Part shown: piece by piece, positions 1 through 41,239 of the stretch
Layout: every line of letters begins with the position of its first letter
Numbering within the stretch: position 1 is the first letter of the stretch
From: Acutalibacteraceae bacterium
GTDB taxonomy: Bacteria > Bacillota > Clostridia > Oscillospirales > Acutalibacteraceae
Length of the DNA stretch: 41,239 bases
Direction of reading: 5' to 3'
Assembly: GCA_045542295.1 (NCBI GenBank)
Contig: JAZQKT010000007.1
Span: 1-41,239, forward strand
The notes under the pieces: model-generated
Seen by the model: the letters and a program-made list of their open reading frames with translations, nothing else
The model's database searches: none
What the model was told of the DNA's origin: nothing
Program-made: the position numbers and the translations under genes

Positions 1-1
1 C

Positions 2-475
2 CGCAAACCGACAAGGCTGAAAAATTACGATTACAGCCAAAACGGACATTATTTTATAACGGTATGCACAAAGAAGAAGGAAAAACTATTTGGTAAAATT
101 GTAGGGGACGGCGCCTTCGGCGTCCCCAAAATGCAAAAATCACAAATAGGTGAAATTGTTGAACGCTATATATTATCGTCAAATAGCATACCCGGAATTA
201 CTGTTGATAAATATGTAATTATGCCTAATCATATTCATTTGTTGATTAATGTGGCTAATAACGGGACGTCGAGGGCGCCGTCCCCTACAAATAATAAGAT
301 TTCACACACTATATCAACCTTTAAGAGATTTGTTAATAAGTATATTGGATATAATATTTTCCAGCGCTCCTTTCACGACCATATAATCCGCGGTGAAAAT
401 GACTATTTAAAAATTTGGAATTATATTGACACCAACCCACAAAAATGGCGTGAGGATTGTTTTTATACAGAATAG
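2..475 (+). CDS. IS200/IS605-family Y1 (HUH) transposase, REP-associated (RAYT-like); 5' end cut by the window edge
   Basis: The frame of the listed ORF (131..475) stays open back to nt 2 (RKPTRLKNYDYSQNGHYFITVCTKKKEKLFGKIVGDGAFGVPK precedes the listed Met). HUH motif in PNHIHLL. C-terminal catalytic-Tyr region RSFHDHIIRGENDYLKIWNYIDTNP is typical of RAYT-type Y1 transposases. Confidence 0.8.
   Translation, partial: RKPTRLKNYDYSQNGHYFITVCTKKKEKLFGKIVGDGAFGVPKMQKSQIGEIVERYILSSNSIPGITVDKYVIMPNHIHLLINVANNGTSRAPSPTNNKISHTISTFKRFVNKYIGYNIFQRSFHDHIIRGENDYLKIWNYIDTNPQKWREDCFYTE
99..127. repeat. GC-rich hairpin element, left copy of an intragenic inverted-repeat pair
   Basis: ttgtaGGGGACGgcgccttcggCGTCCCC. 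It is self-complementary (7 bp + mismatch + 2 bp stem) and 26/29 identical to the reverse complement of 262-290. Encodes VGDGAFGVP. Confidence 0.85.
262..290. repeat. GC-rich hairpin element, right (inverted) copy
   Basis: cGGGACGtcgagggcgCCGTCCCctacaa. Its reverse complement, ttgtaggggacggcgccctcgacgtcccg, matches 99-127 with 3 mismatches. Encodes GTSRAPSPT in the transposase frame. Confidence 0.85.
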
Positions 476-476
476 C

Positions 477-511
477 AAAAAGGACTTGAGGAATTTTCTT
501 CAAGTCCTTTT
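477..511. terminator. Hairpin terminator downstream of the transposase gene (copy A of a duplicated terminator)
   Basis: aaaaGGACTTGAggaattttctTCAAGTCCtttt, flanked by an A-run and a T-run. Copy B at 1843-1877 has a perfect 11-bp stem. Confidence 0.65.
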
Positions 512-527
512 AATTACGAATTACGCA

Positions 528-607
528 TTATTTATTAAGCGTTTCGTTAACTGCAACAGCTTAAGGCTTCAGTCATTTAGGCATGGGGTTGTTACCTGCA
601 CCGATAA
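528..607 (-). pseudogene. Degenerate 3'-terminal fragment of a GGGtGRT-family gene (duplicate of 1908-1987)
   Basis: The minus strand reads GFIGAGNNPMPK* ... AVAVNETLNK*, against the intact C-terminus GLIGAGNNPMVGMTVACAVAVNEALNK* at 1908-1987. The middle part is scrambled and contains a stop. Confidence 0.75.
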
Positions 608-643
608 ATCCGAATTTGAAACGCGTTTATACTGTATAAATGA

Positions 644-672
644 TTGCATTTGCATTTTATTAGTGATATAAT
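644..672 (+). promoter_or_regulatory. Candidate sigma-70-type promoter for the lipoprotein gene
   Basis: TTGCAT (644-649), 17-nt spacer, TATAAT (667-672), about 40 nt upstream of the start codon. Confidence 0.5.
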
Positions 673-711
673 CAAATTGTAAAGATTGTTGCAAAAAAGG
701 GGATGGTCGTG

Positions 712-1698
712 ATGAAAAAGGTAATACTTGCAGCCGTTGCTGTTTTTGTTGTTCTCGCGTCCTTTTCGGGTTGCGCAAAGAACTCTCAAAAGGGAGACTC
801 CGATTTTGACCTTTCCACCCTTGATTTTGTGAATATAGACTGGGAACGCCACACCGGCTCCTGCACTGAGACAATATATTTTAACGACGACGGAAATTGC
901 GGCTACTACTGCGCCTGCGGCAACCCCGTAAACGATGACGATCTCTGCGAGGGATATTCCTACGACCCCGAAACCGAGACTATTCATCTGGACTTCCACT
1001 CCTCTGTAAAAGGTGTAGTAAGAGAGATAGTAGTTAAAAGCTGCGACGGCGAGACCCTGGTGCTTGATTTTGACGGCGACGTACGCACCTTTGAAAGAGT
1101 TTCAGACGACGAAGTGGAGGACGAAGAATTCCATGCCGGAGACGCTATTTCATACAAAGAAGAGACCTACACCTATCTCGAATTCCCCGGCGATATTTTC
1201 TGCTACGATCTTACGAAAGGACTTGAGGATTACGAGGAGGACGAATTCTGCCCCGTGGATCACGAAAAGTGGAATATCATTTTTTACAATGGAGGTCTTT
1301 TCGTGCTCTCATCTCAGGCTGAAGAAGCTATAGAATATTACAGCGACCGCGCAAACTATACTTGGTCCGTTATTATTTACGACCCCAATGACGACCCCTG
1401 CGGCCCCTACCCCCTTAACGTCAGTGACGAGGAACGCGACTTTATTTACGCCATGGAGGATCTTGAGCGTGACAAGACCCTTGCCTTTGACGATATAGAG
1501 AACTTCGCCTCGCTCGTCAAGATAAGCAACGACGGATTTATTTCCGGTACTGCAAGCCTTGCCGCCCGTGACGGCGTTTGGTACTGGCGTTCAGAGATCA
1601 TAGACGATTCCGTTGAGGGCTGGCCGGAATATGTGGTCCTCCTCCCCGAAAGCATACAGACTCAAATAAATAACTATATAAGTAAAGGCACGAGATAG
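712..1698 (+). CDS. Putative secreted lipoprotein, acidic (Asp/Glu-rich), function unknown
   Basis: Signal peptide plus lipobox (MKKVILAAVAVFVVLASFSGC). The ATG at 712 lies 9 nt after AAGGGG; the ORF-track start at 703 abuts the RBS. No recognisable catalytic motif. Confidence 0.7.
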   Translation: MKKVILAAVAVFVVLASFSGCAKNSQKGDSDFDLSTLDFVNIDWERHTGSCTETIYFNDDGNCGYYCACGNPVNDDDLCEGYSYDPETETIHLDFHSSVKGVVREIVVKSCDGETLVLDFDGDVRTFERVSDDEVEDEEFHAGDAISYKEETYTYLEFPGDIFCYDLTKGLEDYEEDEFCPVDHEKWNIIFYNGGLFVLSSQAEEAIEYYSDRANYTWSVIIYDPNDDPCGPYPLNVSDEERDFIYAMEDLERDKTLAFDDIENFASLVKISNDGFISGTASLAARDGVWYWRSEIIDDSVEGWPEYVVLLPESIQTQINNYISKGTR

Positions 1699-1748
1699 GT
1701 GACCACACCTTCTCCCACAGTCCTCTCAACCATATGACGGGCGAGGAG

Positions 1749-1841
1749 ATAATCCGCGGCGAAAATGACTATTTGAAAATTTGGAATTATATTGACACCA
1801 ACCCACAAAAATGGTGTGAGGATTGTTTTTATACAGAATAG
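1749..1841 (+). pseudogene. 3'-terminal remnant of the RAYT-like transposase gene (duplicate of 383-475)
   Basis: Near-identical to 383-475 (a handful of substitutions). Encodes IIRGENDYLKIWNYIDTNPQKWCEDCFYTE* with no upstream remainder of the gene. Confidence 0.85.
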
Positions 1842-1842
1842 C

Positions 1843-1877
1843 AAAAAGGACTTGAGGAATTTTCCTCAAGTCCTTTT
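1843..1877. terminator. Bidirectional hairpin terminator (copy B), serving the GGGtGRT gene
   Basis: aaaaGGACTTGAGGAatttTCCTCAAGTCCtttt: perfect 11-bp stem with an A-run on one side and a T-run on the other. Confidence 0.75.
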
Positions 1878-1907
1878 AATTACGAATTACGCATTACGAA
1901 TTCCGAA

Positions 1908-2909
1908 TTATTTATTAAGTGCCTCGTTAACTGCAACTGCGCAAGCAACAGTCATACCAACCATTGGGTTGTTACCTGCACCGATAAGACCCATCATCTC
2001 AACGTGAGCGGGAACTGAAGAAGAACCTGCAAACTGTGCGTCAGAGTGCATACGACCCATTGTATCGGTCATACCGTAGGAAGCGGGGCCTGCAGCCATA
2101 TTATCGGGGTGGAGAGTACGACCTGTACCGCCGCCGGAAGCAACAGAGAAATATTTCTTGCCCTGTTCGATACATTCTTTCTTATAGGTACCTGCAACAG
2201 GATGCTGGAAGCGGGTGGGGTTGGTGGAGTTACCGGTAATGGAAACGTCAACACCCTCCTTGTGCATGATAGCAACGCCTTCACGAACATCGTCAGCACC
2301 GTAGCAACGAACCTTTGCGCGCTCGCCCTTTGAGTAAGCGATTTCTTCAACTACAGCAAGCTCACCTGTGAAATAGTCAAACTTTGTTTGAACATAGGTA
2401 AAGCCGTTGATTCTTGAAATGATTTTAGCAGCGTCCTTTCCAAGACCGTTAAGAACAACGCGGAGAGGTTCTTTTCTTGCCTTGTTAGCGCTCTTTGCAA
2501 GACCGATTGCACCTTCAGCAGCAGCGAAGGATTCGTGACCTGCGGGGCATGCAAAGCACTTTGTCTCCTCACGGAGAAGCATTGCACCAAGGTTACCGTG
2601 ACCAAGACCAACCTTACGGTCATCAGCAACAGAGCCGGGGATACAGAAAGACTGGAGACCTACACCGATTTTTTCGGCAGCCTCGGCAGCACTCTTAACC
2701 TCATCTTTAATTGCGATGGCGCAACCTACGATATAAGCCCAAGCCGCATTTTCAAAGCAGATAGGCTGAATATCCTTAACGATATTATAAGCATCAACGC
2801 CTGCCTTGTCGCAGATTTCTTTAGCCTCTTCAATGGAAGAAATGCCGTGCTTTTTAAGCTCTGCGTTGATTTGATTTATTCTTCTGTCATAGCTTTCAAA
2901 TAATGCCAT
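1908..2909 (-). CDS. GGGtGRT family protein (conserved, function unknown)
   Basis: Contains the eponymous SGGGTGRT motif (VASGGGTGRTLHP). The ~333-aa length is typical. The RBS (aaggagga) precedes the ATG. Confidence 0.85.
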   Translation of the reverse strand: MALFESYDRRINQINAELKKHGISSIEEAKEICDKAGVDAYNIVKDIQPICFENAAWAYIVGCAIAIKDEVKSAAEAAEKIGVGLQSFCIPGSVADDRKVGLGHGNLGAMLLREETKCFACPAGHESFAAAEGAIGLAKSANKARKEPLRVVLNGLGKDAAKIISRINGFTYVQTKFDYFTGELAVVEEIAYSKGERAKVRCYGADDVREGVAIMHKEGVDVSITGNSTNPTRFQHPVAGTYKKECIEQGKKYFSVASGGGTGRTLHPDNMAAGPASYGMTDTMGRMHSDAQFAGSSSVPAHVEMMGLIGAGNNPMVGMTVACAVAVNEALNK

Positions 2910-2927
2910 TGATCATTTCCTCCTTAA

Positions 2928-3620
2928 TTATTCTTCTCTGGGGTCGATGAGTCTTGCAGCATCATCAACACGTCCGTACTGGCCGCTGGCTTTAGCAAGT
3001 GCCTCATTAGCGTCCATACCTTTTTTAATCATATCCATCATTTTGCCGAGGTGTACGAACTTGTAACCGATAATGGTGTCGTTCTCGTCAATAGCGATTT
3101 TGGTGATATAGCCTTCAGCAAGCTCAAGATAACGAGGACCTTTAGCCTTTGTAGCAAAGGTGGTACCTGTTTGTGAACGAAGACCCTTACCCAAATCTTC
3201 AAGACCTGCACCTATCGGAAGACCGTCTTCAGAGAAAGCGGTCTGTGTACGACCGTAAACAATCTGGAGGAAGAGCTCACGCATAGCGGTGTTGATAGCA
3301 TCGCATACGAGGTCTGTATTAAGAGCTTCAAGGATTGTTTTGCCAACCAAAATTTCAGAAGCCATAGCAGCTGAATGTGTCATACCCGGGCAACCGGGTG
3401 TTTCAACCAAGGCTTCTTCAATGATACCCTCTTTAACGTTAAGGGTAAGTTTGCAGGTTCCCTGTTGAGGAGCGCACCAGCCCACACCGTGTGTAAGACC
3501 GGAAACGTCTTTAATTTCCTTAACCTGAACCCATTTGCCCTCCTCCGGAATGGGAGCGGGGCCGTGATATGTGCCTTTAGCAAGCGGGCACATATTTTCT
3601 ACTTCATGTGAATAGTTCAT
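2928..3620 (-). CDS. NifU-N/IscU-like iron-sulfur scaffold-like protein, the usual partner of GGGtGRT genes
   Basis: Three conserved Cys contexts (MCPLAKG, VGWCAPQQG, TPGCPGMTH) in an IscU-like N-terminal half. It lies 18 nt upstream of the GGGtGRT gene on the same strand. Confidence 0.7.
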   Translation of the reverse strand: MNYSHEVENMCPLAKGTYHGPAPIPEEGKWVQVKEIKDVSGLTHGVGWCAPQQGTCKLTLNVKEGIIEEALVETPGCPGMTHSAAMASEILVGKTILEALNTDLVCDAINTAMRELFLQIVYGRTQTAFSEDGLPIGAGLEDLGKGLRSQTGTTFATKAKGPRYLELAEGYITKIAIDENDTIIGYKFVHLGKMMDMIKKGMDANEALAKASGQYGRVDDAARLIDPREE

Positions 3621-3740
3621 TATATGTACTCCTTTCAGATTTGTCAGACTAAAATTTTAAAGTATCAGTCCATACCAAACAACATTATACCAAAATGCGA
3701 CAGAAAAGACAATAGAAATCTGTGAAAAAAATAACGTTTT

Positions 3741-4220
3741 CTAATCTTTTTGTGCCATAACACTCTCAAAATAGTCTTCAGCGGTCTTTTGGCAGGCCTC
3801 AATAAGGCTGATTTTGTTGTCATAGGTCATATCAGCTTCAACGGCTTTCAAAATTTCTGCCTTTGCGACTTCGGTTCTGCCTAAAATAAGGTTAACAAGC
3901 TCTTTGGGGTCATAACCGTCATCAGAGGAGGTGAGTTTGTTGCAGCAGCTTGTTGCTTTAACCACGATTTTACCGATAACCGATGCACCGAATTTAGCTT
4001 CATCCGACAGCTTTGCTTGGTTTTTTACCTTTTCTTCAAGTTGCTTTAAAGGAGCAGAGGCTTCTTGTTTGGCAGAAAGCTCGTTTATTTCATTTTTCAG
4101 CTTTTCAATCTCGGCAGAAAGCTCGGATATTTGCTCATTAGCTTCAGAGTATAGCCTTTTATACTTTTGTTCGCTTTCAAAAAGCTTTTGGTTAAGCTTT
4201 AGGAGTTCACTTTTTCTCAT
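3741..4220 (-). CDS. Hypothetical coiled-coil protein
   Basis: N-terminal ~90 aa are heptad-rich (LKLNQKLFESEQKYKRLYSEANEQISELSAEIEKLKNEINELSAKQE). The ATG at 4220 with GGGAAG 7 nt upstream is preferred over the GTG at 4226. Confidence 0.55.
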   Translation of the reverse strand: MRKSELLKLNQKLFESEQKYKRLYSEANEQISELSAEIEKLKNEINELSAKQEASAPLKQLEEKVKNQAKLSDEAKFGASVIGKIVVKATSCCNKLTSSDDGYDPKELVNLILGRTEVAKAEILKAVEADMTYDNKISLIEACQKTAEDYFESVMAQKD

Positions 4221-4234
4221 GTTCACACTTCCCG

Positions 4235-4723
4235 TCAGGTGTATTTTTTAATAAATTTAAATTTGCAAAGCTTTACTATGAGTGCCGCAAAGGCTATTCC
4301 GAGCAGAGCGCCGCAGGAATCAATGAAAACATCTCTTAATTCGCCGCTTCTGCCGTTAACAAAGGTTTGGTGAAATTCATCACCGACCGAATACAAAATG
4401 CAAAAAAACAATGGCAACACGGTGCGGAGCTTAAAGGAAAGCTTTTTATAGGTCACAATGCTTAAAAAGGCGAGTACGCCTAAAATTCCGTAAATTGTGA
4501 AATGTGCCGTTTTGCGGACATAAAACTGTATTTTATGACTTAAAGCATCCTGTTCGCTTTTGGGTAGTTCATCAAAATCCTCAAAAAAAAGAGCGATGAT
4601 AACGGTCTTTAGGCGTCCGCTTGTTTTGGAGGAGGTTTCTGCCGTCTCGGCAGAAAGGCTGAAAATCAAAAGCATCCAAGACGCCAACAAAATTACGGTA
4701 ATTGTTCTGAAAATTTTCAGCAT
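4235..4723 (-). CDS. VanZ family membrane protein
   Basis: Four TM segments. VanZ-like motifs RKTAHFTIYGILG and DEFHQTFVNGRSGELRDVFIDSCGALLG. Confidence 0.75.
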   Translation of the reverse strand: MLKIFRTITVILLASWMLLIFSLSAETAETSSKTSGRLKTVIIALFFEDFDELPKSEQDALSHKIQFYVRKTAHFTIYGILGVLAFLSIVTYKKLSFKLRTVLPLFFCILYSVGDEFHQTFVNGRSGELRDVFIDSCGALLGIAFAALIVKLCKFKFIKKYT

Positions 4724-4783
4724 ATATTACTCCTTCCAATCAAAAACCGCCACCGTCAATGCCGGTGACGGCTGATATTTTAA

Positions 4784-5995
4784 TTATTTTACTTTTGAAT
4801 AGTAATTCATAGGGTTAACATAACCGTCCTTATTGCGCATTATGCCAAAGTGTAAATGGTAACCGGTGGAGTCACCCGTTGTGCCTACATATCCGATAAC
4901 CTGACCCTGTTTAACCTTTTGACCGTTGCTGACAGCGGTGGTATTCATATGAGCATACATTGCCTTAATGTGATCGCCACCTACAATACCGTGGTCAATA
5001 GCCACATGGTTACCCCAACCGCTACCGCATCGGCAACGGCTGCCCCTGTCCTTATGGGGACAGCTATTATAAACCTCATAAACAGTACCATCGGTAATAG
5101 CAACGATAGGCTTGCCGAATATACCTCCGCCTGAAATATCAATACCACGGTGTATTGTACCCCAACGTGGACCGTAATAAGAGGTGATATTCTGACAGCT
5201 TGGAACCGGCCACACAAAGCCGACTACAGAGTTAATAAAGGTTTGGCCCGAACCGCCGTAAAGAAGCTTATTAAGATACTCAGTTTTTTCCTTAATGGTG
5301 GCTTCAACAGCCGCATTATCCTTTTCTGCTTGGGACTGCTCCGAGGAAATTGAATTATAAATCTTCTGAGCGGCAGCTTCTTCTGCTTCAAGCTCCTTTT
5401 GAGCGGCAACTATTGTTGCACGAACTGCAACCTGTTCTTGGAGAAGCTTTTCGTTTTCTTGATTTTTTTCTTCAAGAACCTTTATTACGGCAACCAATTC
5501 CTCGATCATACGCTTGTCCCTTGATGAGATAGAAGCGGTAAGCTGTGAAAGCTGCAGAAAATCCGAAAAATTTTCTGCTCCCATAAGAATTTGAATGTTG
5601 CTGCCGGGATTGCTCATATAAATTGCGCGGATACGCTTTTTAAAGGCAAGCTTATTAGCTTCAATTTCCTTATTTTGGGCTTCAATTTCCTTCTTATTCT
5701 TGTCAATCTTGGCATTGATTGCATTGATTTCGGTATTGCAACGAACAACCTGCGCCTGAATATTGGCAATTTTTTTCTGAACGGCGGCAAGTATTGCTGA
5801 TTGACTTTGTTTTTCGTTCTTAAGACGTTTAATTTCAGCTTCAAGAGCGGCAGATTCCTTCTGTAAAGCCGCAATATCATTTCTAAGGGAGCTTTCGCTC
5901 GCGGCTTCTGCAATCCAATTTGTGCTGTTCAGCACAAGAAAGGTCAAACAAAAGCAAAGAAGCGCTGAAAGAAAACGGGTTATAATTTTTTTCAT
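4784..5995 (-). CDS. M23/LytM-family peptidase with a long N-terminal coiled coil (EnvC/PcsB-like FtsEX partner)
   Basis: Membrane anchor MKKIITRFLSALLCFCLTFLVL, a ~230-aa coiled coil, and C-terminal HRGIDI and GYHLHFG metal-binding motifs. The ATG at 5995 preceded by GGAGGA is preferred; the ORF-track start at 6061 would overlap ftsX. Confidence 0.85.
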   Translation of the reverse strand: MKKIITRFLSALLCFCLTFLVLNSTNWIAEAASESSLRNDIAALQKESAALEAEIKRLKNEKQSQSAILAAVQKKIANIQAQVVRCNTEINAINAKIDKNKKEIEAQNKEIEANKLAFKKRIRAIYMSNPGSNIQILMGAENFSDFLQLSQLTASISSRDKRMIEELVAVIKVLEEKNQENEKLLQEQVAVRATIVAAQKELEAEEAAAQKIYNSISSEQSQAEKDNAAVEATIKEKTEYLNKLLYGGSGQTFINSVVGFVWPVPSCQNITSYYGPRWGTIHRGIDISGGGIFGKPIVAITDGTVYEVYNSCPHKDRGSRCRCGSGWGNHVAIDHGIVGGDHIKAMYAHMNTTAVSNGQKVKQGQVIGYVGTTGDSTGYHLHFGIMRNKDGYVNPMNYYSKVK

Positions 5996-6032
5996 AAAAT
6001 CCTCCGAAATAAACTTAAATGGGGGAGCTGTT

Positions 6033-7130
6033 TTAAATTGCGGCAAATTCACTTCCCTCACGTTTGAGGTATTTGCCGATCATTATAGCACTGCCCAGCA
6101 TACCAGCTAAAACGCCGATGCAGGCGAATACGATAAGCAACAGCCAAGCCATTTCGCCGTATTTCACAATATCGGTAGTGCCCAGGGTTTTAACGATTGT
6201 TTCGGTTGCTACACGGTAGCAGAAGTAAAGCAAGCCTTCTGAAATGAGGGCTGAAATAAGTCCGATAAGCACACCCTCAACAACAAAGGGGATACGTACA
6301 AAGGCATCAGTAGCACCTACGGCCTTCATAATGCTTATTTCAAGCTTACGGTTGTACATTGTAACACGTATTGTATTAGAAACAATTACAAGCGAAATAA
6401 TTATAAGAATTGCGATAATCCAAATACCTGCAACGGTTAAGCCTTTTTTAATGGCTGTAATTTTTTCGGCAAGACCGCTTTGAGAACGGATAACATCAAT
6501 ACCCTCAAGCTTTGAAATTTTCTCAACCGTTTGGTCGAAAAGCTCCATTTTCTCCATTTTAATTTTTGCGGCACCGGACATAGGGTTACCGTACTTTTCG
6601 TCAAGGAAGGTGAAATACTCCTCTTGACCTTCAAGCATGGATTCTTTTATGGTTTCAAGACCTTCCTCGCTTGTGATATAGGTCACTTCAACCACATTAT
6701 CAATTTCTCTTATTTTATCACAAAGCGCATCTGCTTCTTCACGGTTATGTATTACATAATCATCGGGACGGATTCCGTTTTCGTCAGCCTTGTCAGAAGC
6801 AGTACCCTCGGCTTCTTCGCCGTCCTTACTGTCGGCTTGGGAGTCGCCATCTTCACTCTCGGTGGTTGCTTTGTCAGAGGAAGCGGTATCTTCCGCTTTT
6901 TCTTCCGTGCCGTAAAGCGCCCAGTTATAGTCCTTCATATAGGCAATAACAACATTTTGATTCTCCAAATTGCCGATTGCCTTATTGATGTTTTGGGAAA
7001 TAAGAAGTGCAAGACCGATAATAACCATACAAGCAACAAGCACGCCGATAGAGGCTAATGTCATAAGACTGTTAGCCCAGGAATTTTTAACACCTTCGCC
7101 AATAAGGTATTTCACACTGCGTAGTTTCAT
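6033..7130 (-). CDS. ftsX: Cell-division ABC transporter permease FtsX (with an acidic insertion in the extracellular domain)
   Basis: TM1, an extracellular domain, then three C-terminal TM helices (FtsX-like permease). 4-nt overlap with the upstream ftsE. Confidence 0.85.
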   Translation of the reverse strand: MKLRSVKYLIGEGVKNSWANSLMTLASIGVLVACMVIIGLALLISQNINKAIGNLENQNVVIAYMKDYNWALYGTEEKAEDTASSDKATTESEDGDSQADSKDGEEAEGTASDKADENGIRPDDYVIHNREEADALCDKIREIDNVVEVTYITSEEGLETIKESMLEGQEEYFTFLDEKYGNPMSGAAKIKMEKMELFDQTVEKISKLEGIDVIRSQSGLAEKITAIKKGLTVAGIWIIAILIIISLVIVSNTIRVTMYNRKLEISIMKAVGATDAFVRIPFVVEGVLIGLISALISEGLLYFCYRVATETIVKTLGTTDIVKYGEMAWLLLIVFACIGVLAGMLGSAIMIGKYLKREGSEFAAI

Positions 7131-7852
7131 TGTGCATTACCTCCGGCATTATCTGCTACTATTCTACCGCCGTCAAGCATTATAACTCTGTGCTGAAATT
7201 CGCGCACAAGGTTATGGTCATGCGTGACCATCAAAACGGTGGTGCCTTGCTTGTTGATTTCTGTAAGCATCTCAACGATTTTGTAAGACATATTGGGGTC
7301 AACGTTACCCGTAGGCTCGTCCGCAATAATAAGGTTTGGGGAATTGATAAGCGCACGCGCAAGACCTACACGCTGTTGCTCACCGCCCGAAAGCTGTGAC
7401 GGCATTGAACGTGCCTTGTGGCCGAGACCCACTTTAGCCAATGCCTTTGAAACCTCTTTGCGGATATTTTTTTCCGAAGCGCCCACAACACGCATTGCAA
7501 AGGCAACATTCTGAAAAACGTTCATGTTGGGGATTAAACGGAAATCCTGGAATACAATGCCCATTGTTCTTCTGAATATGGGTACCTGCTTGCGTTTCAT
7601 TTCGGTAAGGTTAAAGCCGTTAACCAATATTTTGCCGGTGTTTGCTTTTTCCTCACGCATAATAAGCTTCATAAAGGTACTTTTACCTGCACCCGAAGAA
7701 CCAACCACAAAAACAAACTCGCCGTTGTTTATTGTAATGTTTACATCCTCTAAAGCGTGGGTACCGGTAAGATAAGTTTTGGAAACACTGCGAAACTCAA
7801 TAATAGGCTTCTGCGGTGTCAGAGTTTCGCCGGTTGTCAATACTTGCTCCAT
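7127..7852 (-). CDS. ftsE: Cell-division ATP-binding protein FtsE
   Basis: Walker [13 protein letters not shown] signature LSGGEQQR, Walker B LIIADEP. Followed by ftsX. Confidence 0.9.
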
Positions 7853-7867
7853 TAAAAATCCACTTTC

Positions 7868-8944
7868 TTAATATTTAATCGGGTTGCTCTTTAAGTATTT
7901 GTTTACCATAAGAGCAATTTTGAATATGATTGCATGATCAAATTCACGCAGATCAAGACCTGTTATTTTCTTGATTTTTTCAAGTCTGTAAACAAGAGTA
8001 TTACGGTGTACGAAAAGCTTTCTTGAGGTTTCGGACACGTTAAGGTTATTCTCAAAGAAACGCTGAATAGTGAAAAGTGTTTCTTGATCAAGGCTTTCAA
8101 TAGAGCCTAATTTGAATACTTCTTTGAGGAAGGTTTCACAAAGTGTGGTAGGAAGCTGATAAATAAGTCTCGCAATACCCAAATTATCATAAGCTATGAT
8201 GGTTTTTTCGTTATCAAAAACCTTGCCTACCTCAAGTGCGGTTTGGGCCTCCTTAAAGGAGCGTGCCAAATCCTTAAGGTTGTCCACAGTAGTACCGATT
8301 CCGATAACTGCGTGGATATAAAATTCACCCGACATAGTGTCAGCAATGGTAGAAGCCAGCTTTTCAATGGTTTTGGGGTCAATGCCGGGCTTGGTTTCCT
8401 TAACAAGGGCAATATCCGTTTCGTTTATGCTGATAACAAAATCCTTTGTTTTATCGGGGAAAAGGTTTTGAACAATATCATAAACCGAAATATCATGATG
8501 CTCGGTAGCGCGGATAAGAATAACCGTACGCATAACATCACTGTTGAAATAAAGCTCACGTGCTTTAAGATAAATATCGCCCGGAAGAATATTATCAAGG
8601 ATGATGTTCTTGATAAAGTTGCTGCGGTCATACTTCTCATCGTAATAGAATTTGATGTTTGTAAATGTAACAGCTAATACAGAAGCGTATTTATTTGCTA
8701 AAACATCTTCTCCCTCAACAAATACTATGTAGTTTGGACCCTGCTGTGAGCCAAGACTTTTATAAGAGATGCCGCCGTTTACGATAAGCTCTGTTCCGAT
8801 AACGGGGAAGCTTTCTACGGTTTCGCCGATTTTGCCTAATTCACTACAGGCAATAACAGTGTAGTTTTCATCAATTATACCGAAGGTGCGGTCAATAGAG
8901 TCCTTCATTTGATGGATAACACCTTGGAAAAGACGGTTTGACAT
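7868..8944 (-). CDS. PucR/CdaR-family transcriptional regulator
   Basis: C-terminal PucR-type HTH (VSETSRKLFVHRNTLVYRLEKIKKITGLDL). 15 nt upstream of ftsE on the same strand. Confidence 0.7.
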   Translation of the reverse strand: MSNRLFQGVIHQMKDSIDRTFGIIDENYTVIACSELGKIGETVESFPVIGTELIVNGGISYKSLGSQQGPNYIVFVEGEDVLANKYASVLAVTFTNIKFYYDEKYDRSNFIKNIILDNILPGDIYLKARELYFNSDVMRTVILIRATEHHDISVYDIVQNLFPDKTKDFVISINETDIALVKETKPGIDPKTIEKLASTIADTMSGEFYIHAVIGIGTTVDNLKDLARSFKEAQTALEVGKVFDNEKTIIAYDNLGIARLIYQLPTTLCETFLKEVFKLGSIESLDQETLFTIQRFFENNLNVSETSRKLFVHRNTLVYRLEKIKKITGLDLREFDHAIIFKIALMVNKYLKSNPIKY

Positions 8945-9154
8945 GGTTTAAAACACTTCCTTTAATATTTAGATAATTAGAATTAATTAAGTATACGCAT
9001 AAAAATTAACATAATACCACAAATTTTATTTTACACAATATTAAGTCAATTTGCAAGCAATAATATTTAAAAATTAAAAAAAGTTACAAATTAGTTACAA
9101 AACATGTCGTTTTTGTTTTGAATACTTTGGCTGATGACGAGTAAGAATTTATTT

Positions 9155-9195
9155 TTACAAAAACAAAAACCGTTCCGAAATTTTCGGAACGGTTT
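9155..9195 (-). terminator. Rho-independent terminator of the rpsF-ssb-rpsR operon
   Basis: AAACCGTTCCGAAA/TTTTCGGAACGGTTT hairpin, followed on the minus strand by TTTTTGTTTTTGT. Confidence 0.75.
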
Positions 9196-9211
9196 AACAT
9201 TAATCGTATAA

Positions 9212-9457
9212 TTAGTCGTTTACATAAGGAAGTAAAGCCATCTGACGTGCACGCTTGATAGCAGTGGTAAGCTCACGCTGATGAGCAGCGCAGGTACCGG
9301 TTGCACGGCGGGGAAGAATCTTTGCACGTTCGGAAATGAACTTGCGAAGACGGGCTACATCCTTATAGTCAATGCTTTCAACACGATCAACGCAGAAATG
9401 GCAAACCTTCTTGCGGGGTTTTTTGTGCATAGGTCTATCGTTTCTCTCGTTTTCCAT
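9212..9457 (-). CDS. rpsR: 30S ribosomal protein S18
   Basis: [63 protein letters not shown] is the canonical S18 sequence pattern. Confidence 0.95.
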
Positions 9458-9488
9458 TGTAAAAGCCTCCTTGTTTTAAAATAATTAA

Positions 9489-9914
9489 TTAGAACGGCAA
9501 ATCGTCGTCCGTAGCATCGCCCAAATCGGCGAAATCGTTAACATCAGCATTGCTGTAAGAAACGGGAGCGGCATCTCCTGCAGGAGCGGCGCCGTCACGT
9601 TTGGACTCAACAAACTGAACGTTATTTACAACTACCTCAAAAGCGGTACGGTTGTTACCGTTTTTATCCTGGTATCTTCTGGTCTGGATAGAGCCTTCAA
9701 TACCGATAAGACTGCCCTTTTTAAAGTATTTTGTGATAAATTCCGCAGATTGACGCCAAGCAACGATGTTGATAAAATCGGTTTGACGCTCTTCTCCGGA
9801 ACGGTAACGGCGGTCAACAGCAATGGAGAAGGTTGTGACGGATAAGCCGTTAGAAGTGGTTTTGAGTTCGGGGTCAGCTGTTAAGCGACCGGTTAAAACT
9901 ACTAAATTAAACAT
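9489..9914 (-). CDS. ssb: Single-stranded DNA-binding protein
   Basis: N-terminal OB fold (MFNLVVLTGRLTADPELK...), a Gly/Ala/Asp-rich linker and the canonical acidic tip DDDLPF. Lies between rpsF and rpsR. Confidence 0.95.
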   Translation of the reverse strand: MFNLVVLTGRLTADPELKTTSNGLSVTTFSIAVDRRYRSGEERQTDFINIVAWRQSAEFITKYFKKGSLIGIEGSIQTRRYQDKNGNNRTAFEVVVNNVQFVESKRDGAAPAGDAAPVSYSNADVNDFADLGDATDDDLPF

Positions 9915-9927
9915 CGTTTATCCTCCA

Positions 9928-10209
9928 TTACTTCTTGATTACCATAACGCGTAAAACGCCGTCGGTAATCTTTACGATACGCTCAAGCTCGGCGGGGAAA
10001 TTGGGCTCGCTTTCAAAATTGTAGAAAACGTAGTAACCCTCAGCCTCGTCATTGATAAGGTATGCAAGACGACGCTTGCCCCAATCATCAACGCTTTCAA
10101 TAGTACCGTTCTTTGCGATAAGGTCATTAATCTTTTCCTTTAATGCTGCGGTAGCTTCTTCGCCACCTGCTACTGAAAAGATAACGCCTGCCTCGTACTT
10201 ATTGGTCAT
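9928..10209 (-). CDS. rpsF: 30S ribosomal protein S6
   Basis: YEAGVIFS...DDWGKRRLAY.I pattern, ~93 aa, first gene of the rpsF-ssb-rpsR operon. Confidence 0.95.
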   Translation of the reverse strand: MTNKYEAGVIFSVAGGEEATAALKEKINDLIAKNGTIESVDDWGKRRLAYLINDEAEGYYVFYNFESEPNFPAELERIVKITDGVLRVMVIKK

Positions 10210-10325
10210 TCTCTTTGCACCTCCCTTTGGACTTTTGGCTTCGCTCGCTGTCGAAGCAAGGAGCTAATGGACATATTTTTCCATTAAGCAAACTGTATTA
10301 TAGCAACTTTTAAAACCCTTGTCAA
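10210..10325 (-). promoter_or_regulatory. Consensus sigma-70 promoter plus structured 5' leader of rpsF (possible S6:S18 autoregulatory leader)
   Basis: The minus strand reads TTGACA (10325-10320), 17-nt spacer, TATAAT (10302-10297). The ~85-nt leader contains the hairpins TAATGGA/TCCATTA and GCTTCG/CGAAGC just before the GGGAGG RBS. Confidence 0.6.
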
Positions 10326-10333
10326 CAAAATTA

Positions 10334-10361
10334 TTGATTTTTTTTGAAATTATTATATAAT
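10334..10361 (+). promoter_or_regulatory. Candidate promoter for coaX (divergent from the rpsF promoter)
   Basis: TTGATT (10334-10339), 16-nt spacer, TATAAT (10356-10361). Confidence 0.4.
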
Positions 10362-10397
10362 ATAGGATAGAAAGACAAAGCAGAAAGGAAGATTTTT

Positions 10398-11162
10398 ATG
10401 CTTCTTACGGTCGATATAGGTAACACGAATATAACATTAGGCGCTTATGACGGCGGCGTGCTGGCTTTTACTGCAAGACTTGCTACAGAGACCGCAAAAA
10501 CTGCCGATCAATATGCCGTAGAGCTTAAAAGCTTGCTTTCGCTTAATGACATCGAAAGCTTTGAAATAGAGGATTGTATTATTTCGTCTGTAGTTCCATT
10601 GGTTGGTAAAAGCGTAAGCTCGGCGGTGTCAAAACTTTGTCACATTGTTCCGCTTATGCTGGGACCGGGTGTTAAAACGGGACTTAATATAAAAATAGAT
10701 AATCCGGCACAGCTTGGTGCGGACCTTGTTGCAGGTGCAGTAGGAGCGCTTGATTCTTACACTATGCCCTGTGTAATAATAGATATGGGTACGGCCTCTA
10801 CCGTAAGCGTTTTGGACCGAAACGGTACATTTTTGGGCGGTGCCATTGCCGCAGGTGTAAGACTCACACTTAAAGCGCTTACTGAAAATACGGCACAGCT
10901 AACCTCAATTCCCATTGAAGCTCCAAGCTCTGTTATCGGCAGAAATACCATTGAATGTATGCAGTCGGGTCTGGTTTACGGAACTGCCGCAATGATTGAC
11001 GGTCTGCTTGAAAAAATTGAGGAGGAGCTTGGCGAAACACCCACAGTGGTAGCTACGGGCGGCCTTTCAAGAGAAATTATCACTCACTGTAAGAAGGATA
11101 TAATTTACAGCGAAAATCTGCTTTTGGATGGACTTCGTGCAATTTACGAAAAAAACAACTAA
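10398..11162 (+). CDS. coaX: Type III pantothenate kinase
   Basis: N-terminal MLLTVDIGNTNITLG actin-fold phosphate-1 motif. Length and the GGL...D pattern fit CoaX. Confidence 0.9.
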   Translation: MLLTVDIGNTNITLGAYDGGVLAFTARLATETAKTADQYAVELKSLLSLNDIESFEIEDCIISSVVPLVGKSVSSAVSKLCHIVPLMLGPGVKTGLNIKIDNPAQLGADLVAGAVGALDSYTMPCVIIDMGTASTVSVLDRNGTFLGGAIAAGVRLTLKALTENTAQLTSIPIEAPSSVIGRNTIECMQSGLVYGTAAMIDGLLEKIEEELGETPTVVATGGLSREIITHCKKDIIYSENLLLDGLRAIYEKNN

Positions 11163-11308
11163 CGGCAATAACCTGTGGCTTTTATTCTGAAAAGGTGGAA
11201 AAAACACGGAGCCGACAGTGATTTCCAACCACAAAACTGATAAGGGCTTTAGGCTTGCATATATTATTATGAGCTGTACCTTAAAGGACAGCATCGGAGG
11301 TAATTTAA

Positions 11309-11905
11309 ATGACAAATTCAGAAAAAAGAAAAGAACAGACAAAAAAATTGGTACTCGGTGCAGTAATGACTGCGTTGGTAATAATACTACAGTCGATTGC
11401 TAAATTTACTGCGTTTTTTGGACCTTTTTCAAGTGCAGTGGCATTAGTACCTATTGTAATCGGAGCAGCTATGTGCGGCACCGCAGTAGGCGCATGGCTG
11501 GGTTTTGTTTTTGGTGTTGTTGTATTAGCAACAGGTGATGCCGCATTGTTTTGGATGTTTGATATTCCCGGAACATTTATAACTGTACTTGCAAAGGGTG
11601 CGGCTTGTGGTTTATGTGCCGGTTTGGCATACAAGCTGTTGGAAAAATTCAACCGATTTGTTGCTGCTTATGCTGCCGCAATAGCCTGCCCTATCATTAA
11701 TACGGCAGTATTTTTGCTTGGTTGCTTTGTATTTTTTATGGACAGTGCAGACAAAATTGCGGCTCAATTAGGATTAAATGTTTCAGGAATGGCACTTTTC
11801 TGGACTCTTGCTATGGGGAATTTCCTTTTTGAGTTGGGAACAAGTATTGTTTTAAGCCCTGTAATAGTAAGAGTTTTAAGCATTGAAAAGAAAAGTAAAA
11901 TTTAA
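11309..11905 (+). CDS. Small multi-pass membrane protein resembling an ECF-transporter S (substrate-capture) component
   Basis: 198 aa, about six Gly/Ala-rich TM helices, basic N-terminus. A pantothenate substrate is only a guess from adjacency to coaX. Confidence 0.55.
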   Translation: MTNSEKRKEQTKKLVLGAVMTALVIILQSIAKFTAFFGPFSSAVALVPIVIGAAMCGTAVGAWLGFVFGVVVLATGDAALFWMFDIPGTFITVLAKGAACGLCAGLAYKLLEKFNRFVAAYAAAIACPIINTAVFLLGCFVFFMDSADKIAAQLGLNVSGMALFWTLAMGNFLFELGTSIVLSPVIVRVLSIEKKSKI

Positions 11906-11918
11906 CAGGGAGTAATAT

Positions 11919-12845
11919 ATGGCATTTTTGCATTTTTTGGAGAATTTAAGAAACCCCGTGTGCGATGCGTTTTTTTCTGTCGTTACGCATCTTGGTGAAG
12001 AAACCTTTTTTATTGTGTTTGGGCTTATCTTTTTTTGGTGCATTAACAAAAAAGAGGGCTATTATCTGCTGTCAATAGGCTTTATAGGTACGGTTTTAAA
12101 TCAGTTTTTAAAGCTTTTTTTCAGAGTGCCTCGCCCATGGGTTAAGGATAAAAGCTTCACCATTGTTGAGTCGGCAAGGGCAGAGGCTACAGGATATTCC
12201 TTCCCGAGCGGACATACCCAATCCTCGGTTGGAATTTTCGGAGGTATGGCACGCTGGAATAAAAATTTTGTCTTTAGAACAATTTGTATTTTGCTTTGTG
12301 TGCTGGTGCCTTTTTCAAGAATGTATCTCGGGGTACATACACCGGCAGATGTTTTGGTTTCTGTGGCTATAGGACTGGTTCTTATTTTCGGACTTTATCC
12401 GATTATCCACAAATGCTTTGAAAACATAAAGGCTATGCGGATTTTGCTTATAGTAATGGTTGCTTTGTCGGCAGGACTTTTAAGCTTTGTTTTGCTTTAT
12501 AATTTTCCTAAAGATGTTGACGCAAAGAATCTTGAAAGCGGAATCAAAAATGCCTATAAAATGCTTGGCTGTACCTTGGGTATATTTATTGCATTTGAAG
12601 TTGATAACAGGTTTATAAAATTTAAAACTGACGGCATATTTTCAGCACAAATTCTTAAATTGGCGCTTGGTGTAATTCCGATACTCGGTATAAAGGCAGG
12701 GCTTAAGGCTCCGCTTTATGCCCTTTTCGGCGGAAGCTTTTTGGCTGACGGTGTGCGCTATTTTCTGATAGTGGTTTTTGCCGGCTGTGTTTGGCCGTTG
12801 ACCTTTAAGTATTTTGCCAAAATAGGGGAAAAGCAGAGGCCATAA
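11919..12845 (+). CDS. PAP2-family (type 2 phosphatidic acid / undecaprenyl-PP-like) phosphatase with extra C-terminal TM helices
   Basis: The three PAP2 motifs: KLFFRVPRP, SFPSGHT, SRMYLGVHTPADV. Confidence 0.8.
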   Translation: MAFLHFLENLRNPVCDAFFSVVTHLGEETFFIVFGLIFFWCINKKEGYYLLSIGFIGTVLNQFLKLFFRVPRPWVKDKSFTIVESARAEATGYSFPSGHTQSSVGIFGGMARWNKNFVFRTICILLCVLVPFSRMYLGVHTPADVLVSVAIGLVLIFGLYPIIHKCFENIKAMRILLIVMVALSAGLLSFVLLYNFPKDVDAKNLESGIKNAYKMLGCTLGIFIAFEVDNRFIKFKTDGIFSAQILKLALGVIPILGIKAGLKAPLYALFGGSFLADGVRYFLIVVFAGCVWPLTFKYFAKIGEKQRP

Positions 12846-12847
12846 GT

Positions 12848-13135
12848 ATGACGGTTGATGAAATTTTAAAACCGATGATTGAAGAAGAATTAAAAAGATA
12901 TGAAGAACTCGGAAATAATATAAAACTTAAGTCTGTACGCTCTTTGCGACGGAGGTATACTGTTACGGCACTTATTGCTTTGGTTGTATTATTTCCGCTT
13001 CTTTTTATCACCATACCGGTGTACATTTATAAAATGAAAAGGCTTTCTGACAAAGCAGAGGTTATTTTGACATTGGCAAAGAAGTCCCCCGATAAGACGA
13101 TACCACAGCTTATTGCAGAGGAAATTGCCGAATAA
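12848..13135 (+). CDS. Hypothetical small membrane protein
   Basis: The ATG lies 2 nt after the PAP2 stop. One central TM segment (VTALIALVVLFPLLFITIPVYIY). No family recognised. Confidence 0.45.
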   Translation: MTVDEILKPMIEEELKRYEELGNNIKLKSVRSLRRRYTVTALIALVVLFPLLFITIPVYIYKMKRLSDKAEVILTLAKKSPDKTIPQLIAEEIAE

Positions 13136-13210
13136 AACATTAGTTGTTTGGCCAAATAGTGTTTAAGGGATCTTTAAAAATTTAGTTATAAATAATTCTT
13201 GGAGTTTGAA

Positions 13211-14959
13211 ATGAACAGATTTATTCATTTACTGTATGTTCCTACAATGAATTGCAATATGAGCTGTAAATATTGCTATTTGGGAGAAAATACGGTTGAG
13301 CTTAAAAGCGATAAGGGCTATTTGGAAACCCTTAAATTTGCTGTTGAAAAGTTCAAAGCGGAGGAGGTTATTCCGTTTAATATTTCTTTGCACGGTGGGG
13401 AGGTTACCACCCTTTCAAAGGAAAATTTCAGAGAAATTATAGAATACATAAGCAATTATTATGAGGAAAACGGTGAGCTTATCCGTGAAAACGGGTTTAA
13501 AGTTAATAAGCCACACATAAAAACAAATCTTTTTTGTCTTGACAGACACATTGAAACCCTTAAGGAATTTGATGTAAGCATAAGCGGCAGCTTGGATTTA
13601 CCCCTTTCGTTGCACGATGAATACCGTGTCACAAAGGGCGGCAAAGGAACGTTGGAGACAATACTTAAAAACATCCAAATGCTCTCTACGCTGCCTAATA
13701 GAAAAAAAGTATCGGCTACAATTTTTGAGGAGCATTTTAACAGATTAGATGAAATTGTAAGTGATATTCGTTTTTTGGCAGATAACACCTGCCTTAATAT
13801 GAATGATTTTAATTTTATGATAGGCTTTACACCTCAAACCGAGAGTGAGGTAAAGCTTACGGCTCTTTCCGAAAAAAACCAGGTTGCCTTATATGAGCGT
13901 ATGAAAAAAGAGTTTGCGGGCACCGATTTGGAGGAGGGGCTTCGTGGTGCTTGGTTTGCGGAATTCACGCCTGCATATTGCACAAATTGTGACAATTGCG
14001 GAGAAAAGTTTTTCTTGCTTGAAAAAAACGGTGATATTTATTCCTGCGTAAGAGGACAAGGTAATCCCGATTTTTATTACGGAAATATTTACCGTGATTC
14101 TGTTGAACAAATTTTTGGTACTGCCAAAGCAAAGATATTTTTAGCCCATAACCGACAGGGATTTACAGAGGAATGCGGAAATTGTGAGCATTTACATCTC
14201 TGCAAAACAGGCTGTCCATACGTTAAAACGATTTACGGCAGCAGTAAATCTTATACCTGCCGTTTGCAGAAAAAGATTTATGCGGACGGTGAATATGAGG
14301 CTATCCCCGAAAATTTTGCGTACCATTACCTTTTGAAAAATCATCCCGAAGAGGCTGAACAATACTTTAAAACAGAGTATGATGCAAACAGCCTGCCCGC
14401 ACTTATAGAGCGTGACCCTAAATTGCAGGCGGTTTATGACCCCGAAGCCTTTGTTTTGAGTGTTGACGGTGTTGAGCATAAGCTTCAGTCACAGCTTTTA
14501 AAGCGCACACGGGATTTCGTATTTATTGGCAACCAAAGCAGTATAAAGCTATATGTTAAGGAAGACACAATGGACGCTTTAAGCGATTATCCGATTAACA
14601 ATGCACTGTATATTCAACTGCTCAGCGGTGATACGGTGGTTTACGGTGATGAGCAACGTGAAAAGCAAGAGCATATTATGACACATTTGATTTATAAAAG
14701 AACGGTTGCGGCAGAAAAATCCGACAAAACGGGATATTACTGTGTTGATTTGAGCGATTTGCTTAAGATTTACGGTCCTCGGCTTTCCAAAGAAAAACCC
14801 AATAATTTGTTTTTCACTACAGCCGCACTGCGAGACTATCACTATTCAAAGCAAAAAAATAATGGTTTTTACCATATAAACGCATTGAATTTGCCTTTCC
14901 AAAACATTGAATTATTTTATTTTGATTTTAATAACCGAGAGGAGTTTTCTTATGATTAG
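13211..14959 (+). CDS. Radical SAM/SPASM-domain enzyme with a long uncharacterised C-terminal extension (rSAM-1)
   Basis: CX3CX2C at residues 15-22 (CNMSCKYC). GGE-type SAM motif (SLHGGEVT). Full SPASM Cys pattern: CGEKFFLLEKNGDIYSC (CX10GX4C), CGNCEHLHLCKTGC (CX2CX5CX3C), then YTC. The ATG at 13211 is preceded by GGAG; the ORF-track TTG at 13199 is less likely. Confidence 0.9.
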   Translation: MNRFIHLLYVPTMNCNMSCKYCYLGENTVELKSDKGYLETLKFAVEKFKAEEVIPFNISLHGGEVTTLSKENFREIIEYISNYYEENGELIRENGFKVNKPHIKTNLFCLDRHIETLKEFDVSISGSLDLPLSLHDEYRVTKGGKGTLETILKNIQMLSTLPNRKKVSATIFEEHFNRLDEIVSDIRFLADNTCLNMNDFNFMIGFTPQTESEVKLTALSEKNQVALYERMKKEFAGTDLEEGLRGAWFAEFTPAYCTNCDNCGEKFFLLEKNGDIYSCVRGQGNPDFYYGNIYRDSVEQIFGTAKAKIFLAHNRQGFTEECGNCEHLHLCKTGCPYVKTIYGSSKSYTCRLQKKIYADGEYEAIPENFAYHYLLKNHPEEAEQYFKTEYDANSLPALIERDPKLQAVYDPEAFVLSVDGVEHKLQSQLLKRTRDFVFIGNQSSIKLYVKEDTMDALSDYPINNALYIQLLSGDTVVYGDEQREKQEHIMTHLIYKRTVAAEKSDKTGYYCVDLSDLLKIYGPRLSKEKPNNLFFTTAALRDYHYSKQKNNGFYHINALNLPFQNIELFYFDFNNREEFSYD

Positions 14960-15329
14960 CGTTAAACCTACTACCTACAATGAGGCTTTGAGACTTTCAA
15001 GATGCTTTCAAATGCGGACCTATTCGCCGGAGATTACCGATGAGATTATAGAGTCAACTTATAATTTTGTGTCTGAAAATCCTGCAAATAAGGTTGGAAT
15101 GTCTAACGGAACTATTTATTTTGTAAATGCACAAGGCGAAAAAACAAAGGTTTATGCTGTATCAACAAGTGATACCTTTGACAGTCTGGTGCTTAGCGCA
15201 TCTCTGTTTAGAGTGGTAAATAAGAGTGTGGATAATGGCGGCTGCGGCTGCGGTTGTTCAAGCAATAACAACAACAATAATAACAATAACAATAATAACA
15301 ACAATAATAATAACAATAATAACGGTTAA
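14952..15329 (+). CDS. Candidate radical-SAM substrate (precursor peptide or small protein): ~100-aa N-terminal region + GGCGCGCSS + Asn20 + Gly
   Basis: The ATG at 14952 lies 7 nt after GAGGAG and overlaps the rSAM-1 stop by 8 nt. The C-terminus is ...VNKSVDNGGCGCGCSSNNNNNNNNNNNNNNNNNNNNG*. It is sandwiched between two SPASM enzymes. Confidence 0.65.
   Translation: MISVKPTTYNEALRLSRCFQMRTYSPEITDEIIESTYNFVSENPANKVGMSNGTIYFVNAQGEKTKVYAVSTSDTFDSLVLSASLFRVVNKSVDNGGCGCGCSSNNNNNNNNNNNNNNNNNNNNG
15264..15323 (+). repeat. Imperfect (AAY)20 trinucleotide tract encoding 20 consecutive Asn
   Basis: 11 AAT and 9 AAC codons interleaved irregularly (aat aac aac aac aat aat aac aat aac aat aat aac aac aat aat aat aac aat aat aac). 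Confidence 0.95.
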
Positions 15330-15333
15330 GCGT

Positions 15334-16050
15334 ATGAGAAACAGGATTTATCAAACTGTACACGTGTATAACGGCAATAGTTTAAGTGTGACTTATAAAT
15401 ATTTTATGATTGCTGTTATAATTGCAAGCATTGTACCTCTTACGCAGAAGCAGGAATTTGCTTTTTTAAAGGGTGTAGAGACAGTCTGCCTTGCTGTTTT
15501 CGGTCTTGATTTTGTTTTGCGTTGGATTACGGCTGACTATAAGTTTAAAAAGAAAAGCTGGGTTTCCTTTGTGAAATATCCCTTTAGGCTTATTTCGATT
15601 ATCGATTTGATGTCAATGTTTGCGCTCCTTGTGTCCGTAACTGATTGGTTTGATAATCTTAAGATGGCTGCCGCTTTATCGGTATTTAGAATCGTGCGTA
15701 TTTTCAGGTATTCCGAAAGTGTAAGAACTATTTTGGATATACTGAAAAAATCCAAAAAACCGCTTTTGGCGGTTGGCGGCTTGGCTCTTGGCTACATAAT
15801 GATTTCCGCTATTGTTGTATTTAATGTTGAGCCTGATTCCTTCAAAACCTTTTTTGATGCGATTTATTGGTCAACGGTTTCACTGACAACCGTAGGCTAT
15901 GGTGATATTTACCCCGTAACAGTATTGGGAAGAACGGTGGCAATGCTGTCATCCTTCTTTGGTATTGCTATTGTTGCGCTTCCTGCAGGTATTGTGACTG
16001 CAGGCTATATGAACGCAATTAAGAAAAAGAGCGAAGATGAGGAAGAATAA
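15334..16050 (+). CDS. 6-TM voltage-sensor-type potassium channel (Kv/KvAP-like), with no cytoplasmic ligand-binding domain
   Basis: Selectivity filter TTVGYGD (15886-15906). S4-like helix LSVFRIVRIFRYSESVR with Arg at every third position. Six hydrophobic segments plus a pore helix in 238 aa. The ATG at 15334 lies 4 nt after the preceding stop. No clear SD. Confidence 0.85.
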   Translation: MRNRIYQTVHVYNGNSLSVTYKYFMIAVIIASIVPLTQKQEFAFLKGVETVCLAVFGLDFVLRWITADYKFKKKSWVSFVKYPFRLISIIDLMSMFALLVSVTDWFDNLKMAAALSVFRIVRIFRYSESVRTILDILKKSKKPLLAVGGLALGYIMISAIVVFNVEPDSFKTFFDAIYWSTVSLTTVGYGDIYPVTVLGRTVAMLSSFFGIAIVALPAGIVTAGYMNAIKKKSEDEEE

Positions 16051-16053
16051 GCA

Positions 16054-17094
16054 ATGTCTTGTCAGGATAAAAACCGCCTTACGTTACAGTTTCATATTAC
16101 GGGGCGCTGTAATTTGCGCTGTAAGCACTGCTACCGCACGGAAGGTGATATAGAAACGCTTTCCTTTGATGATATAAAAGCTGTTATTGACAGTGTAAGG
16201 GAATTGCGCAAAAGCTATAATGCGGCGCACGGAATTAAAAAAAGAGCTCATATTAATTTGACAGGCGGAGAGCCTTTTTTTAGAGAGGATATTACCGATA
16301 TAATTAAATATATTGCAAAATATTCCAAAGAGCTTACTTATGCAGTTTTGACCAACGGTCCTTTTATTAATGATGAAATAATTGCTCTTTTAAAGGAAAC
16401 AAGGGTTTCGTTTGTACAGCTAAGTCTTGACGGCAAACGAAAAAGCCATGATTTTTTGCGGGCAAAGGGCGACTATAAGCGTGTTCTTAAAACCGCTCGC
16501 TTGTTAGAGTCTAACGGAATAAGAACACATATCAGCTTTACCGCAAACAGAAGCAATTATAAGGATATTCCCGCAGTGGCACGCGCCTGCAGAAGAAACG
16601 GAATAACCAAGCTTTGGTCTGATCGTTTAGTACCCATCGGCAACGCCAAAGAGCTTGAAGAGCTTAAAATAACCAAGGAGATATTCCCCGATTATGTAAA
16701 AATGCTTACCAAAGCAAAGGGGAATGTTTTTACAAGATTTTTTTATCCCAAAACACAGGTCACGCTTAATCGTGCACTTCAGTTTATCGATTCGGATGGT
16801 TCTGTCTATTCCTGCAGTGCAGGCAAAAGTCTTATTACTGTTGATGAGTTTGGCAGAATTATGCCCTGCAGAAGAATGCCGATTATTTGCGGCGATATTA
16901 AAACTGCCGATATTAGTGAGGTTTACTACGGCAGTGAGGTTTTTAGGCGCTTGAGAGACGAGCGTATACCTAAAGAATGCCTTAACTGTGCATATAATTG
17001 TTTTTGTGTAGGCGGTGCAAAATGCCAAAGCTTTGCCGAGTACGGTGACTTTTCTAAAGCAGACCCCGTCTGTGCTTTAAAAATGAAAATTTAA
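16054..17094 (+). CDS. Radical SAM/SPASM-domain enzyme (rSAM-2)
   Basis: CX3CX2C at residues 19-26 (CNLRCKHC). TGGEPF SAM motif. SPASM pattern: CSAGKSLITVDEFGRIMPC (CX12GX4C), CLNCAYNCFC...C, then DPVC. RBS GAGGAAG 8 nt upstream. Starts 3 nt after the channel stop. Confidence 0.9.
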   Translation: MSCQDKNRLTLQFHITGRCNLRCKHCYRTEGDIETLSFDDIKAVIDSVRELRKSYNAAHGIKKRAHINLTGGEPFFREDITDIIKYIAKYSKELTYAVLTNGPFINDEIIALLKETRVSFVQLSLDGKRKSHDFLRAKGDYKRVLKTARLLESNGIRTHISFTANRSNYKDIPAVARACRRNGITKLWSDRLVPIGNAKELEELKITKEIFPDYVKMLTKAKGNVFTRFFYPKTQVTLNRALQFIDSDGSVYSCSAGKSLITVDEFGRIMPCRRMPIICGDIKTADISEVYYGSEVFRRLRDERIPKECLNCAYNCFCVGGAKCQSFAEYGDFSKADPVCALKMKI

Positions 17095-17101
17095 ATAACG
17101 A

Positions 17102-17139
17102 ATCCCCCTATGGCGCGAAAATGCCGTAGGGGGATTTTT
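17102..17139 (+). terminator. Rho-independent terminator closing the rSAM/channel operon
   Basis: TCCCCCTATGGC-gcgaaaat-GCCGTAGGGGGA (12-bp stem with one G-U pair), followed by TTTTT. Confidence 0.8.
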
Positions 17140-17153
17140 GGGTATGGGTTTGG

Positions 17154-17558
17154 CTAAGGCTTGCACCTGTTGCAGGGTGTGTAACCGTCACTTAAAAGTT
17201 CTTCGCGATTATAGGTTATGTATTTGTTCGTTTCATTCATATTTTTAGCCGAGCCGCAATCGGACTTGTGAAACACCTTGCTTTTTATATTAGCATAATA
17301 TTTCACTTTTTCGGTCGGTTGAATATCAGTGCTTTGGGTTTGGGCAGTAACCTTATCTGCAGGGATAACCGAGCTGACAATCGAAGTGTCCGCACCTTTT
17401 GCGGTTTCGGTTTTGTAGCCGTTTACGGTACCGTCGGTCGGCATATTTATCGAGACCGATTTTCTTGAAGAAGTGTCGGTCTGTTTATTGCAAGCGCAAA
17501 CCGAAAGCGAAAATATCAGAATTAAAAATAAAGTTGACAGTCGTCTTAAATTTGTCAT
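17154..17558 (-). CDS. Putative lipoprotein with a C-terminal Cys-rich (H..C...C..C) motif
   Basis: Signal peptide/lipobox LILIFSLSVCAC. The C-terminus is KVFHKSDCGSAKNM...GYTPCNRCKP (putative small metal-binding module). The ATG at 17558 after AAAGGA is preferred to the TTG at 17579. Confidence 0.6.
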   Translation of the reverse strand: MTNLRRLSTLFLILIFSLSVCACNKQTDTSSRKSVSINMPTDGTVNGYKTETAKGADTSIVSSVIPADKVTAQTQSTDIQPTEKVKYYANIKSKVFHKSDCGSAKNMNETNKYITYNREELLSDGYTPCNRCKP

Positions 17559-17572
17559 AACTGTTCCTTTCT

Positions 17573-17815
17573 CTAACAAATTTCTTGATCCAAATTATCG
17601 AATTCGGGAGTAGAAAAGAATTCACCGATAGTAATATCTAATCCGTCACAAAACTTTTTGATAGTGGTAATTGAAACATCTCTGCGTGCAGAATTAAGCA
17701 TACTATAGGCGGTTGACGGGGTAACGCCCGAGCGGTTAGCCAGTTCATTTACCGTTATTTTCCTTTCTTCGCAAAGCTCTTCAAATCTGTTACACACGAC
17801 ATCCTTAACGCTCAT
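17573..17815 (-). CDS. XRE-family helix-turn-helix transcriptional regulator
   Basis: HTH ITVNELANRSGVTPSTAYSMLN. The ATG at 17815 lies 5 nt after AGGTGA; the ORF-track GTG at 17824 sits inside that RBS. Confidence 0.8.
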   Translation of the reverse strand: MSVKDVVCNRFEELCEERKITVNELANRSGVTPSTAYSMLNSARRDVSITTIKKFCDGLDITIGEFFSTPEFDNLDQEIC

Positions 17816-17855
17816 TTTCTTCACCTCTGTAAAAATTCTATGCTTTTATGCGCTG

Positions 17856-17876
17856 CTGCGTATACGCAGTTGCGTA
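17856..17876. promoter_or_regulatory. Candidate operator: perfect 14-bp palindrome plus an extra half-site upstream of the XRE gene
   Basis: CTGCGTA|TACGCAG (17856-17869), followed by TTGCGTA (17870-17876), about 40 nt upstream of the XRE start codon. Confidence 0.45.
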
Positions 17877-18131
17877 AATTTGGATAAAAATTCCAAATTG
17901 TGAATATAATTATGGGATTTTGAAAAGCTATTAAAGAACGAAGGCTTCTGAACTTAAAACGGGAATAAATGCTTTGTTTATATATTTTTTCAATAATTGT
18001 AGCATAAACACATTCAAAAGTTAAGAAAAACGCTTTTTTGAATGGGTGTAATTTCATAAAATTGGTTGAAAAAACAGCAATATTATGATATACTTATTAA
18101 GAATATATATTGTATAATTTAGGTGGTAATT

Positions 18132-19103
18132 TTGTTCGAGCAAACGGTTGATATTGAAAGAATTGAACAGATAGTAAATTTGTTCGGTAATTTTGATGAA
18201 AATATTAAGCGAATTGAAAAACGCTATGGGGTTTCAATTACCTCACACGGAAGCACCATTAAGGTTAAGGGTGATGCTACAGGGGTGGTTTCGGCTTGCA
18301 GAACGATTGAGGGACTTATTTCCATGATCAACAAGGGTGAGCAGATTACTGACCGTAATGTAGATTACGTTGCCTCACTTGTTGAGGACGGTGAGGACAG
18401 TAAAATAAGCGAGATTACTGATGCTAACTGTATCTGCATAACTGCAAAGGGTAAGCCGGTAAAGCCCAAAACTTTGGGTCAAAAGCAGTATGTTGAAGCT
18501 ATTCGTAACAACACAATAACCATTGGCGTAGGTCCTGCAGGAACAGGCAAAACCTATCTTGCAGTGGCACAGGCGGTAAGCGCTTTCAGAGCAAAGCAGG
18601 TAAACCGAATTATACTCACACGTCCTGCGGTTGAAGCGGGCGAAAAGCTTGGCTTTTTGCCGGGTGATTTACAGCAAAAGGTTGACCCGTATTTGAGACC
18701 GCTTTATGATGCTCTTTTTGATATGCTGGGAGCGGAAAATTTCCAGAAATGTCAGGAAAGGGGCGACATTGAGGTGGCTCCCTTGGCATATATGAGGGGA
18801 AGAACCCTTGATGACAGCTTTATAATTCTTGATGAAGCGCAAAATACTACAGCCGAGCAGATGAAGATGTTTTTAACCCGCCTGGGCTTTAATTCAAAGG
18901 CAGTTGTGACAGGTGATATTACACAGATAGATTTGCCTGACGGTAAAAAATCGGGATTAAAGGATGCTGTTAAAATCCTTAAAAATATTGATGATATTGC
19001 AATATCAAGGCTAACCGGTAAGGACGTTGTACGTCATAGGTTGGTTCAGGAAATAATAAAAGCTTATGAAAGAAGTGCTGAAAAAAATGAGCGTAAAGGT
19101 TAA
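18132..19103 (+). CDS. phoH: PhoH-family ATPase (PhoH/YbeZ)
   Basis: Walker A GPAGTGKTYLAV and Walker B FIILDEAQN. Followed by ybeY. The TTG at 18132 lies 5 nt after AGGTGG; the ORF-track GTG at 18123 lies within the RBS. Confidence 0.9.
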   Translation: MFEQTVDIERIEQIVNLFGNFDENIKRIEKRYGVSITSHGSTIKVKGDATGVVSACRTIEGLISMINKGEQITDRNVDYVASLVEDGEDSKISEITDANCICITAKGKPVKPKTLGQKQYVEAIRNNTITIGVGPAGTGKTYLAVAQAVSAFRAKQVNRIILTRPAVEAGEKLGFLPGDLQQKVDPYLRPLYDALFDMLGAENFQKCQERGDIEVAPLAYMRGRTLDDSFIILDEAQNTTAEQMKMFLTRLGFNSKAVVTGDITQIDLPDGKKSGLKDAVKILKNIDDIAISRLTGKDVVRHRLVQEIIKAYERSAEKNERKG

Positions 19104-19572
19104 TATAAGTCTTAAGCAAAAAAAGATTAAGCTTCCCACCGGAACACGTCTTCTTATCAGAAAAGCGTGCATTGCAACCCTTAAGTTTGAAGGCCTTACA
19201 GAGGATAGCTATGAGGTTGATGTAAGCATTGTAGGGGATGAAAGCATAAGGGAAATGAACAAGGAATTCCGCAATATTGATGCCGCTACCGATGTTCTTT
19301 CTTTTCCGCTCGGAGCTGACGGAGTTTACGACGAAAATCCCGAGACAGGAGCTAAAATGCTTGGCGACATTGTGATTTCGATTGACCACGCTCTTCATCA
19401 AGCCGAGCTTTACGGTCACGGAATTGAACGAGAGGTTGCCTTTTTAACCGTTCATTCAATGCTGCATCTTTTGGGTTATGACCATGTAAACGGCGGTCTT
19501 GAACAAACTATTATGCGTGAAAAAGAGGAAAGTGTGCTTGACGCGCTCGGTCTGGCAGTAAATAAGGTGTAG
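19087..19572 (+). CDS. ybeY: rRNA maturation endoribonuclease YbeY
   Basis: Zinc motif HSMLHLLGYDH, ~160 aa, in the phoH-ybeY-era context. The start could be 19066 or 19087. Confidence 0.9.
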   Translation: MSVKVNISLKQKKIKLPTGTRLLIRKACIATLKFEGLTEDSYEVDVSIVGDESIREMNKEFRNIDAATDVLSFPLGADGVYDENPETGAKMLGDIVISIDHALHQAELYGHGIEREVAFLTVHSMLHLLGYDHVNGGLEQTIMREKEESVLDALGLAVNKV

Positions 19573-19581
19573 TGAGAGAAA

Positions 19582-20502
19582 ATGAAAGAAAAATCAGCTT
19601 TTATAACTATTATAGGAAGACCGAATGTGGGTAAATCGTCCCTTATGAACCGAGTTTTGGGACAAAAGGTTGCCATTGTTTCCAACAAACCGCAAACCAC
19701 ACGTACTAAAATTATGGGTATTCACACTAAAGACGAAACCCAGCTTGTGTTTATTGATACCCCCGGTTTTCATAAGCCCAAAAATGAGCTTGACCGCAAT
19801 ATGAATAAGGCCGTGGGAGATGGCATGGCAGATGTTGATGCCGCCGTTTTGGTGGTTGAAGCGGTTACTAAATTTAAGCTTGAGGAGGGTGCTTTGCCTC
19901 CTGCCGAGCTTGAGCTTATAAAGGAGCTTAAAAAGAGAAAGCTTAAAGCAATTTTAGTAATTAATAAGATAGATTTGCTTGAAAACAAGGAAGAACTGCT
20001 TAAAATGATTGTACGATATAACGAGCAGTTCCCCTTTGAAACTGTAATACCACTCAGCGCCAGAACGGGTGACGGCGTTGACAGGATGCTTTCAGAGCTC
20101 AATCGGTTTGCAAAGGTATCCCCCCATTATTTCCCCGATGATGATGTTACCGACCAGCCCGAAAAGGTTATGGTTGCGGAAATGATACGTGAAAAGTTGC
20201 TTATTACCCTTGACAAGGAAGTTCCCCACGGAATTGCAATTGATTTGGAGCGCTTTGTTGAGCGTGATACAGCCGCAGGCGAGCCTATTGTTGAGGTTGA
20301 GGCAACCGTTATCTGTGAGAAGGAATCTCACAAGGGAATTATCATTGGCAAGGGCGGAGCGGTGCTTAAGAAAATAGGTTCAATGGCAAGGCGTGATATT
20401 GAAGGCTTTTTTGGAATTAAAGCTAATATTAAGCTTTGGGTAAAGGTTAAAGAGGATTGGCGCAACCGACAAGGCCTTATACACACCTTTGGTCTTGACT
20501 AA
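19582..20502 (+). CDS. era: GTPase Era
   Basis: G1 GRPNVGKSS, G3 DTPG, G4 NKID, C-terminal KH domain (KGIIIGKGGAVLKKIG). Confidence 0.95.
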   Translation: MKEKSAFITIIGRPNVGKSSLMNRVLGQKVAIVSNKPQTTRTKIMGIHTKDETQLVFIDTPGFHKPKNELDRNMNKAVGDGMADVDAAVLVVEAVTKFKLEEGALPPAELELIKELKKRKLKAILVINKIDLLENKEELLKMIVRYNEQFPFETVIPLSARTGDGVDRMLSELNRFAKVSPHYFPDDDVTDQPEKVMVAEMIREKLLITLDKEVPHGIAIDLERFVERDTAAGEPIVEVEATVICEKESHKGIIIGKGGAVLKKIGSMARRDIEGFFGIKANIKLWVKVKEDWRNRQGLIHTFGLD

Positions 20503-20563
20503 TATTTCCTTTCATAATTTTTTAAAATAAAGCACAAACTTATTTTGTAAGGAAGTGTTTTGT

Positions 20564-20728
20564 TTGATACCCGAAAAAGAATGGATACGTTTTTTAAAAA
20601 GCGGCAAGGTTAACGATTATTTGAATTATGTTAATTCTTGTAAGGAGAATAGGATAAGTGACGGAGCTACAGACACGTTTCACAACAGAGGGCTTGGTAA
20701 TAAAGGAAATGAACGTAGGGGAGAGTGA
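20564..20728 (+). CDS. Possible YqzL-like small protein (54 aa, TTG start), overlapping the recO start
   Basis: This ORF is below the track cut-off. AAGGAAG lies 8 nt upstream of the TTG. The EWIRFLKSGKVNDYLNYV segment resembles the W..F..TG.I..YL core of YqzL-family peptides, which sit between era and recO in Firmicutes. The 70-nt out-of-frame overlap with recO weakens the call. Confidence 0.3.
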   Translation: MIPEKEWIRFLKSGKVNDYLNYVNSCKENRISDGATDTFHNRGLGNKGNERRGE

Positions 20729-21410
20729 CCGTTTGGTTACTCTCTTTACACGTGATTACGGCATTATCCGAGCATTTGCGGCAGGAGCTAAAAACATTAA
20801 ATCAAAAAAAGCGGCGGCAACAGCCTTGCTTACATATTCAAGCTTTACTATCCTTAAGAAGAAGGATAGCTACCGCATTTATGAAGGCACTCCGATAGAG
20901 ATGTTTTTTTCAATAGGCTGCGATATAGAGGTGCTTGCGTTATCGCAGTATTTTTGTGAGCTGGCCCTTGTTTTCGGTGAGGAAAATTCACCTAATGAAG
21001 AGCTGTTGAGGCTTATTTTAAATTCACTCAATTTTATAACCAAAAAAAAGAAGAACCCCACACTTATAAAGGCTGTAACCGAACTGCGTACGGCTTCTAT
21101 TTGCGGCTACAGTCCTAATCTTGTGGCCTGTGAGGGCTGTGGCTGTTTTGAAGCGGCAACAATGCTTTTTGACGCTGTTGAGGGCAGGCTTTATTGTGAG
21201 GGTTGTGCTCCGCAAAGGGATTTTATGCCCCTTAACAGAACGCTTGTAAGCGCAATGAGGCATATAGTTTATTCTGATTTTAAAAAGCTTTATTCCTTTA
21301 ATATACCCTCCATAAGCGCCGAGCAGCTTTCAAGCATTACCGAAAGGTATATAAAGCTCCAAGCTGACTGTAATTTTCATACACTTGATTTTTATTACAG
21401 TGTAAAATAG
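20658..21410 (+). CDS. recO: DNA repair protein RecO
   Basis: N-terminal OB-fold pattern (EGLVIKEMNVGESDRLVTLFTRDYG). Zinc motif CEGCGC...CEGC. GTG start after AAGGAG. Confidence 0.9.
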   Translation: MTELQTRFTTEGLVIKEMNVGESDRLVTLFTRDYGIIRAFAAGAKNIKSKKAAATALLTYSSFTILKKKDSYRIYEGTPIEMFFSIGCDIEVLALSQYFCELALVFGEENSPNEELLRLILNSLNFITKKKKNPTLIKAVTELRTASICGYSPNLVACEGCGCFEAATMLFDAVEGRLYCEGCAPQRDFMPLNRTLVSAMRHIVYSDFKKLYSFNIPSISAEQLSSITERYIKLQADCNFHTLDFYYSVK

Positions 21411-21429
21411 TTTAAATAAAGGAGAAAAT

Positions 21430-23814
21430 ATGAGCTACAGTATCGAAAGATATGTAAAAACTTTAGAGCTTGATAAAATATTAGAGCTTCTGGCTAATGA
21501 GGCAACCCTTTTTGATGCAAAGGAAAAGGCGGTTGCCATTGTTCCTCAAACCGATTTTTCTGTTGTGGAAAAAAGCCTTAAGCAAACCGAGGATGCTTAT
21601 ACTTTTATGTCAAGATATCAAGCGCCCTCTTTTGGCTTTGCGGTTAATGTTTCTTCTCCGCTCAGGCGTGCAGAGGCATCGGCTGTCCTCTCTATGAGGG
21701 AACTGCTTGATATTGCGGAAACCTTAAGGGTGATACGCTCTGTTAAGGACTGGCGCAGTGATTGCTCGGGTATGAAGGATACATCTATTGAAGACCTGTT
21801 TGATACCCTTTTCCCTAATAAATATCTTGAAGAAAAAATCACCTTTGCTATAAAAAGTGAGGACGAAATTTCCGATAATGCCTCTTCTGCTCTTTACGAT
21901 ATAAGACGTAAAATTATTGCAAAATCAAGCAAAATCAGAGATATTCTTGATAAAATCGTTCACGGTCCAACCGCTAAATATTTGCAGGAAGCAATCGTTA
22001 CTCAACGTGACGGCAGATTTGTTGTGCCCTTAAAGGTTGAGCATAAGGGTCAGCTCGGCGGAATTGTACACGATACCTCTGCTACAGGTTCTACAGTTTT
22101 TATTGAGCCTATGAGCGTTGTTGAAACCAACAATGAAATACGGGTTTTACGTCTTCGTGAGCAGGAGGAAATTGAGCGCATTTTGAGTGAGCTTTCTGCA
22201 GAAGCAGGCTCCTTTGCGGATACAATTATTAAATCCTACACCGCTCTTACAGAGCTTAATTTAATATTTGCAAAGGCACGCTTGGCATACAAAATGAAGG
22301 CTATAGTGCCAAAAATCAATACGTCGGGTAAGACATATCTTAAAAACGCAAGACACCCGCTTATAAATTATAAGGCGGTAGTACCTATTACCGTTTCATT
22401 GGGTAAGGAATATAAAACCTTGGTTATAACAGGACCTAATACCGGCGGTAAAACCGTAACGCTTAAAACCATTGGTCTTTTAAGCCTTATGACAATGTGC
22501 GGACTTATGATCCCTTGTGATGACAGCAGTGAGGTTGCAATTTACAAAAAGGTTTTTGCGGATATCGGCGATGAGCAGAGTATTGAGCAATCACTTTCAA
22601 CCTTTTCTTCACACATGGTTAACATAATCTCTATTTTAGAGAATGCAGACCAAAGCTCGTTGGTGCTTTTTGATGAGCTTTGTGCAGGTACTGACCCCGT
22701 AGAGGGAGCGGCTTTGGCAAAATCGATTCTAATGAAGCTGTCAAGCCTTGGCGCCAAAACTGCCGCAACAACTCATTACCCCGAGCTTAAGTCCTATGCA
22801 ATAGATACGGATGGTGTTGAAAACGCTTCCTGTGAGTTTGATGTTGCAACTCTTAAGCCCACATACAGACTTATTATCGGTATGCCGGGACGTTCAAATG
22901 CTTTTGCTATTTCAAAGAGACTCGGCCTTGGCGATGATATTATAGAAACCGCAAAAGAGCAGGTAAGCGACGAGGATATGCGCTTTGAAAGGGTTGTAGC
23001 CGCACTTGAAAGAGCAAGAATAGGCGCAGAAAAGGAGCAACAAAGGGCAAGAAAGCTTCGTGCCGAGCTTGATGCTTCAAAGCGTAAGGCAGAGCAACGT
23101 GAGCACGAGCTTGAAACCGAGCGCCAAAAGGTTATGGAAAAAACCAGAGAAACGGCTAACGGTATAATTGAAACGGCTCGCTATAAATCAGGCTTGCTGC
23201 TTAATGAGCTTGAGGAGCTTAAAAAGGAGCTTAATGCAAGTAATGCCGCAAGTATGGCAGAAAGGGCAAGAGCGGCATATAAGTCTACCATTAAAGAGCT
23301 TGAAGATACTGCTGATCCTGTGGTTACCAAGACTTCGGCAGGCGAGCCTGTTACCGAGCTTAAAAAGGGCGATATTGTTACGGTTGCCGACATTGGCAGA
23401 GACGCTACCGTTATTGAGATCAAGGAAAATAAAAAACAAGCCTTTGTAATGTCGGGCTCGATAAAGATGTGGGTAAGCTTTGAAAACTTAAGAAAGAAAA
23501 AAGGTCAGCAGTCAACCGAAATTAAAAAAACACGCCGCGTGACAGGGCTACAGTCAAGAGCTTTGCGTGAGGTATCGGGAGAGCTTGATATCAGAGGTAT
23601 GGCATCTGACGAGGGCATTTTAGAGCTTGATAATTATATTGATAACGCTATTATTTCGGGTCTTGAAACCGTTAGAATTATTCACGGTAAGGGTACAGGG
23701 GTGTTGCGAAAGGCAGTACAAGCACACCTTCGCACACATAAGGCAGTTAAAAGCTTTAGAAACGGCACCTTCGGTGAGGGCGAAAACGGAGTTACAATAG
23801 TAGAATTAAAATAA
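21430..23814 (+). CDS. mutS2: Endonuclease MutS2
   Basis: Walker A GPNTGGKT, long coiled-coil linker, C-terminal Smr domain (LDIRGM...IIHGKGTGVLR). Confidence 0.95.
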   Translation: MSYSIERYVKTLELDKILELLANEATLFDAKEKAVAIVPQTDFSVVEKSLKQTEDAYTFMSRYQAPSFGFAVNVSSPLRRAEASAVLSMRELLDIAETLRVIRSVKDWRSDCSGMKDTSIEDLFDTLFPNKYLEEKITFAIKSEDEISDNASSALYDIRRKIIAKSSKIRDILDKIVHGPTAKYLQEAIVTQRDGRFVVPLKVEHKGQLGGIVHDTSATGSTVFIEPMSVVETNNEIRVLRLREQEEIERILSELSAEAGSFADTIIKSYTALTELNLIFAKARLAYKMKAIVPKINTSGKTYLKNARHPLINYKAVVPITVSLGKEYKTLVITGPNTGGKTVTLKTIGLLSLMTMCGLMIPCDDSSEVAIYKKVFADIGDEQSIEQSLSTFSSHMVNIISILENADQSSLVLFDELCAGTDPVEGAALAKSILMKLSSLGAKTAATTHYPELKSYAIDTDGVENASCEFDVATLKPTYRLIIGMPGRSNAFAISKRLGLGDDIIETAKEQVSDEDMRFERVVAALERARIGAEKEQQRARKLRAELDASKRKAEQREHELETERQKVMEKTRETANGIIETARYKSGLLLNELEELKKELNASNAASMAERARAAYKSTIKELEDTADPVVTKTSAGEPVTELKKGDIVTVADIGRDATVIEIKENKKQAFVMSGSIKMWVSFENLRKKKGQQSTEIKKTRRVTGLQSRALREVSGELDIRGMASDEGILELDNYIDNAIISGLETVRIIHGKGTGVLRKAVQAHLRTHKAVKSFRNGTFGEGENGVTIVELK

Positions 23815-23826
23815 ATTGAATGAAGA

Positions 23827-23872
23827 CAGGGGACAGTCTCTGATTGACAGAGCCGTCCCCTGTATATATTTT
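23827..23872 (+). terminator. Rho-independent terminator after mutS2
   Basis: CAGGGGACaGtCTCTG-attga-CAGAGcCGTCCCCTG hairpin, followed by tatatattttt. Confidence 0.7.
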
Positions 23873-23911
23873 TGCCAGCCAAAATGTCCAAATTTAAATC
23901 ATTCTATACAA

Positions 23912-24739
23912 TTATGATTCAGAGAATAATGTCTTTTTGTATTGCTTGGGAGATGCTCCAAACTTGGATTTAAAAAGAGATATAAAATAGCTCACATCGT
24001 TAAAACCGCTTTCTAATGCAACCTCTGTTACAGAGAGCTCAGAATTCAAGAGCAACTCTTTTGCGTCCTCTAATTTTAAGTTGTTACAATATTGACTGAA
24101 TGTTATGTTGTGTGTTTTTTTGAAATTGTGACTTATGTATGATTTGCTTCTGCGAAAGTGAACACATAAATCATCAAGTGTAGTATTAGTGTGATATTCA
24201 TTTAAATATTGTAATATTGCATTGCTTTCGGTTTGCGGATTTGCCATACAAAGGGAAAGCAGCTGACCCAGCATAATGCAAAGAGGAGGTATTACTGCAC
24301 GGCAAAGCTCTTCCTTAAACAAAGGCAAGGGTTTTAAAATTTTTTTCCATAGTTCATAGTTTAAAACATTTTCCGGTTGTTCTTTACGATAACCGCTTAC
24401 AGATACAAACCCCACAACCTCATCATTGATTAAAATAGGCGTTATATAGTCACATACACCGGCGTGACATACATTAAAAAAGCTTTCGTTATTTTTGAAT
24501 TTTTTATAACATTCCCGTTGCTCAAGTATACATTTGTTAACTTTGTTTATAGATTTTAAATTCTTTTTAACATTAGCACAATATGCATTTGTGTGATAGT
24601 TGAAGGGAGCAAGTTTCATATAATATTTTTTGGGAATTGAATTAATTAATTTTTCCGGAAAGTGAATAGATGTATTAAGATTGCAACCGTTGTTCAGGTA
24701 ATCAAGATATAAAACAATATTGTCCGTAAGCTTGTCCAT
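23912..24739 (-). CDS. AraC-family transcriptional regulator with an N-terminal PocR-like sensor domain
   Basis: C-terminal AraC HTH pair (TLDDLCVHFRRSKSYISHNFKK... / SVTEVALESGFNDVSYFISLFKSKFGASPKQY). The N-terminal Cys pattern ...CHAGVCDYITPILINDEVVGFVSVSG resembles PocR. Confidence 0.75.
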   Translation of the reverse strand: MDKLTDNIVLYLDYLNNGCNLNTSIHFPEKLINSIPKKYYMKLAPFNYHTNAYCANVKKNLKSINKVNKCILEQRECYKKFKNNESFFNVCHAGVCDYITPILINDEVVGFVSVSGYRKEQPENVLNYELWKKILKPLPLFKEELCRAVIPPLCIMLGQLLSLCMANPQTESNAILQYLNEYHTNTTLDDLCVHFRRSKSYISHNFKKTHNITFSQYCNNLKLEDAKELLLNSELSVTEVALESGFNDVSYFISLFKSKFGASPKQYKKTLFSES

Positions 24740-24860
24740 AAAATCACCTTTTGTGCATAAATTTCATATTTTTGAGCAGTATAGCCATAGAAAAAAGCAT
24801 TAAAATGCAATATAATTGTATCATAAGGCTTATAAAATTTCAATAAGGAGTGCTTTTGAA

Positions 24861-26645
24861 ATGCTTAACCAAAAAAATTTAGAATGTGATTTATGTGTAA
24901 TAGGCGGCGGTCTTGCCGGAATGATTGCGGCAATTTCTGCTGCACGAGAAGGCTTGCAGGTTGTCCTTATGCACGAACGTGCTGTTTTGGGCGGTAATGC
25001 CTCTTCGGAGATTAGAATGTGGGTTTCCGGAGCTGACGGCGATAACAACCGTGAAACAGGTATTCTTGAAGAAATTATGCTTGAAAACTGTTATCGCAAT
25101 CCCACAAGAAATTATCCGATTTGGGACAGCATACTTTACGGTTTTGTACGGCGAGAAAAAAATATAAACCTTTTGCTAAACTGTACTTGTATGGATGCGG
25201 ATATTACAAAAGGCGAATTTGCTTACGGCCGTAATGTCAAAATTAACTCGGTTAAGGGTTACCAGATGACTACTCAATGTTTTTATAATGTAAAGGCAAA
25301 ATATTTTTGTGACAGCTCGGGCGATAGTATCTTGGCTCCTTTGTGTGATGCCCAATTCCGCATTGGCAGAGAATCACGTGACGAGTTTTGCGAAACCACT
25401 CATGTTGTAGAAGCAGATGCTATGACAATGGGTATGTCGTGTCTTATAAGCGGAAAAGAAACGGAGCATAAGGTTGATTTTAAATCGCCTGAATGGGCCA
25501 CTAAACTTGAAGAAAAGCATTTTGTGTCCCGTAATCCCGATCCTCATATATACACCCAAAATTATTGGTATCTGGAGCTTGGCGGCGATAGGGATACTAT
25601 TGCCGATACCGAGCAGTTGCGTGACGAGTTGGTGTCTTTGGCATTAGGAACTTGGGATTACATAAAGAACAGTAAAAAGTATGATACGGAAAATTGGGAT
25701 TTGGATTTCTTGGGATTTTTGCCGGGCAAACGTGAGTCGCGCAGAATGTGCGGTGAATATATGATTACCCAACGGGATATTTCCGACGGTAAGGTTTTTC
25801 CTGATGAAATCGCTTTTGGAGGATGGCCTGTTGACGACCATTTTCCTGCAGGATTTTATCACAAAGGTACGCCTAATACCGATATTAAAACCCCGGCACC
25901 GTACTCAATTCCGTACCGTTCTCTTTATTCTAAAAATGTTCAAAACCTGTTTTTTGCAGGCAGAAATATAAGTATGACTCACACCGCTATGAGCAGCATA
26001 CGTGTTATGGCAACCTGTGCCCTTTTAGGAGAAGCGGTAGGTAAAGCGGCTGTGATTGCTTCGCAATACGGTGTAACACCGCACGATGTATATTTGCATC
26101 ATATTGAAAAAGTGCAAGAGCTTCTTTTGAATGAGGACAGCTTCTTACCGTCTAATCTGAGGAATATATCTGATATTTGTAAAAAAGCGCGACTATTAGG
26201 CGCTGATGAAAGGATACGTAATGCCCAGGACAGACCGCACAGACTATATAATACAAACAGTGAAAATTATGCTTGTAAGGTCTATGCCGGAAATGAGGTT
26301 TCTTATGAATTCCCAAAAACCGAAATTAAATCGGTACATATTGTTTTTGACAGTGACCTGAACCGTGATACATTGGATGGTGATTGGGTTCAGCGTAAGC
26401 GTCCAACCAGAATGAATGTGAAACGGTATGCTCCCAATTTAACCATGCCAAAAACTTTATGTAAAGAATTTAAACTTATTGGTGAATGCGAAGGTGAATG
26501 TGAAGAACTTTTATATATAACAGAAAATTGTAAGCGAGCATATCACTTGGAAATTAACAAACCTTTTGATAAATTAATTTTGGTTCCTATTTCCGATTGG
26601 GGAGATAATGAGCAAATAACTGTTGCTTCGTTTGATTTTTGTTAG
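24861..26645 (+). CDS. FAD-dependent oxidoreductase (FAD_oxidored/GlcNAc-PUL-type family), function unknown
   Basis: N-terminal dinucleotide fold DLCVIGGGLAGMIAAISAAREG. The ATG at 24861 follows AAGGAG. TATAAT at 24811-24816. Confidence 0.7.
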   Translation: MLNQKNLECDLCVIGGGLAGMIAAISAAREGLQVVLMHERAVLGGNASSEIRMWVSGADGDNNRETGILEEIMLENCYRNPTRNYPIWDSILYGFVRREKNINLLLNCTCMDADITKGEFAYGRNVKINSVKGYQMTTQCFYNVKAKYFCDSSGDSILAPLCDAQFRIGRESRDEFCETTHVVEADAMTMGMSCLISGKETEHKVDFKSPEWATKLEEKHFVSRNPDPHIYTQNYWYLELGGDRDTIADTEQLRDELVSLALGTWDYIKNSKKYDTENWDLDFLGFLPGKRESRRMCGEYMITQRDISDGKVFPDEIAFGGWPVDDHFPAGFYHKGTPNTDIKTPAPYSIPYRSLYSKNVQNLFFAGRNISMTHTAMSSIRVMATCALLGEAVGKAAVIASQYGVTPHDVYLHHIEKVQELLLNEDSFLPSNLRNISDICKKARLLGADERIRNAQDRPHRLYNTNSENYACKVYAGNEVSYEFPKTEIKSVHIVFDSDLNRDTLDGDWVQRKRPTRMNVKRYAPNLTMPKTLCKEFKLIGECEGECEELLYITENCKRAYHLEINKPFDKLILVPISDWGDNEQITVASFDFC

Positions 26646-26676
26646 TATATTAGAAGGCGGCTTAAAAAGGTGCATT

Positions 26677-28215
26677 ATGAATGAACGAAGAGTAAAAATT
26701 AAAGATAATGAGCATTGGTGGGGTGGTTGCTCCGACGATGGAATTATTATGCCGTTTGACAAAACGACAGTTTTTTCACGCAGTATTGACCCTAATACAA
26801 CCGACAATCAAGCGGTACCGTTGTTACTTTCAGACCAAGGCAGATATATATGGTCAGAAAATGGATTTTCATTTGAAATCAGCAACGGTGAAATTAAACT
26901 TTCTTCATTAAAAAATGAAATATTGCTTTATGAGGGCTATGAAAATTTGTCGGGTGCTTTTAAAGCGGCATCTGAAAAATATTTTCCGCCATCAAATAAA
27001 TATCCTGCGTTGAAATTCTTTAATGCTCCTCAATATAACACTTGGATTGAACTTACATTTGATCAAACCCAAGAAAATGTTATAAATTATGCAAAACAGT
27101 TGATTGATAATGGCTATCCTGCGGGAGTTTTAATGATAGATGACGGTTGGAGTCCCTACTATGGTAAATGGGACTTTAACCGAGAAGCATTCACAAATCC
27201 AAAAGAAATGGTAAAAAAGCTTCATGATAAGGGCTTTTCCGTGATGCTTTGGATTTGTCCCTTTATCACACCTGATACACTTGTTTTCAGAGAGCTTGGT
27301 AAGCAAGGTTTTTTGGTAAAAGACAAAACGGGGAATATTGCTGTCAGGAAATGGTGGAACGGTTTTTCGGCAATGTTGGATTTAAGTAATCCTAATGCTG
27401 TGAAATGGTTTAAATCGCAACTTGGCAATTTGATGAATAATTATGGGATTGACGGCTTCAAATTTGATGCCGGTGATGCACGTTATTATTATGATGATGA
27501 CATTACTTACGGTAACCTAGACGGAAATGCAATGAGCGAAGCTTGGGGTATGTTAGGTAAAGAGTATAGTTTTAATGAGTATAGGGCATGCTTTAAATGT
27601 GGTGGCGAGGCATTAGTGCAGCGTTTACGTGATAAAGCTCATAGTTGGGATAAAAATGGCGTGGCATCTCTCATTCCTTGCGCACTTGCACAAAGCATTA
27701 TGGGGCATCCTTATGTATGTCCGGATATGATTGGTGGCGGAGAGTACCAAAATTTTTCAGCCAATGCAGATAATCTTGACCAAGAGCTTTTTGTTCGTTA
27801 TTCTCAATGTGCAGCCCTTATGCCTATGATGCAATATTCTGCCGCCCCTTGGCGGGTGTTAGATAAAGAATATGCAAAACTATGTCTTGATTCTGCAAAA
27901 ACACATATCGAATATGCAGAAATAATAGTAAATCTTGTTAAACAGTCTGCAAAAACGGGAGAACCGATTATTCGCTATTTGGAATATGTTTTCCCGCATC
28001 AAGGTTTACATAATATAACAGATCAGTTTATGCTGGGTGACAGGATAATGGTGGCACCCGTTTATGAAAAGGGTGCCGTTTCGCGTACGGTTACCTTTCC
28101 GCGAGGTACTTGGAAGGATATAAACGGAAACTTTTATTACGGTGGAAAGGTTTCTATAGATGCTCCATTAAACATTTTACCGGTGTTTTTTCTTGACATA
28201 AATTACCTTAAATAG
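26677..28215 (+). CDS. Glycoside hydrolase family 31-like enzyme
   Basis: (beta/alpha)8 catalytic-region motifs LMIDDGW, MLWICPFI and GIDGFKFDAGD (cf. GH31 G.D.FK.D.GE). The ATG at 26677 is preferred over the in-frame upstream start. Confidence 0.7.
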   Translation: MNERRVKIKDNEHWWGGCSDDGIIMPFDKTTVFSRSIDPNTTDNQAVPLLLSDQGRYIWSENGFSFEISNGEIKLSSLKNEILLYEGYENLSGAFKAASEKYFPPSNKYPALKFFNAPQYNTWIELTFDQTQENVINYAKQLIDNGYPAGVLMIDDGWSPYYGKWDFNREAFTNPKEMVKKLHDKGFSVMLWICPFITPDTLVFRELGKQGFLVKDKTGNIAVRKWWNGFSAMLDLSNPNAVKWFKSQLGNLMNNYGIDGFKFDAGDARYYYDDDITYGNLDGNAMSEAWGMLGKEYSFNEYRACFKCGGEALVQRLRDKAHSWDKNGVASLIPCALAQSIMGHPYVCPDMIGGGEYQNFSANADNLDQELFVRYSQCAALMPMMQYSAAPWRVLDKEYAKLCLDSAKTHIEYAEIIVNLVKQSAKTGEPIIRYLEYVFPHQGLHNITDQFMLGDRIMVAPVYEKGAVSRTVTFPRGTWKDINGNFYYGGKVSIDAPLNILPVFFLDINYLK

Positions 28216-28240
28216 TATTATATAATAAAGACTAAATGCT

Positions 28241-28480
28241 TTGATGGGAATAAGTAGCTGATATTTTAAATTAAGAGAGAAAGCGGTTGGTGAAAGCTTT
28301 TTGAAAGATATTTAGCGAAGCTATCCCTGAGTAGCTCCCGAAAGGGCAGACGGCTGTCACCGTTAAATGACTTTGAGTGCAGAAATATTATTTCTGAATT
28401 CAGGTGATACCACGGATAGACTGATTCTTGTCAGACTAAACATTCGTCCTGAAGTCTTATGACTTCAGGATTTTATTTTT
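28241..28480 (+). promoter_or_regulatory. T-box riboswitch leader, apparent Ala (GCU) specifier
   Basis: Stem I with the AGTA S-turn strand, the AGAGA box (28274-28280) and the distal loop GGTTGGTGAAAGC. Specifier loop GAA-GCT-A (GCT at 28320-28322). Stem III hairpin at 28380-28396. T-box sequence AATTCAGGTGATACCACGG (28397-28415). TTCAGG can pair with CCTGAA (antiterminator), competing with the terminator TCCTGAAGTC-ttat-GACTTCAGGA + TTTTATTTTT (28447-28480). Confidence 0.8.
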
Positions 28481-28496
28481 AGGAGGTTTTACCGAG

Positions 28497-28979
28497 ATGA
28501 AATACGAAATACTCAAATTATTAGCCCGCAATGCGCGTTTTACTGCAGAGGAAATTGCAACAATGCTTGAGATAACCGAGCAAGAGGTTGAAAGCAGTAT
28601 TAAAGAGCTAGAAAAGGACGGGCTTTTAAAAGGCTATAAGGCGGTTGTTGACTGGGAAAAGCTTGACAGCGCTTATGTTTCGGCTATAGTTGAGCTTAAC
28701 GTTGTACCTAAAGCCGGCCTTGGCTTTGAAGAGGTTGCAAAAAAGATTATGGCATACAGTCAGGTTGAGTCGGTATATCTTATGTCGGGTGTTTATGACC
28801 TTAATGTTGTGGTTAAGGGTAAAACCTTGCGTGATGTTTCATCCTTTGTGGCAAAGGAGTTGGCAACTATAGATTCCGTAACCTCAACCACAACACATTT
28901 TGTAATGCGTAGATATAAGGAGCTTGATGTTGAGCTTATCTCTGCCGAGGAGGATGACAGGGGGCAACTCTGGGTATGA
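28497..28979 (+). CDS. Lrp/AsnC-family transcriptional regulator (AlaR/YugG-like)
   Basis: N-terminal HTH_AsnC (ILKLLARNARFTAEEIATMLEITEQEV) plus a C-terminal RAM/AsnC_trans_reg domain. 4-nt overlap with the downstream aminotransferase. Confidence 0.85.
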   Translation: MKYEILKLLARNARFTAEEIATMLEITEQEVESSIKELEKDGLLKGYKAVVDWEKLDSAYVSAIVELNVVPKAGLGFEEVAKKIMAYSQVESVYLMSGVYDLNVVVKGKTLRDVSSFVAKELATIDSVTSTTTHFVMRRYKELDVELISAEEDDRGQLWV

Positions 28980-30151
28980 TAGATTATTCAAAGGTTTTAA
29001 ATAAAACCGTTTTAGATATGAAGCCGTCGGGAATAAGAAAGTTTTTCGATATTGCCGCAACTATGGAGGATGTAATATCCTTAGGTGTCGGCGAGCCGGA
29101 CTTTCAAACCCCTTGGCAAATAAGAAAGGCCGGTATTGAGTCACTTGAGAAGGGAAAGACAAAGTATACCTCTAACAAGGGTGAAATAAGGCTTCTTAAT
29201 GAAATTTCAAAGTATATGAAGCGCAAATATGGGCTTTGTTATGAACCTGAAAATGAAATACTTGTAACTGTTGGCGGAAGTGAGGCTATTGATGCCTGCG
29301 TGAGAGCATTGGTCTCCTGCGGTGATGAGGTTATTATTCCGCAACCGAGCTATGTTTGCTATGAGCCCATAACCCGTCTTGCAGGCGGTGTGCCGGTTAT
29401 AATTAACACTAAAGCCGAAAATGATTTCAAGGTAACGCCTGAAGAACTGAAAAACGCTATTACCGATCGCACAAAGCTGATAATTTTGCCCTACCCATGC
29501 AACCCTACGGGAGCAATAATGGAAAAGCAGGATTTAATCGGGCTTTATGAGGTGATTAAGGATACAGATATAATTGTGTTATCTGATGAAATATATTCAG
29601 AGCTTACCTTTGGCGGCGTGTCGCATTGCTCACCCGCATCGGTTGAGGGAATGTGGGAAAGAACCGTTACAATTAACGGCTTTTCAAAGTCCTTTTCAAT
29701 GACGGGCTGGCGCTTGGGCTTTGCCTGCGGACCAAAGGAAATTATGGAGCAGCTTATTAAAATTCATCAGTATGCAATAATGTGCGCTCCTACAACATCG
29801 CAGTTTGCCGCTATTGAGGCACTAAAAAGCTGTGATGAGGATGTAGAGCATATGCACAAGGAATATAATATGCGCCGAAGAATTATGGTTTCGGGCTTTA
29901 ACAAAATCGGACTCACCTGCAGAGAGCCAAAGGGCGCTTTTTATGCATTTCCATCCATACAGTCCACAGGAATGAGCAGTGAGGAATTTTGTGAAAAGCT
30001 GCTTTACAGTAAAAAGGTTGCTGTAGTGCCGGGGACTGCTTTCGGTGACAGTGGTGAGGGCTTTATAAGAGCATCATACTGTTATTCTGTTGAGCATATT
30101 AATGAGGCTATAAAGCGCATAGGCGAATTCTTAAAGGAAATAAAGGCGTAA
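28976..30151 (+). CDS. Class I/II PLP-dependent aminotransferase (AlaT/YugH-like, probable alanine transaminase)
   Basis: PLP-Lys motif NGFSKSFSMTGWRLGF, NPTG motif (PCNPTGA), ~391 aa. The substrate is inferred from the Ala T-box and the AlaR-like partner. Confidence 0.8.
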   Translation: MIDYSKVLNKTVLDMKPSGIRKFFDIAATMEDVISLGVGEPDFQTPWQIRKAGIESLEKGKTKYTSNKGEIRLLNEISKYMKRKYGLCYEPENEILVTVGGSEAIDACVRALVSCGDEVIIPQPSYVCYEPITRLAGGVPVIINTKAENDFKVTPEELKNAITDRTKLIILPYPCNPTGAIMEKQDLIGLYEVIKDTDIIVLSDEIYSELTFGGVSHCSPASVEGMWERTVTINGFSKSFSMTGWRLGFACGPKEIMEQLIKIHQYAIMCAPTTSQFAAIEALKSCDEDVEHMHKEYNMRRRIMVSGFNKIGLTCREPKGAFYAFPSIQSTGMSSEEFCEKLLYSKKVAVVPGTAFGDSGEGFIRASYCYSVEHINEAIKRIGEFLKEIKA

Positions 30152-30163
30152 CGGAGAGGACTT

Positions 30164-30349
30164 ATGGACATAAATGTTGGCGATAAGCTTCAAATGAAGA
30201 AAAAACACCCTTGCGGGAATGATGTTTTTACCGTTACAAGAGTGGGAATTGACTTTAAGCTAGTGTGTGACGGCTGTGGACACGAGGTTATGGTGCCGCG
30301 TGTTAAGGCAGAAAAAGCACTCAAGAGGGTCATCCCCAAAACTACCTGA
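30164..30349 (+). CDS. DUF951-family small protein
   Basis: 61 aa with the KKKHPCG...W.V.R.G.D....C..CG pattern ([32 protein letters not shown]). Confidence 0.7.
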
Positions 30350-30366
30350 ACTATTGGAGTAAATAT

Positions 30367-31440
30367 ATGTTTGATAAACTTGAATCGGTTGTAAACCGAT
30401 ATGAACAGATTGGTGAAGAGCTTACTCATCCTGAAATAGTTTCCAACAATGAGCTTTTTAGAAAGCTTATGAAGGAGCATAGTGAGCTTACACCATTGGT
30501 TGAAAAATACCGCGAATATGCCCAGGCAAAGAATACCGAAAGGGAAGCACTTGAATTGCTTGCCGAAAGCGGACTTGACAAGGAGCTTAAGGAGCTTGCC
30601 GAGGAAGAATTAAAGCAAGCAAAGGAGAATATTGAAATATTCTCGGATGAGCTTAAAATCTTGCTTTTGCCTAAAGACCCTAATGACGAAAAGAACGTTA
30701 TAGTTGAAATCAGAGGCGGAGCAGGCGGTGAAGAGGCGGCTCTTTTTGCAGGCTCACTTTTCAGAATGTACACAATGTATGCAGAGAGCAGACGCTGGAG
30801 TATAGAGGTTGTATACGCTAACGAAACCGAGCTTGGCGGTTACAAAGAAATCAGCTTTATGATTGAGGGTGAGGGCGCTTATTCACGCTTTAAGTATGAA
30901 AGCGGAGTTCACCGTGTTCAGCGCGTACCCGATACTGAAACTCAAGGACGAATCCACACCTCAACCGTAACTGTTGCAGTACTTCCCGAGGCCGAGGATG
31001 TTGAGCTTGAAATAAATCCGAATGACCTTAAAATAGATACCTTCCGTTCATCGGGTGCAGGCGGACAGCACATTAATAAAACCTCATCCGCTATCCGTGT
31101 TACCCATTTGCCTACAGGTACTGTTGTTGAATGTCAGGATGAAAGAAGTCAGTTTAAAAATAAGGATAAGGCGCTTAAAATTTTGCGTTCACGCCTTTTG
31201 GATGTGGCTCAACGTGAGCATGATGAGGCTATTGCATCGGACAGAAAGTCACAGGTAGGTACAGGTGACCGAAGCGAAAGAATAAGAACCTATAACTATC
31301 CGCAGGGCAGAGTGACCGACCACAGAATCGGACTTACTCTTTATAAGCTTGAACAGATGCTTAACGGTGATATTGATGAGGTTGTAGATGCACTAATCAC
31401 TTACTACCGCACCGAGGCATTAAAGGAAGAACAGGAATAA
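30367..31440 (+). CDS. prfA: Peptide chain release factor 1
   Basis: GGQ motif [13 protein letters not shown]1-type PxT region [16 protein letters not shown]-terminal MFDKLE...RYEEL pattern. Confidence 0.95.
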
Positions 31441-31442
31441 AA

Positions 31443-33038
31443 ATGAAAACCGAAAAATTACGGCTTCAGGATGGCTACAATAAGGCTGTAGACCGAGCAA
31501 CCGAGATACTCCAAAACGGCGGTATTGTTGCAATTCCCACAGAAACGGTATACGGACTTGCGGCATCCGCCTATGATGAAAATGCCATTAAAAAGGTTTT
31601 TGTTGCCAAGGGAAGACCGCAGGATAACCCTCTCATTGTGCATATTTCGGATATGGATATGCTGAACGAGGTTGCCGCGGATATTCCAAAAGAAGCACTT
31701 AAATGTGCTGAAAGATTTTGGCCGGGACCCTTTACTATGGTGCTTAAAAGAACAAACAAAACAGCCCCTTGCGTATCAGCAGGTCTTGATACAGTTGCGG
31801 TAAGAATGCCGAGCGATGAGGTGGCTTTGGACATAATAAAAAGGAGCGGTCTGCCGCTTGCCGCACCGTCGGCAAACAGGTCGGGTTCACCAAGCCCCAC
31901 AAATGCCTTTCATGTTGAAAACGATTTGGACGGTAAAATAGATGCAATAGTTTTTGGCAGTGAGTGCGGTGTGGGAGTGGAATCTACGGTTGTTTCCTTT
32001 TGCTGCAATCCGCCCCGCCTTTTGCGACCGGGCGCTGTAACCTTTGAGGAGCTTTCAGAGGTTATCCCTGATATTACGCAGGATAAGGCAGTTTTAGCAG
32101 AGCCCCAAAGAGGTGAGGCTGTGGCCTCTCCCGGAATGAAATATAAGCACTATGCCCCAAAAACCGAAAGCTATTTGGTTGAGGGGGACGCTAAAAGCTT
32201 TGCCGAGCTTGTAAACAGTGAAGAAAACAGTCTTGCGGTTTGCTTTGAAGAGGAAGCCGGCTTAATTAAAATACCCAAGCTTGTTTACGGCAAGGAAAAA
32301 AATGAGTTCACTTTAGCGCACGAGGTTTTTTCGGTTTTGCGTAAGGTTGACAGCTTTGAGGTGGGACGTGTATTTATCCACGCTCCGTCAAAGCAGGGCG
32401 TTGGTTTGGCGGTTTATAACCGTCTTATAAGGGCAACGGGCTTTAGGGTTATAAAGCTTAATACAAAGGAAATAATCGGTCTTACAGGCCCTACGGGCGC
32501 TGGCAAGAGCAGTCTTACCGAAACCGCAAAGCATTACGGATATAAGGTGATTGATTGTGATGCTTTGGCGCGCAAGGCGGTTGAAAAGGGAACAAAAGGG
32601 CTTGAGGCATTAATAAAAGTCTTTGGAGAGGATATACTCCTATTAGACGGCAGTCTTAATCGCCGAGAATTGGCAAGAAAAGCTTTTTCAACTAAAGAAA
32701 ATACCGAGCTTTTAAATTCCACTTTATTTCCGTTTATTAAAGAGCTGGTAGAGCAGGAAATGGAAAATGTTCAAAGGGTTATTTTGGATGCCCCCACCTT
32801 GTTTGAAAGCGGGATCGATGCGGTTTGCACCAAAACTCTTGCTGTTTTGGCAAACAGCGATATTAGACTGAAAAGAATAATGGCGCGTGACGGATTAACA
32901 AAGGATGCGGCTTTGCTTAGAATGAATGCAGGCAAGGATGATGATTTTTATAAGCAAAGTGCCGATGCGGTGATTTTTAATAACGGAAATGCTGATGAGT
33001 TTATAGGTGAATTCAAAGCATTTTTAACTAATTTATAA
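31443..33038 (+). CDS. Fusion protein: L-threonylcarbamoyladenylate synthase (Sua5/TsaC, YrdC + Sua5 domains) + dephospho-CoA kinase (CoaE)
   Basis: Residues 1-~335 carry the YrdC fold (AIPTETVYGLAA, ...APSANRSG) and the Sua5 C-terminal domain (SPGMKYKHYAP). From ~345, the CoaE P-loop IIGLTGPTGAGKSS runs through to the C-terminus. It is a single uninterrupted ORF. Confidence 0.85.
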   Translation: MKTEKLRLQDGYNKAVDRATEILQNGGIVAIPTETVYGLAASAYDENAIKKVFVAKGRPQDNPLIVHISDMDMLNEVAADIPKEALKCAERFWPGPFTMVLKRTNKTAPCVSAGLDTVAVRMPSDEVALDIIKRSGLPLAAPSANRSGSPSPTNAFHVENDLDGKIDAIVFGSECGVGVESTVVSFCCNPPRLLRPGAVTFEELSEVIPDITQDKAVLAEPQRGEAVASPGMKYKHYAPKTESYLVEGDAKSFAELVNSEENSLAVCFEEEAGLIKIPKLVYGKEKNEFTLAHEVFSVLRKVDSFEVGRVFIHAPSKQGVGLAVYNRLIRATGFRVIKLNTKEIIGLTGPTGAGKSSLTETAKHYGYKVIDCDALARKAVEKGTKGLEALIKVFGEDILLLDGSLNRRELARKAFSTKENTELLNSTLFPFIKELVEQEMENVQRVILDAPTLFESGIDAVCTKTLAVLANSDIRLKRIMARDGLTKDAALLRMNAGKDDDFYKQSADAVIFNNGNADEFIGEFKAFLTNL

Positions 33039-33052
33039 AGGAGTATTTAAGT

Positions 33053-34450
33053 ATGTCCGAAAAAACACAGGCAGAGCTTTTAAAGGAAAAGCTTTTTAAT
33101 ACCAAAAAAAACGGCAGGCTTACTGCAAGTGATGAAGTTTTAGAAAAGGCTGACAGCTATTGTGAAGGTTATAAGGCATTTTTAGATGCCGCAAAAACCG
33201 AAAGAGAGGCTGTAAAAGTGGCTATTACTATGGCAGAAAAGGCAGGCTTTACTGAATTTTGCCGTAATAAAAAATATAGTAGCGGTGATAAGGTTTATAT
33301 TAATAACCGCGGCAAAGCGGTTGCCTTTGCGGTTATAGGTAAAGAGGCGGTGGAAAACGGAGTTAATATTACTGCGGCACACATCGATTCGCCCCGACTT
33401 GATTTAAAGCCAAATCCGTTATATGAGGAGCTTGAGTTAGCACTCTTTAAAACCCATTATTACGGCGGTATAAAGAAATATCAGTGGACGGCTGTTCCGT
33501 TGGCACTTCACGGCGTTTTTGCACTTAAGGACGGTACGATTAAAGAGGTTTCTATAGGTGAAAAGGACGATGAGCCTAAATTTGTTATAAATGATTTACT
33601 GCCCCACCTTGCGGCAGAGCAGAGCAAGCGTACACTTAATGAGGGAATAAAGGGTGAGGAGCTTAACGTGCTTGTAGGCAGTCATCCCTTTAAGAGCGAT
33701 AAGGGAAGTGAGCTTGTTAAGCTTAATATTTTAAAGCTTCTCAACGAAAAATACGGTGTTACCGAGGCGGATTTCTTATCTGCCGAGCTTGAGCTTGTTC
33801 CTGCTCTTCAGGCTTGCGATATAGGTTTTGACCGTTCACTTATCGGTGCTTACGGTCAGGATGACCGAGTTTGTGCGTATCCTGCACTAACGGCAATTTT
33901 AGATATTGCTTTACCCGAAAAAACCGCACTTGCAATTCTTGCCGATAAGGAAGAAATCGGCTCTATGGGAAATACGGGTCTTGAATCTGACTTCTTACGC
34001 TATATTATCGGCGATCTTGCAAAAATGCAGGGCGGTGACGCTACTGTGGCTTTAAGAAATTCTAAATGCCTTTCTGCTGATGTTAATGCCGGTACCGACC
34101 CCACCTTCCAGGATGTTATGGAAAGAAGAAATGCGTCCTTCCTTAATTACGGTGTTGTGGTTACAAAATACACCGGTGCCAGAGGAAAATCGGGCACATC
34201 GGATGCTTCTGCAGAGTTTGTGGCAAGTGTAAGAGGCTTGCTTGACGGGGCTGATATTGTTTGGCAATCGGGCGAGCTTGGTAAGGTTGATGCAGGCGGC
34301 GGCGGTACGGTTGCAATGTATATCGCTAACCTGGGTATAGATGTTGTTGATTTGGGTGTGCCTGTGCTTTCAATGCACGCTCCCTTTGAAACCACTGCAA
34401 AGTTTGATGTTTATATGTGCTACAAAGCAATGTATGAATTTATGAAATAA
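33053..34450 (+). CDS. M18-family aminopeptidase
   Basis: 465 aa. AAHIDSPRLDLKP, GQDDRVC, DKEEIGS and SMHAP motifs are characteristic of M18 (aspartyl/aminopeptidase I-like) enzymes. Confidence 0.8.
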   Translation: MSEKTQAELLKEKLFNTKKNGRLTASDEVLEKADSYCEGYKAFLDAAKTEREAVKVAITMAEKAGFTEFCRNKKYSSGDKVYINNRGKAVAFAVIGKEAVENGVNITAAHIDSPRLDLKPNPLYEELELALFKTHYYGGIKKYQWTAVPLALHGVFALKDGTIKEVSIGEKDDEPKFVINDLLPHLAAEQSKRTLNEGIKGEELNVLVGSHPFKSDKGSELVKLNILKLLNEKYGVTEADFLSAELELVPALQACDIGFDRSLIGAYGQDDRVCAYPALTAILDIALPEKTALAILADKEEIGSMGNTGLESDFLRYIIGDLAKMQGGDATVALRNSKCLSADVNAGTDPTFQDVMERRNASFLNYGVVVTKYTGARGKSGTSDASAEFVASVRGLLDGADIVWQSGELGKVDAGGGGTVAMYIANLGIDVVDLGVPVLSMHAPFETTAKFDVYMCYKAMYEFMK

Positions 34451-34463
34451 GCGTTTTAAAATT

Positions 34464-34501
34464 AAAAGAACCGAATTTCTTTAAAGAAATTCGGTTCTTT
34501 T
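34464..34501. terminator. Bidirectional terminator between the aminopeptidase gene and the his operon
   Basis: AAAAGAACCGAATTTCTTTAAAGAAATTCGGTTCTTTT: a 17-bp perfect palindromic stem with A and T runs on both sides. Confidence 0.85.
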
Positions 34502-34505
34502 GTTT

Positions 34506-35162
34506 CTATTTAGTGCCTGTCATTTTCTCTTGCTTTACCTTGTGGTCAATAACGTGACGTGAGGCAAGCTCCTTGCGTACATCCTCAAGACTTATTCCCA
34601 TTTCAACCATCATTACGGAAATGTGATAAGCAAGGTCAGCAATTTCGTAAACGGTTTCGGCCTTATCGTCCGCCTTGGCGGCAATTATAACCTCGGTTGA
34701 TTCTTCACCGATTTTTTTAAGTATTTTATCAATACCCTTTTGGAACAGATAGGTTGTATATGAGCCCTCGGGCAGCTCTGCCTTTCTTTCTTCTAAAAGC
34801 CCATAAAGGCTGTCCATTGAAAATTCATGGAGCTCATCGCTTTCGTAAACGGGTGCGGTAAAGCAGGAATCGGTACCTAAATGGCAAGCGGGACCGTCCT
34901 TTTCAACCACAACCACCAAGGCATCCTTGTCACAGTCGGCGGTGATTGATACAATGTGTTGGTAGTTGCCGCTGGTTTCGCCCTTAAGCCACAGCTCATT
35001 TCTTGAGCGGCTGTAAAAGCAGGTAAGCCCCTTTTCAATAGAAATCTTAAGGCTTTCCTCATTCATATAAGCCAGGGTTAGCACCTTTTTTGTTATGTTA
35101 TCCACAACAACTGCAGGGATAAGACCGTTTTTATCAAATTTAAGCTCATTAATATTAATCAT
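34506..35162 (-). CDS. hisI: Bifunctional phosphoribosyl-AMP cyclohydrolase / phosphoribosyl-ATP pyrophosphatase HisIE
   Basis: The HisI region ([17 protein letters not shown]..., DCDKDAL, CHLG..SCF) is followed by the HisE region (LEERK...SYT..L, EE..E). The ATG at 35162 after AGGTGA is preferred to the GTG at 35171. Confidence 0.9.
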
Positions 35163-35171
35163 TACTGTCAC

Positions 35172-35930
35172 CTATAACCTTACTGTAATATTATTGTTTT
35201 TAAGTGTTTTCTTAAGGTCTGATATTTTAACCTCGCCAAAGTGGAAGATTGATGCGGCAAGTCCGGCATCAATATCGGGAATTTCTTTGAAAAGTGTCAC
35301 AAAATCTGCTTCCCCGCCGGCACCGCCGGAGGCTATAACCGGCACGTTAACCGCCTCGCACACGAGTTTTAGAAGCTCAATGTCAAAGCCTTTTTTAACA
35401 CCGTCGGTATCGATTGAATTTACAACAACCTCACCTGCTCCGTTCCCAACACAGCGCTTTATCCAGGAAATGGCTTCTAACCCTGTGTCTTCACGTCCGC
35501 CCTTTGCAAACACACGAAATTCACCGTCAACACGTTTTATGTCTGAAGAAATTACTACGCATTGGTTGCCGTATTTTTGAGCAGCCTCTTTTATCAAATC
35601 GGGGTTTTTAATAGCACCCGAATTAACGCTCACCTTGTCTGCACCGCATTTCAGCACTCGGTCAAAATCATCAATGGTATTAATTCCGCCGCCAACCGTT
35701 AAGGGGATAAAAATGTTTTGTGCCACCTCGGTTAAAATATCGGTAAAGAGCTTTCTGCCGTCACTCGAAGCGGTGATGTCATAAAAAACAAGTTCATCTG
35801 CACCGCAGTCGCTGTAATACTTTCCAAGCTCAACAGGAGAGGAAACGTCATTAAGGTTTGAAAAATTCACACCCTTTACAACACGTCCGTTTTTAACATC
35901 AAGGCAGGGGATAATTCTTTTGGTAATCAT
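35172..35930 (-). CDS. hisF: Imidazole glycerol phosphate synthase cyclase subunit HisF
   Basis: KRIIPCLDVKNGRVVKG, TVGGGI, and ASGGAG near the C-terminus. Confidence 0.95.
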   Translation of the reverse strand: MITKRIIPCLDVKNGRVVKGVNFSNLNDVSSPVELGKYYSDCGADELVFYDITASSDGRKLFTDILTEVAQNIFIPLTVGGGINTIDDFDRVLKCGADKVSVNSGAIKNPDLIKEAAQKYGNQCVVISSDIKRVDGEFRVFAKGGREDTGLEAISWIKRCVGNGAGEVVVNSIDTDGVKKGFDIELLKLVCEAVNVPVIASGGAGGEADFVTLFKEIPDIDAGLAASIFHFGEVKISDLKKTLKNNNITVRL

Positions 35931-36640
35931 TTTGCCGCCTCCAATGCTTCCTTTAAATCAATAGCTCCGATATAATAAGCCTTACCTATAATCGCACCGT
36001 ATAAATCAAGCTTTCTTAATGCCTTTATATCATCAATGCTCGATACACCGCCCGAAGCGGTAATATCAATGCTGAACCTTTGGGACAGCTCCCTATAAAG
36101 CTCACGGTTAGTGCCTTGCATTGCACCGTCCTTTGAAATATCTGTGCAAATAATGGTCTTAACGCCGATACTTTGCATTTTTCGGCAGAATTCGTTGCAG
36201 GAATATTCGGATTTTTCGGTCCAGCCCTTAATTGCAACAAATCCATCCTTAATATCCACGCCAACGGCTATTTTTTCACCGTACAGTGCTATGGCTTGCT
36301 TTAAAAATGCCTCATCATTTACTGCGGCAGTGCCCAAAATCACACGGTCAACACCGTTTTCAAGGTATGCTTTGACCGTCTCTATTGAACGGATACCACC
36401 GCCGATTTCAGTGAAAAGGGTTGTTTCGTTGGCTATTTGCTTTACAATATTAAGGTTTGGTGTTGTGCCGTCCTTTGCACCCTCTAAATCCACGATATGG
36501 ATATACCTGGCACCCAGTTTTTCAAAATCACGTGCTATTTCTATTGGATTTTCGCTATAAACGGTCATATTGCTGTAGTCACCCTTATAAAGGCGAACAG
36601 CCTTGCCGTCATATAAATCTATTGCAGGAAAAAGCTTCAT
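35927..36640 (-). CDS. hisA: ProFAR isomerase HisA
   Basis: FPAIDLYDGKAVRL, VDLEGA and GGGIRS motifs. 4-nt overlap with hisF. Confidence 0.95.
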   Translation of the reverse strand: MKLFPAIDLYDGKAVRLYKGDYSNMTVYSENPIEIARDFEKLGARYIHIVDLEGAKDGTTPNLNIVKQIANETTLFTEIGGGIRSIETVKAYLENGVDRVILGTAAVNDEAFLKQAIALYGEKIAVGVDIKDGFVAIKGWTEKSEYSCNEFCRKMQSIGVKTIICTDISKDGAMQGTNRELYRELSQRFSIDITASGGVSSIDDIKALRKLDLYGAIIGKAYYIGAIDLKEALEAAK

Positions 36641-36643
36641 ATT

Positions 36644-37255
36644 TTACTCCGTTTCACAAAATGCTTTTAAAATGTTAAGTCCCACATTGCCGCTCTTTTC
36701 GGGGTGGAATTGGCAACCGTAAACATTGCCGCTTGCAACTGCTGCAGTAAGCTCCTTACCGTATTCGGCGGTGGCTAAAGTTGAAGACTCACAGCCTTCG
36801 GCATAAAAGGAATGAACAAAATAAACGCAATCACCGTTTTTTATGTATTTAAAGAGCGGATTTTTTTGTTTAAATATTAACGCATTCCAGCCAATGTGCG
36901 GAATCTTCAAGTTTTTGGGGATACTGCCCTCCATTGGCACAACAGCGCCCTTTATAAGCCCTAACCCCGAATGCTCACCGTATTCAAGGCTTTTTTCAAA
37001 AAGCATCTGCATTCCAAGGCAAATTCCCATAATCGGTTTACCTTTGTTTGCCTCATCAATGATTACCTTATCAAGTCCTGTTAATCGGAGCTTGTTTATG
37101 GCATCGCCAAAAGCACCAACACCCGGTAAAATCAGCTTGTCGGCTTTTTTTATCACATCGGGGTCGCCCGTAATTACAGTATCGGCACCAATTGCTTTAA
37201 AGGATGATGAAAGCGAAAATAAATTGCCAACGCCGTAGTCAATAATTGCTATCAT
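36644..37255 (-). CDS. hisH: Imidazole glycerol phosphate synthase glutaminase subunit HisH
   Basis: IAIIDYGVGNL, catalytic Cys in GICLGMQ, and FHPEKS. Confidence 0.95.
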   Translation of the reverse strand: MIAIIDYGVGNLFSLSSSFKAIGADTVITGDPDVIKKADKLILPGVGAFGDAINKLRLTGLDKVIIDEANKGKPIMGICLGMQMLFEKSLEYGEHSGLGLIKGAVVPMEGSIPKNLKIPHIGWNALIFKQKNPLFKYIKNGDCVYFVHSFYAEGCESSTLATAEYGKELTAAVASGNVYGCQFHPEKSGNVGLNILKAFCETE

Positions 37256-37842
37256 TATAAAACTCCTTTGGTTGAGGGGATTTCGTCCTTAAATTCGGGG
37301 TCAATTGCAGTAGCCGCTTTTAGTGAGCGTGCAACCGATTTAAAAGCACCCTCAATAATGTGGTGTGAATTACTGCCGCTTATCTGATTAATGTGCAGAG
37401 TTATATTTGCGTGGCGCACAAGACTTATGAAAAATTCCTCGGTAAGCTCGGTATCAAAATCCCCCACTCTTTGTGATGGAATTTTAAGCCCGTAAGCCAG
37501 GTGGCTTCTGCCGGAAATATCAACCGCAGAAAGAATAAGGGTTTCGTCCATCGGGAGTAAAAAGCTTCCGTAACGGATAATGCCCTTCATATCGCCGAGA
37601 GCGGTTTTTAAAGCATCACCAAAAACAATACCGATGTCTTCAACCGTATGATGGTAGTCAACAAAGGTGTCACCCTTGCACTCAACCTCAAGGTCAAAGC
37701 GTGCGTGGCGGGCAAGAAGGGTTAGCATATGGTCCAAAAAACCGCAGCCCGAATTTATTTTCGAGTCACCCTTACCGTCAATATTAAGCTTTAATTTAAT
37801 ATCTGTTTCGTTGGTTTTGCGGTTAATTTCTGCTATTCTCAT
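37255..37842 (-). CDS. hisB: Imidazoleglycerol-phosphate dehydratase HisB
   Basis: RKTNETDI, DYHHTVED and SGSNSHHIIEG motifs. TAATG overlap with hisH. Confidence 0.95.
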   Translation of the reverse strand: MRIAEINRKTNETDIKLKLNIDGKGDSKINSGCGFLDHMLTLLARHARFDLEVECKGDTFVDYHHTVEDIGIVFGDALKTALGDMKGIIRYGSFLLPMDETLILSAVDISGRSHLAYGLKIPSQRVGDFDTELTEEFFISLVRHANITLHINQISGSNSHHIIEGAFKSVARSLKAATAIDPEFKDEIPSTKGVL

Positions 37843-37863
37843 AAAGTTTCTCCTTTTGAAATT

Positions 37864-38409
37864 TTACTGCCTGTAGGCAATGAATTTTGGAAGCTCATCG
37901 GGCGAGCCCACCTGAATTACCAATAAATCTTCAACATAAAAGACCGATAGCTCGTCATACCTGCCGTCAAGCTTAAAGGTTATTATATTTTCATAATCGT
38001 TTCCAAGATACCTTTTGTTGCTGACAACAGCCTTTTTGTCGGCAATAAGAGCTTTTATATCAATGTTATTGGGGTTATCGGTAATTTCTGCATTTTCAAT
38101 CCAGTTTTTAATATATTCCTCTTCAAGAACAAACTGTGTTTTTCTGAAATCACCGTCTGTATATTCAAGCTCAAGCAGATAGAAGAACAGGAAATTTTTA
38201 ACATCAAAGCTTTTTATTGAGATATCTCTTTTTTGATTATAAAAATACAACTCGTTGTAGGAAGCATTGTCTTCAAATTCGCTTAAGTCATCACTGTAGC
38301 GGCATACAAACAGTTTATCTGCTGTTTTTATTTCTATGTGCGGATAAGCAATTAAACCAATAACAATAATTATTAAAGCGATAATTAAAAATATAAGAGA
38401 TTTTTTCAT
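37864..38409 (-). CDS. Hypothetical membrane-anchored protein embedded in the his operon
   Basis: N-terminal TM anchor MKKSLIFLIIALIIIVIGLIAY. The remainder is rich in Asp/Glu/Asn/Tyr/Phe/Ile/Lys. Starts 1 nt after the hisC stop and ends 21 nt before hisB. No family recognised. Confidence 0.55.
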   Translation of the reverse strand: MKKSLIFLIIALIIIVIGLIAYPHIEIKTADKLFVCRYSDDLSEFEDNASYNELYFYNQKRDISIKSFDVKNFLFFYLLELEYTDGDFRKTQFVLEEEYIKNWIENAEITDNPNNIDIKALIADKKAVVSNKRYLGNDYENIITFKLDGRYDELSVFYVEDLLVIQVGSPDELPKFIAYRQ

Positions 38410-38410
38410 A

Positions 38411-39475
38411 CTAAAGACTCATCTCGTCAAATATTTTTTTAACTGCTTTTATAAAAGCTTCCATTTCTTCGCGGCTGCCAATTGTGATGCGGTTGTATTC
38501 ATTTATCCTCGGCTTTTCAAAATGGCGGATTAAAATACCGTTTTCTTTGAGCCTTTGGTAAAGCGCTTTGCCGTTAATTTTATCGCTTTTGGCAAAAACG
38601 AAATTTGCCTTTGATGGCAGAACCGTAAAGCCCATCCCTTCAAGCTCTTTTACAGTATAGTCGCGGTTTTCGATTATTTTTTTGCAGTTAAGCATATAAT
38701 AATCGTTTTCCTCAATCGCTTTTACTCCTGCTACCTGTGTTAAGCGGTTAATGTTGTAAGGATTGGTAGAATATTTGATTTTTTCAAGGTCAGCAATAAG
38801 CTCACTGCTTCCTATTGCAAAGCCAAGCCTTGCGCCGGCCATACTGCGTGACTTTGAAAAGGTACAAACACACAAAAGATTGTCATATTTTTTGGTAAGC
38901 TCGGCACAGGATGTACCGCCGAAATCAACGTAAGCCTCATCAATAAGAACAACGCTGTTTTTATTTGAGGCAACTATTTTTTCAATCTCCTCTAAAGAGA
39001 GCGCAATTCCCGTGGGGGCATTGGGGTTTGCAATTACCACCAATCTATTTTGACCGCAAAAGCGCTCTGTGTCAATAGTAAAATCGTCTCTTAAGGGTAT
39101 AATTTCGGGTTTTATGCCGTAAAGCTCGGCAAAAACGCTGTAAAAGCCATAAGTAATGTCTGCAAAGGCGGCACCGCCGCTTCCGTAAGCCATAAAGCTG
39201 AAATTCAAAATATCGTCCGAACCGTTTGAAAGGAAAATATTTTCGGGCGCTACATTATAGCAGTCAGCCAACGCATAACGCAGTTTTTTACATTCCGGGT
39301 CACAGTAAAGGCGCAAATCCCTTATTTCGGTCTCATTTATAGCCTTTATAACTCCGTCTGAAGGGGGAAAGGGTGACTCGTTTGTATTAAGCTTTATATA
39401 TTTTTTATCCTGCGGTTGCTCACCGGGGGTGTAGCTTTCCAGTTTTTGCAGGCTCTCGCTTAAAAATCTGCTCAT
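38411..39475 (-). CDS. hisC: Histidinol-phosphate aminotransferase HisC
   Basis: LNTNESP, NPNAPTG and the PLP-Lys motif TFSKSRSMAGARLGF. Confidence 0.9.
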   Translation of the reverse strand: MSRFLSESLQKLESYTPGEQPQDKKYIKLNTNESPFPPSDGVIKAINETEIRDLRLYCDPECKKLRYALADCYNVAPENIFLSNGSDDILNFSFMAYGSGGAAFADITYGFYSVFAELYGIKPEIIPLRDDFTIDTERFCGQNRLVVIANPNAPTGIALSLEEIEKIVASNKNSVVLIDEAYVDFGGTSCAELTKKYDNLLCVCTFSKSRSMAGARLGFAIGSSELIADLEKIKYSTNPYNINRLTQVAGVKAIEENDYYMLNCKKIIENRDYTVKELEGMGFTVLPSKANFVFAKSDKINGKALYQRLKENGILIRHFEKPRINEYNRITIGSREEMEAFIKAVKKIFDEMSL

Positions 39476-40758
39476 TATTTTGCCTCGTCCTTAAATCTTA
39501 TTGTAGCACTTCTTGCGTGGGCGGAAAGTCCCTCTTTTTCTGCAAAAAAGGCAACGTCCTCTGCAACTCGGTTTAGTGCTTCCTTTGTGTAATAGGTGTA
39601 CTGTGATTTTTTAACAAAATCATCAACCGACAAAGGACTTGAAAATCTTGCTGTACCCGATGTCGGCAGGGTGTGATTAGGTCCTGCATAATAGTCACCC
39701 AAAGACTCGGGGCAGTAGCGACCCATAAAAATACTGCCTGCGTTTTTGATTTTATCAAGGTAATCAAAGGGGTTATCAACGCAAAGTTCCAAATGCTCGG
39801 GAGCTATTTCGTTTGAAACGGCAATAACGTCACTAATATCGTCTGCCACTATTATTTTGCCGTTTGAATCAATTGAAGCTCTTGCGATTTCTTCGCGGGG
39901 AAGCTCTTTTAACTGTTTCTCAATTTCCTCGCTAACCTTTTTTGCAAGCTCCATACTGTCGGTCACAAGCACAGCACTGGCCATTTTATCGTGCTCTGCC
40001 TGGGATAAAAGGTCAGCCGCTACAAAGCGGGGGTCACTTTTTGAGTCAGCAATTACTAAAATCTCGCTGGGGCCCGCTATCATATCAATAGATACCAAAC
40101 CAAAAACCTGACGTTTAGCCTCTGCCACGAAAGCGTTGCCGGGGCCTACAATTTTATCAACCTTGGGTATGGTTTCTGTACCGTAGCTAAGTGCGGCTAT
40201 AGCCTGCGCTCCGCCCACCTTAAAAATGCGGTTAACGCCTGCAATTTTAGCTGCTGCCAATATTACGGGGTTTACTTTGCCGTCAGCCGAAGGGGGAGTG
40301 GTTATGCAAATTTCGTCACAGCCTGCAATTTTTGCAGGAATACTGTCCATAAGCACGGTAGAGGGGTATGCCGCAGTGCCGCCCGGAACATAAAGACCAA
40401 CCTTTTCAATAGGTGTAACCTTTTGACCGGTTACAATACCGTCCTGCTCGTTTATAATAAAGCTATTACGAACCTGTTTTTTATGAAAGTTGCGGATATT
40501 TTCTGCCGCCTTTTCAAGTATTTCAATAAAACGGGGCTCAACCGTTTTAAAGGCTTCTTCAATTTCCTCTGCGCTTACTTCTAAAGAGGTAAGCTTGGCT
40601 TTATCAAATTTTTCACAATATTCAAAAAGCGCTTTATCACCGTTTTGCTTAACGTTTTCTATTATATCAGTTACAATGTCACCAACATCAAAGGAGGTTT
40701 TGCCTCTTGCGAAGATTTCCTTGGGTGAAACCTCACCGTATTTCATAATTTTAATCAT
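39475..40758 (-). CDS. hisD: Histidinol dehydrogenase HisD
   Basis: VPGGTAAYPSTVLM, GPGNAFV, SQAEHD and APEHLEL motifs. Confidence 0.95.
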   Translation of the reverse strand: MIKIMKYGEVSPKEIFARGKTSFDVGDIVTDIIENVKQNGDKALFEYCEKFDKAKLTSLEVSAEEIEEAFKTVEPRFIEILEKAAENIRNFHKKQVRNSFIINEQDGIVTGQKVTPIEKVGLYVPGGTAAYPSTVLMDSIPAKIAGCDEICITTPPSADGKVNPVILAAAKIAGVNRIFKVGGAQAIAALSYGTETIPKVDKIVGPGNAFVAEAKRQVFGLVSIDMIAGPSEILVIADSKSDPRFVAADLLSQAEHDKMASAVLVTDSMELAKKVSEEIEKQLKELPREEIARASIDSNGKIIVADDISDVIAVSNEIAPEHLELCVDNPFDYLDKIKNAGSIFMGRYCPESLGDYYAGPNHTLPTSGTARFSSPLSVDDFVKKSQYTYYTKEALNRVAEDVAFFAEKEGLSAHARSATIRFKDEAK

Positions 40759-41239
40759 TTTTCTGCACCTCTGTCAGGAGTCCTTTTTTAATTTGTTCAA
40801 TTCTTTCGGTTTTGAAGCCGAAGGAAGCTTTGTTTGAAATTAGCCTTGCGCTTATGGGAACAATGGTCTCAAACGGGGCAAGGTCGTTTTCAAGCAGAGT
40901 TTTTCCTGTTTCAACTATATCCACAATTACGTCCGACAAATCAAGTATCGGAGCGATTTCTATTGAGCCGTTAAGGTGAATAATATCAATGTCACGGCAT
41001 TTTTTAGCGTAGTAGCTTTTAGCTATATTGGAAAACTTTGTTGCAACACGCAGGGTTTTTGAGGTGTCATCACAAAAATCCTTTTTAGCCGCCACAGCCA
41101 TTCGGCACTTGCCGATATTAAGGTCTAAAAGCTCATATACATCGGGCGAGTATTCAAGCAAAATATCCTTACCTGCAACGCCGATATCTGCGGCGCCGCG
41201 CTCAACATAAATTGCAACGTCCGAGGGTTTTACCCAGAA
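40751..41239 (-). CDS. hisG: ATP phosphoribosyltransferase HisG (5' end beyond the window edge)
   Basis: The minus-strand frame remains open to nt 41239 (FWVKPSDVAIYVERGAADIGVAGKDILLEYSPDVYELLDL...). HisG motifs are present. The short-form C-terminus suggests a HisZ-dependent enzyme. Confidence 0.9.
   Translation of the reverse strand, partial: FWVKPSDVAIYVERGAADIGVAGKDILLEYSPDVYELLDLNIGKCRMAVAAKKDFCDDTSKTLRVATKFSNIAKSYYAKKCRDIDIIHLNGSIEIAPILDLSDVIVDIVETGKTLLENDLAPFETIVPISARLISNKASFGFKTERIEQIKKGLLTEVQKND

Follow-up and report, generated by a model that had tools for sequence, protein, structure and literature searches.

The enzyme anSME (TIGR03942; PDB 4k36-4k39) lacks an N-terminal RRE, carries a full SPASM domain with two auxiliary clusters, and acts on a Ser/Cys-containing protein segment, not on a short leader-core peptide. 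Its catalytic base, which we take to be Asp277, lies next to Cys276. The sacti- and ranthipeptide synthases SkfB, CteB, and PapB (NF047865) and the radical SAM enzyme of the ACGX system (TIGR04340) modify Cys-containing peptide cores which are encoded alongside. In the system of quinohemoprotein amine dehydrogenase (QhpD/QhpC), the cross-links are introduced by a SPASM radical SAM enzyme into a small protein, as opposed to a short peptide, and this protein is functional outside the cytoplasm. Proteusins (polytheonamide) have a long (about 100 aa), structured NHLP leader and an Asn-rich core which is modified by a radical SAM enzyme, and the product is membrane-active. Prokaryotic six-transmembrane K+ channels of the KvAP/MVP type (NF040645) have the Ion_trans fold, the sequence TVGYGD, and an Arg-repeat S4 segment.

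The stretch of DNA analysed here (contig JAZQKT010000007.1 from an Acutalibacteraceae bacterium, 41,239 nt; referred to as the window) carries four co-directional, tightly packed genes on the + strand, to which all coordinates refer. They code for a radical SAM/SPASM enzyme (rSAM-1, 582 aa, 13211-14959), a protein of 125 aa (the small ORF, 14952-15329), a Kv-type K+ channel (238 aa, 15334-16050), and another radical SAM/SPASM enzyme (rSAM-2, 346 aa, 16054-17094). A sequence-only reading had taken the four genes for one system. We consider it likely, with a probability of roughly 60%, that the window instead holds one variant of an undescribed maturation cassette which is widespread in Firmicutes of gut and rumen and has rSAM-1 and a poly-Asn protein as its core and an LRR_5 protein as partner, with rSAM-2 and the channel being accessories of a sub-lineage.

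The rSAM-1/poly-Asn pair

The four ORFs had been placed at these positions by the sequence-only reading, with junctions of -8 nt (14952 vs. 14959), +4 nt (15329 to 15334), and +3 nt (16050 to 16054), and this arrangement was reproduced. A Shine-Dalgarno-like sequence is found ahead of rSAM-1 (TTGGAG), of the small ORF (GAGAGGAG), and of rSAM-2 (GAGGAAG), and none was obvious in the region upstream of the channel gene. The single strong terminator which had been proposed to close the row is a real hairpin (17100-17141; dG -28 kcal/mol, z = -5.1), formed by a stem-loop at 17100-17137 with a 16-bp stem and a U run behind it, and none of 200 shuffled sequences folds equally well. As had been claimed, no protease, ABC exporter, or PqqD/RRE was detected among the four genes by Pfam and NCBIfam profile searches.

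The comparison set comprises 86 distinct loci; 80 loci, from about 80 species, have sufficient downstream sequence. A poly-Asn ORF of about 120 aa is located directly 3' of the rSAM-1 homologue in 79 of these 80 informative loci, and its start usually overlaps the rSAM-1 stop codon. When homologues of rSAM-1 are checked for the loss of this neighbour, it is thus found to be kept nearly throughout. The pair occurs in Acutalibacteraceae, Oscillospiraceae, Lachnospiraceae, many 'Bacilli' MAGs, and the isolate Zhenpiania hominis, in genomic surroundings which vary from locus to locus, and most cassettes have no conserved gene 3' of the poly-Asn ORF. The earlier proposal that the 125 aa protein is a substrate gains support for rSAM-1: it probably is the substrate of this enzyme, a relation which we infer from synteny. 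By the same comparison, rSAM-1 and the small ORF are a real conserved unit, and the channel and rSAM-2 are accessories within one sub-lineage.

The small ORF codes for a folded N-domain (residues 1-92) and a disordered tail. The AF2 model shows two helices and five strands within residues 1-90, where pLDDT exceeds 90, compared to values below 50 in the tail. No fold match was found in PDB or BFVD, and neither a sequence match in Pfam, NCBIfam, or PDB nor any description in the literature was encountered. That the gene set could not be assigned to a described family thus holds, and no NCBIfam model reaches its cut-off. The C-terminal end reads ...NGGCGCGCSS-N20-G, as had been noted. It comprises the Cys-Gly motif GGCGCGCSS (residues 96-104; 15237-15263) and 20 Asn codons (mixed AAT/AAC; 15264-15323), after which come a single Gly codon and the stop. 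Throughout the family, the Asn run has a length of 6-20 (median 12) and is followed by at most one residue, so that the run in the window is the longest. Conservation of the tail is seen at the level of the protein: Ser accounts for 50% and Gly for 24% of the 12 residues preceding the run, and the Asn codons are mixed. Tail Cys residues are absent from most family members. The Cys-Gly repeat, which had been noted alongside the Asn tract, turned out to be clade-specific when tails were compared among loci; the general feature is a Ser/Gly-rich poly-Asn tail.

The likeness to proteusins (structured N-region and Asn-rich end) is an analogy only. In contrast to proteusins, the small ORF has an N-domain without a match to any NHLP or Nif11 model and a tail of homopolymeric Asn in place of a mixed core, and the cassette lacks methyltransferases and proteases; PoyD-type epimerases are not known to be SPASM enzymes. 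A RiPP leader of such size and with so good a fold as this N-domain would be unusual, and neither a protease nor an exporter belongs to the core of the cassette; what results may therefore be a modified protein and not a peptide which is released.

The long stretch of a single codon family directly 5' of another gene could also suggest a regulatory function, either as an Asn-tRNA-sensing leader or as a programmed frameshift which fuses the small ORF to the channel, and in the window and in loci L009 and L020, the +1 frame indeed contains no stop codon from the run into the channel ORF. The open frame is, however, a trivial result of the AAT/AAC composition (family-wide, 588 AAT and 415 AAC codons). 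We find a regulatory run hardly credible, given that a conserved gene 3' of the poly-Asn ORF is lacking in the majority of cassettes, that the small ORF encodes a conserved folded domain, and that the frame offset between small ORF and channel varies (gaps of 4, 14, 15, 14, 14, 14, and 5 nt).

rSAM-1 and its relation to anSME

rSAM-1 consists of an anSME-like radical SAM/SPASM core (approximately residues 1-358) and a family-specific C-terminal domain. The motifs noted earlier were recovered: CNMSCKYC (residues 15-22), HGGEVT, and the SPASM spacing CX10GX4C (C263...G274...C279). Matches to Pfam Radical_SAM, Fer4_12, and SPASM all exceed the gathering cut-offs, as does the match to TIGR04085 SPASM (42 bits vs. 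a cut-off of 27); the SPASM domain is complete, and no RRE was found in rSAM-1. The top NCBIfam matches, DynA (102 bits) and anSME (99 bits vs. a cut-off of 349), are far below their cut-offs. More than 120 protein clusters reach an identity of 60% or above, every one with a length of about 580 aa, and relatives of rSAM-1 are encoded in 287 GTDB species genomes.

The closest relative in both sequence and structure is anSME (E 8e-5 over residues 13-357 against its HMM profile; top Foldseek match anSMEcpe, 4k37, E 2e-13). rSAM-1 shares with anSME the lack of an N-terminal RRE and the full SPASM domain (two auxiliary clusters), and it is presumed to act likewise on a Ser/Cys-containing protein segment. 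Unlike anSME, it has an extra C-terminal domain of 220 aa, and Asp277 of anSME aligns to Val280, which adjoins Cys279; therefore, the nearest known chemistry is probably not conserved. Unlike the targets of anSME, the tail of the small ORF is devoid of the sulfatase motif C/S-x-P/A-x-R, and no sulfatase is encoded nearby. The match of rSAM-1 to QhpD is weak (70 bits, far below the cut-off of 453), and, unlike the Qhp system, the cassette of the window lacks dehydrogenase subunits, the QhpE protease, and the QhpF exporter, and has an unrelated substrate family.

The C-terminal domain of rSAM-1 (about 220 aa, residues 361-582; 14291-14956) is beta-rich and highly conserved, with invariant motifs which include YGDEQR.KQ.H and NLPF.N.E. 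The AF2 model is mostly confident for residues 361-540 (block-mean pLDDT of about 75-92), and parts of residues 541-582 have values of 35-60. No match was found in Pfam, NCBIfam, PDB, or the literature. A search against 1.84 billion representative proteins returned 92 matches, of which about 83 are shorter proteins, and the remainder are about 588-616 aa long with the domain at the C-terminal end. Judged by this search, the domain is confined to the rSAM-1 family.

In the proposed mechanism, this family-specific domain of an enzyme devoid of an RRE probably docks the folded N-domain of the small protein. rSAM-1 would then thread the tail into its SPASM active site and probably modify it by hydrogen abstraction via a 5'-deoxyadenosyl radical. 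The reaction may be a cross-linking or an epimerisation, with Ser or Asn carbons as candidate sites.

The membrane partner upstream of rSAM-1

The usual third partner, a membrane-anchored LRR_5 protein, is missing from the window and had not been considered in the earlier reading. It is encoded directly 5' of rSAM-1 in 77 of 82 loci (Pfam E 1e-59 to 1e-89), and the gene often overlaps the rSAM-1 start. A signal peptide or a transmembrane segment is found in 61 of 76 of these proteins, and their length is highly variable (251-722 aa). No LRR_5 gene was detected anywhere in the fetched flanks for the window and for loci L052, L062, and L083, which keep rSAM-1 and the poly-Asn ORF. In locus L171, it is located 3' of rSAM-2 and not directly 5' of rSAM-1.

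A single-pass membrane ORF of 95 aa (12848-13135) belongs to the same conserved cassette and is positioned beyond the operon as originally delimited. It shows 38% identity to a 103 aa ORF of locus L001 (tblastn). Further matches are ORFs upstream in L009 and L013 and, in L010, the N-terminal part of a 485 aa LRR protein to which the transmembrane stub is fused; no match was found in Pfam or NCBIfam. On account of the N-terminal motif and transmembrane segment shared across loci, this ORF is considered the counterpart of the cytoplasmic N-segment and transmembrane helix which are fused to, or immediately precede, the LRR_5 protein in related cassettes. The window has lost the LRR_5 gene and keeps only the 95 aa transmembrane ORF. 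The third component of the cassette is normally a membrane protein whose short cytoplasmic N-segment is conserved and which usually carries an extracellular LRR_5 domain; this points to an action at the cell envelope.

With its gene directly 5' of rSAM-1 in 77 of 82 loci, often overlapping the start, the exported LRR_5 protein might itself be the real substrate, being modified within the cytoplasm prior to export as sulfatases are by anSME, with the small poly-Asn protein acting as an accessory subunit or chaperone of rSAM-1. That anSME, the closest relative of rSAM-1 in sequence and structure, works on exported proteins would fit, as would the stable fold of the N-domain, which is unlike a typical leader. 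Nevertheless, we consider this quite improbable: five loci (the window, L052, L062, L083, and L171) keep rSAM-1 and the poly-Asn ORF without an LRR_5 gene directly 5', the disordered tail, with its strongly conserved composition and its place at the very C-terminus, has the look of a threaded substrate, and the LRR proteins range from 251 to 722 aa, with no conserved target motif noticed in a non-systematic look.

rSAM-2 and the K+ channel

For rSAM-2, the previously noted motifs were also recovered: CNLRCKHC (residues 19-26), TGGEPF, and the spacing CX12GX4C (C254...G267...C272). Pfam Radical_SAM (78 bits) and SPASM (29.8 bits) match above the gathering scores. The top NCBIfam matches are TIGR04053 (141 bits), the ACGX-system enzyme (129.5 bits), and PapB (104 bits), the latter two over the full length, and all are below their cut-offs. 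The closest relatives are the sacti- and ranthipeptide synthases (7e-17 vs. SkfB, 5e-15 vs. CteB) and the ACGX-system enzyme. The closest solved structures (SkfB, CteB, SuiB, and PqqE) align only after their N-terminal RRE, and no RRE domain was found in rSAM-2. SkfB and CteB are thioether-forming enzymes. Unlike these synthases, rSAM-2 is far below the family cut-offs of 340-400 and has no RRE, and a thioether-forming role is putative. Its presumed substrate is a protein of 125 aa, and such proteins have only 2-3 Cys.

rSAM-2 is present in 8 of 67 cassette loci. At least two Cys within the 15 residues before the Asn run are found in all eight, compared to 1 of 59 loci devoid of rSAM-2 (table 8/0/1/58, p 1.4e-9; Fisher test, no phylogeny correction). 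Within the clade, the association persists (8/0/1/9, p 4e-4; Fisher test, no phylogeny correction), and sister lineages such as L009 and L171 differ in both traits. In L171, rSAM-2 directly follows the small ORF, without a channel in between; in the Cys-bearing locus L170, no rSAM-2 was found within 5 kb. Based on this strict co-variation, rSAM-2 most likely cross-links the tail Cys residues. In the sub-lineage of the window, the tail would have gained the Cys-Gly motif as the target of this sacti-/ranthipeptide-synthase-like enzyme. The earlier expectation of a conserved neighbourhood applies to rSAM-2 in part: copies within cassettes always accompany tails with at least two Cys, as SkfB, CteB, PapB, and ACGX-type enzymes accompany their Cys-containing cores, but three close homologues (62-63% identity) are located in unrelated neighbourhoods with no poly-Asn gene nearby.

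The assignment of the third gene as a voltage-sensor-type six-transmembrane K+ channel was corroborated (Ion_trans 88.5 bits, Ion_trans_2 57.9 bits, TVGYGD, and S4 Arg residues at every third position: R119, R122, and R125). These features are common to the KvAP/MVP type, and the match to the MVP equivalog NF040645 has 44 bits vs. a cut-off of 300. The channel's own family is a large, unnamed, stand-alone group of channels of about 235 aa in gut Firmicutes (572 relatives). The best 80 metagenomic homologues (38-57% identity) are all stand-alone. In a tree, 11 cassette-linked channels are monophyletic against 70 stand-alone homologues, and no distinguishing feature was found in their alignment. 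Linked channel genes begin 4-15 nt downstream of the poly-Asn stop codon, except in L018, which has a degenerate remnant of the poly-Asn ORF and a distance of 29 nt.

Most rSAM-1 homologues have no channel in their vicinity: it is present in 10 of 67 loci and missing from 57 (85% of the cassettes), having been lost repeatedly inside its own clade. The channel occurs without rSAM-2 in L009, L020, and L170, and rSAM-2 without the channel in L171, so that the four genes do not hold as a single, indivisible system. It is possible, if unlikely, that all four are integrated after all, with the channel serving a doubly modified Cys-Gly/poly-Asn peptide as its target, receptor, immunity factor, or export route. 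Such integration is consistent with the tight junctions and the one terminator closing the row, with the monophyly of linked channels, and with the association of channel and Cys-bearing tails inside the clade (8/2/1/7, p 0.015; Fisher test, no phylogeny correction). The gene order also recurs in differing genomic contexts (L001, L014, L018, and L173; with one extra gene in L012 and L174). It is at odds with the absence of the channel from 57 of 67 cassettes, with its presence beside Cys-free tails lacking rSAM-2 in L009 and L020, with its absence beside rSAM-2 in L171, with the exclusively stand-alone best 80 metagenomic loci, and with the lack of any feature which sets linked channels apart.

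Conversely, the channel and rSAM-2 might be mere operon passengers, unrelated insertions downstream of the linked pair of rSAM-1 and small ORF. Both have many similarly identical homologues in unrelated contexts, both were repeatedly lost with the core being kept, and other genes are found at the same position (a 267 aa ORF in L012, a 470 aa ORF in L174, and ABC2_membrane and kinase genes in L170). We nevertheless regard this as doubtful: rSAM-2 and the Cys motif co-vary strongly, with flips from one sister lineage to the other, and the position of the channel after the substrate gene is unchanged while rSAM-1 has diverged to 63% identity. In the reading which we prefer, that of a core pair with sub-lineage accessories, the channel appears to be an optional accessory which goes back to a single capture out of a common stand-alone family and which part of the sub-lineage has retained right behind the substrate gene; a functional tie to the product is putative.

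The cassette is a real, widespread, and uncharacterised maturation system. The rSAM-1/poly-Asn pair, apparently undescribed so far, is spread over hundreds of gut Firmicutes.

Gene row and conservation of the cassette

Four co-directional genes code for the radical SAM/SPASM enzyme rSAM-1 (13211-14959, + strand; 582 aa), a small protein with a terminal Asn run (poly-Asn ORF, 14952-15329, +; 125 aa), a channel (15334-16050, +; 238 aa) and the second radical SAM/SPASM enzyme, rSAM-2 (16054-17094, +; 346 aa). Ribosome-binding sites are seen for rSAM-1, the small ORF and rSAM-2. The junctions between the genes are -8, +4 and +3 nt. The sequence bears out this gene layout, which was described in the sequence-only reading. 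It also agrees with that reading in that both outer genes code for radical SAM/SPASM enzymes, having CX3CX2C, GGE, the SPASM cysteine pattern and Pfam scores over the gathering thresholds, and in that the third gene codes for a predicted six-transmembrane, voltage-sensor-type K+ channel (Ion_trans 88.5 bits, cut-off 25; TVGYGD; S4 Arg repeat). The single strong terminator said to close the row is a 16-bp hairpin (17100-17137) followed by a U run (dG -28 kcal/mol, z -5.1). No riboswitch or other RNA control element was found near the operon by Rfam matching.

In the window, the cassette is flanked by housekeeping genes. The flanking ORFs are rpsR/ssb/rpsF-like, type III pantothenate kinase-like, an ECF S-component, PAP2, PhoH-, YbeY-, Era- and RecO-like, and MutS2. 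The PAP2 phosphatase gene (11919-12845) has its stop 2 nt ahead of a 95-aa transmembrane ORF (12848-13135), and no terminator is visible between the PAP2 gene and rSAM-1. Because of this short gap and the lack of a visible terminator, the cassette may be co-transcribed with the genes at 11309-12845, which code for the ECF S-component and PAP2; PAP2 adjoining the cassette is not conserved in other loci. Convergent with the cassette are a 141-aa ORF (17154-17579, - strand), which has an N-terminal hydrophobic segment and a Cys resembling a lipoprotein signal by eye and a weakly Ada_Zn_binding-like C-terminus (21 bits, under the cut-off), and an overlapping gene for an 83-aa Cro/C1-type HTH protein (17573-17824, -). 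Further downstream, a T-box leader (28232-28454, +; Rfam RF00230, 123 bits, gathering score 93) precedes a 160-aa ORF (28497-28979) and a class I/II aminotransferase gene (28976-30151). A single 531-aa ORF (31443-33038, +) joins a tRNA-modification and a CoA-biosynthesis enzyme, Sua5/TsaC (threonylcarbamoyl-AMP synthase, with Sua5_C) and a C-terminal CoaE (dephospho-CoA kinase), which is an unusual fusion.

Homologues of rSAM-1 with at least 60% identity fall into more than 120 protein clusters, all of about 580 aa, and a relative is encoded in 287 genomes when one genome per GTDB species is scanned. The closest genome match to the window is an Acutalibacteraceae MAG (81% identity in rSAM-1). 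The best 80 of the 287 genomes (56-81% identity to rSAM-1; 57-81% when the full length is considered) were analyzed in detail and, pooled with loci from exact-protein look-ups, yielded 86 distinct loci, which carry L numbers below. Hosts among the best 80 are Acutalibacteraceae, Oscillospiraceae, Lachnospiraceae, many gut 'Bacilli' MAGs, and one cultured isolate, Zhenpiania hominis BX12 (contig NZ_JACRYT010000006.1).

Among the 80 of 86 loci that have at least 450 nt of downstream sequence, an ORF of 105-145 aa with a terminal Asn run lies directly 3' of rSAM-1 in 79. The small ORF beside rSAM-1, which had been proposed as the enzyme's substrate, is a conserved neighbour, and the synteny of the two genes is obligate. 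The window conforms to this pattern, with an enzyme of about 580 aa that has the C-terminal domain of the family and an ORF (14952-15329) with a Ser/Gly-rich stretch and an Asn run. For P0210, a distant relative of rSAM-1, the contig (L176) ends too early to display the downstream ORF.

In L018, the one remaining locus, rSAM-1 is followed by a degenerate remnant and an intact poly-Asn copy lies upstream, so the putative substrate gene has been duplicated and has undergone turnover. Its two poly-Asn genes are at 4593-4982 and 8850-8990; the intact, Cys-bearing copy is upstream of the LRR gene, and the decayed remnant after rSAM-1 ends …SCGCASCGGSGNNNNNSSNNNIG. One 'Bacilli' MAG carries two cassettes of LRR gene, rSAM-1 and poly-Asn ORF on separate contigs (L076, JAGBES010000032.1; L077, JAGBES010000006.1).

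A gene for an LRR_5 (BspA-type) protein ends just 5' of rSAM-1 or overlaps its start in 77 of the 82 loci with sufficient upstream sequence, and 61 of 76 LRR_5 proteins have an N-terminal lipoprotein/signal sequence or a membrane anchor. A single-pass membrane ORF of about 91-103 aa precedes the LRR gene in the clade of the window. Its N-terminal motif is fused onto the LRR protein in L010, and LRR proteins from several other clades have N-termini that are similar by eye. The window version (12848-13135) shows 38% identity to its counterpart in L001; across the full 41 kb of the window, tblastn detected no LRR homologue, and the 95-aa transmembrane stub alone remains. In Z. hominis, a 234-aa multi-pass membrane protein occupies the LRR_5 position. 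Because the LRR gene is missing or replaced in some loci, the minimal core consists of rSAM-1 and the poly-Asn protein, to which most loci add a membrane or surface protein.

The core pair: rSAM-1 and the poly-Asn protein

With Pfam scores of 38.3 bits for Radical_SAM (cut-off 29.5) and 23.9 bits for SPASM (cut-off 21.5), CX3CX2C at residues 15-22 and a GGE motif, rSAM-1 is a complete SPASM enzyme. Its core is most similar to anSME (HMM E-value 8e-5; Foldseek E 2e-13, target-normalised TM-score about 0.67), followed by CteB, ChlB, and SuiB. It nevertheless differs from anSME in several respects. The score against the anSME equivalog TIGR03942 is 99.1 bits (cut-off 349), and Cys276-Asp277 of anSMEcpe aligns to Cys279-Val280 of rSAM-1, so that Val replaces Asp277, which follows an auxiliary-cluster Cys and which we take to be the catalytic residue. 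The sulfatase target C/S-x-P/A-x-R does not occur in the tail of the window's small ORF. The named SPASM peptide maturases of NCBIfam, among them DynA, DarE, PapB, and QhpD, fare no better: all 50 of 50 matches are under the cut-off, the best being DynA (102 bits, cut-off 450).

A further difference from anSME is an additional conserved C-terminal domain of 220 aa, which is private to this enzyme family. HMMER found 92 matches among 1.84 billion representative proteins; about 83 of these are shorter proteins, and the rest, of about 588-616 aa, carry it C-terminally. Being confined to its own family, the domain gives no functional lead. No model in Pfam or NCBIfam (June 2026 release) covers it, and Foldseek with the whole rSAM-1 model reported only radical SAM cores. 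Neither rSAM-1 nor rSAM-2 contains an RRE.

The small protein is predicted to consist of a folded domain and a disordered tail: in the AlphaFold2 model, residues 1-92 form two helices and five strands (pLDDT >90) and the tail is disordered. The window ORF matches no Pfam or NCBIfam family (June 2026 release), including the long-leader RiPP precursors NHLP and Nif11. When 29 diverse members were compared to Pfam, no family matched more than one of them, and all matches were under the gathering scores (E of at least 0.0014). The AlphaFold2 model has no Foldseek match in PDB or BFVD (best E 0.14 and 0.07), and a profile built from the 29 N-domains found no PDB sequence.

Across the 79 poly-Asn ORFs the Asn run has 6-20 residues (median 12), the 20 of the window being the longest; after the run the protein either stops or has a single further residue (R, G, S, A, Q or H). 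Ser makes up 50% and Gly 24% of the 12 residues ahead of the run. The window protein ends in GGCGCGCSS-N20-G, its Lys-C fragment with the tail being SVDNGGCGCGCSS-N20-G. The Cys-Gly/poly-Asn tail emphasized in the sequence-only reading holds for 15 close homologues, which have the motif GC(G/S)GCSS-Nn-G in common, but it does not characterize the family, where most tails lack cysteine.

Asn codons are mixed across the family (588 AAT, 415 AAC), which argues for selection at the protein level and against a slippery DNA repeat. The Asn run might also have served as a frameshift site or an attenuator. We reject this because the frame offsets to the channel vary by locus and most cassettes have nothing conserved downstream.

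Accessory genes: rSAM-2 and the K+ channel

Like rSAM-1, rSAM-2 belongs to the radical SAM/SPASM superfamily (Radical_SAM 78 bits, cut-off 29.5; SPASM 29.8 bits, cut-off 21.5; CX3CX2C at residues 19-26; GGE motif). Its nearest solved relatives are the thioether-forming enzymes SkfB and CteB. The alignments to these begin at SkfB residue 113 and CteB residue 98; with CX3CX2C starting at residue 19 and no PqqD Pfam match, rSAM-2 has no N-terminal, PqqD-like RRE. The best NCBIfam matches include the PapB and ACGX-system families, all under their cut-offs: PapB NF047865 gives 104.2 bits (cut-off 340), below the score for sacti-/ranthipeptide synthases, and TIGR04340 of the ACGX system gives 129.5 bits (cut-off 400). 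The window tail, which reads GGCGCGCSS, has no Ala-Cys-Gly-Xaa repeats. A viperin (pVip) assignment was rejected (NF038283 70.6 bits, cut-off 180; PADLOC pVip 83 bits; a SPASM domain is present), and PADLOC, apart from this weak viperin likeness, found nothing that would suggest a defence system.

The gene for rSAM-2 occurs in eight distinct loci. It lies directly 3' of the channel gene in the window, L001, L014, L018, and L173. In L012 and L174 an additional gene separates the two, and in L171, which has no channel, rSAM-2 comes directly after the small ORF. The ORFs inserted between channel and rSAM-2 in L012 (9890-10693, 267 aa) and L174 (6090-7502, 470 aa) share a repeated N-terminal module of about 100 aa (about 32% identity) and have no informative Pfam match.

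Presence of rSAM-2 co-varies with cysteines in the tail. A tail was scored as Cys-bearing if it has at least two Cys within 15 residues ahead of the Asn run, and such an adjacent candidate substrate was found in all eight rSAM-2 loci. The counts of loci with both traits, rSAM-2 only, tail Cys only, and neither are 8/0/1/58 (Fisher p 1.4e-9) and, within the clade, 8/0/1/9 (p 4e-4), neither p value being corrected for phylogeny. The single exception is L170, with a Cys tail and no rSAM-2 within 5 kb. In the rSAM-1 tree, L009 has neither Cys nor rSAM-2 while its sister L171 has both, so the traits flip between close relatives; L010 and L013 have neither. Typically, two residues separate the last tail Cys from the start of the Asn run.

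That rSAM-2 is exclusive to the cassette had to be rejected, as three look-ups revealed homologues at 62-63% identity whose three neighbourhoods are unrelated to the cassette and contain no poly-Asn gene. Genomes with stand-alone homologues include GCA_017537175.1 and GCA_017421025.1. We infer with moderate confidence that rSAM-2 is an accessory, Cys-directed enzyme recruited out of a broader subfamily. The stand-alone homologues (L179/L180, 1771-5997; L181, 4846-6324) adjoin genes for paralogous membrane proteins of about 400-510 aa without a Pfam match, which are 30-45% identical to each other; L179 has a tandem array of three, L181 a single one. This adjacency may reflect a separate conserved partnership of the rSAM-2 subfamily.

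Of 67 informative loci, 10 have the channel gene (the window, L001, L009, L012, L014, L018, L020, L170, L173, and L174). It starts 4-15 nt past the stop of the preceding poly-Asn ORF, or 29 nt past the degenerate remnant in L018. TVGYGD and R119/R122/R125, an Arg at each third S4 position, are invariant among seven homologues. With an alignment of the channel as query, a metagenome scan recovered 572 relatives. Every one of the best 80 (38-57% identity) stands alone, lacking rSAM-1, a poly-Asn ORF and rSAM-2 in its vicinity, and we thus reject a channel family specific to the cassette. In a neighbour-joining tree, the 11 linked channel sequences are monophyletic with respect to all 70 stand-alone ones, and within the rSAM-1 tree the channel is missing from L010, L013, and L171. 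This distribution fits an ordinary channel gene that would have been captured once and then kept in some lineages and lost in others. It is compatible with a real accessory role of the channel in the cassette and equally compatible with a long-lived passenger. The four-gene, channel-centred system of the sequence-only reading exists as a clade-specific elaboration but is not the whole system.

A candidate modification and its significance

Judged by its sequence, the cassette would work in the manner of anSME, QhpD or the sacti-/ranthipeptide systems, with peptide or protein maturation that depends on a SPASM enzyme, but it falls outside each named maturase family tested. The earlier view that these genes match no described family agrees with the NCBIfam, Pfam, and PADLOC scans, which gave no specific family assignment. 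A full-text literature search for radical SAM, SPASM or RiPP together with Asn-rich proteins or a K+ channel returned nothing relevant; most subscription journals were outside its coverage and an earlier description is possible. The cassette appears to be real, widespread, and undescribed.

In the mechanism that we propose, the C-terminal domain of rSAM-1 would dock the folded N-domain of the small protein, replacing an RRE. The tail would then enter the active site and be modified at Ser or Asn carbons by radical hydrogen abstraction, rSAM-2 would form Cys-derived cross-links, and the product would act at the envelope alongside the membrane or LRR protein. With a probability of roughly one in five, rSAM-1 installs a previously unknown modification along the Asn tract, giving a membrane-acting product with an LRR_5 anchor and, in the sub-lineage of the window, a dedicated Kv-type channel. 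Such a modification could be serial epimerisation along the tract, or Asn-Ser carbon-carbon or carbon-heteroatom cross-links that make the disordered polar tail rigid. Towards the channel, the product might serve as a modulator, an auxiliary subunit or a counter-measure. If true, a radical-SAM-modified protein would here be coupled to an ion channel for the first time in a natural system.

New peptide chemistry has a main source in SPASM radical SAM enzymes. Here an enzyme with a unique domain is putatively paired with a substrate class not yet curated or described, in which a poly-asparagine tail is attached to a folded carrier domain. Since the pair occurs in Firmicutes of the human and animal gut, including one cultured isolate, it is a defined and testable enzyme-substrate candidate for a new modification. 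Cys-bearing and Cys-free tails, which track the presence and absence of the second enzyme, provide a natural experiment. The hosts are abundant, poorly studied gut anaerobes, in which a role related to the envelope or to ions is hinted at by two associations, the near-universal one with a surface LRR protein and the clade-specific one with a K+ channel.

Follow-up and report, generated by a model that had tools for sequence, protein, structure and literature searches.

Radical SAM/SPASM enzymes are a main source of new peptide chemistry, and to our knowledge their known substrates are either short peptides that are guided by a leader or a few specific proteins. QhpD is a SPASM enzyme that modifies a small protein kept in a larger complex, and no natural product is released. 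Proteusins (e.g., polytheonamide) have a long N-terminal region and an Asn-rich core in which one radical SAM enzyme, the epimerase PoyD, makes many iterative modifications; we know of no PoyD-type epimerase that is a SPASM enzyme. The anSME enzymes act in situ on a folded protein substrate and not on a leader peptide. In the repeat-target systems of Haft (ACGX, TIGR04340; CXXX, TIGR04115; Cys-every-fifth, CefB) a SPASM enzyme is combined with a periodic Cys repeat. The synthases of sactipeptides and ranthipeptides (CteB, PapB, NxxcB) act on Cys-rich substrates, and NxxcB is a radical SAM enzyme that joins Cys to the beta carbon of Asn (PMC9389541).

The stretch of DNA analysed here (41,239 nucleotides; the window) encodes two radical SAM/SPASM enzymes, rSAM-1 and rSAM-2, and between them a small protein that ends in a Cys-Gly motif, a run of twenty Asn and a Gly (Table 1). 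We give a probability of about 0.6 to the reading that this is a membrane-docked, cytoplasmic small protein, rather than a leader and a core peptide, and that its tail consists of two independent modules, each for its own SPASM enzyme that lacks an RRE. A sequence-only reading of the same DNA had offered a small folded protein with a tail modified in situ as its alternative, and this is the version that the evidence favours. If so, a strictly conserved Asn8-20 homopolymer on a folded and probably membrane-docked domain, associated almost one-to-one with a highly conserved, uncharacterised enzyme of 580 aa, is a candidate for a new class of SPASM substrate.

Like anSME (4k37; TIGR03942), rSAM-1 has a SPASM domain and sufficient Cys to ligate two auxiliary clusters fully, and it lacks an RRE. 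However, the NCBIfam matches of rSAM-1 are all far below cutoff (DynA at the top with 102 bits against 450, then anSME with 99 bits against 349), and the enzyme has an additional C-terminal domain of ~220 aa. The tail lacks a C/S-x-P/A-x-R motif, and no gene for a sulfatase is nearby. SPASM enzymes adjoin a Cys-containing ORF (three Cys in the tail), as in sactipeptide and ranthipeptide clusters, and PapB-family HMMs match both rSAM-1 and rSAM-2, but the scores are under the family cutoffs. Unlike those clusters, the locus has no RRE in a maturase, no short precursor with an unstructured leader and no protease or exporter, and most of the poly-Asn family does without the Cys motif. The ScfB-related model of the SCIFF system gives only 44-68 bits, with its cutoff at 855. 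The affinity to SCIFF peptides or proteusins that had been suggested for the ORF is not borne out, as scans against Pfam and NCBIfam (E <= 0.01 for the latter) matched no family, NHLP/Nif11 leaders included. In contrast to proteusin clusters, methyltransferases and a protease are also lacking here, and the part that would correspond to the core is a pure homopolymer. A weak match of rSAM-1 to TIGR03906 (70 bits) recalls the QhpD/QhpC system for maturation of the quinohemoprotein amine dehydrogenase gamma subunit. Here, however, there are no dehydrogenase subunits, the candidate substrate is a homopolymeric tail, and the partner genes encode a membrane/LRR protein and, in the subclade of the window, a K+ channel. 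The model for the ACGX system matches rSAM-2 with 129.5 bits, far below its cutoff of 400. Unlike the targets of Haft's systems, the repeats have a period of 2-3 rather than 4-5 residues, are of the form C-G(-G) or C-S-S rather than A-C-G-X, and end membrane proteins of 400-500 aa or a protein of 125 aa rather than short peptides.

Literature searches for polyasparagine or Asn repeats with radical SAM/SPASM enzymes, for the tail strings and for ACGX, CXXX or (CGG) repeats found nothing relevant, and the reviews and compendia PMC9389541 and PMC10288494 make no mention of such a system. The family of poly-Asn proteins that accompanies rSAM-1 is undescribed and widespread in gut Clostridia, and there is no Pfam or NCBIfam model for either family. 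A scan of public metagenome contigs, with records that include human gut, identified 488 stretches that encode relatives of rSAM-1; the relatives at >=60% identity form >120 clusters. The system is thus an abundant yet unannotated part of the biology of gut Clostridia, and proteins that are now unnamed or called just 'radical SAM protein' could in any case be annotated as a defined system.

The poly-Asn gene and its conservation

All features that the sequence-only reading described for the gene (14952-15329, + strand) are confirmed, and its overall interpretation is partly supported. The gene encodes 125 aa with the C-terminus ...VDNGG-CGCGC-SS-N20-G. It is preceded by a ribosome binding site (GAGGAG, 14939-14944) with a 7-nt spacer (ttttctt) ahead of the ATG at 14952, and it overlaps by 8 nt with rSAM-1, whose TAG stop is at 14957-14959. 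The twenty Asn are encoded by 11 AAT and 9 AAC codons that are irregularly interleaved. Given the composition of the window (41% GC, 4.8% Asn), such a run is expected ~6e-23 times by chance, and no other homopolymer in the whole window exceeds five residues in any frame.

Table 1. Features of the poly-Asn locus, with coordinates in the window.
Feature	Position	Strand	Assignment
orf95 module, 95-aa small membrane-hairpin protein	12848..13135	+	Likely docking partner of the N-domain
rSAM-1, 582-aa radical SAM/SPASM enzyme, anSME-like core	13211..14959	+	Pfam Radical_SAM, Fer4_12, SPASM
N-domain of the poly-Asn protein, residues 1-92	14952..15227	+	AF2 fold, pLDDT >90
Disordered linker KSVDNGG, CGCGC (15243-15257) and SS (15258-15263)	15228..15263	+	Cys-Gly is the proposed target module of rSAM-2
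Asn20-Gly-stop	15264..15329	+	Proposed target module of rSAM-1
Voltage-gated K+ channel, Kv type, 238 aa	15334..16050	+	Subclade-specific accessory gene; Pfam Ion_trans, Ion_trans_2
rSAM-2, 346-aa radical SAM/SPASM enzyme, no RRE	16054..17094	+	Pfam Radical_SAM, SPASM; proposed enzyme of the Cys-Gly module

Orthologues of rSAM-1 (57-81% identity, across loci where the identity of the N-domain drops to ~30%) were identified in 92 loci. The gene that follows rSAM-1 encodes a ~120-aa protein with a Gly/Ser-rich linker and an N8-N20 end in 90 of these; in the other two there is no sequence downstream of rSAM-1, or the rSAM-1 match is only partial. In 38 of 67 loci the poly-Asn gene starts before rSAM-1 has ended, with an overlap of 4 or 8 nt, and an LRR_5 gene is located upstream in 87 of the 92. 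The Asn run is present in all 78 unique downstream partners (mode 12-15, the N20 of the window being the longest), with AAT and AAC interleaved throughout these genes and no more than five identical codons in a row. All 15 homologues found with a word index end in a Cys-Gly/Ser motif, N6-11 and G. An exhaustive search of 1.84 billion representatives with a profile of the N-domain only returned 121 matches, most of them ~112-125 aa long and ending in a G/S-rich linker, N9-13 and G, A or S. Conserved across the family are the tail (G101, S103, N105-114) and positions in the two N-terminal helices.

Orthologues with a conserved tail therefore exist, and those at 30-67% identity all retain the Asn run with mixed codons, in agreement with the earlier proposal that the tract is maintained at the level of the protein. 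Of the two tail motifs whose conservation had been put in question, the Asn run is kept, with a length that varies from 8 to 20, but the Cys-Gly motif is restricted to a subclade. The comparative data effectively refute the view that the tract is an artefact or a neutral repeat expansion, whether by slippage or through misassembly, in an ORF that has no function. Such an origin would fit the length of the run in the window, which exceeds the mode of the family, and the tract does undergo indels, as its length differs by 1-3 Asn between close relatives. However, the interleaving of codons in the 78 unique genes, the good ribosome binding site and stop/start overlap with rSAM-1, and the retention of the tract in hundreds of loci from independent assemblies all argue against it.

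As the sequence-only reading proposed, the flanking SPASM enzymes very probably have the tail as a substrate, given the adjacency of the genes and the analogy with other SPASM maturases. The linkage to rSAM-1 points to a system for modification of a protein tail rather than to a secreted peptide antibiotic. A role as a spacer without modification is conceivable because the residue after the run (R, G, none, S, H or A) and the length of the run vary, the latter even between close relatives, and the interruption of some runs by K, H or T would also suit a spacer. The tract would then be a selected low-complexity element, for example a tether that is polar and flexible, a polar-zipper tag for oligomerisation or a spacer that sets a length, and rSAM-1 would act on the Ser/Gly linker only, on the N-domain, on the LRR/orf95 protein or on a small molecule. 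Consistent with this, a Ser two residues ahead of the Asn run is nearly universal, and the closest structure to rSAM-1 is that of anSME, a Ser/Cys oxidase. We nevertheless consider an unmodified tract unlikely. At least ten consecutive positions are strictly Asn, never Gln, Ser or Gly, despite the divergence of the folded domain. A mere spacer would hardly be expected to show such near-perfect linkage to a single, very conserved enzyme, and this enzyme is missing beside a homologue that lacks the tail. The idea that the tract is a queuosine-dependent translational sensor was dropped because it has no link to SPASM enzymes.

Two SPASM enzymes and two tail modules

Besides its CX3CX2C motif, rSAM-1 has nine other conserved Cys, and the enzyme apparently has two auxiliary clusters that are fully ligated. 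A Foldseek search identified anSME 4k37 as the top match (E = 1e-13), followed by CteB and ChlB; by sequence, there is no match in the PDB. The C-terminal domain is highly conserved and novel, with no match in Pfam or the PDB (a PDB profile search gave only a spurious E = 0.05). Paralogy of this domain and the N-domain was considered and rejected (hhalign probability 0.1%). PADLOC reported generic viperin-like radical SAM similarity only, and the locus thus corresponds to no known defence system. In Pfam, NCBIfam and PADLOC, no family was matched by the ORF, by orf95 or by the C-terminal domain of rSAM-1. No PqqD/RRE match to Pfam was identified in rSAM-1 or rSAM-2; in both, the CX3CX2C motif starts at residue ~15-19.

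We propose that rSAM-1 acts on the Ser-Ser-Asn(n)-Gly module, the substrate that would define the family. The enzyme would abstract hydrogen atoms from the tail, either from the Asn residues or from the near-invariant Ser just ahead of them. The outcome may be epimerisation or a two-electron oxidation of the anSME type, and the reaction may recur at successive positions of the tract. Single-residue chemistry is likelier than a defined cross-link because a homopolymer provides no fixed partner residue. Should the chemistry on Asn prove to be new, a further type of modification would be gained, along with a usable recognition rule that is directed to a tail and independent of an RRE.

By sequence, the closest solved structure to rSAM-2 is CteB (5wgg, E = 3.6e-15); its NCBIfam matches (TIGR04053, ACGX and AhbD) are all under cutoff. 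Cysteine is absent from most poly-Asn tails in rSAM-1 loci, and a Cys-x(1,2)-Cys motif is confined to the subclade nearest to the window. Genes for rSAM-2 occur in seven of the eight distinct loci of this Cys type (the eighth, with protein P0003, has no adjoining rSAM-2) and in none of the ~77 examined loci that have a poly-Asn tail and rSAM-1 but no Cys-x-Cys motif. Thus, within poly-Asn cassettes rSAM-2 is found only with the Cys motif. Outside these cassettes, rSAM-2 orthologues (62-66% identity) adjoin multi-pass membrane proteins with (Cys-Gly-Gly)n-CGD tails. In five loci they abut multi-TM proteins of 401-512 aa that end in ...GCSGCSSCGGCGG(CGG)nCGD. The tails beside these orthologues are (CGG)n or (CSS)n and contain no Asn, a pairing that comes from three independent contexts only. 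One further orthologue has no obvious neighbour with a Cys tail. A 470-aa protein in locus L002 was also considered as a substrate of rSAM-2 and dropped, as it has no Cys tail.

Because the Asn tract goes with rSAM-1 and the Cys-Gly motif with rSAM-2 across loci, the tail in the window is, judging from these associations, a hybrid in which two separable modules are joined, one for each SPASM enzyme. The earlier proposal had treated the Cys donors and an Asn acceptor tract as a single unit. This does not agree with the occurrence of Asn tails without Cys beside rSAM-1 and of Cys tails without Asn beside rSAM-2. Since the motifs are separable and each has an enzyme to itself, both can be explained without a Cys-to-Asn staple, although one may form in the hybrid tail of the window. 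The CGCGC module would have been grafted from the (Cys-Gly-Gly)n tails found beside rSAM-2 orthologues elsewhere, and its modification by rSAM-2 would most plausibly be the formation of thioethers, as by CteB. The modularity makes it possible to test one enzyme against one module at a time, and the (Cys-Gly-Gly)n-tailed membrane proteins with their rSAM-2 orthologues are predicted to form a second unannotated system.

A broader proposal, which we put forward tentatively, is that rSAM-1 carries out an iterative, previously unknown modification of an Asn homopolymer on a membrane-docked protein that belongs to a transmembrane complex with an LRR receptor. With the pairing of rSAM-2 and (Cys-Gly-Gly)n as a second case, gut Clostridia would then have a general logic for the construction of modified polymers borne on proteins, in which a homorepeat tail has a dedicated SPASM enzyme without an RRE, and in which modules can be combined on one tail, as in the window.

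The folded domain and the question of a leader

The region that the sequence-only reading called leader-like (~100 aa) is instead a confidently predicted fold. In the AF2 model, residues 1-92 have pLDDT values of 91-97 and form two helices and a five-stranded sheet; residues 95-125, the tail, are below pLDDT 50, i.e., disordered. Foldseek searches with the N-domain model found nothing significant in the PDB (best E = 0.14, sliding-clamp subdomains) or in BFVD (best E = 0.07). Conserved positions of the N-domain are P6, T8, Y9, E11, C18, Y24, Y37 and F39. The domain also occurs without the tail. In one locus (L008) a tail-less homologue has kept its orf95 partner, with no radical SAM gene nearby, and in another sequence (P0143) the orf95 module is fused directly to a tail-less N-domain. 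The P0143 fusion is a metagenome sequence and could be an artefact of gene calling or assembly.

RiPPs with folded leaders (NHLP/Nif11) exist, so the fold alone would be compatible with later cleavage. In a classical RiPP, residues 1-97 would be the leader, cleavage would follow the Gly-Gly, and the secreted product would be CGCGCSS-N20-G with Cys-to-Asn thioethers made by one or both radical SAM enzymes. The position of the gene between two SPASM enzymes would fit, as would the thioether synthase CteB as the nearest solved relative of rSAM-2 and the NxxcB precedent for Cys-to-Asn beta-thioethers made by a radical SAM enzyme (PMC9389541). The spacing is also fixed in Cys-type tails, with the last Cys always three residues ahead of the first Asn. 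Against this, the Gly-Gly that had been taken for a double-glycine cleavage site is not conserved, most orthologues having S-G before the first Cys. As reported earlier, the window contains no C39 peptidase or peptide-export ABC transporter. Its only ABC pair (6033-7852) is of the FtsE/FtsX type and is located beside an M23/PcsB hydrolase, and no protease or exporter family recurs among ~100 related loci. The absence of an RRE from both enzymes, a high-confidence fold that is also found tail-less and fused to membrane modules, the lack of any Cys in the poly-Asn tails of most members, and the lack of Asn in the Cys-Gly tails that are paired with rSAM-2 orthologues likewise argue against a classical RiPP, which we regard as distinctly improbable.

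Probable membrane partners and the K+ channel

We therefore return to the reading of a membrane-docked protein with a tail that is modified in place. The orf95 product matches no Pfam family. Homologues are encoded just upstream in the cassette in six loci, and in five others the module forms the N-terminal part of a BspA LRR_5 fusion protein; most loci have it linked to a BspA-type LRR domain that is extracellular. The N-domain and orf95 co-occur across loci. From this co-occurrence and the one fused sequence, the N-domain likely docks on the small membrane protein, which in most relatives is fused to or followed by the extracellular LRR domain. The window has no LRR gene, although one is nearly universal in related loci. 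A PAP2 gene (11919-12845) was dropped as a member of the cassette, as it is present in no related locus. Predicted promoters and terminators between 10000 and 18300 occur at the level of shuffled sequence, so the scan was no help in definition of the operon.

The modified tail would stay on the protein and act at the membrane, possibly, in the subclade of the window, on the co-transcribed K+ channel. The association with LRR proteins and, in this subclade, with the channel suggests hypotheses on membrane signalling or channel regulation. A channel gene is found in the same position in seven loci of the set and is absent from ~77 others. The predicted protein (Ion_trans, 88.5 bits) has the selectivity filter TTVGYGD and an S4 segment with an Arg repeat (FRIVRIFRYSESVR), as in Kv channels, and its relatives in the PDB are Kv7, Kv2 and Kv1 (E ~ 1e-21).

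The poly-Asn gene and its neighbors

Translation and coordinates bear out the gene that the sequence-only reading had described: an ORF with a Cys-Gly motif and 20 consecutive asparagines at its C-terminus, a ribosome binding site (GAGGAG, 14939-14944; 7-nt spacer) and a start that overlaps the stop codon of the upstream rSAM-1 by 8 nt. The run was rightly called very unusual. About 6e-23 N20 runs are expected in the window (41% GC; 4.8% Asn), and this one, encoded by irregularly mixed AAT (11) and AAC (9) codons, is its sole homopolymer of more than five residues in any frame. The finding holds up as real and conserved, and is strongly non-random.

Features of the poly-Asn cassette in the window
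Feature	Coordinates	Strand	Description
orf95	12848-13135	+	95-aa protein, hydrophobic hairpin
rSAM-1	13211-14959	+	582 aa, radical SAM/SPASM enzyme
poly-Asn protein	14952-15329	+	125 residues, ending ...FRVVN-KSVDNGG-CGCGC-SS-N20-G*
Kv-type K+ channel	15334-16050	+	between poly-Asn gene and rSAM-2
rSAM-2	16054-17094	+	346 aa, radical SAM/SPASM enzyme

From the start of rSAM-1 (the ATG at 13211, according to ortholog alignment) to the stop of rSAM-2, genes are at most 4 nt apart or overlap; orf95 lies 75 nt before the rSAM-1 start. Neither the poly-Asn ORF nor orf95 belongs to a Pfam or NCBIfam family. A PAP2-family phosphatase gene (11919-12845) ends 3 nt before orf95, where related loci carry a BspA-type LRR gene; no LRR homolog was identified anywhere in the window. 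The remainder of the window encodes housekeeping functions (CoaX, PhoH, YbeY, Era, RecO, MutS2, FtsEX and others). Also present at 1908-2909 (-), and unrelated to the poly-Asn finding, is a conserved GGGtGRT-family protein with no assigned function (PF14057, 641 bits).

The Asn tract and rSAM-1

Related loci are all MAG or metagenome contigs, with ORF calls partly made in this analysis. All 15 close homologs of the poly-Asn protein end in a Cys-Gly/Ser motif, N6-11 and G. When the N-domain (residues 1-92) alone served as query, an exhaustive profile search gave 121 more distant representatives, defined at the 50%-identity level. In the majority the C-terminus consists of a linker rich in Gly/Ser(/Asp), N9-13 and then G, A or S; a few have no Asn tail. 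Of the Cys-Gly/Asn tail, the Asn run is conserved in the family and the Cys motif is restricted to the nearest subclade.

Across 78 unique tails the run is 8-20 residues long (the window's is the longest), is preceded by GSSS, GGSS, GSSG or GCSS, and is followed by R (30), G (22), S (6), H (4), A (2) or no residue (14). The 626 AAT and 400 AAC codons form no same-codon run longer than 5, in keeping with the earlier view of a tract maintained at the protein level. Between human-gut samples, poly-Asn proteins that are otherwise nearly identical (L052-L061, L071-L090) differ only by 1-3 Asn (N9 to N12), so the tract is length-labile but bounded.

At ≥60% identity the rSAM-1 family includes over 120 clusters, each unnamed or labelled 'radical SAM protein', and a metagenome scan identified 488 relatives. 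A poly-Asn-tailed gene (~120 aa) lies directly downstream in 90 of the 92 loci with an rSAM-1 ortholog; the remaining two have no sequence downstream of rSAM-1 or only a partial match to it. The two genes overlap by 4 or 8 nt in 38 of 67 loci, and an LRR_5 gene is upstream in 87 of the 92. Identity of rSAM-1 is 57-81% across loci where that of the N-domain falls to about 30%, and the family-wide conserved positions of the poly-Asn protein are in the tail (G101, S103, N105-114) and in a set within the first two helices. The unusually high conservation of rSAM-1 thus goes with the invariant tail, not with the variable N-domain, and the sole tail-less homolog with known context (in L008, a Lachnospiraceae MAG) is without an rSAM-1-type enzyme. 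Thus, we infer from linkage that the Ser-Ser-Asn(n) module belongs to rSAM-1. The Asn tract is, on these comparisons of sequence, a family signature that tracks this enzyme.

In 56 of the 92 loci the poly-Asn gene is directly followed by a gene for a 337-aa membrane protein (L027:8119-9132 and 55 other loci) in which two zinc ribbons flank transmembrane segments. This is a fourth conserved cassette gene in its clade, which is seen largely in human-gut contigs, and is absent from the window. In a cassette without Cys motif or channel (L006:4349-6892), a 131-aa ORF and a heavy-metal (HMA-domain) P-type ATPase follow the poly-Asn gene.

The Cys-Gly motif and rSAM-2

Cys-x(1,2)-Cys motifs are confined to the Acutalibacteraceae-type subclade nearest the window, where one locus, L095/L096, is the exception in having the motif without rSAM-2.

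Cys motif, channel and rSAM-2 in poly-Asn loci
Loci	Cys motif	Channel	rSAM-2
window, L001, L002, L009/L010, L099/L100	yes	yes	yes
L097/L098	yes	no	yes
L095/L096	yes	yes	no
L007 (tail ...GGYSS-N16-G)	no	yes	no
L006 and about 75 other loci	no	no	no

The rSAM-2 family comprises at least 120 clusters at 58-66% identity, mostly outside poly-Asn cassettes, and searching with rSAM-2 itself gave the decisive evidence that the Cys motif is a separate module tracking this enzyme. The link to (CGG)n tails was seen in three contexts. Three paralogous multi-TM proteins of 401-512 aa (L101:2771-6997), directly upstream of the rSAM-2 ortholog, have the C-termini ...SSGGGCSGCSSCSS...CGGCGGCGD or ...GGCGCGGCGG(CGG)nCGD. 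A 492-aa membrane protein (L103:4846-6324) directly after the enzyme ends in ...SSSDSGCSGCSSCGGCGG...CGD. In L104-L106 the ortholog shares 66% identity with the rSAM-2 of the window, and directly upstream of it a 409-aa membrane protein (L104:5769-6998) ends in ...TGGSCSSCGCGG(CGG)nCGD. Among the ortholog loci examined (L101-L106), only L102 showed no partner. These multi-pass proteins carry long (Cys-Gly-Gly)n or (Cys-Ser-Ser)n repeats with a CGD end; neither they (Pfam, NCBIfam) nor rSAM-2 fall in a curated family. Together with the rSAM-2 orthologs, they look like a second undescribed tail-modification system.

The (Cys-Gly-Gly)n tails start like the linkers of the window clade (S-S-D-S-G-C-[GS]-(G)-C...). 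The window's rSAM-2 is 62-66% identical to orthologs beside (CGG)n proteins versus 58-61% to copies in other poly-Asn cassettes, and is thus at least as near to the former. We conclude that the window tail is a hybrid of two modules, each with an enzyme of its own: Ser-Ser-Asn(n)-Gly and, joined to it, a short (Cys-Gly-Gly)n copy. A staple of three Cys donors to an Asn acceptor tract, as had been suggested, is not needed to explain either a Cys motif that is limited to one subclade and tracks rSAM-2 or an Asn tract that tracks rSAM-1.

Folded domain, candidate chemistry and fate of the product

In an AF2 model built on a 16-sequence alignment, residues 1-92 form two helices and a five-stranded sheet (pLDDT 91-97), and residues 95-125 have pLDDT <50. 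Tail-less copies also exist: in L008 (7655-8315) one directly follows an adjacent orf95 homolog, with no rSAM gene nearby, and in P0143, a single 226-aa protein, the orf95 module is fused to one (a Rosetta-stone fusion). In P0179, transmembrane segments follow the N-domain. The region earlier read as a leader of ~100 aa is thus predicted to be a domain. Foldseek identified no significant relative in PDB or BFVD. The beta-strand part (residues ~45-85) of the N-domain (window 14952-15227) weakly resembles DUF5050 (E = 0.007). Very large proteins, the longest of 7433 aa, carry 5-21 tandem repeats that it also matches (P0164, P0168, P0181, P0187, P0201), which suggests derivation from a propeller-blade-like repeat.

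In most loci, a BspA-type LRR_5 protein follows the orf95 module or carries it fused at its N-terminus. The LRR is extracellular, because standalone LRR proteins have a lipoprotein-type signal sequence, and we infer that the N-domain docks on cytoplasmic parts of the orf95/LRR membrane module. No protease or exporter recurs in the poly-Asn cassettes compared. Thus, the product most likely stays attached to the protein at the membrane, next to the LRR/orf95 module. Cleavage at the Gly-Gly, as in double-glycine peptides, would lack its machinery in the window: as first noted, neither a C39 peptidase nor a peptide exporter is encoded there. What was originally the alternative, in situ modification of a folded protein, is favored over the leader, Gly-Gly site and Cys-to-Asn staple.

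rSAM-1 combines a radical SAM core and a full SPASM motif with an additional, very conserved C-terminal domain of ~220 aa that has no match in Pfam or PDB; no RRE was identified. Its model (pLDDT 84) is structurally nearest to anSME (E = 1e-13), then to CteB, the ChlB-ChlA complex and SkfB. With nine conserved Cys beyond the CX3CX2C motif, rSAM-1 could ligate two auxiliary clusters fully, as anSME does. rSAM-2 consists of a radical SAM core and SPASM, with CteB as nearest solved relative by sequence (E = 3.6e-15). All NCBIfam matches of both enzymes are far under family cutoffs. Because a homopolymer presents no particular residue as partner, and not every linker contains Cys or aromatic residues, we consider single-residue chemistry by rSAM-1 more likely than a defined cross-link. 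The enzyme could abstract hydrogen from Asn C-alpha or C-beta, with epimerization or two-electron oxidation as the outcome, or it could oxidize the near-invariant Ser immediately preceding the run in the manner of anSME. For rSAM-2, the simplest guess is a CteB-like thioether formed inside the Cys-Gly repeat. Attack by rSAM enzymes on Asn C-beta has precedents in the NxxcB thioether (PMC9389541) and the dynobactin Trp-Asn link (PMC10288494).

The poly-Asn system operates on the same lines as other SPASM-dependent maturation of peptides or proteins. It differs from sacti- and ranthipeptide clusters in having no RRE, leader, protease or exporter, and does not belong with SCIFF or proteusins, to which it had been likened, nor with double-glycine peptides or the ACGX system; rSAM-1 is not itself an anSME. 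The nearest functional analogies are anSME and QhpD, both of which modify proteins in situ, and, for the rSAM-2 module, Haft's Cys-repeat systems. We regard this as rSAM/SPASM maturation with an unprecedented substrate logic, and the chance that its chemistry is also new is considerable. The literature covered, including PMC9389541 and PMC10288494, describes neither a poly-Asn/rSAM system nor (CGG)n tails; this coverage is incomplete and an earlier description is possible.

In the window subclade, the product would also lie beside the Kv channel, a compact 238-aa protein with a TTVGYGD filter and Arg-repeat S4 (PDB relatives Kv7, Kv2 and Kv1). Its gene, separated from the poly-Asn gene and rSAM-2 by 3-4-nt gaps, is similarly arranged in L001, L002, L007, L009/L010, L096 and L099, and is absent from the large clade represented mostly by human-gut contigs. 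We speculate that the modified tail may regulate the channel. Also adjoining several cassettes of this subclade are genes for Ser/Thr kinases with zinc ribbons, a PP2C phosphatase and an FHA-ABC protein (L001:3211-4422; L096:1-4029 and 8977-11151; L099:3530-5752), which may hint at a signaling context for the Ser-rich tails.

Follow-up and report, generated by a model that had tools for sequence, protein, structure and literature searches.

We found that the gene at positions 15334 to 16050 of the window (the whole stretch of 41,239 nucleotides analysed here) encodes what homology and structural modelling identify as a K+-selective six-helix channel of tetrameric type, from a Clostridia-specific subfamily. 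The identity of this channel, its tight spacing within a radical-SAM/SPASM operon, its recurrence beside the same genes in diverged genomes and its co-variation with a cysteine motif and a second radical-SAM enzyme were all observed. Channel and cassette are paired repeatedly, though not at every locus. The best explanation, to which we give a probability of about 45%, is that an accessory channel was recruited to an apparently undescribed radical-SAM cassette, in which the C-terminal tail of a small protein would act on a membrane partner.

Identity and fold of the channel

An earlier reading of the sequence without database searches (the sequence-only reading) had described a minimal Kv-like K+ channel with no gating domain, and profile matches, sequence matches to Kv channels, structure prediction and structural comparison confirmed this description. 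The product matches the Pfam family Ion_trans (PF00520) with an E-value of 5.2e-25 over residues 21-229, covering profile positions 4-237 of 241, and also matches Ion_trans_2 (E = 9.4e-16). Its top sequence matches among solved structures are KCNQ5, KCNQ2, Kv2.1 and Kv1.x (E about 1e-21, residues 28-231). In the AF2 model (pLDDT 81), S1-S6 are accompanied by two further helices, the S4-S5 linker and the pore helix (helices at residues 16-37, 43-65, 77-103, 110-126, 128-139, 141-165, 173-185 and 197-237), and Foldseek aligned it to Kv structures with a probability of 1.0 and a TM-score of up to 0.76. The selectivity filter, whose coordinates had been given exactly, is invariant in the 37 channel homologues compared. 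Residues E49, F56 and D59 of S2 and D91 of S3 align with their counterparts in the charge-transfer centre of KCNQ5, and D59 and D91 are invariant across the subfamily. Thirteen residues remain after the end of S6 (...TAGY), where about 15 had been counted previously; a cytoplasmic gating domain is absent from the 238-aa product.

The S4 segment had been described as carrying arginine at every third position from about 15676. The periodic arginines are there, but they number only three (R119, R122 and R125, with R131 in addition), and the segment begins at 15685. Aligned to KCNQ5, these three residues occupy the R4-R6 positions, and the outer positions R1, R2 and R3 are held by Lys110, Ala113 and Ser116, respectively. 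The count of arginine plus lysine over the S3-S4 and S4 region averages 5.8 in the subfamily versus 9.2 in its sister clade, where the minimum is 8. The S4 motif by which the subfamily can be recognised is VFRI[VI]RIFRYS. Judged from these alignments, the whole subfamily appears to be without the outer S4 gating charges.

Eukaryotic channels of the Kv7/KCNQ, Kv1, Kv2 and Kv4 types share with the window's channel the S1-S6 core, the S4-S5 linker, the pore helix, the TVGYG filter and the acidic and aromatic charge-transfer residues of S2 and S3. In contrast to them, the window's channel is bacterial and operon-encoded, is only 238 aa long, lacks T1, calmodulin-binding, RCK and CNBD domains, and keeps S4 charges at the R4-R6 equivalents only. 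KvAP, KvLm and MVP (from Methanocaldococcus) are small six-transmembrane K+ channels with no large cytoplasmic domains. The window's channel is likewise a minimal six-transmembrane protein and weakly matches the NCBIfam MVP model, K_channel_Meth (NF040645; E = 2e-11), but its 44.1 bits fall below the cut-off of 300 and it is not a member; it differs further in belonging to a separate Clostridia subfamily and in its charge-depleted S4. We know of no minimal Kv channel reported in a radical-SAM operon.

Operon layout

The order in the window is the PAP2 gene, a gap of 2 nt, the gene for the 95-aa membrane protein, 75 nt, rSAM1, an 8-nt overlap, the tail-protein gene, 4 nt, the channel gene, 3 nt and rSAM2 (Table 1). 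The last two intervals agree with the spacing reported in the sequence-only reading, and tight spacing together with the Pfam matches bears out its placement of the channel gene inside a radical-SAM/SPASM operon. As it had also noted, the window's channel has no obvious Shine-Dalgarno sequence of its own: the 4 nt between the tail-protein stop and the channel ATG contain nothing resembling GGAGG. A GAGGAAG within the last channel codons precedes the start of rSAM2. Coupled translation, suggested from this arrangement, is not a conserved trait; at most of the loci with a gap of 13-14 nt before the channel, a separate Shine-Dalgarno sequence is present. A scan for consensus promoters and terminators over positions 11000-18200 gave counts at the level of shuffled sequence and did not help with operon boundaries. 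Housekeeping genes flank the operon in the window, where we saw no evidence of mobility or of a defence-island context.

Table 1. Features of the operon and of its products in the window.
Feature	Position	Strand	Basis
PAP2 phosphatase-family membrane protein	11919..12845	+	Pfam PAP2, E=6.7e-23
Small membrane protein, 95 aa, conserved upstream member	12848..13135	+	Homologues at other loci
rSAM1, 582-aa radical-SAM/SPASM protein with ~220-aa C-terminal extension, presumed maturase of the tail protein	13211..14959	+	Pfam
Tail protein, 125 aa: folded residues 1-90, disordered tail GGCGCGC-SS-N20-G	14952..15329	+	AF2
Cys-Gly motif GGCGCGC, tail residues 96-102	15237..15257	+	Sequence
Asn20-Gly tract, mixed AAT/AAC codons, C-terminal end of the tail protein	15264..15326	+	Sequence
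Minimal Kv-type K+ channel, 238 aa, S1-S6	15334..16050	+	Pfam, AF2, Foldseek
S4 segment FRIVRIFRYSESVR; inner basic positions only (R4-R6 equivalents)	15685..15726	+	Alignment to KCNQ5
K+ selectivity filter TTVGYGD, residues 185-191	15886..15906	+	Read from sequence
rSAM2, 346-aa radical-SAM/SPASM protein	16054..17094	+	Pfam Radical_SAM, E=1.2e-21, and SPASM

Radical-SAM enzymes and the poly-asparagine tail protein

The first enzyme, rSAM1, matches Radical_SAM, Fer4_12 and SPASM in Pfam above their cut-offs, and CNMSCKYC (the CX3CX2C motif) can be read in its sequence. Its start is most likely the ATG at 13211, which gives the length seen in homologues, rather than the TTG at 13199. CteB and anSME, its relatives in the PDB, span residues 13-357 only, and its best NCBIfam match, DynA, reaches 102 bits where 450 are required, leaving it in no curated family; homologues at an identity of at least 60% form more than 120 clusters. 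The second enzyme, rSAM2, matches Fer4_12 as well as the Pfam domains listed in Table 1, all three above cut-off, and among solved structures it comes closest to CteB (E = 3.6e-15) and SkfB. It reaches no described maturase family in NCBIfam (best score 141 bits against a cut-off of 395), and its 70.6 bits against the viperin model lie below the cut-off of 180.

Every rSAM1 locus with room for it encodes a homologue of the tail protein ending in SS-N(6-20)-X. These homologues are 113-148 aa long, and among 87 distinct ones the Asn run has 6-20 residues and is directly preceded by SS in 71; the run in the window has 20 residues, which corrects an earlier reading. A word-indexed search from which the Asn run was left out returned only two homologues, and an exhaustive phmmer search gave 58 clusters. 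The predicted structure has a pLDDT of 86-96 over residues 1-90 and below 50 in the tail. It has no fold match in the PDB by Foldseek (best E-value 0.28), the sequence matches nothing in Pfam or NCBIfam, and the protein has no signal peptide. A RiPP precursor would be expected to be a short peptide of leader and core encoded beside its maturase. The gene adjacent to rSAM1 is conserved at every locus, yet its product, with this length, a confidently folded 90-residue domain in the AF2 model and a disordered tail, is atypical of such a precursor. The Cys-Gly motif, which the sequence-only reading had named beside the Asn run to characterise the small protein, is replaced by the SS-poly-Asn tail as its conserved feature; the motif was likewise ruled out as the conserved target, given that the tails at two channel-bearing loci (L006 and L010) and all tails of the more distant cassettes (clade II, below) contain no Cys.

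Recurrence of the channel-cassette pairing

The loci surveyed, which lie mostly on MAG or metagenome contigs, share a conserved core that was found more than 90 times: an LRR lipoprotein, a 582-aa rSAM1 and a protein of about 120 aa ending in SS-Asn(6-20)-X. The channel accompanies this core in gut and rumen Clostridia at no fewer than nine loci besides the window. The order rSAM1, tail protein, channel is found at L001, L006, L010, L086, L166, L168, L176 and L179, where the flanking genes all differ and where identity to the window is 63-78% for rSAM1 and 64-73% for full-length channels. At L174 the tail-protein gene has been relocated upstream; the channel is still 3′ of rSAM1 and a truncated Cys/Asn tail remnant lies immediately 5′ of it. 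The persistence of this gene order in nine other loci with differing flanks argues against a one-off insertion.

The sequence-only reading had proposed counting co-occurrence across genomes, and the count ties the channel to close relatives of rSAM1: it is present in 10 of the 15 cassettes with an rSAM1 at least 63% identical to that of the window (clade I) versus none of the 78 at 57-62% (clade II), with a Fisher's p of about 4e-10 that ignores phylogeny and is drawn from counts that are not phylogenetically independent. Because five of the 15 close cassettes and all 78 distant ones are without a channel, the channel is not the core member that it had been called. In neighbour-joining trees, which carry no support values, all cassette-linked channels belong to one clade, the channel-bearing cassettes include the basal branches of rSAM1 clade I, and none of the approximately 60 sister-clade channels with enough upstream sequence is cassette-linked. 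The position after the tail-protein gene is taken in 60 of the 78 clade II loci by a membrane protein with two helices and a double zinc ribbon, which never occurs together with the channel at one locus. The radical-SAM enzymes, tail proteins and zinc-ribbon proteins of clade II match no curated family.

Two further features vary with the channel. Tails with at least two Cys were found only at channel-bearing loci (the window, L001, L086, L166, L168, L174, L176 and L179), that is in eight of ten channel-bearing cassettes versus none of the five clade I cassettes without a channel. The second enzyme is present in six of nine channel-bearing loci versus none of 83 others; orthologues of rSAM2 lie 3′ of the channel at L166, L168 and L174, and a radical-SAM/SPASM gene of similar size is in the same place at L176 and L179. 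The restriction of multi-Cys tails and rSAM2 to loci with a channel argues that the pairing is old and has been retained, and from these gene orders it does not appear to be a chance insertion. As a core part of the cassette rSAM2 was ruled out, being absent from all channel-less loci and from L001, L006 and L010.

Other members of the channel subfamily occur on their own. About half of its channels stand alone, in unrelated and mutually different contexts, including five of the seven others encoded by GTDB species representatives. Six stand-alone channels (66-71% identical) have no poly-Asn ORF nearby, and we found no neighbours common to these six and L013, which has too little upstream sequence to be classed as linked or stand-alone. 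No pair of GenBank protein accessions for stand-alone channels and rSAM1 was close enough to indicate a shared genome. No sequence feature was found that separates linked from stand-alone channels, so the channel is evidently able to work alone. These observations, the absence of a channel from 83 of 93 cassettes and the frequent presence of its own ribosome-binding site favour an account in which an ordinary housekeeping K+ channel was inserted a single time downstream of the tail-protein gene, in an ancestor of clade I, and has been kept there by operon inertia, with no functional link. We regard this account as unlikely, although it deserves serious weight, since the adjacency is kept down to 63% identity in rSAM1 and 54% in the channel, and has outlasted complete turnover of the flanks, the relocation of the tail-protein gene at L174 and the insertion of extra genes between channel and rSAM2 at some loci. 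The co-variation with multi-Cys tails and rSAM2, and the presence of another membrane protein at this position in clade II, also speak against it. The sequence-only reading had held that close channel homologues predominantly in unrelated contexts, and homologous radical-SAM operons lacking the channel, would point to chance insertion; that pattern was half borne out.

A possible role for the matured tail

Recruitment of an accessory channel, our preferred reading, could have proceeded as follows. At the core of the cassette would be four products: the small membrane protein, an LRR lipoprotein on the outside of the cell, the 582-aa radical-SAM/SPASM enzyme and a cytoplasmic tail protein of about 120 aa. 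In one clade the channel would have been recruited, probably once, directly downstream of the tail-protein gene, arriving together with the multi-Cys tail motif and a second, CteB/SkfB-like radical-SAM/SPASM enzyme; the sister clade has the two-helix double-zinc-ribbon protein in the channel's position. We suggest that rSAM1 would modify the Ser/Asn tail and rSAM2 the Cys motif, and that the matured protein would stay inside the cell and act on the membrane partner. Where this partner is the channel, the two may interact physically or functionally, with the tail regulating the channel or occluding its pore; it could in this way supply the gating input which a weakened voltage sensor and a missing ligand domain cannot. 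The most specific form of the idea, in which the tail, after maturation by both radical-SAM enzymes, serves the channel from the cytoplasm as a gating particle or ligand and the cassette represents a new class of radical-SAM-modified protein with interchangeable membrane partners under an LRR lipoprotein, seems to us quite unlikely; if true, it would amount to an enzymatically manufactured channel regulator.

By analogy only, Kv-beta and N-type 'ball and chain' particles, KCNE and KChIP also present a small, flexible-ended protein co-produced with a Kv-type pore. The tail protein differs from these auxiliary subunits in that no homology was found, its domain has no fold match in the PDB, and its flexible segment is C-terminal and putatively enzyme-modified. 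Comparable on the enzyme side are the maturases of CteB ranthipeptides and SkfB sactipeptides, anSME, MftC and PqqE, which have the same CX3CX2C core and SPASM domain, a small substrate gene adjoining the enzyme gene and a C-terminal region as the likely target. The present cassette departs from them in several respects: no curated cut-off is reached, rSAM1 carries an additional C-terminal domain of about 220 aa, the putative substrate is a protein of about 120 aa in which a poly-Asn tail follows a folded domain, no protease or exporter is conserved, and the conserved neighbours are an LRR lipoprotein and a K+ channel or zinc-ribbon protein. Literature searches combining K+ or ion channels with RiPP, radical SAM or SPASM, and poly-Asn or Asn-rich with radical SAM, returned nothing relevant.

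To our knowledge, almost no bacterial Kv-type channel has an assigned physiological role or protein partner. A subfamily that is repeatedly encoded behind a putatively enzyme-matured protein provides a concrete candidate for such a regulator, and one open to experimental test. The cassette is widely distributed among Clostridia of gut and rumen and lies outside all curated families, which suggests a radical-SAM modification that has yet to be explored and may be directed at a Ser/Asn tail. Even if the channel is a passenger, a new radical-SAM system and a charge-depleted Kv subfamily have been delimited.

Self-protection, export and outside sensing as alternatives

RiPP clusters often contain immunity genes, and the sequence-only reading had suggested that the channel might be a self-protection variant against a channel-targeting peptide, or else a conduit. 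In such an account the matured peptide would be a secreted K+-channel toxin and the channel a resistant decoy or immunity variant, or else the channel would let the product pass. We consider this exceedingly unlikely. No result of the present analysis supports it, and several oppose it: the tail protein lacks a signal peptide and has a confidently folded 90-residue domain, a peptidase or transporter is neither present in the window's operon (Pfam) nor conserved over related loci, most cassettes have no channel, and neither filter nor pore varies or departs from the canonical form, as would be expected of a resistance variant. A conduit is further opposed by established channel structure, the K+ channel pore being too narrow to pass a peptide.

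The upstream genes bear on another alternative, a signalling or defence-like module in which the LRR lipoprotein, with the small membrane protein, would act as a sensor of the cell's surroundings, the radical-SAM-matured protein would relay or store the signal, and the slot protein would be an interchangeable output acting on membrane potential or ion content. An LRR_5 lipoprotein is encoded 5′ of rSAM1 in about 77 of the 80 loci scanned, and at L010 a single fused protein combines it with the small membrane domain. Homologues of the 95-aa protein (91-103 aa), which itself matches nothing in Pfam or NCBIfam, precede the genes for the LRR lipoprotein and rSAM1 at L001, L006, L166, L168, L176 and L179, and some clade II loci also have one upstream. 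Alternative membrane proteins share a single slot, and genes for a Ser/Thr kinase, PP2C and FHA proteins stand beside L001 and L171. We nevertheless think such a module improbable. In a scan of PADLOC-DB, no defence model matched the channel, the tail protein, the LRR protein or the small membrane protein, and the sole match, of rSAM2 to pVip (83 bits), reflects generic similarity to a viperin-like radical-SAM enzyme. The slot is without a membrane protein in roughly a quarter of the cassettes, the window's housekeeping flanks tell against a defence setting, and the window itself has no LRR_5 lipoprotein. The place that this lipoprotein holds at other loci is occupied in the window by the PAP2 gene, which has no homologue at any related locus and is specific to the window.

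Identity of the channel and state of its voltage sensor

The 238-aa channel ORF, running from an ATG start to a TAA stop, was matched by Pfam Ion_trans over residues 21-229 (profile positions 4-237 of 241, E=5.2e-25) and by Ion_trans_2 over its pore half. Its closest solved structures by sequence were KCNQ5, KCNQ2, Kv2.1 and Kv1.x (E ~1e-21), with alignments that span S1 through the end of S6. From 37 homologues, AF2 gave a model (pLDDT 81) that contained S1-S4, an S4-S5 linker helix, S5, a pore helix and S6, and Foldseek ranked Kv7, Kv1.2, Kv2.1, Kv4.2 and Shaker highest (probability 1.0, TM-score up to 0.76). The K+ selectivity filter TTVGYGD is present and only 13 residues follow S6, without an additional domain. 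The sequence-only reading, which described a minimal Kv-like channel of this length, filter position and domain content, was right apart from small corrections.

One correction concerns S4, where Arg had been placed at every third position: an Arg triplet exists, but only in the inner half of the helix (FRIVRIFRYSESVR). In the alignment with KCNQ5, R1 is Lys, R2 is Ala, Q3/R3 is Ser and R4-R6 are Arg; the counter-charges in S2 and S3 are retained. The protein has the 6TM Kv fold, with an S4 that follows the pattern only in part. At 44 bits, well short of the cut-off of 300, it falls outside the curated MVP family. Channel homologues number in the thousands. A neighbour-joining tree of the 86 channels from fetched loci, drawn without support values, placed it in a small clade A (54-73% identical) from Oscillospiraceae, Acutalibacteraceae and other Clostridia MAGs, with approximately 70 other Clostridia channels (45-57% identical) as sister group. 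In clade A channels 3 residues are deleted from the S3-S4 loop and the outer S4 charges have been lost, with a mean of 5.8 Arg+Lys in the S4 stretch against 9.2 for the sister clade, where no channel has fewer than 8. The K+ pore that the gene encodes is canonical, whereas its voltage sensor is charge-depleted, and because S4 is depleted and no cytoplasmic domain is present, intrinsic voltage sensing should be weak.

A radical-SAM cassette with a poly-Asn-tailed protein

Scanning metagenome contigs with an rSAM1 alignment yielded 80 loci, and in every one with room the gene directly after rSAM1 encodes a protein of 113-148 aa. Its C-terminus consists of a Gly/Ser-rich stretch, SS, 6-20 Asn and a single last residue (R, G, N, A, S or H). 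An LRR_5 lipoprotein gene lies just 5′ of rSAM1 in nearly all scanned loci, often preceded by a small membrane protein gene. The cassette comprises the small membrane protein, the LRR_5 lipoprotein, a 582-aa rSAM/SPASM enzyme and an SS-Asn(6-20)-X protein of about 120 aa. Since every locus with room has this ending, what is conserved in this protein is its SS-poly-Asn tail rather than the Cys-Gly motif; in the window the Asn run is corrected to 20 residues and the rSAM1 start is most likely 13211.

A search of 1.84 billion representative proteins gave 58 clusters of the tail-protein family. The window's member had no match in Pfam or NCBIfam, and AF2 confidently predicted an alpha/beta domain at residues 1-90 (pLDDT 86-96), whose fold had no match in the PDB, followed by a disordered tail. 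All cassette members from both rSAM1 groups, clade I (at least 63% identical to the window's rSAM1) and clade II (57-62%), including rSAM1 and the tail protein, scored below every NCBIfam cut-off, and literature searches found neither such an rSAM1/poly-Asn system nor a poly-Asn-tailed rSAM substrate. The pair defines a widespread cassette outside curated families. Both window enzymes are rSAM/SPASM superfamily members, yet neither falls in a maturase family described so far; unlike typical RiPP clusters, the cassette has neither protease nor exporter, and the probable substrate is a tailed, folded protein. At two otherwise unrelated loci, L001 and L171, the cassette is flanked by Ser/Thr kinase, PP2C phosphatase and FHA-domain genes. 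The rSAM1 of L006, a MAG locus, has an in-frame stop where homologues have Glu (…HFDRLD*IASD…), which could be a sequencing error, pseudogene or recoding.

Coordinates of features in the window and in homologous loci (L numbers: other genomes, MAGs and metagenome contigs)
Feature	Locus	Coordinates	Strand
PAP2-family membrane phosphatase	window operon	11919-12845	+
Small membrane protein	window operon	12848-13135	+
rSAM1	window operon	13211-14959	+
Tail protein	window operon	14952-15329	+
Channel	window operon	15334-16050	+
Channel S4 string	window operon	15685-15726	+
Channel selectivity filter	window operon	15886-15906	+
rSAM2	window operon	16054-17094	+
Lipoprotein	window	17154-17579	-
T-box leader	window	28232-28454	+
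Sua5/YrdC-CoaE ORF	window	31443-33038	+
Relocated tail protein	L174	2630-3019	
Tail remnant	L174	6880-6990	
Extra-gene family	L168	7890-8693	
Extra-gene family	L176	6854-8610	
Extra-gene family	L179	7354-8187; 8644-9303	
Second tail-protein paralogue	L179	8194-8610	
Zn-ribbon protein (57 other clade II loci likewise)	L098	8119-9129	
Zn-ribbon protein	L100	8110-9138	
Zn-ribbon protein	L124	4351-5388	
rSAM1 in-frame stop	L006	about 6455-6460	
Kinase/PP2C/FHA genes	L001	1-2661; 7609-9783	
Kinase/PP2C/FHA genes	L171	1-3413	

Linkage of the channel to the cassette

In the window the channel gene shares a tightly spaced operon with the genes for two rSAM/SPASM enzymes and for the protein that is probably their substrate. 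As first reported, it starts 4 nt after the preceding stop, with no Shine-Dalgarno sequence between, and ends 3 nt before rSAM2, whose start is preceded by GAGGAAG. Coupled translation, proposed on these grounds, fits the window, L006 and L086 (gaps of 4-5 nt, no Shine-Dalgarno sequence) but not the loci where the gap is 13-14 nt, and where GGAGG-like sites are mostly present; as a design feature, stoichiometric co-production is therefore not conserved. The PAP2 gene, separated by 2 nt from the small membrane protein gene that follows it, occupies the place of the LRR lipoprotein in other loci; the window has no LRR_5 gene.

Among seven other clade A channels from GTDB species representatives, rSAM1 and the tail protein lie directly 5′ in two (L006, L010) and are missing upstream in five (L007, L008, L009, L011, L012), while two protein look-ups gave one linked (L001) and one stand-alone (L003) channel. 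No linkage was seen for the approximately 60 sister-clade channels with enough upstream sequence, and the stand-alone clade A loci have no neighbour genes in common and no poly-Asn ORF. Approached from ten looked-up rSAM1 proteins (64-76% identical to the window's), the channel follows the tail protein in five (L166, L168, L174, L176, L179) and is missing from five (L169, L171, L173, L177, L178). The metagenome scan contained a single channel-bearing locus (L086, 73% identical), and none of the 78 loci at 57-62% rSAM1 identity, 67 of them with at least 0.8 kb of downstream sequence, has a channel. The channel is present in 10/15 close versus 0/78 distant cassettes (Fisher's p ~4e-10, on phylogenetically non-independent counts).

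These counts bear on the main rival explanation, that the channel is a passenger gene. The sequence-only reading had anticipated that homologues mostly elsewhere, together with channel-less rSAM operons, would indicate chance insertion; the many stand-alone homologues, indistinguishable by sequence from linked ones, and the many cassettes without a channel support the passenger reading, which we regard as less probable than a functional partnership. In a neighbour-joining rSAM1 tree (no support values; mostly MAG or metagenome contigs) all channel-bearing cassettes fall in one clade, its basal branches among them, a pattern consistent with a single gain and several later losses; the arrangement is old and one clade has retained it. 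Flanking genes differ entirely among the ten linked loci. In L174 the intact tail-protein gene has been relocated 4 kb upstream, leaving just 5′ of the channel a truncated remnant of the Cys/Asn tail only (…SCGCASCGGSGNNNNNSSNNNIG, then stop) without a start codon. In L168, L176 and L179, 1-3 extra genes separate the channel from rSAM2; among them are a second tail-protein paralogue (138 aa, multi-Cys, N16) and members of a family of small membrane proteins with a common N-terminal domain of approximately 90 residues and, in most cases, C-terminal transmembrane segments. The association survives rearrangement.

Co-travelling features and proposed role

Tails with at least 2 Cys occur only in channel-bearing cassettes (8/10; absent from L006 and L010), and rSAM2 was found only 3′ of the channel (window, L166, L168, L174, L176, L179) and in 0/83 channel-less loci. 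The nearest solved relatives of rSAM2 are the thioether-forming CteB and SkfB, which suggests that it acts on the Cys motif. In clade II, 60/78 loci have, 9-13 nt past the tail-protein gene, a gene for a protein of about 337 aa with two transmembrane helices between two zinc ribbons, for which Pfam and NCBIfam gave no specific family. As this protein occupies clade II and the channel clade I, and no locus has both, the site 3′ of the tail-protein gene behaves as a membrane-protein slot, vacant in about a quarter of loci.

We put the probability that the channel is a retained accessory and functional partner of the cassette at roughly 0.45. rSAM1 would recognise the folded domain of the tail protein and modify its Ser/Asn tail, and rSAM2 would modify the Cys motif. 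The matured protein would remain intracellular, as it lacks a signal peptide and the cassette has no conserved protease or exporter, and its tail would act on the membrane partner. For a channel with neither strong voltage sensing nor a domain for ligand binding, the most economical reading is that the partner would supply the gating input; that the matured tail itself serves as a gating particle is improbable. Slightly less probable still is a sensor-and-effector system, with the LRR lipoprotein as input and the channel or Zn-ribbon protein as output, for which PADLOC gave no support, and self-immunity or export is very unlikely. Our literature search turned up no earlier account of an rSAM cassette in which a K+ channel is conserved.

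Other features of the window

Next after the operon is a convergent lipoprotein gene, the C-terminal ~60 residues of which contain H/C...CxxC with a weak Ada_Zn_binding match. Homologues of this region lie directly beside sister-clade Kv channels in four loci (L055, L059, L073, L081), and the lipoprotein may be a second recurrent neighbour of the channel family. Further downstream, a T-box leader (Rfam RF00230, 123 bits) precedes a 160-aa ORF and a class I/II aminotransferase gene, and a single 531-aa ORF has Sua5/YrdC threonylcarbamoyl-AMP synthase domains and, at its C-terminus, a dephospho-CoA kinase (CoaE) domain, apparently an unusual fusion.
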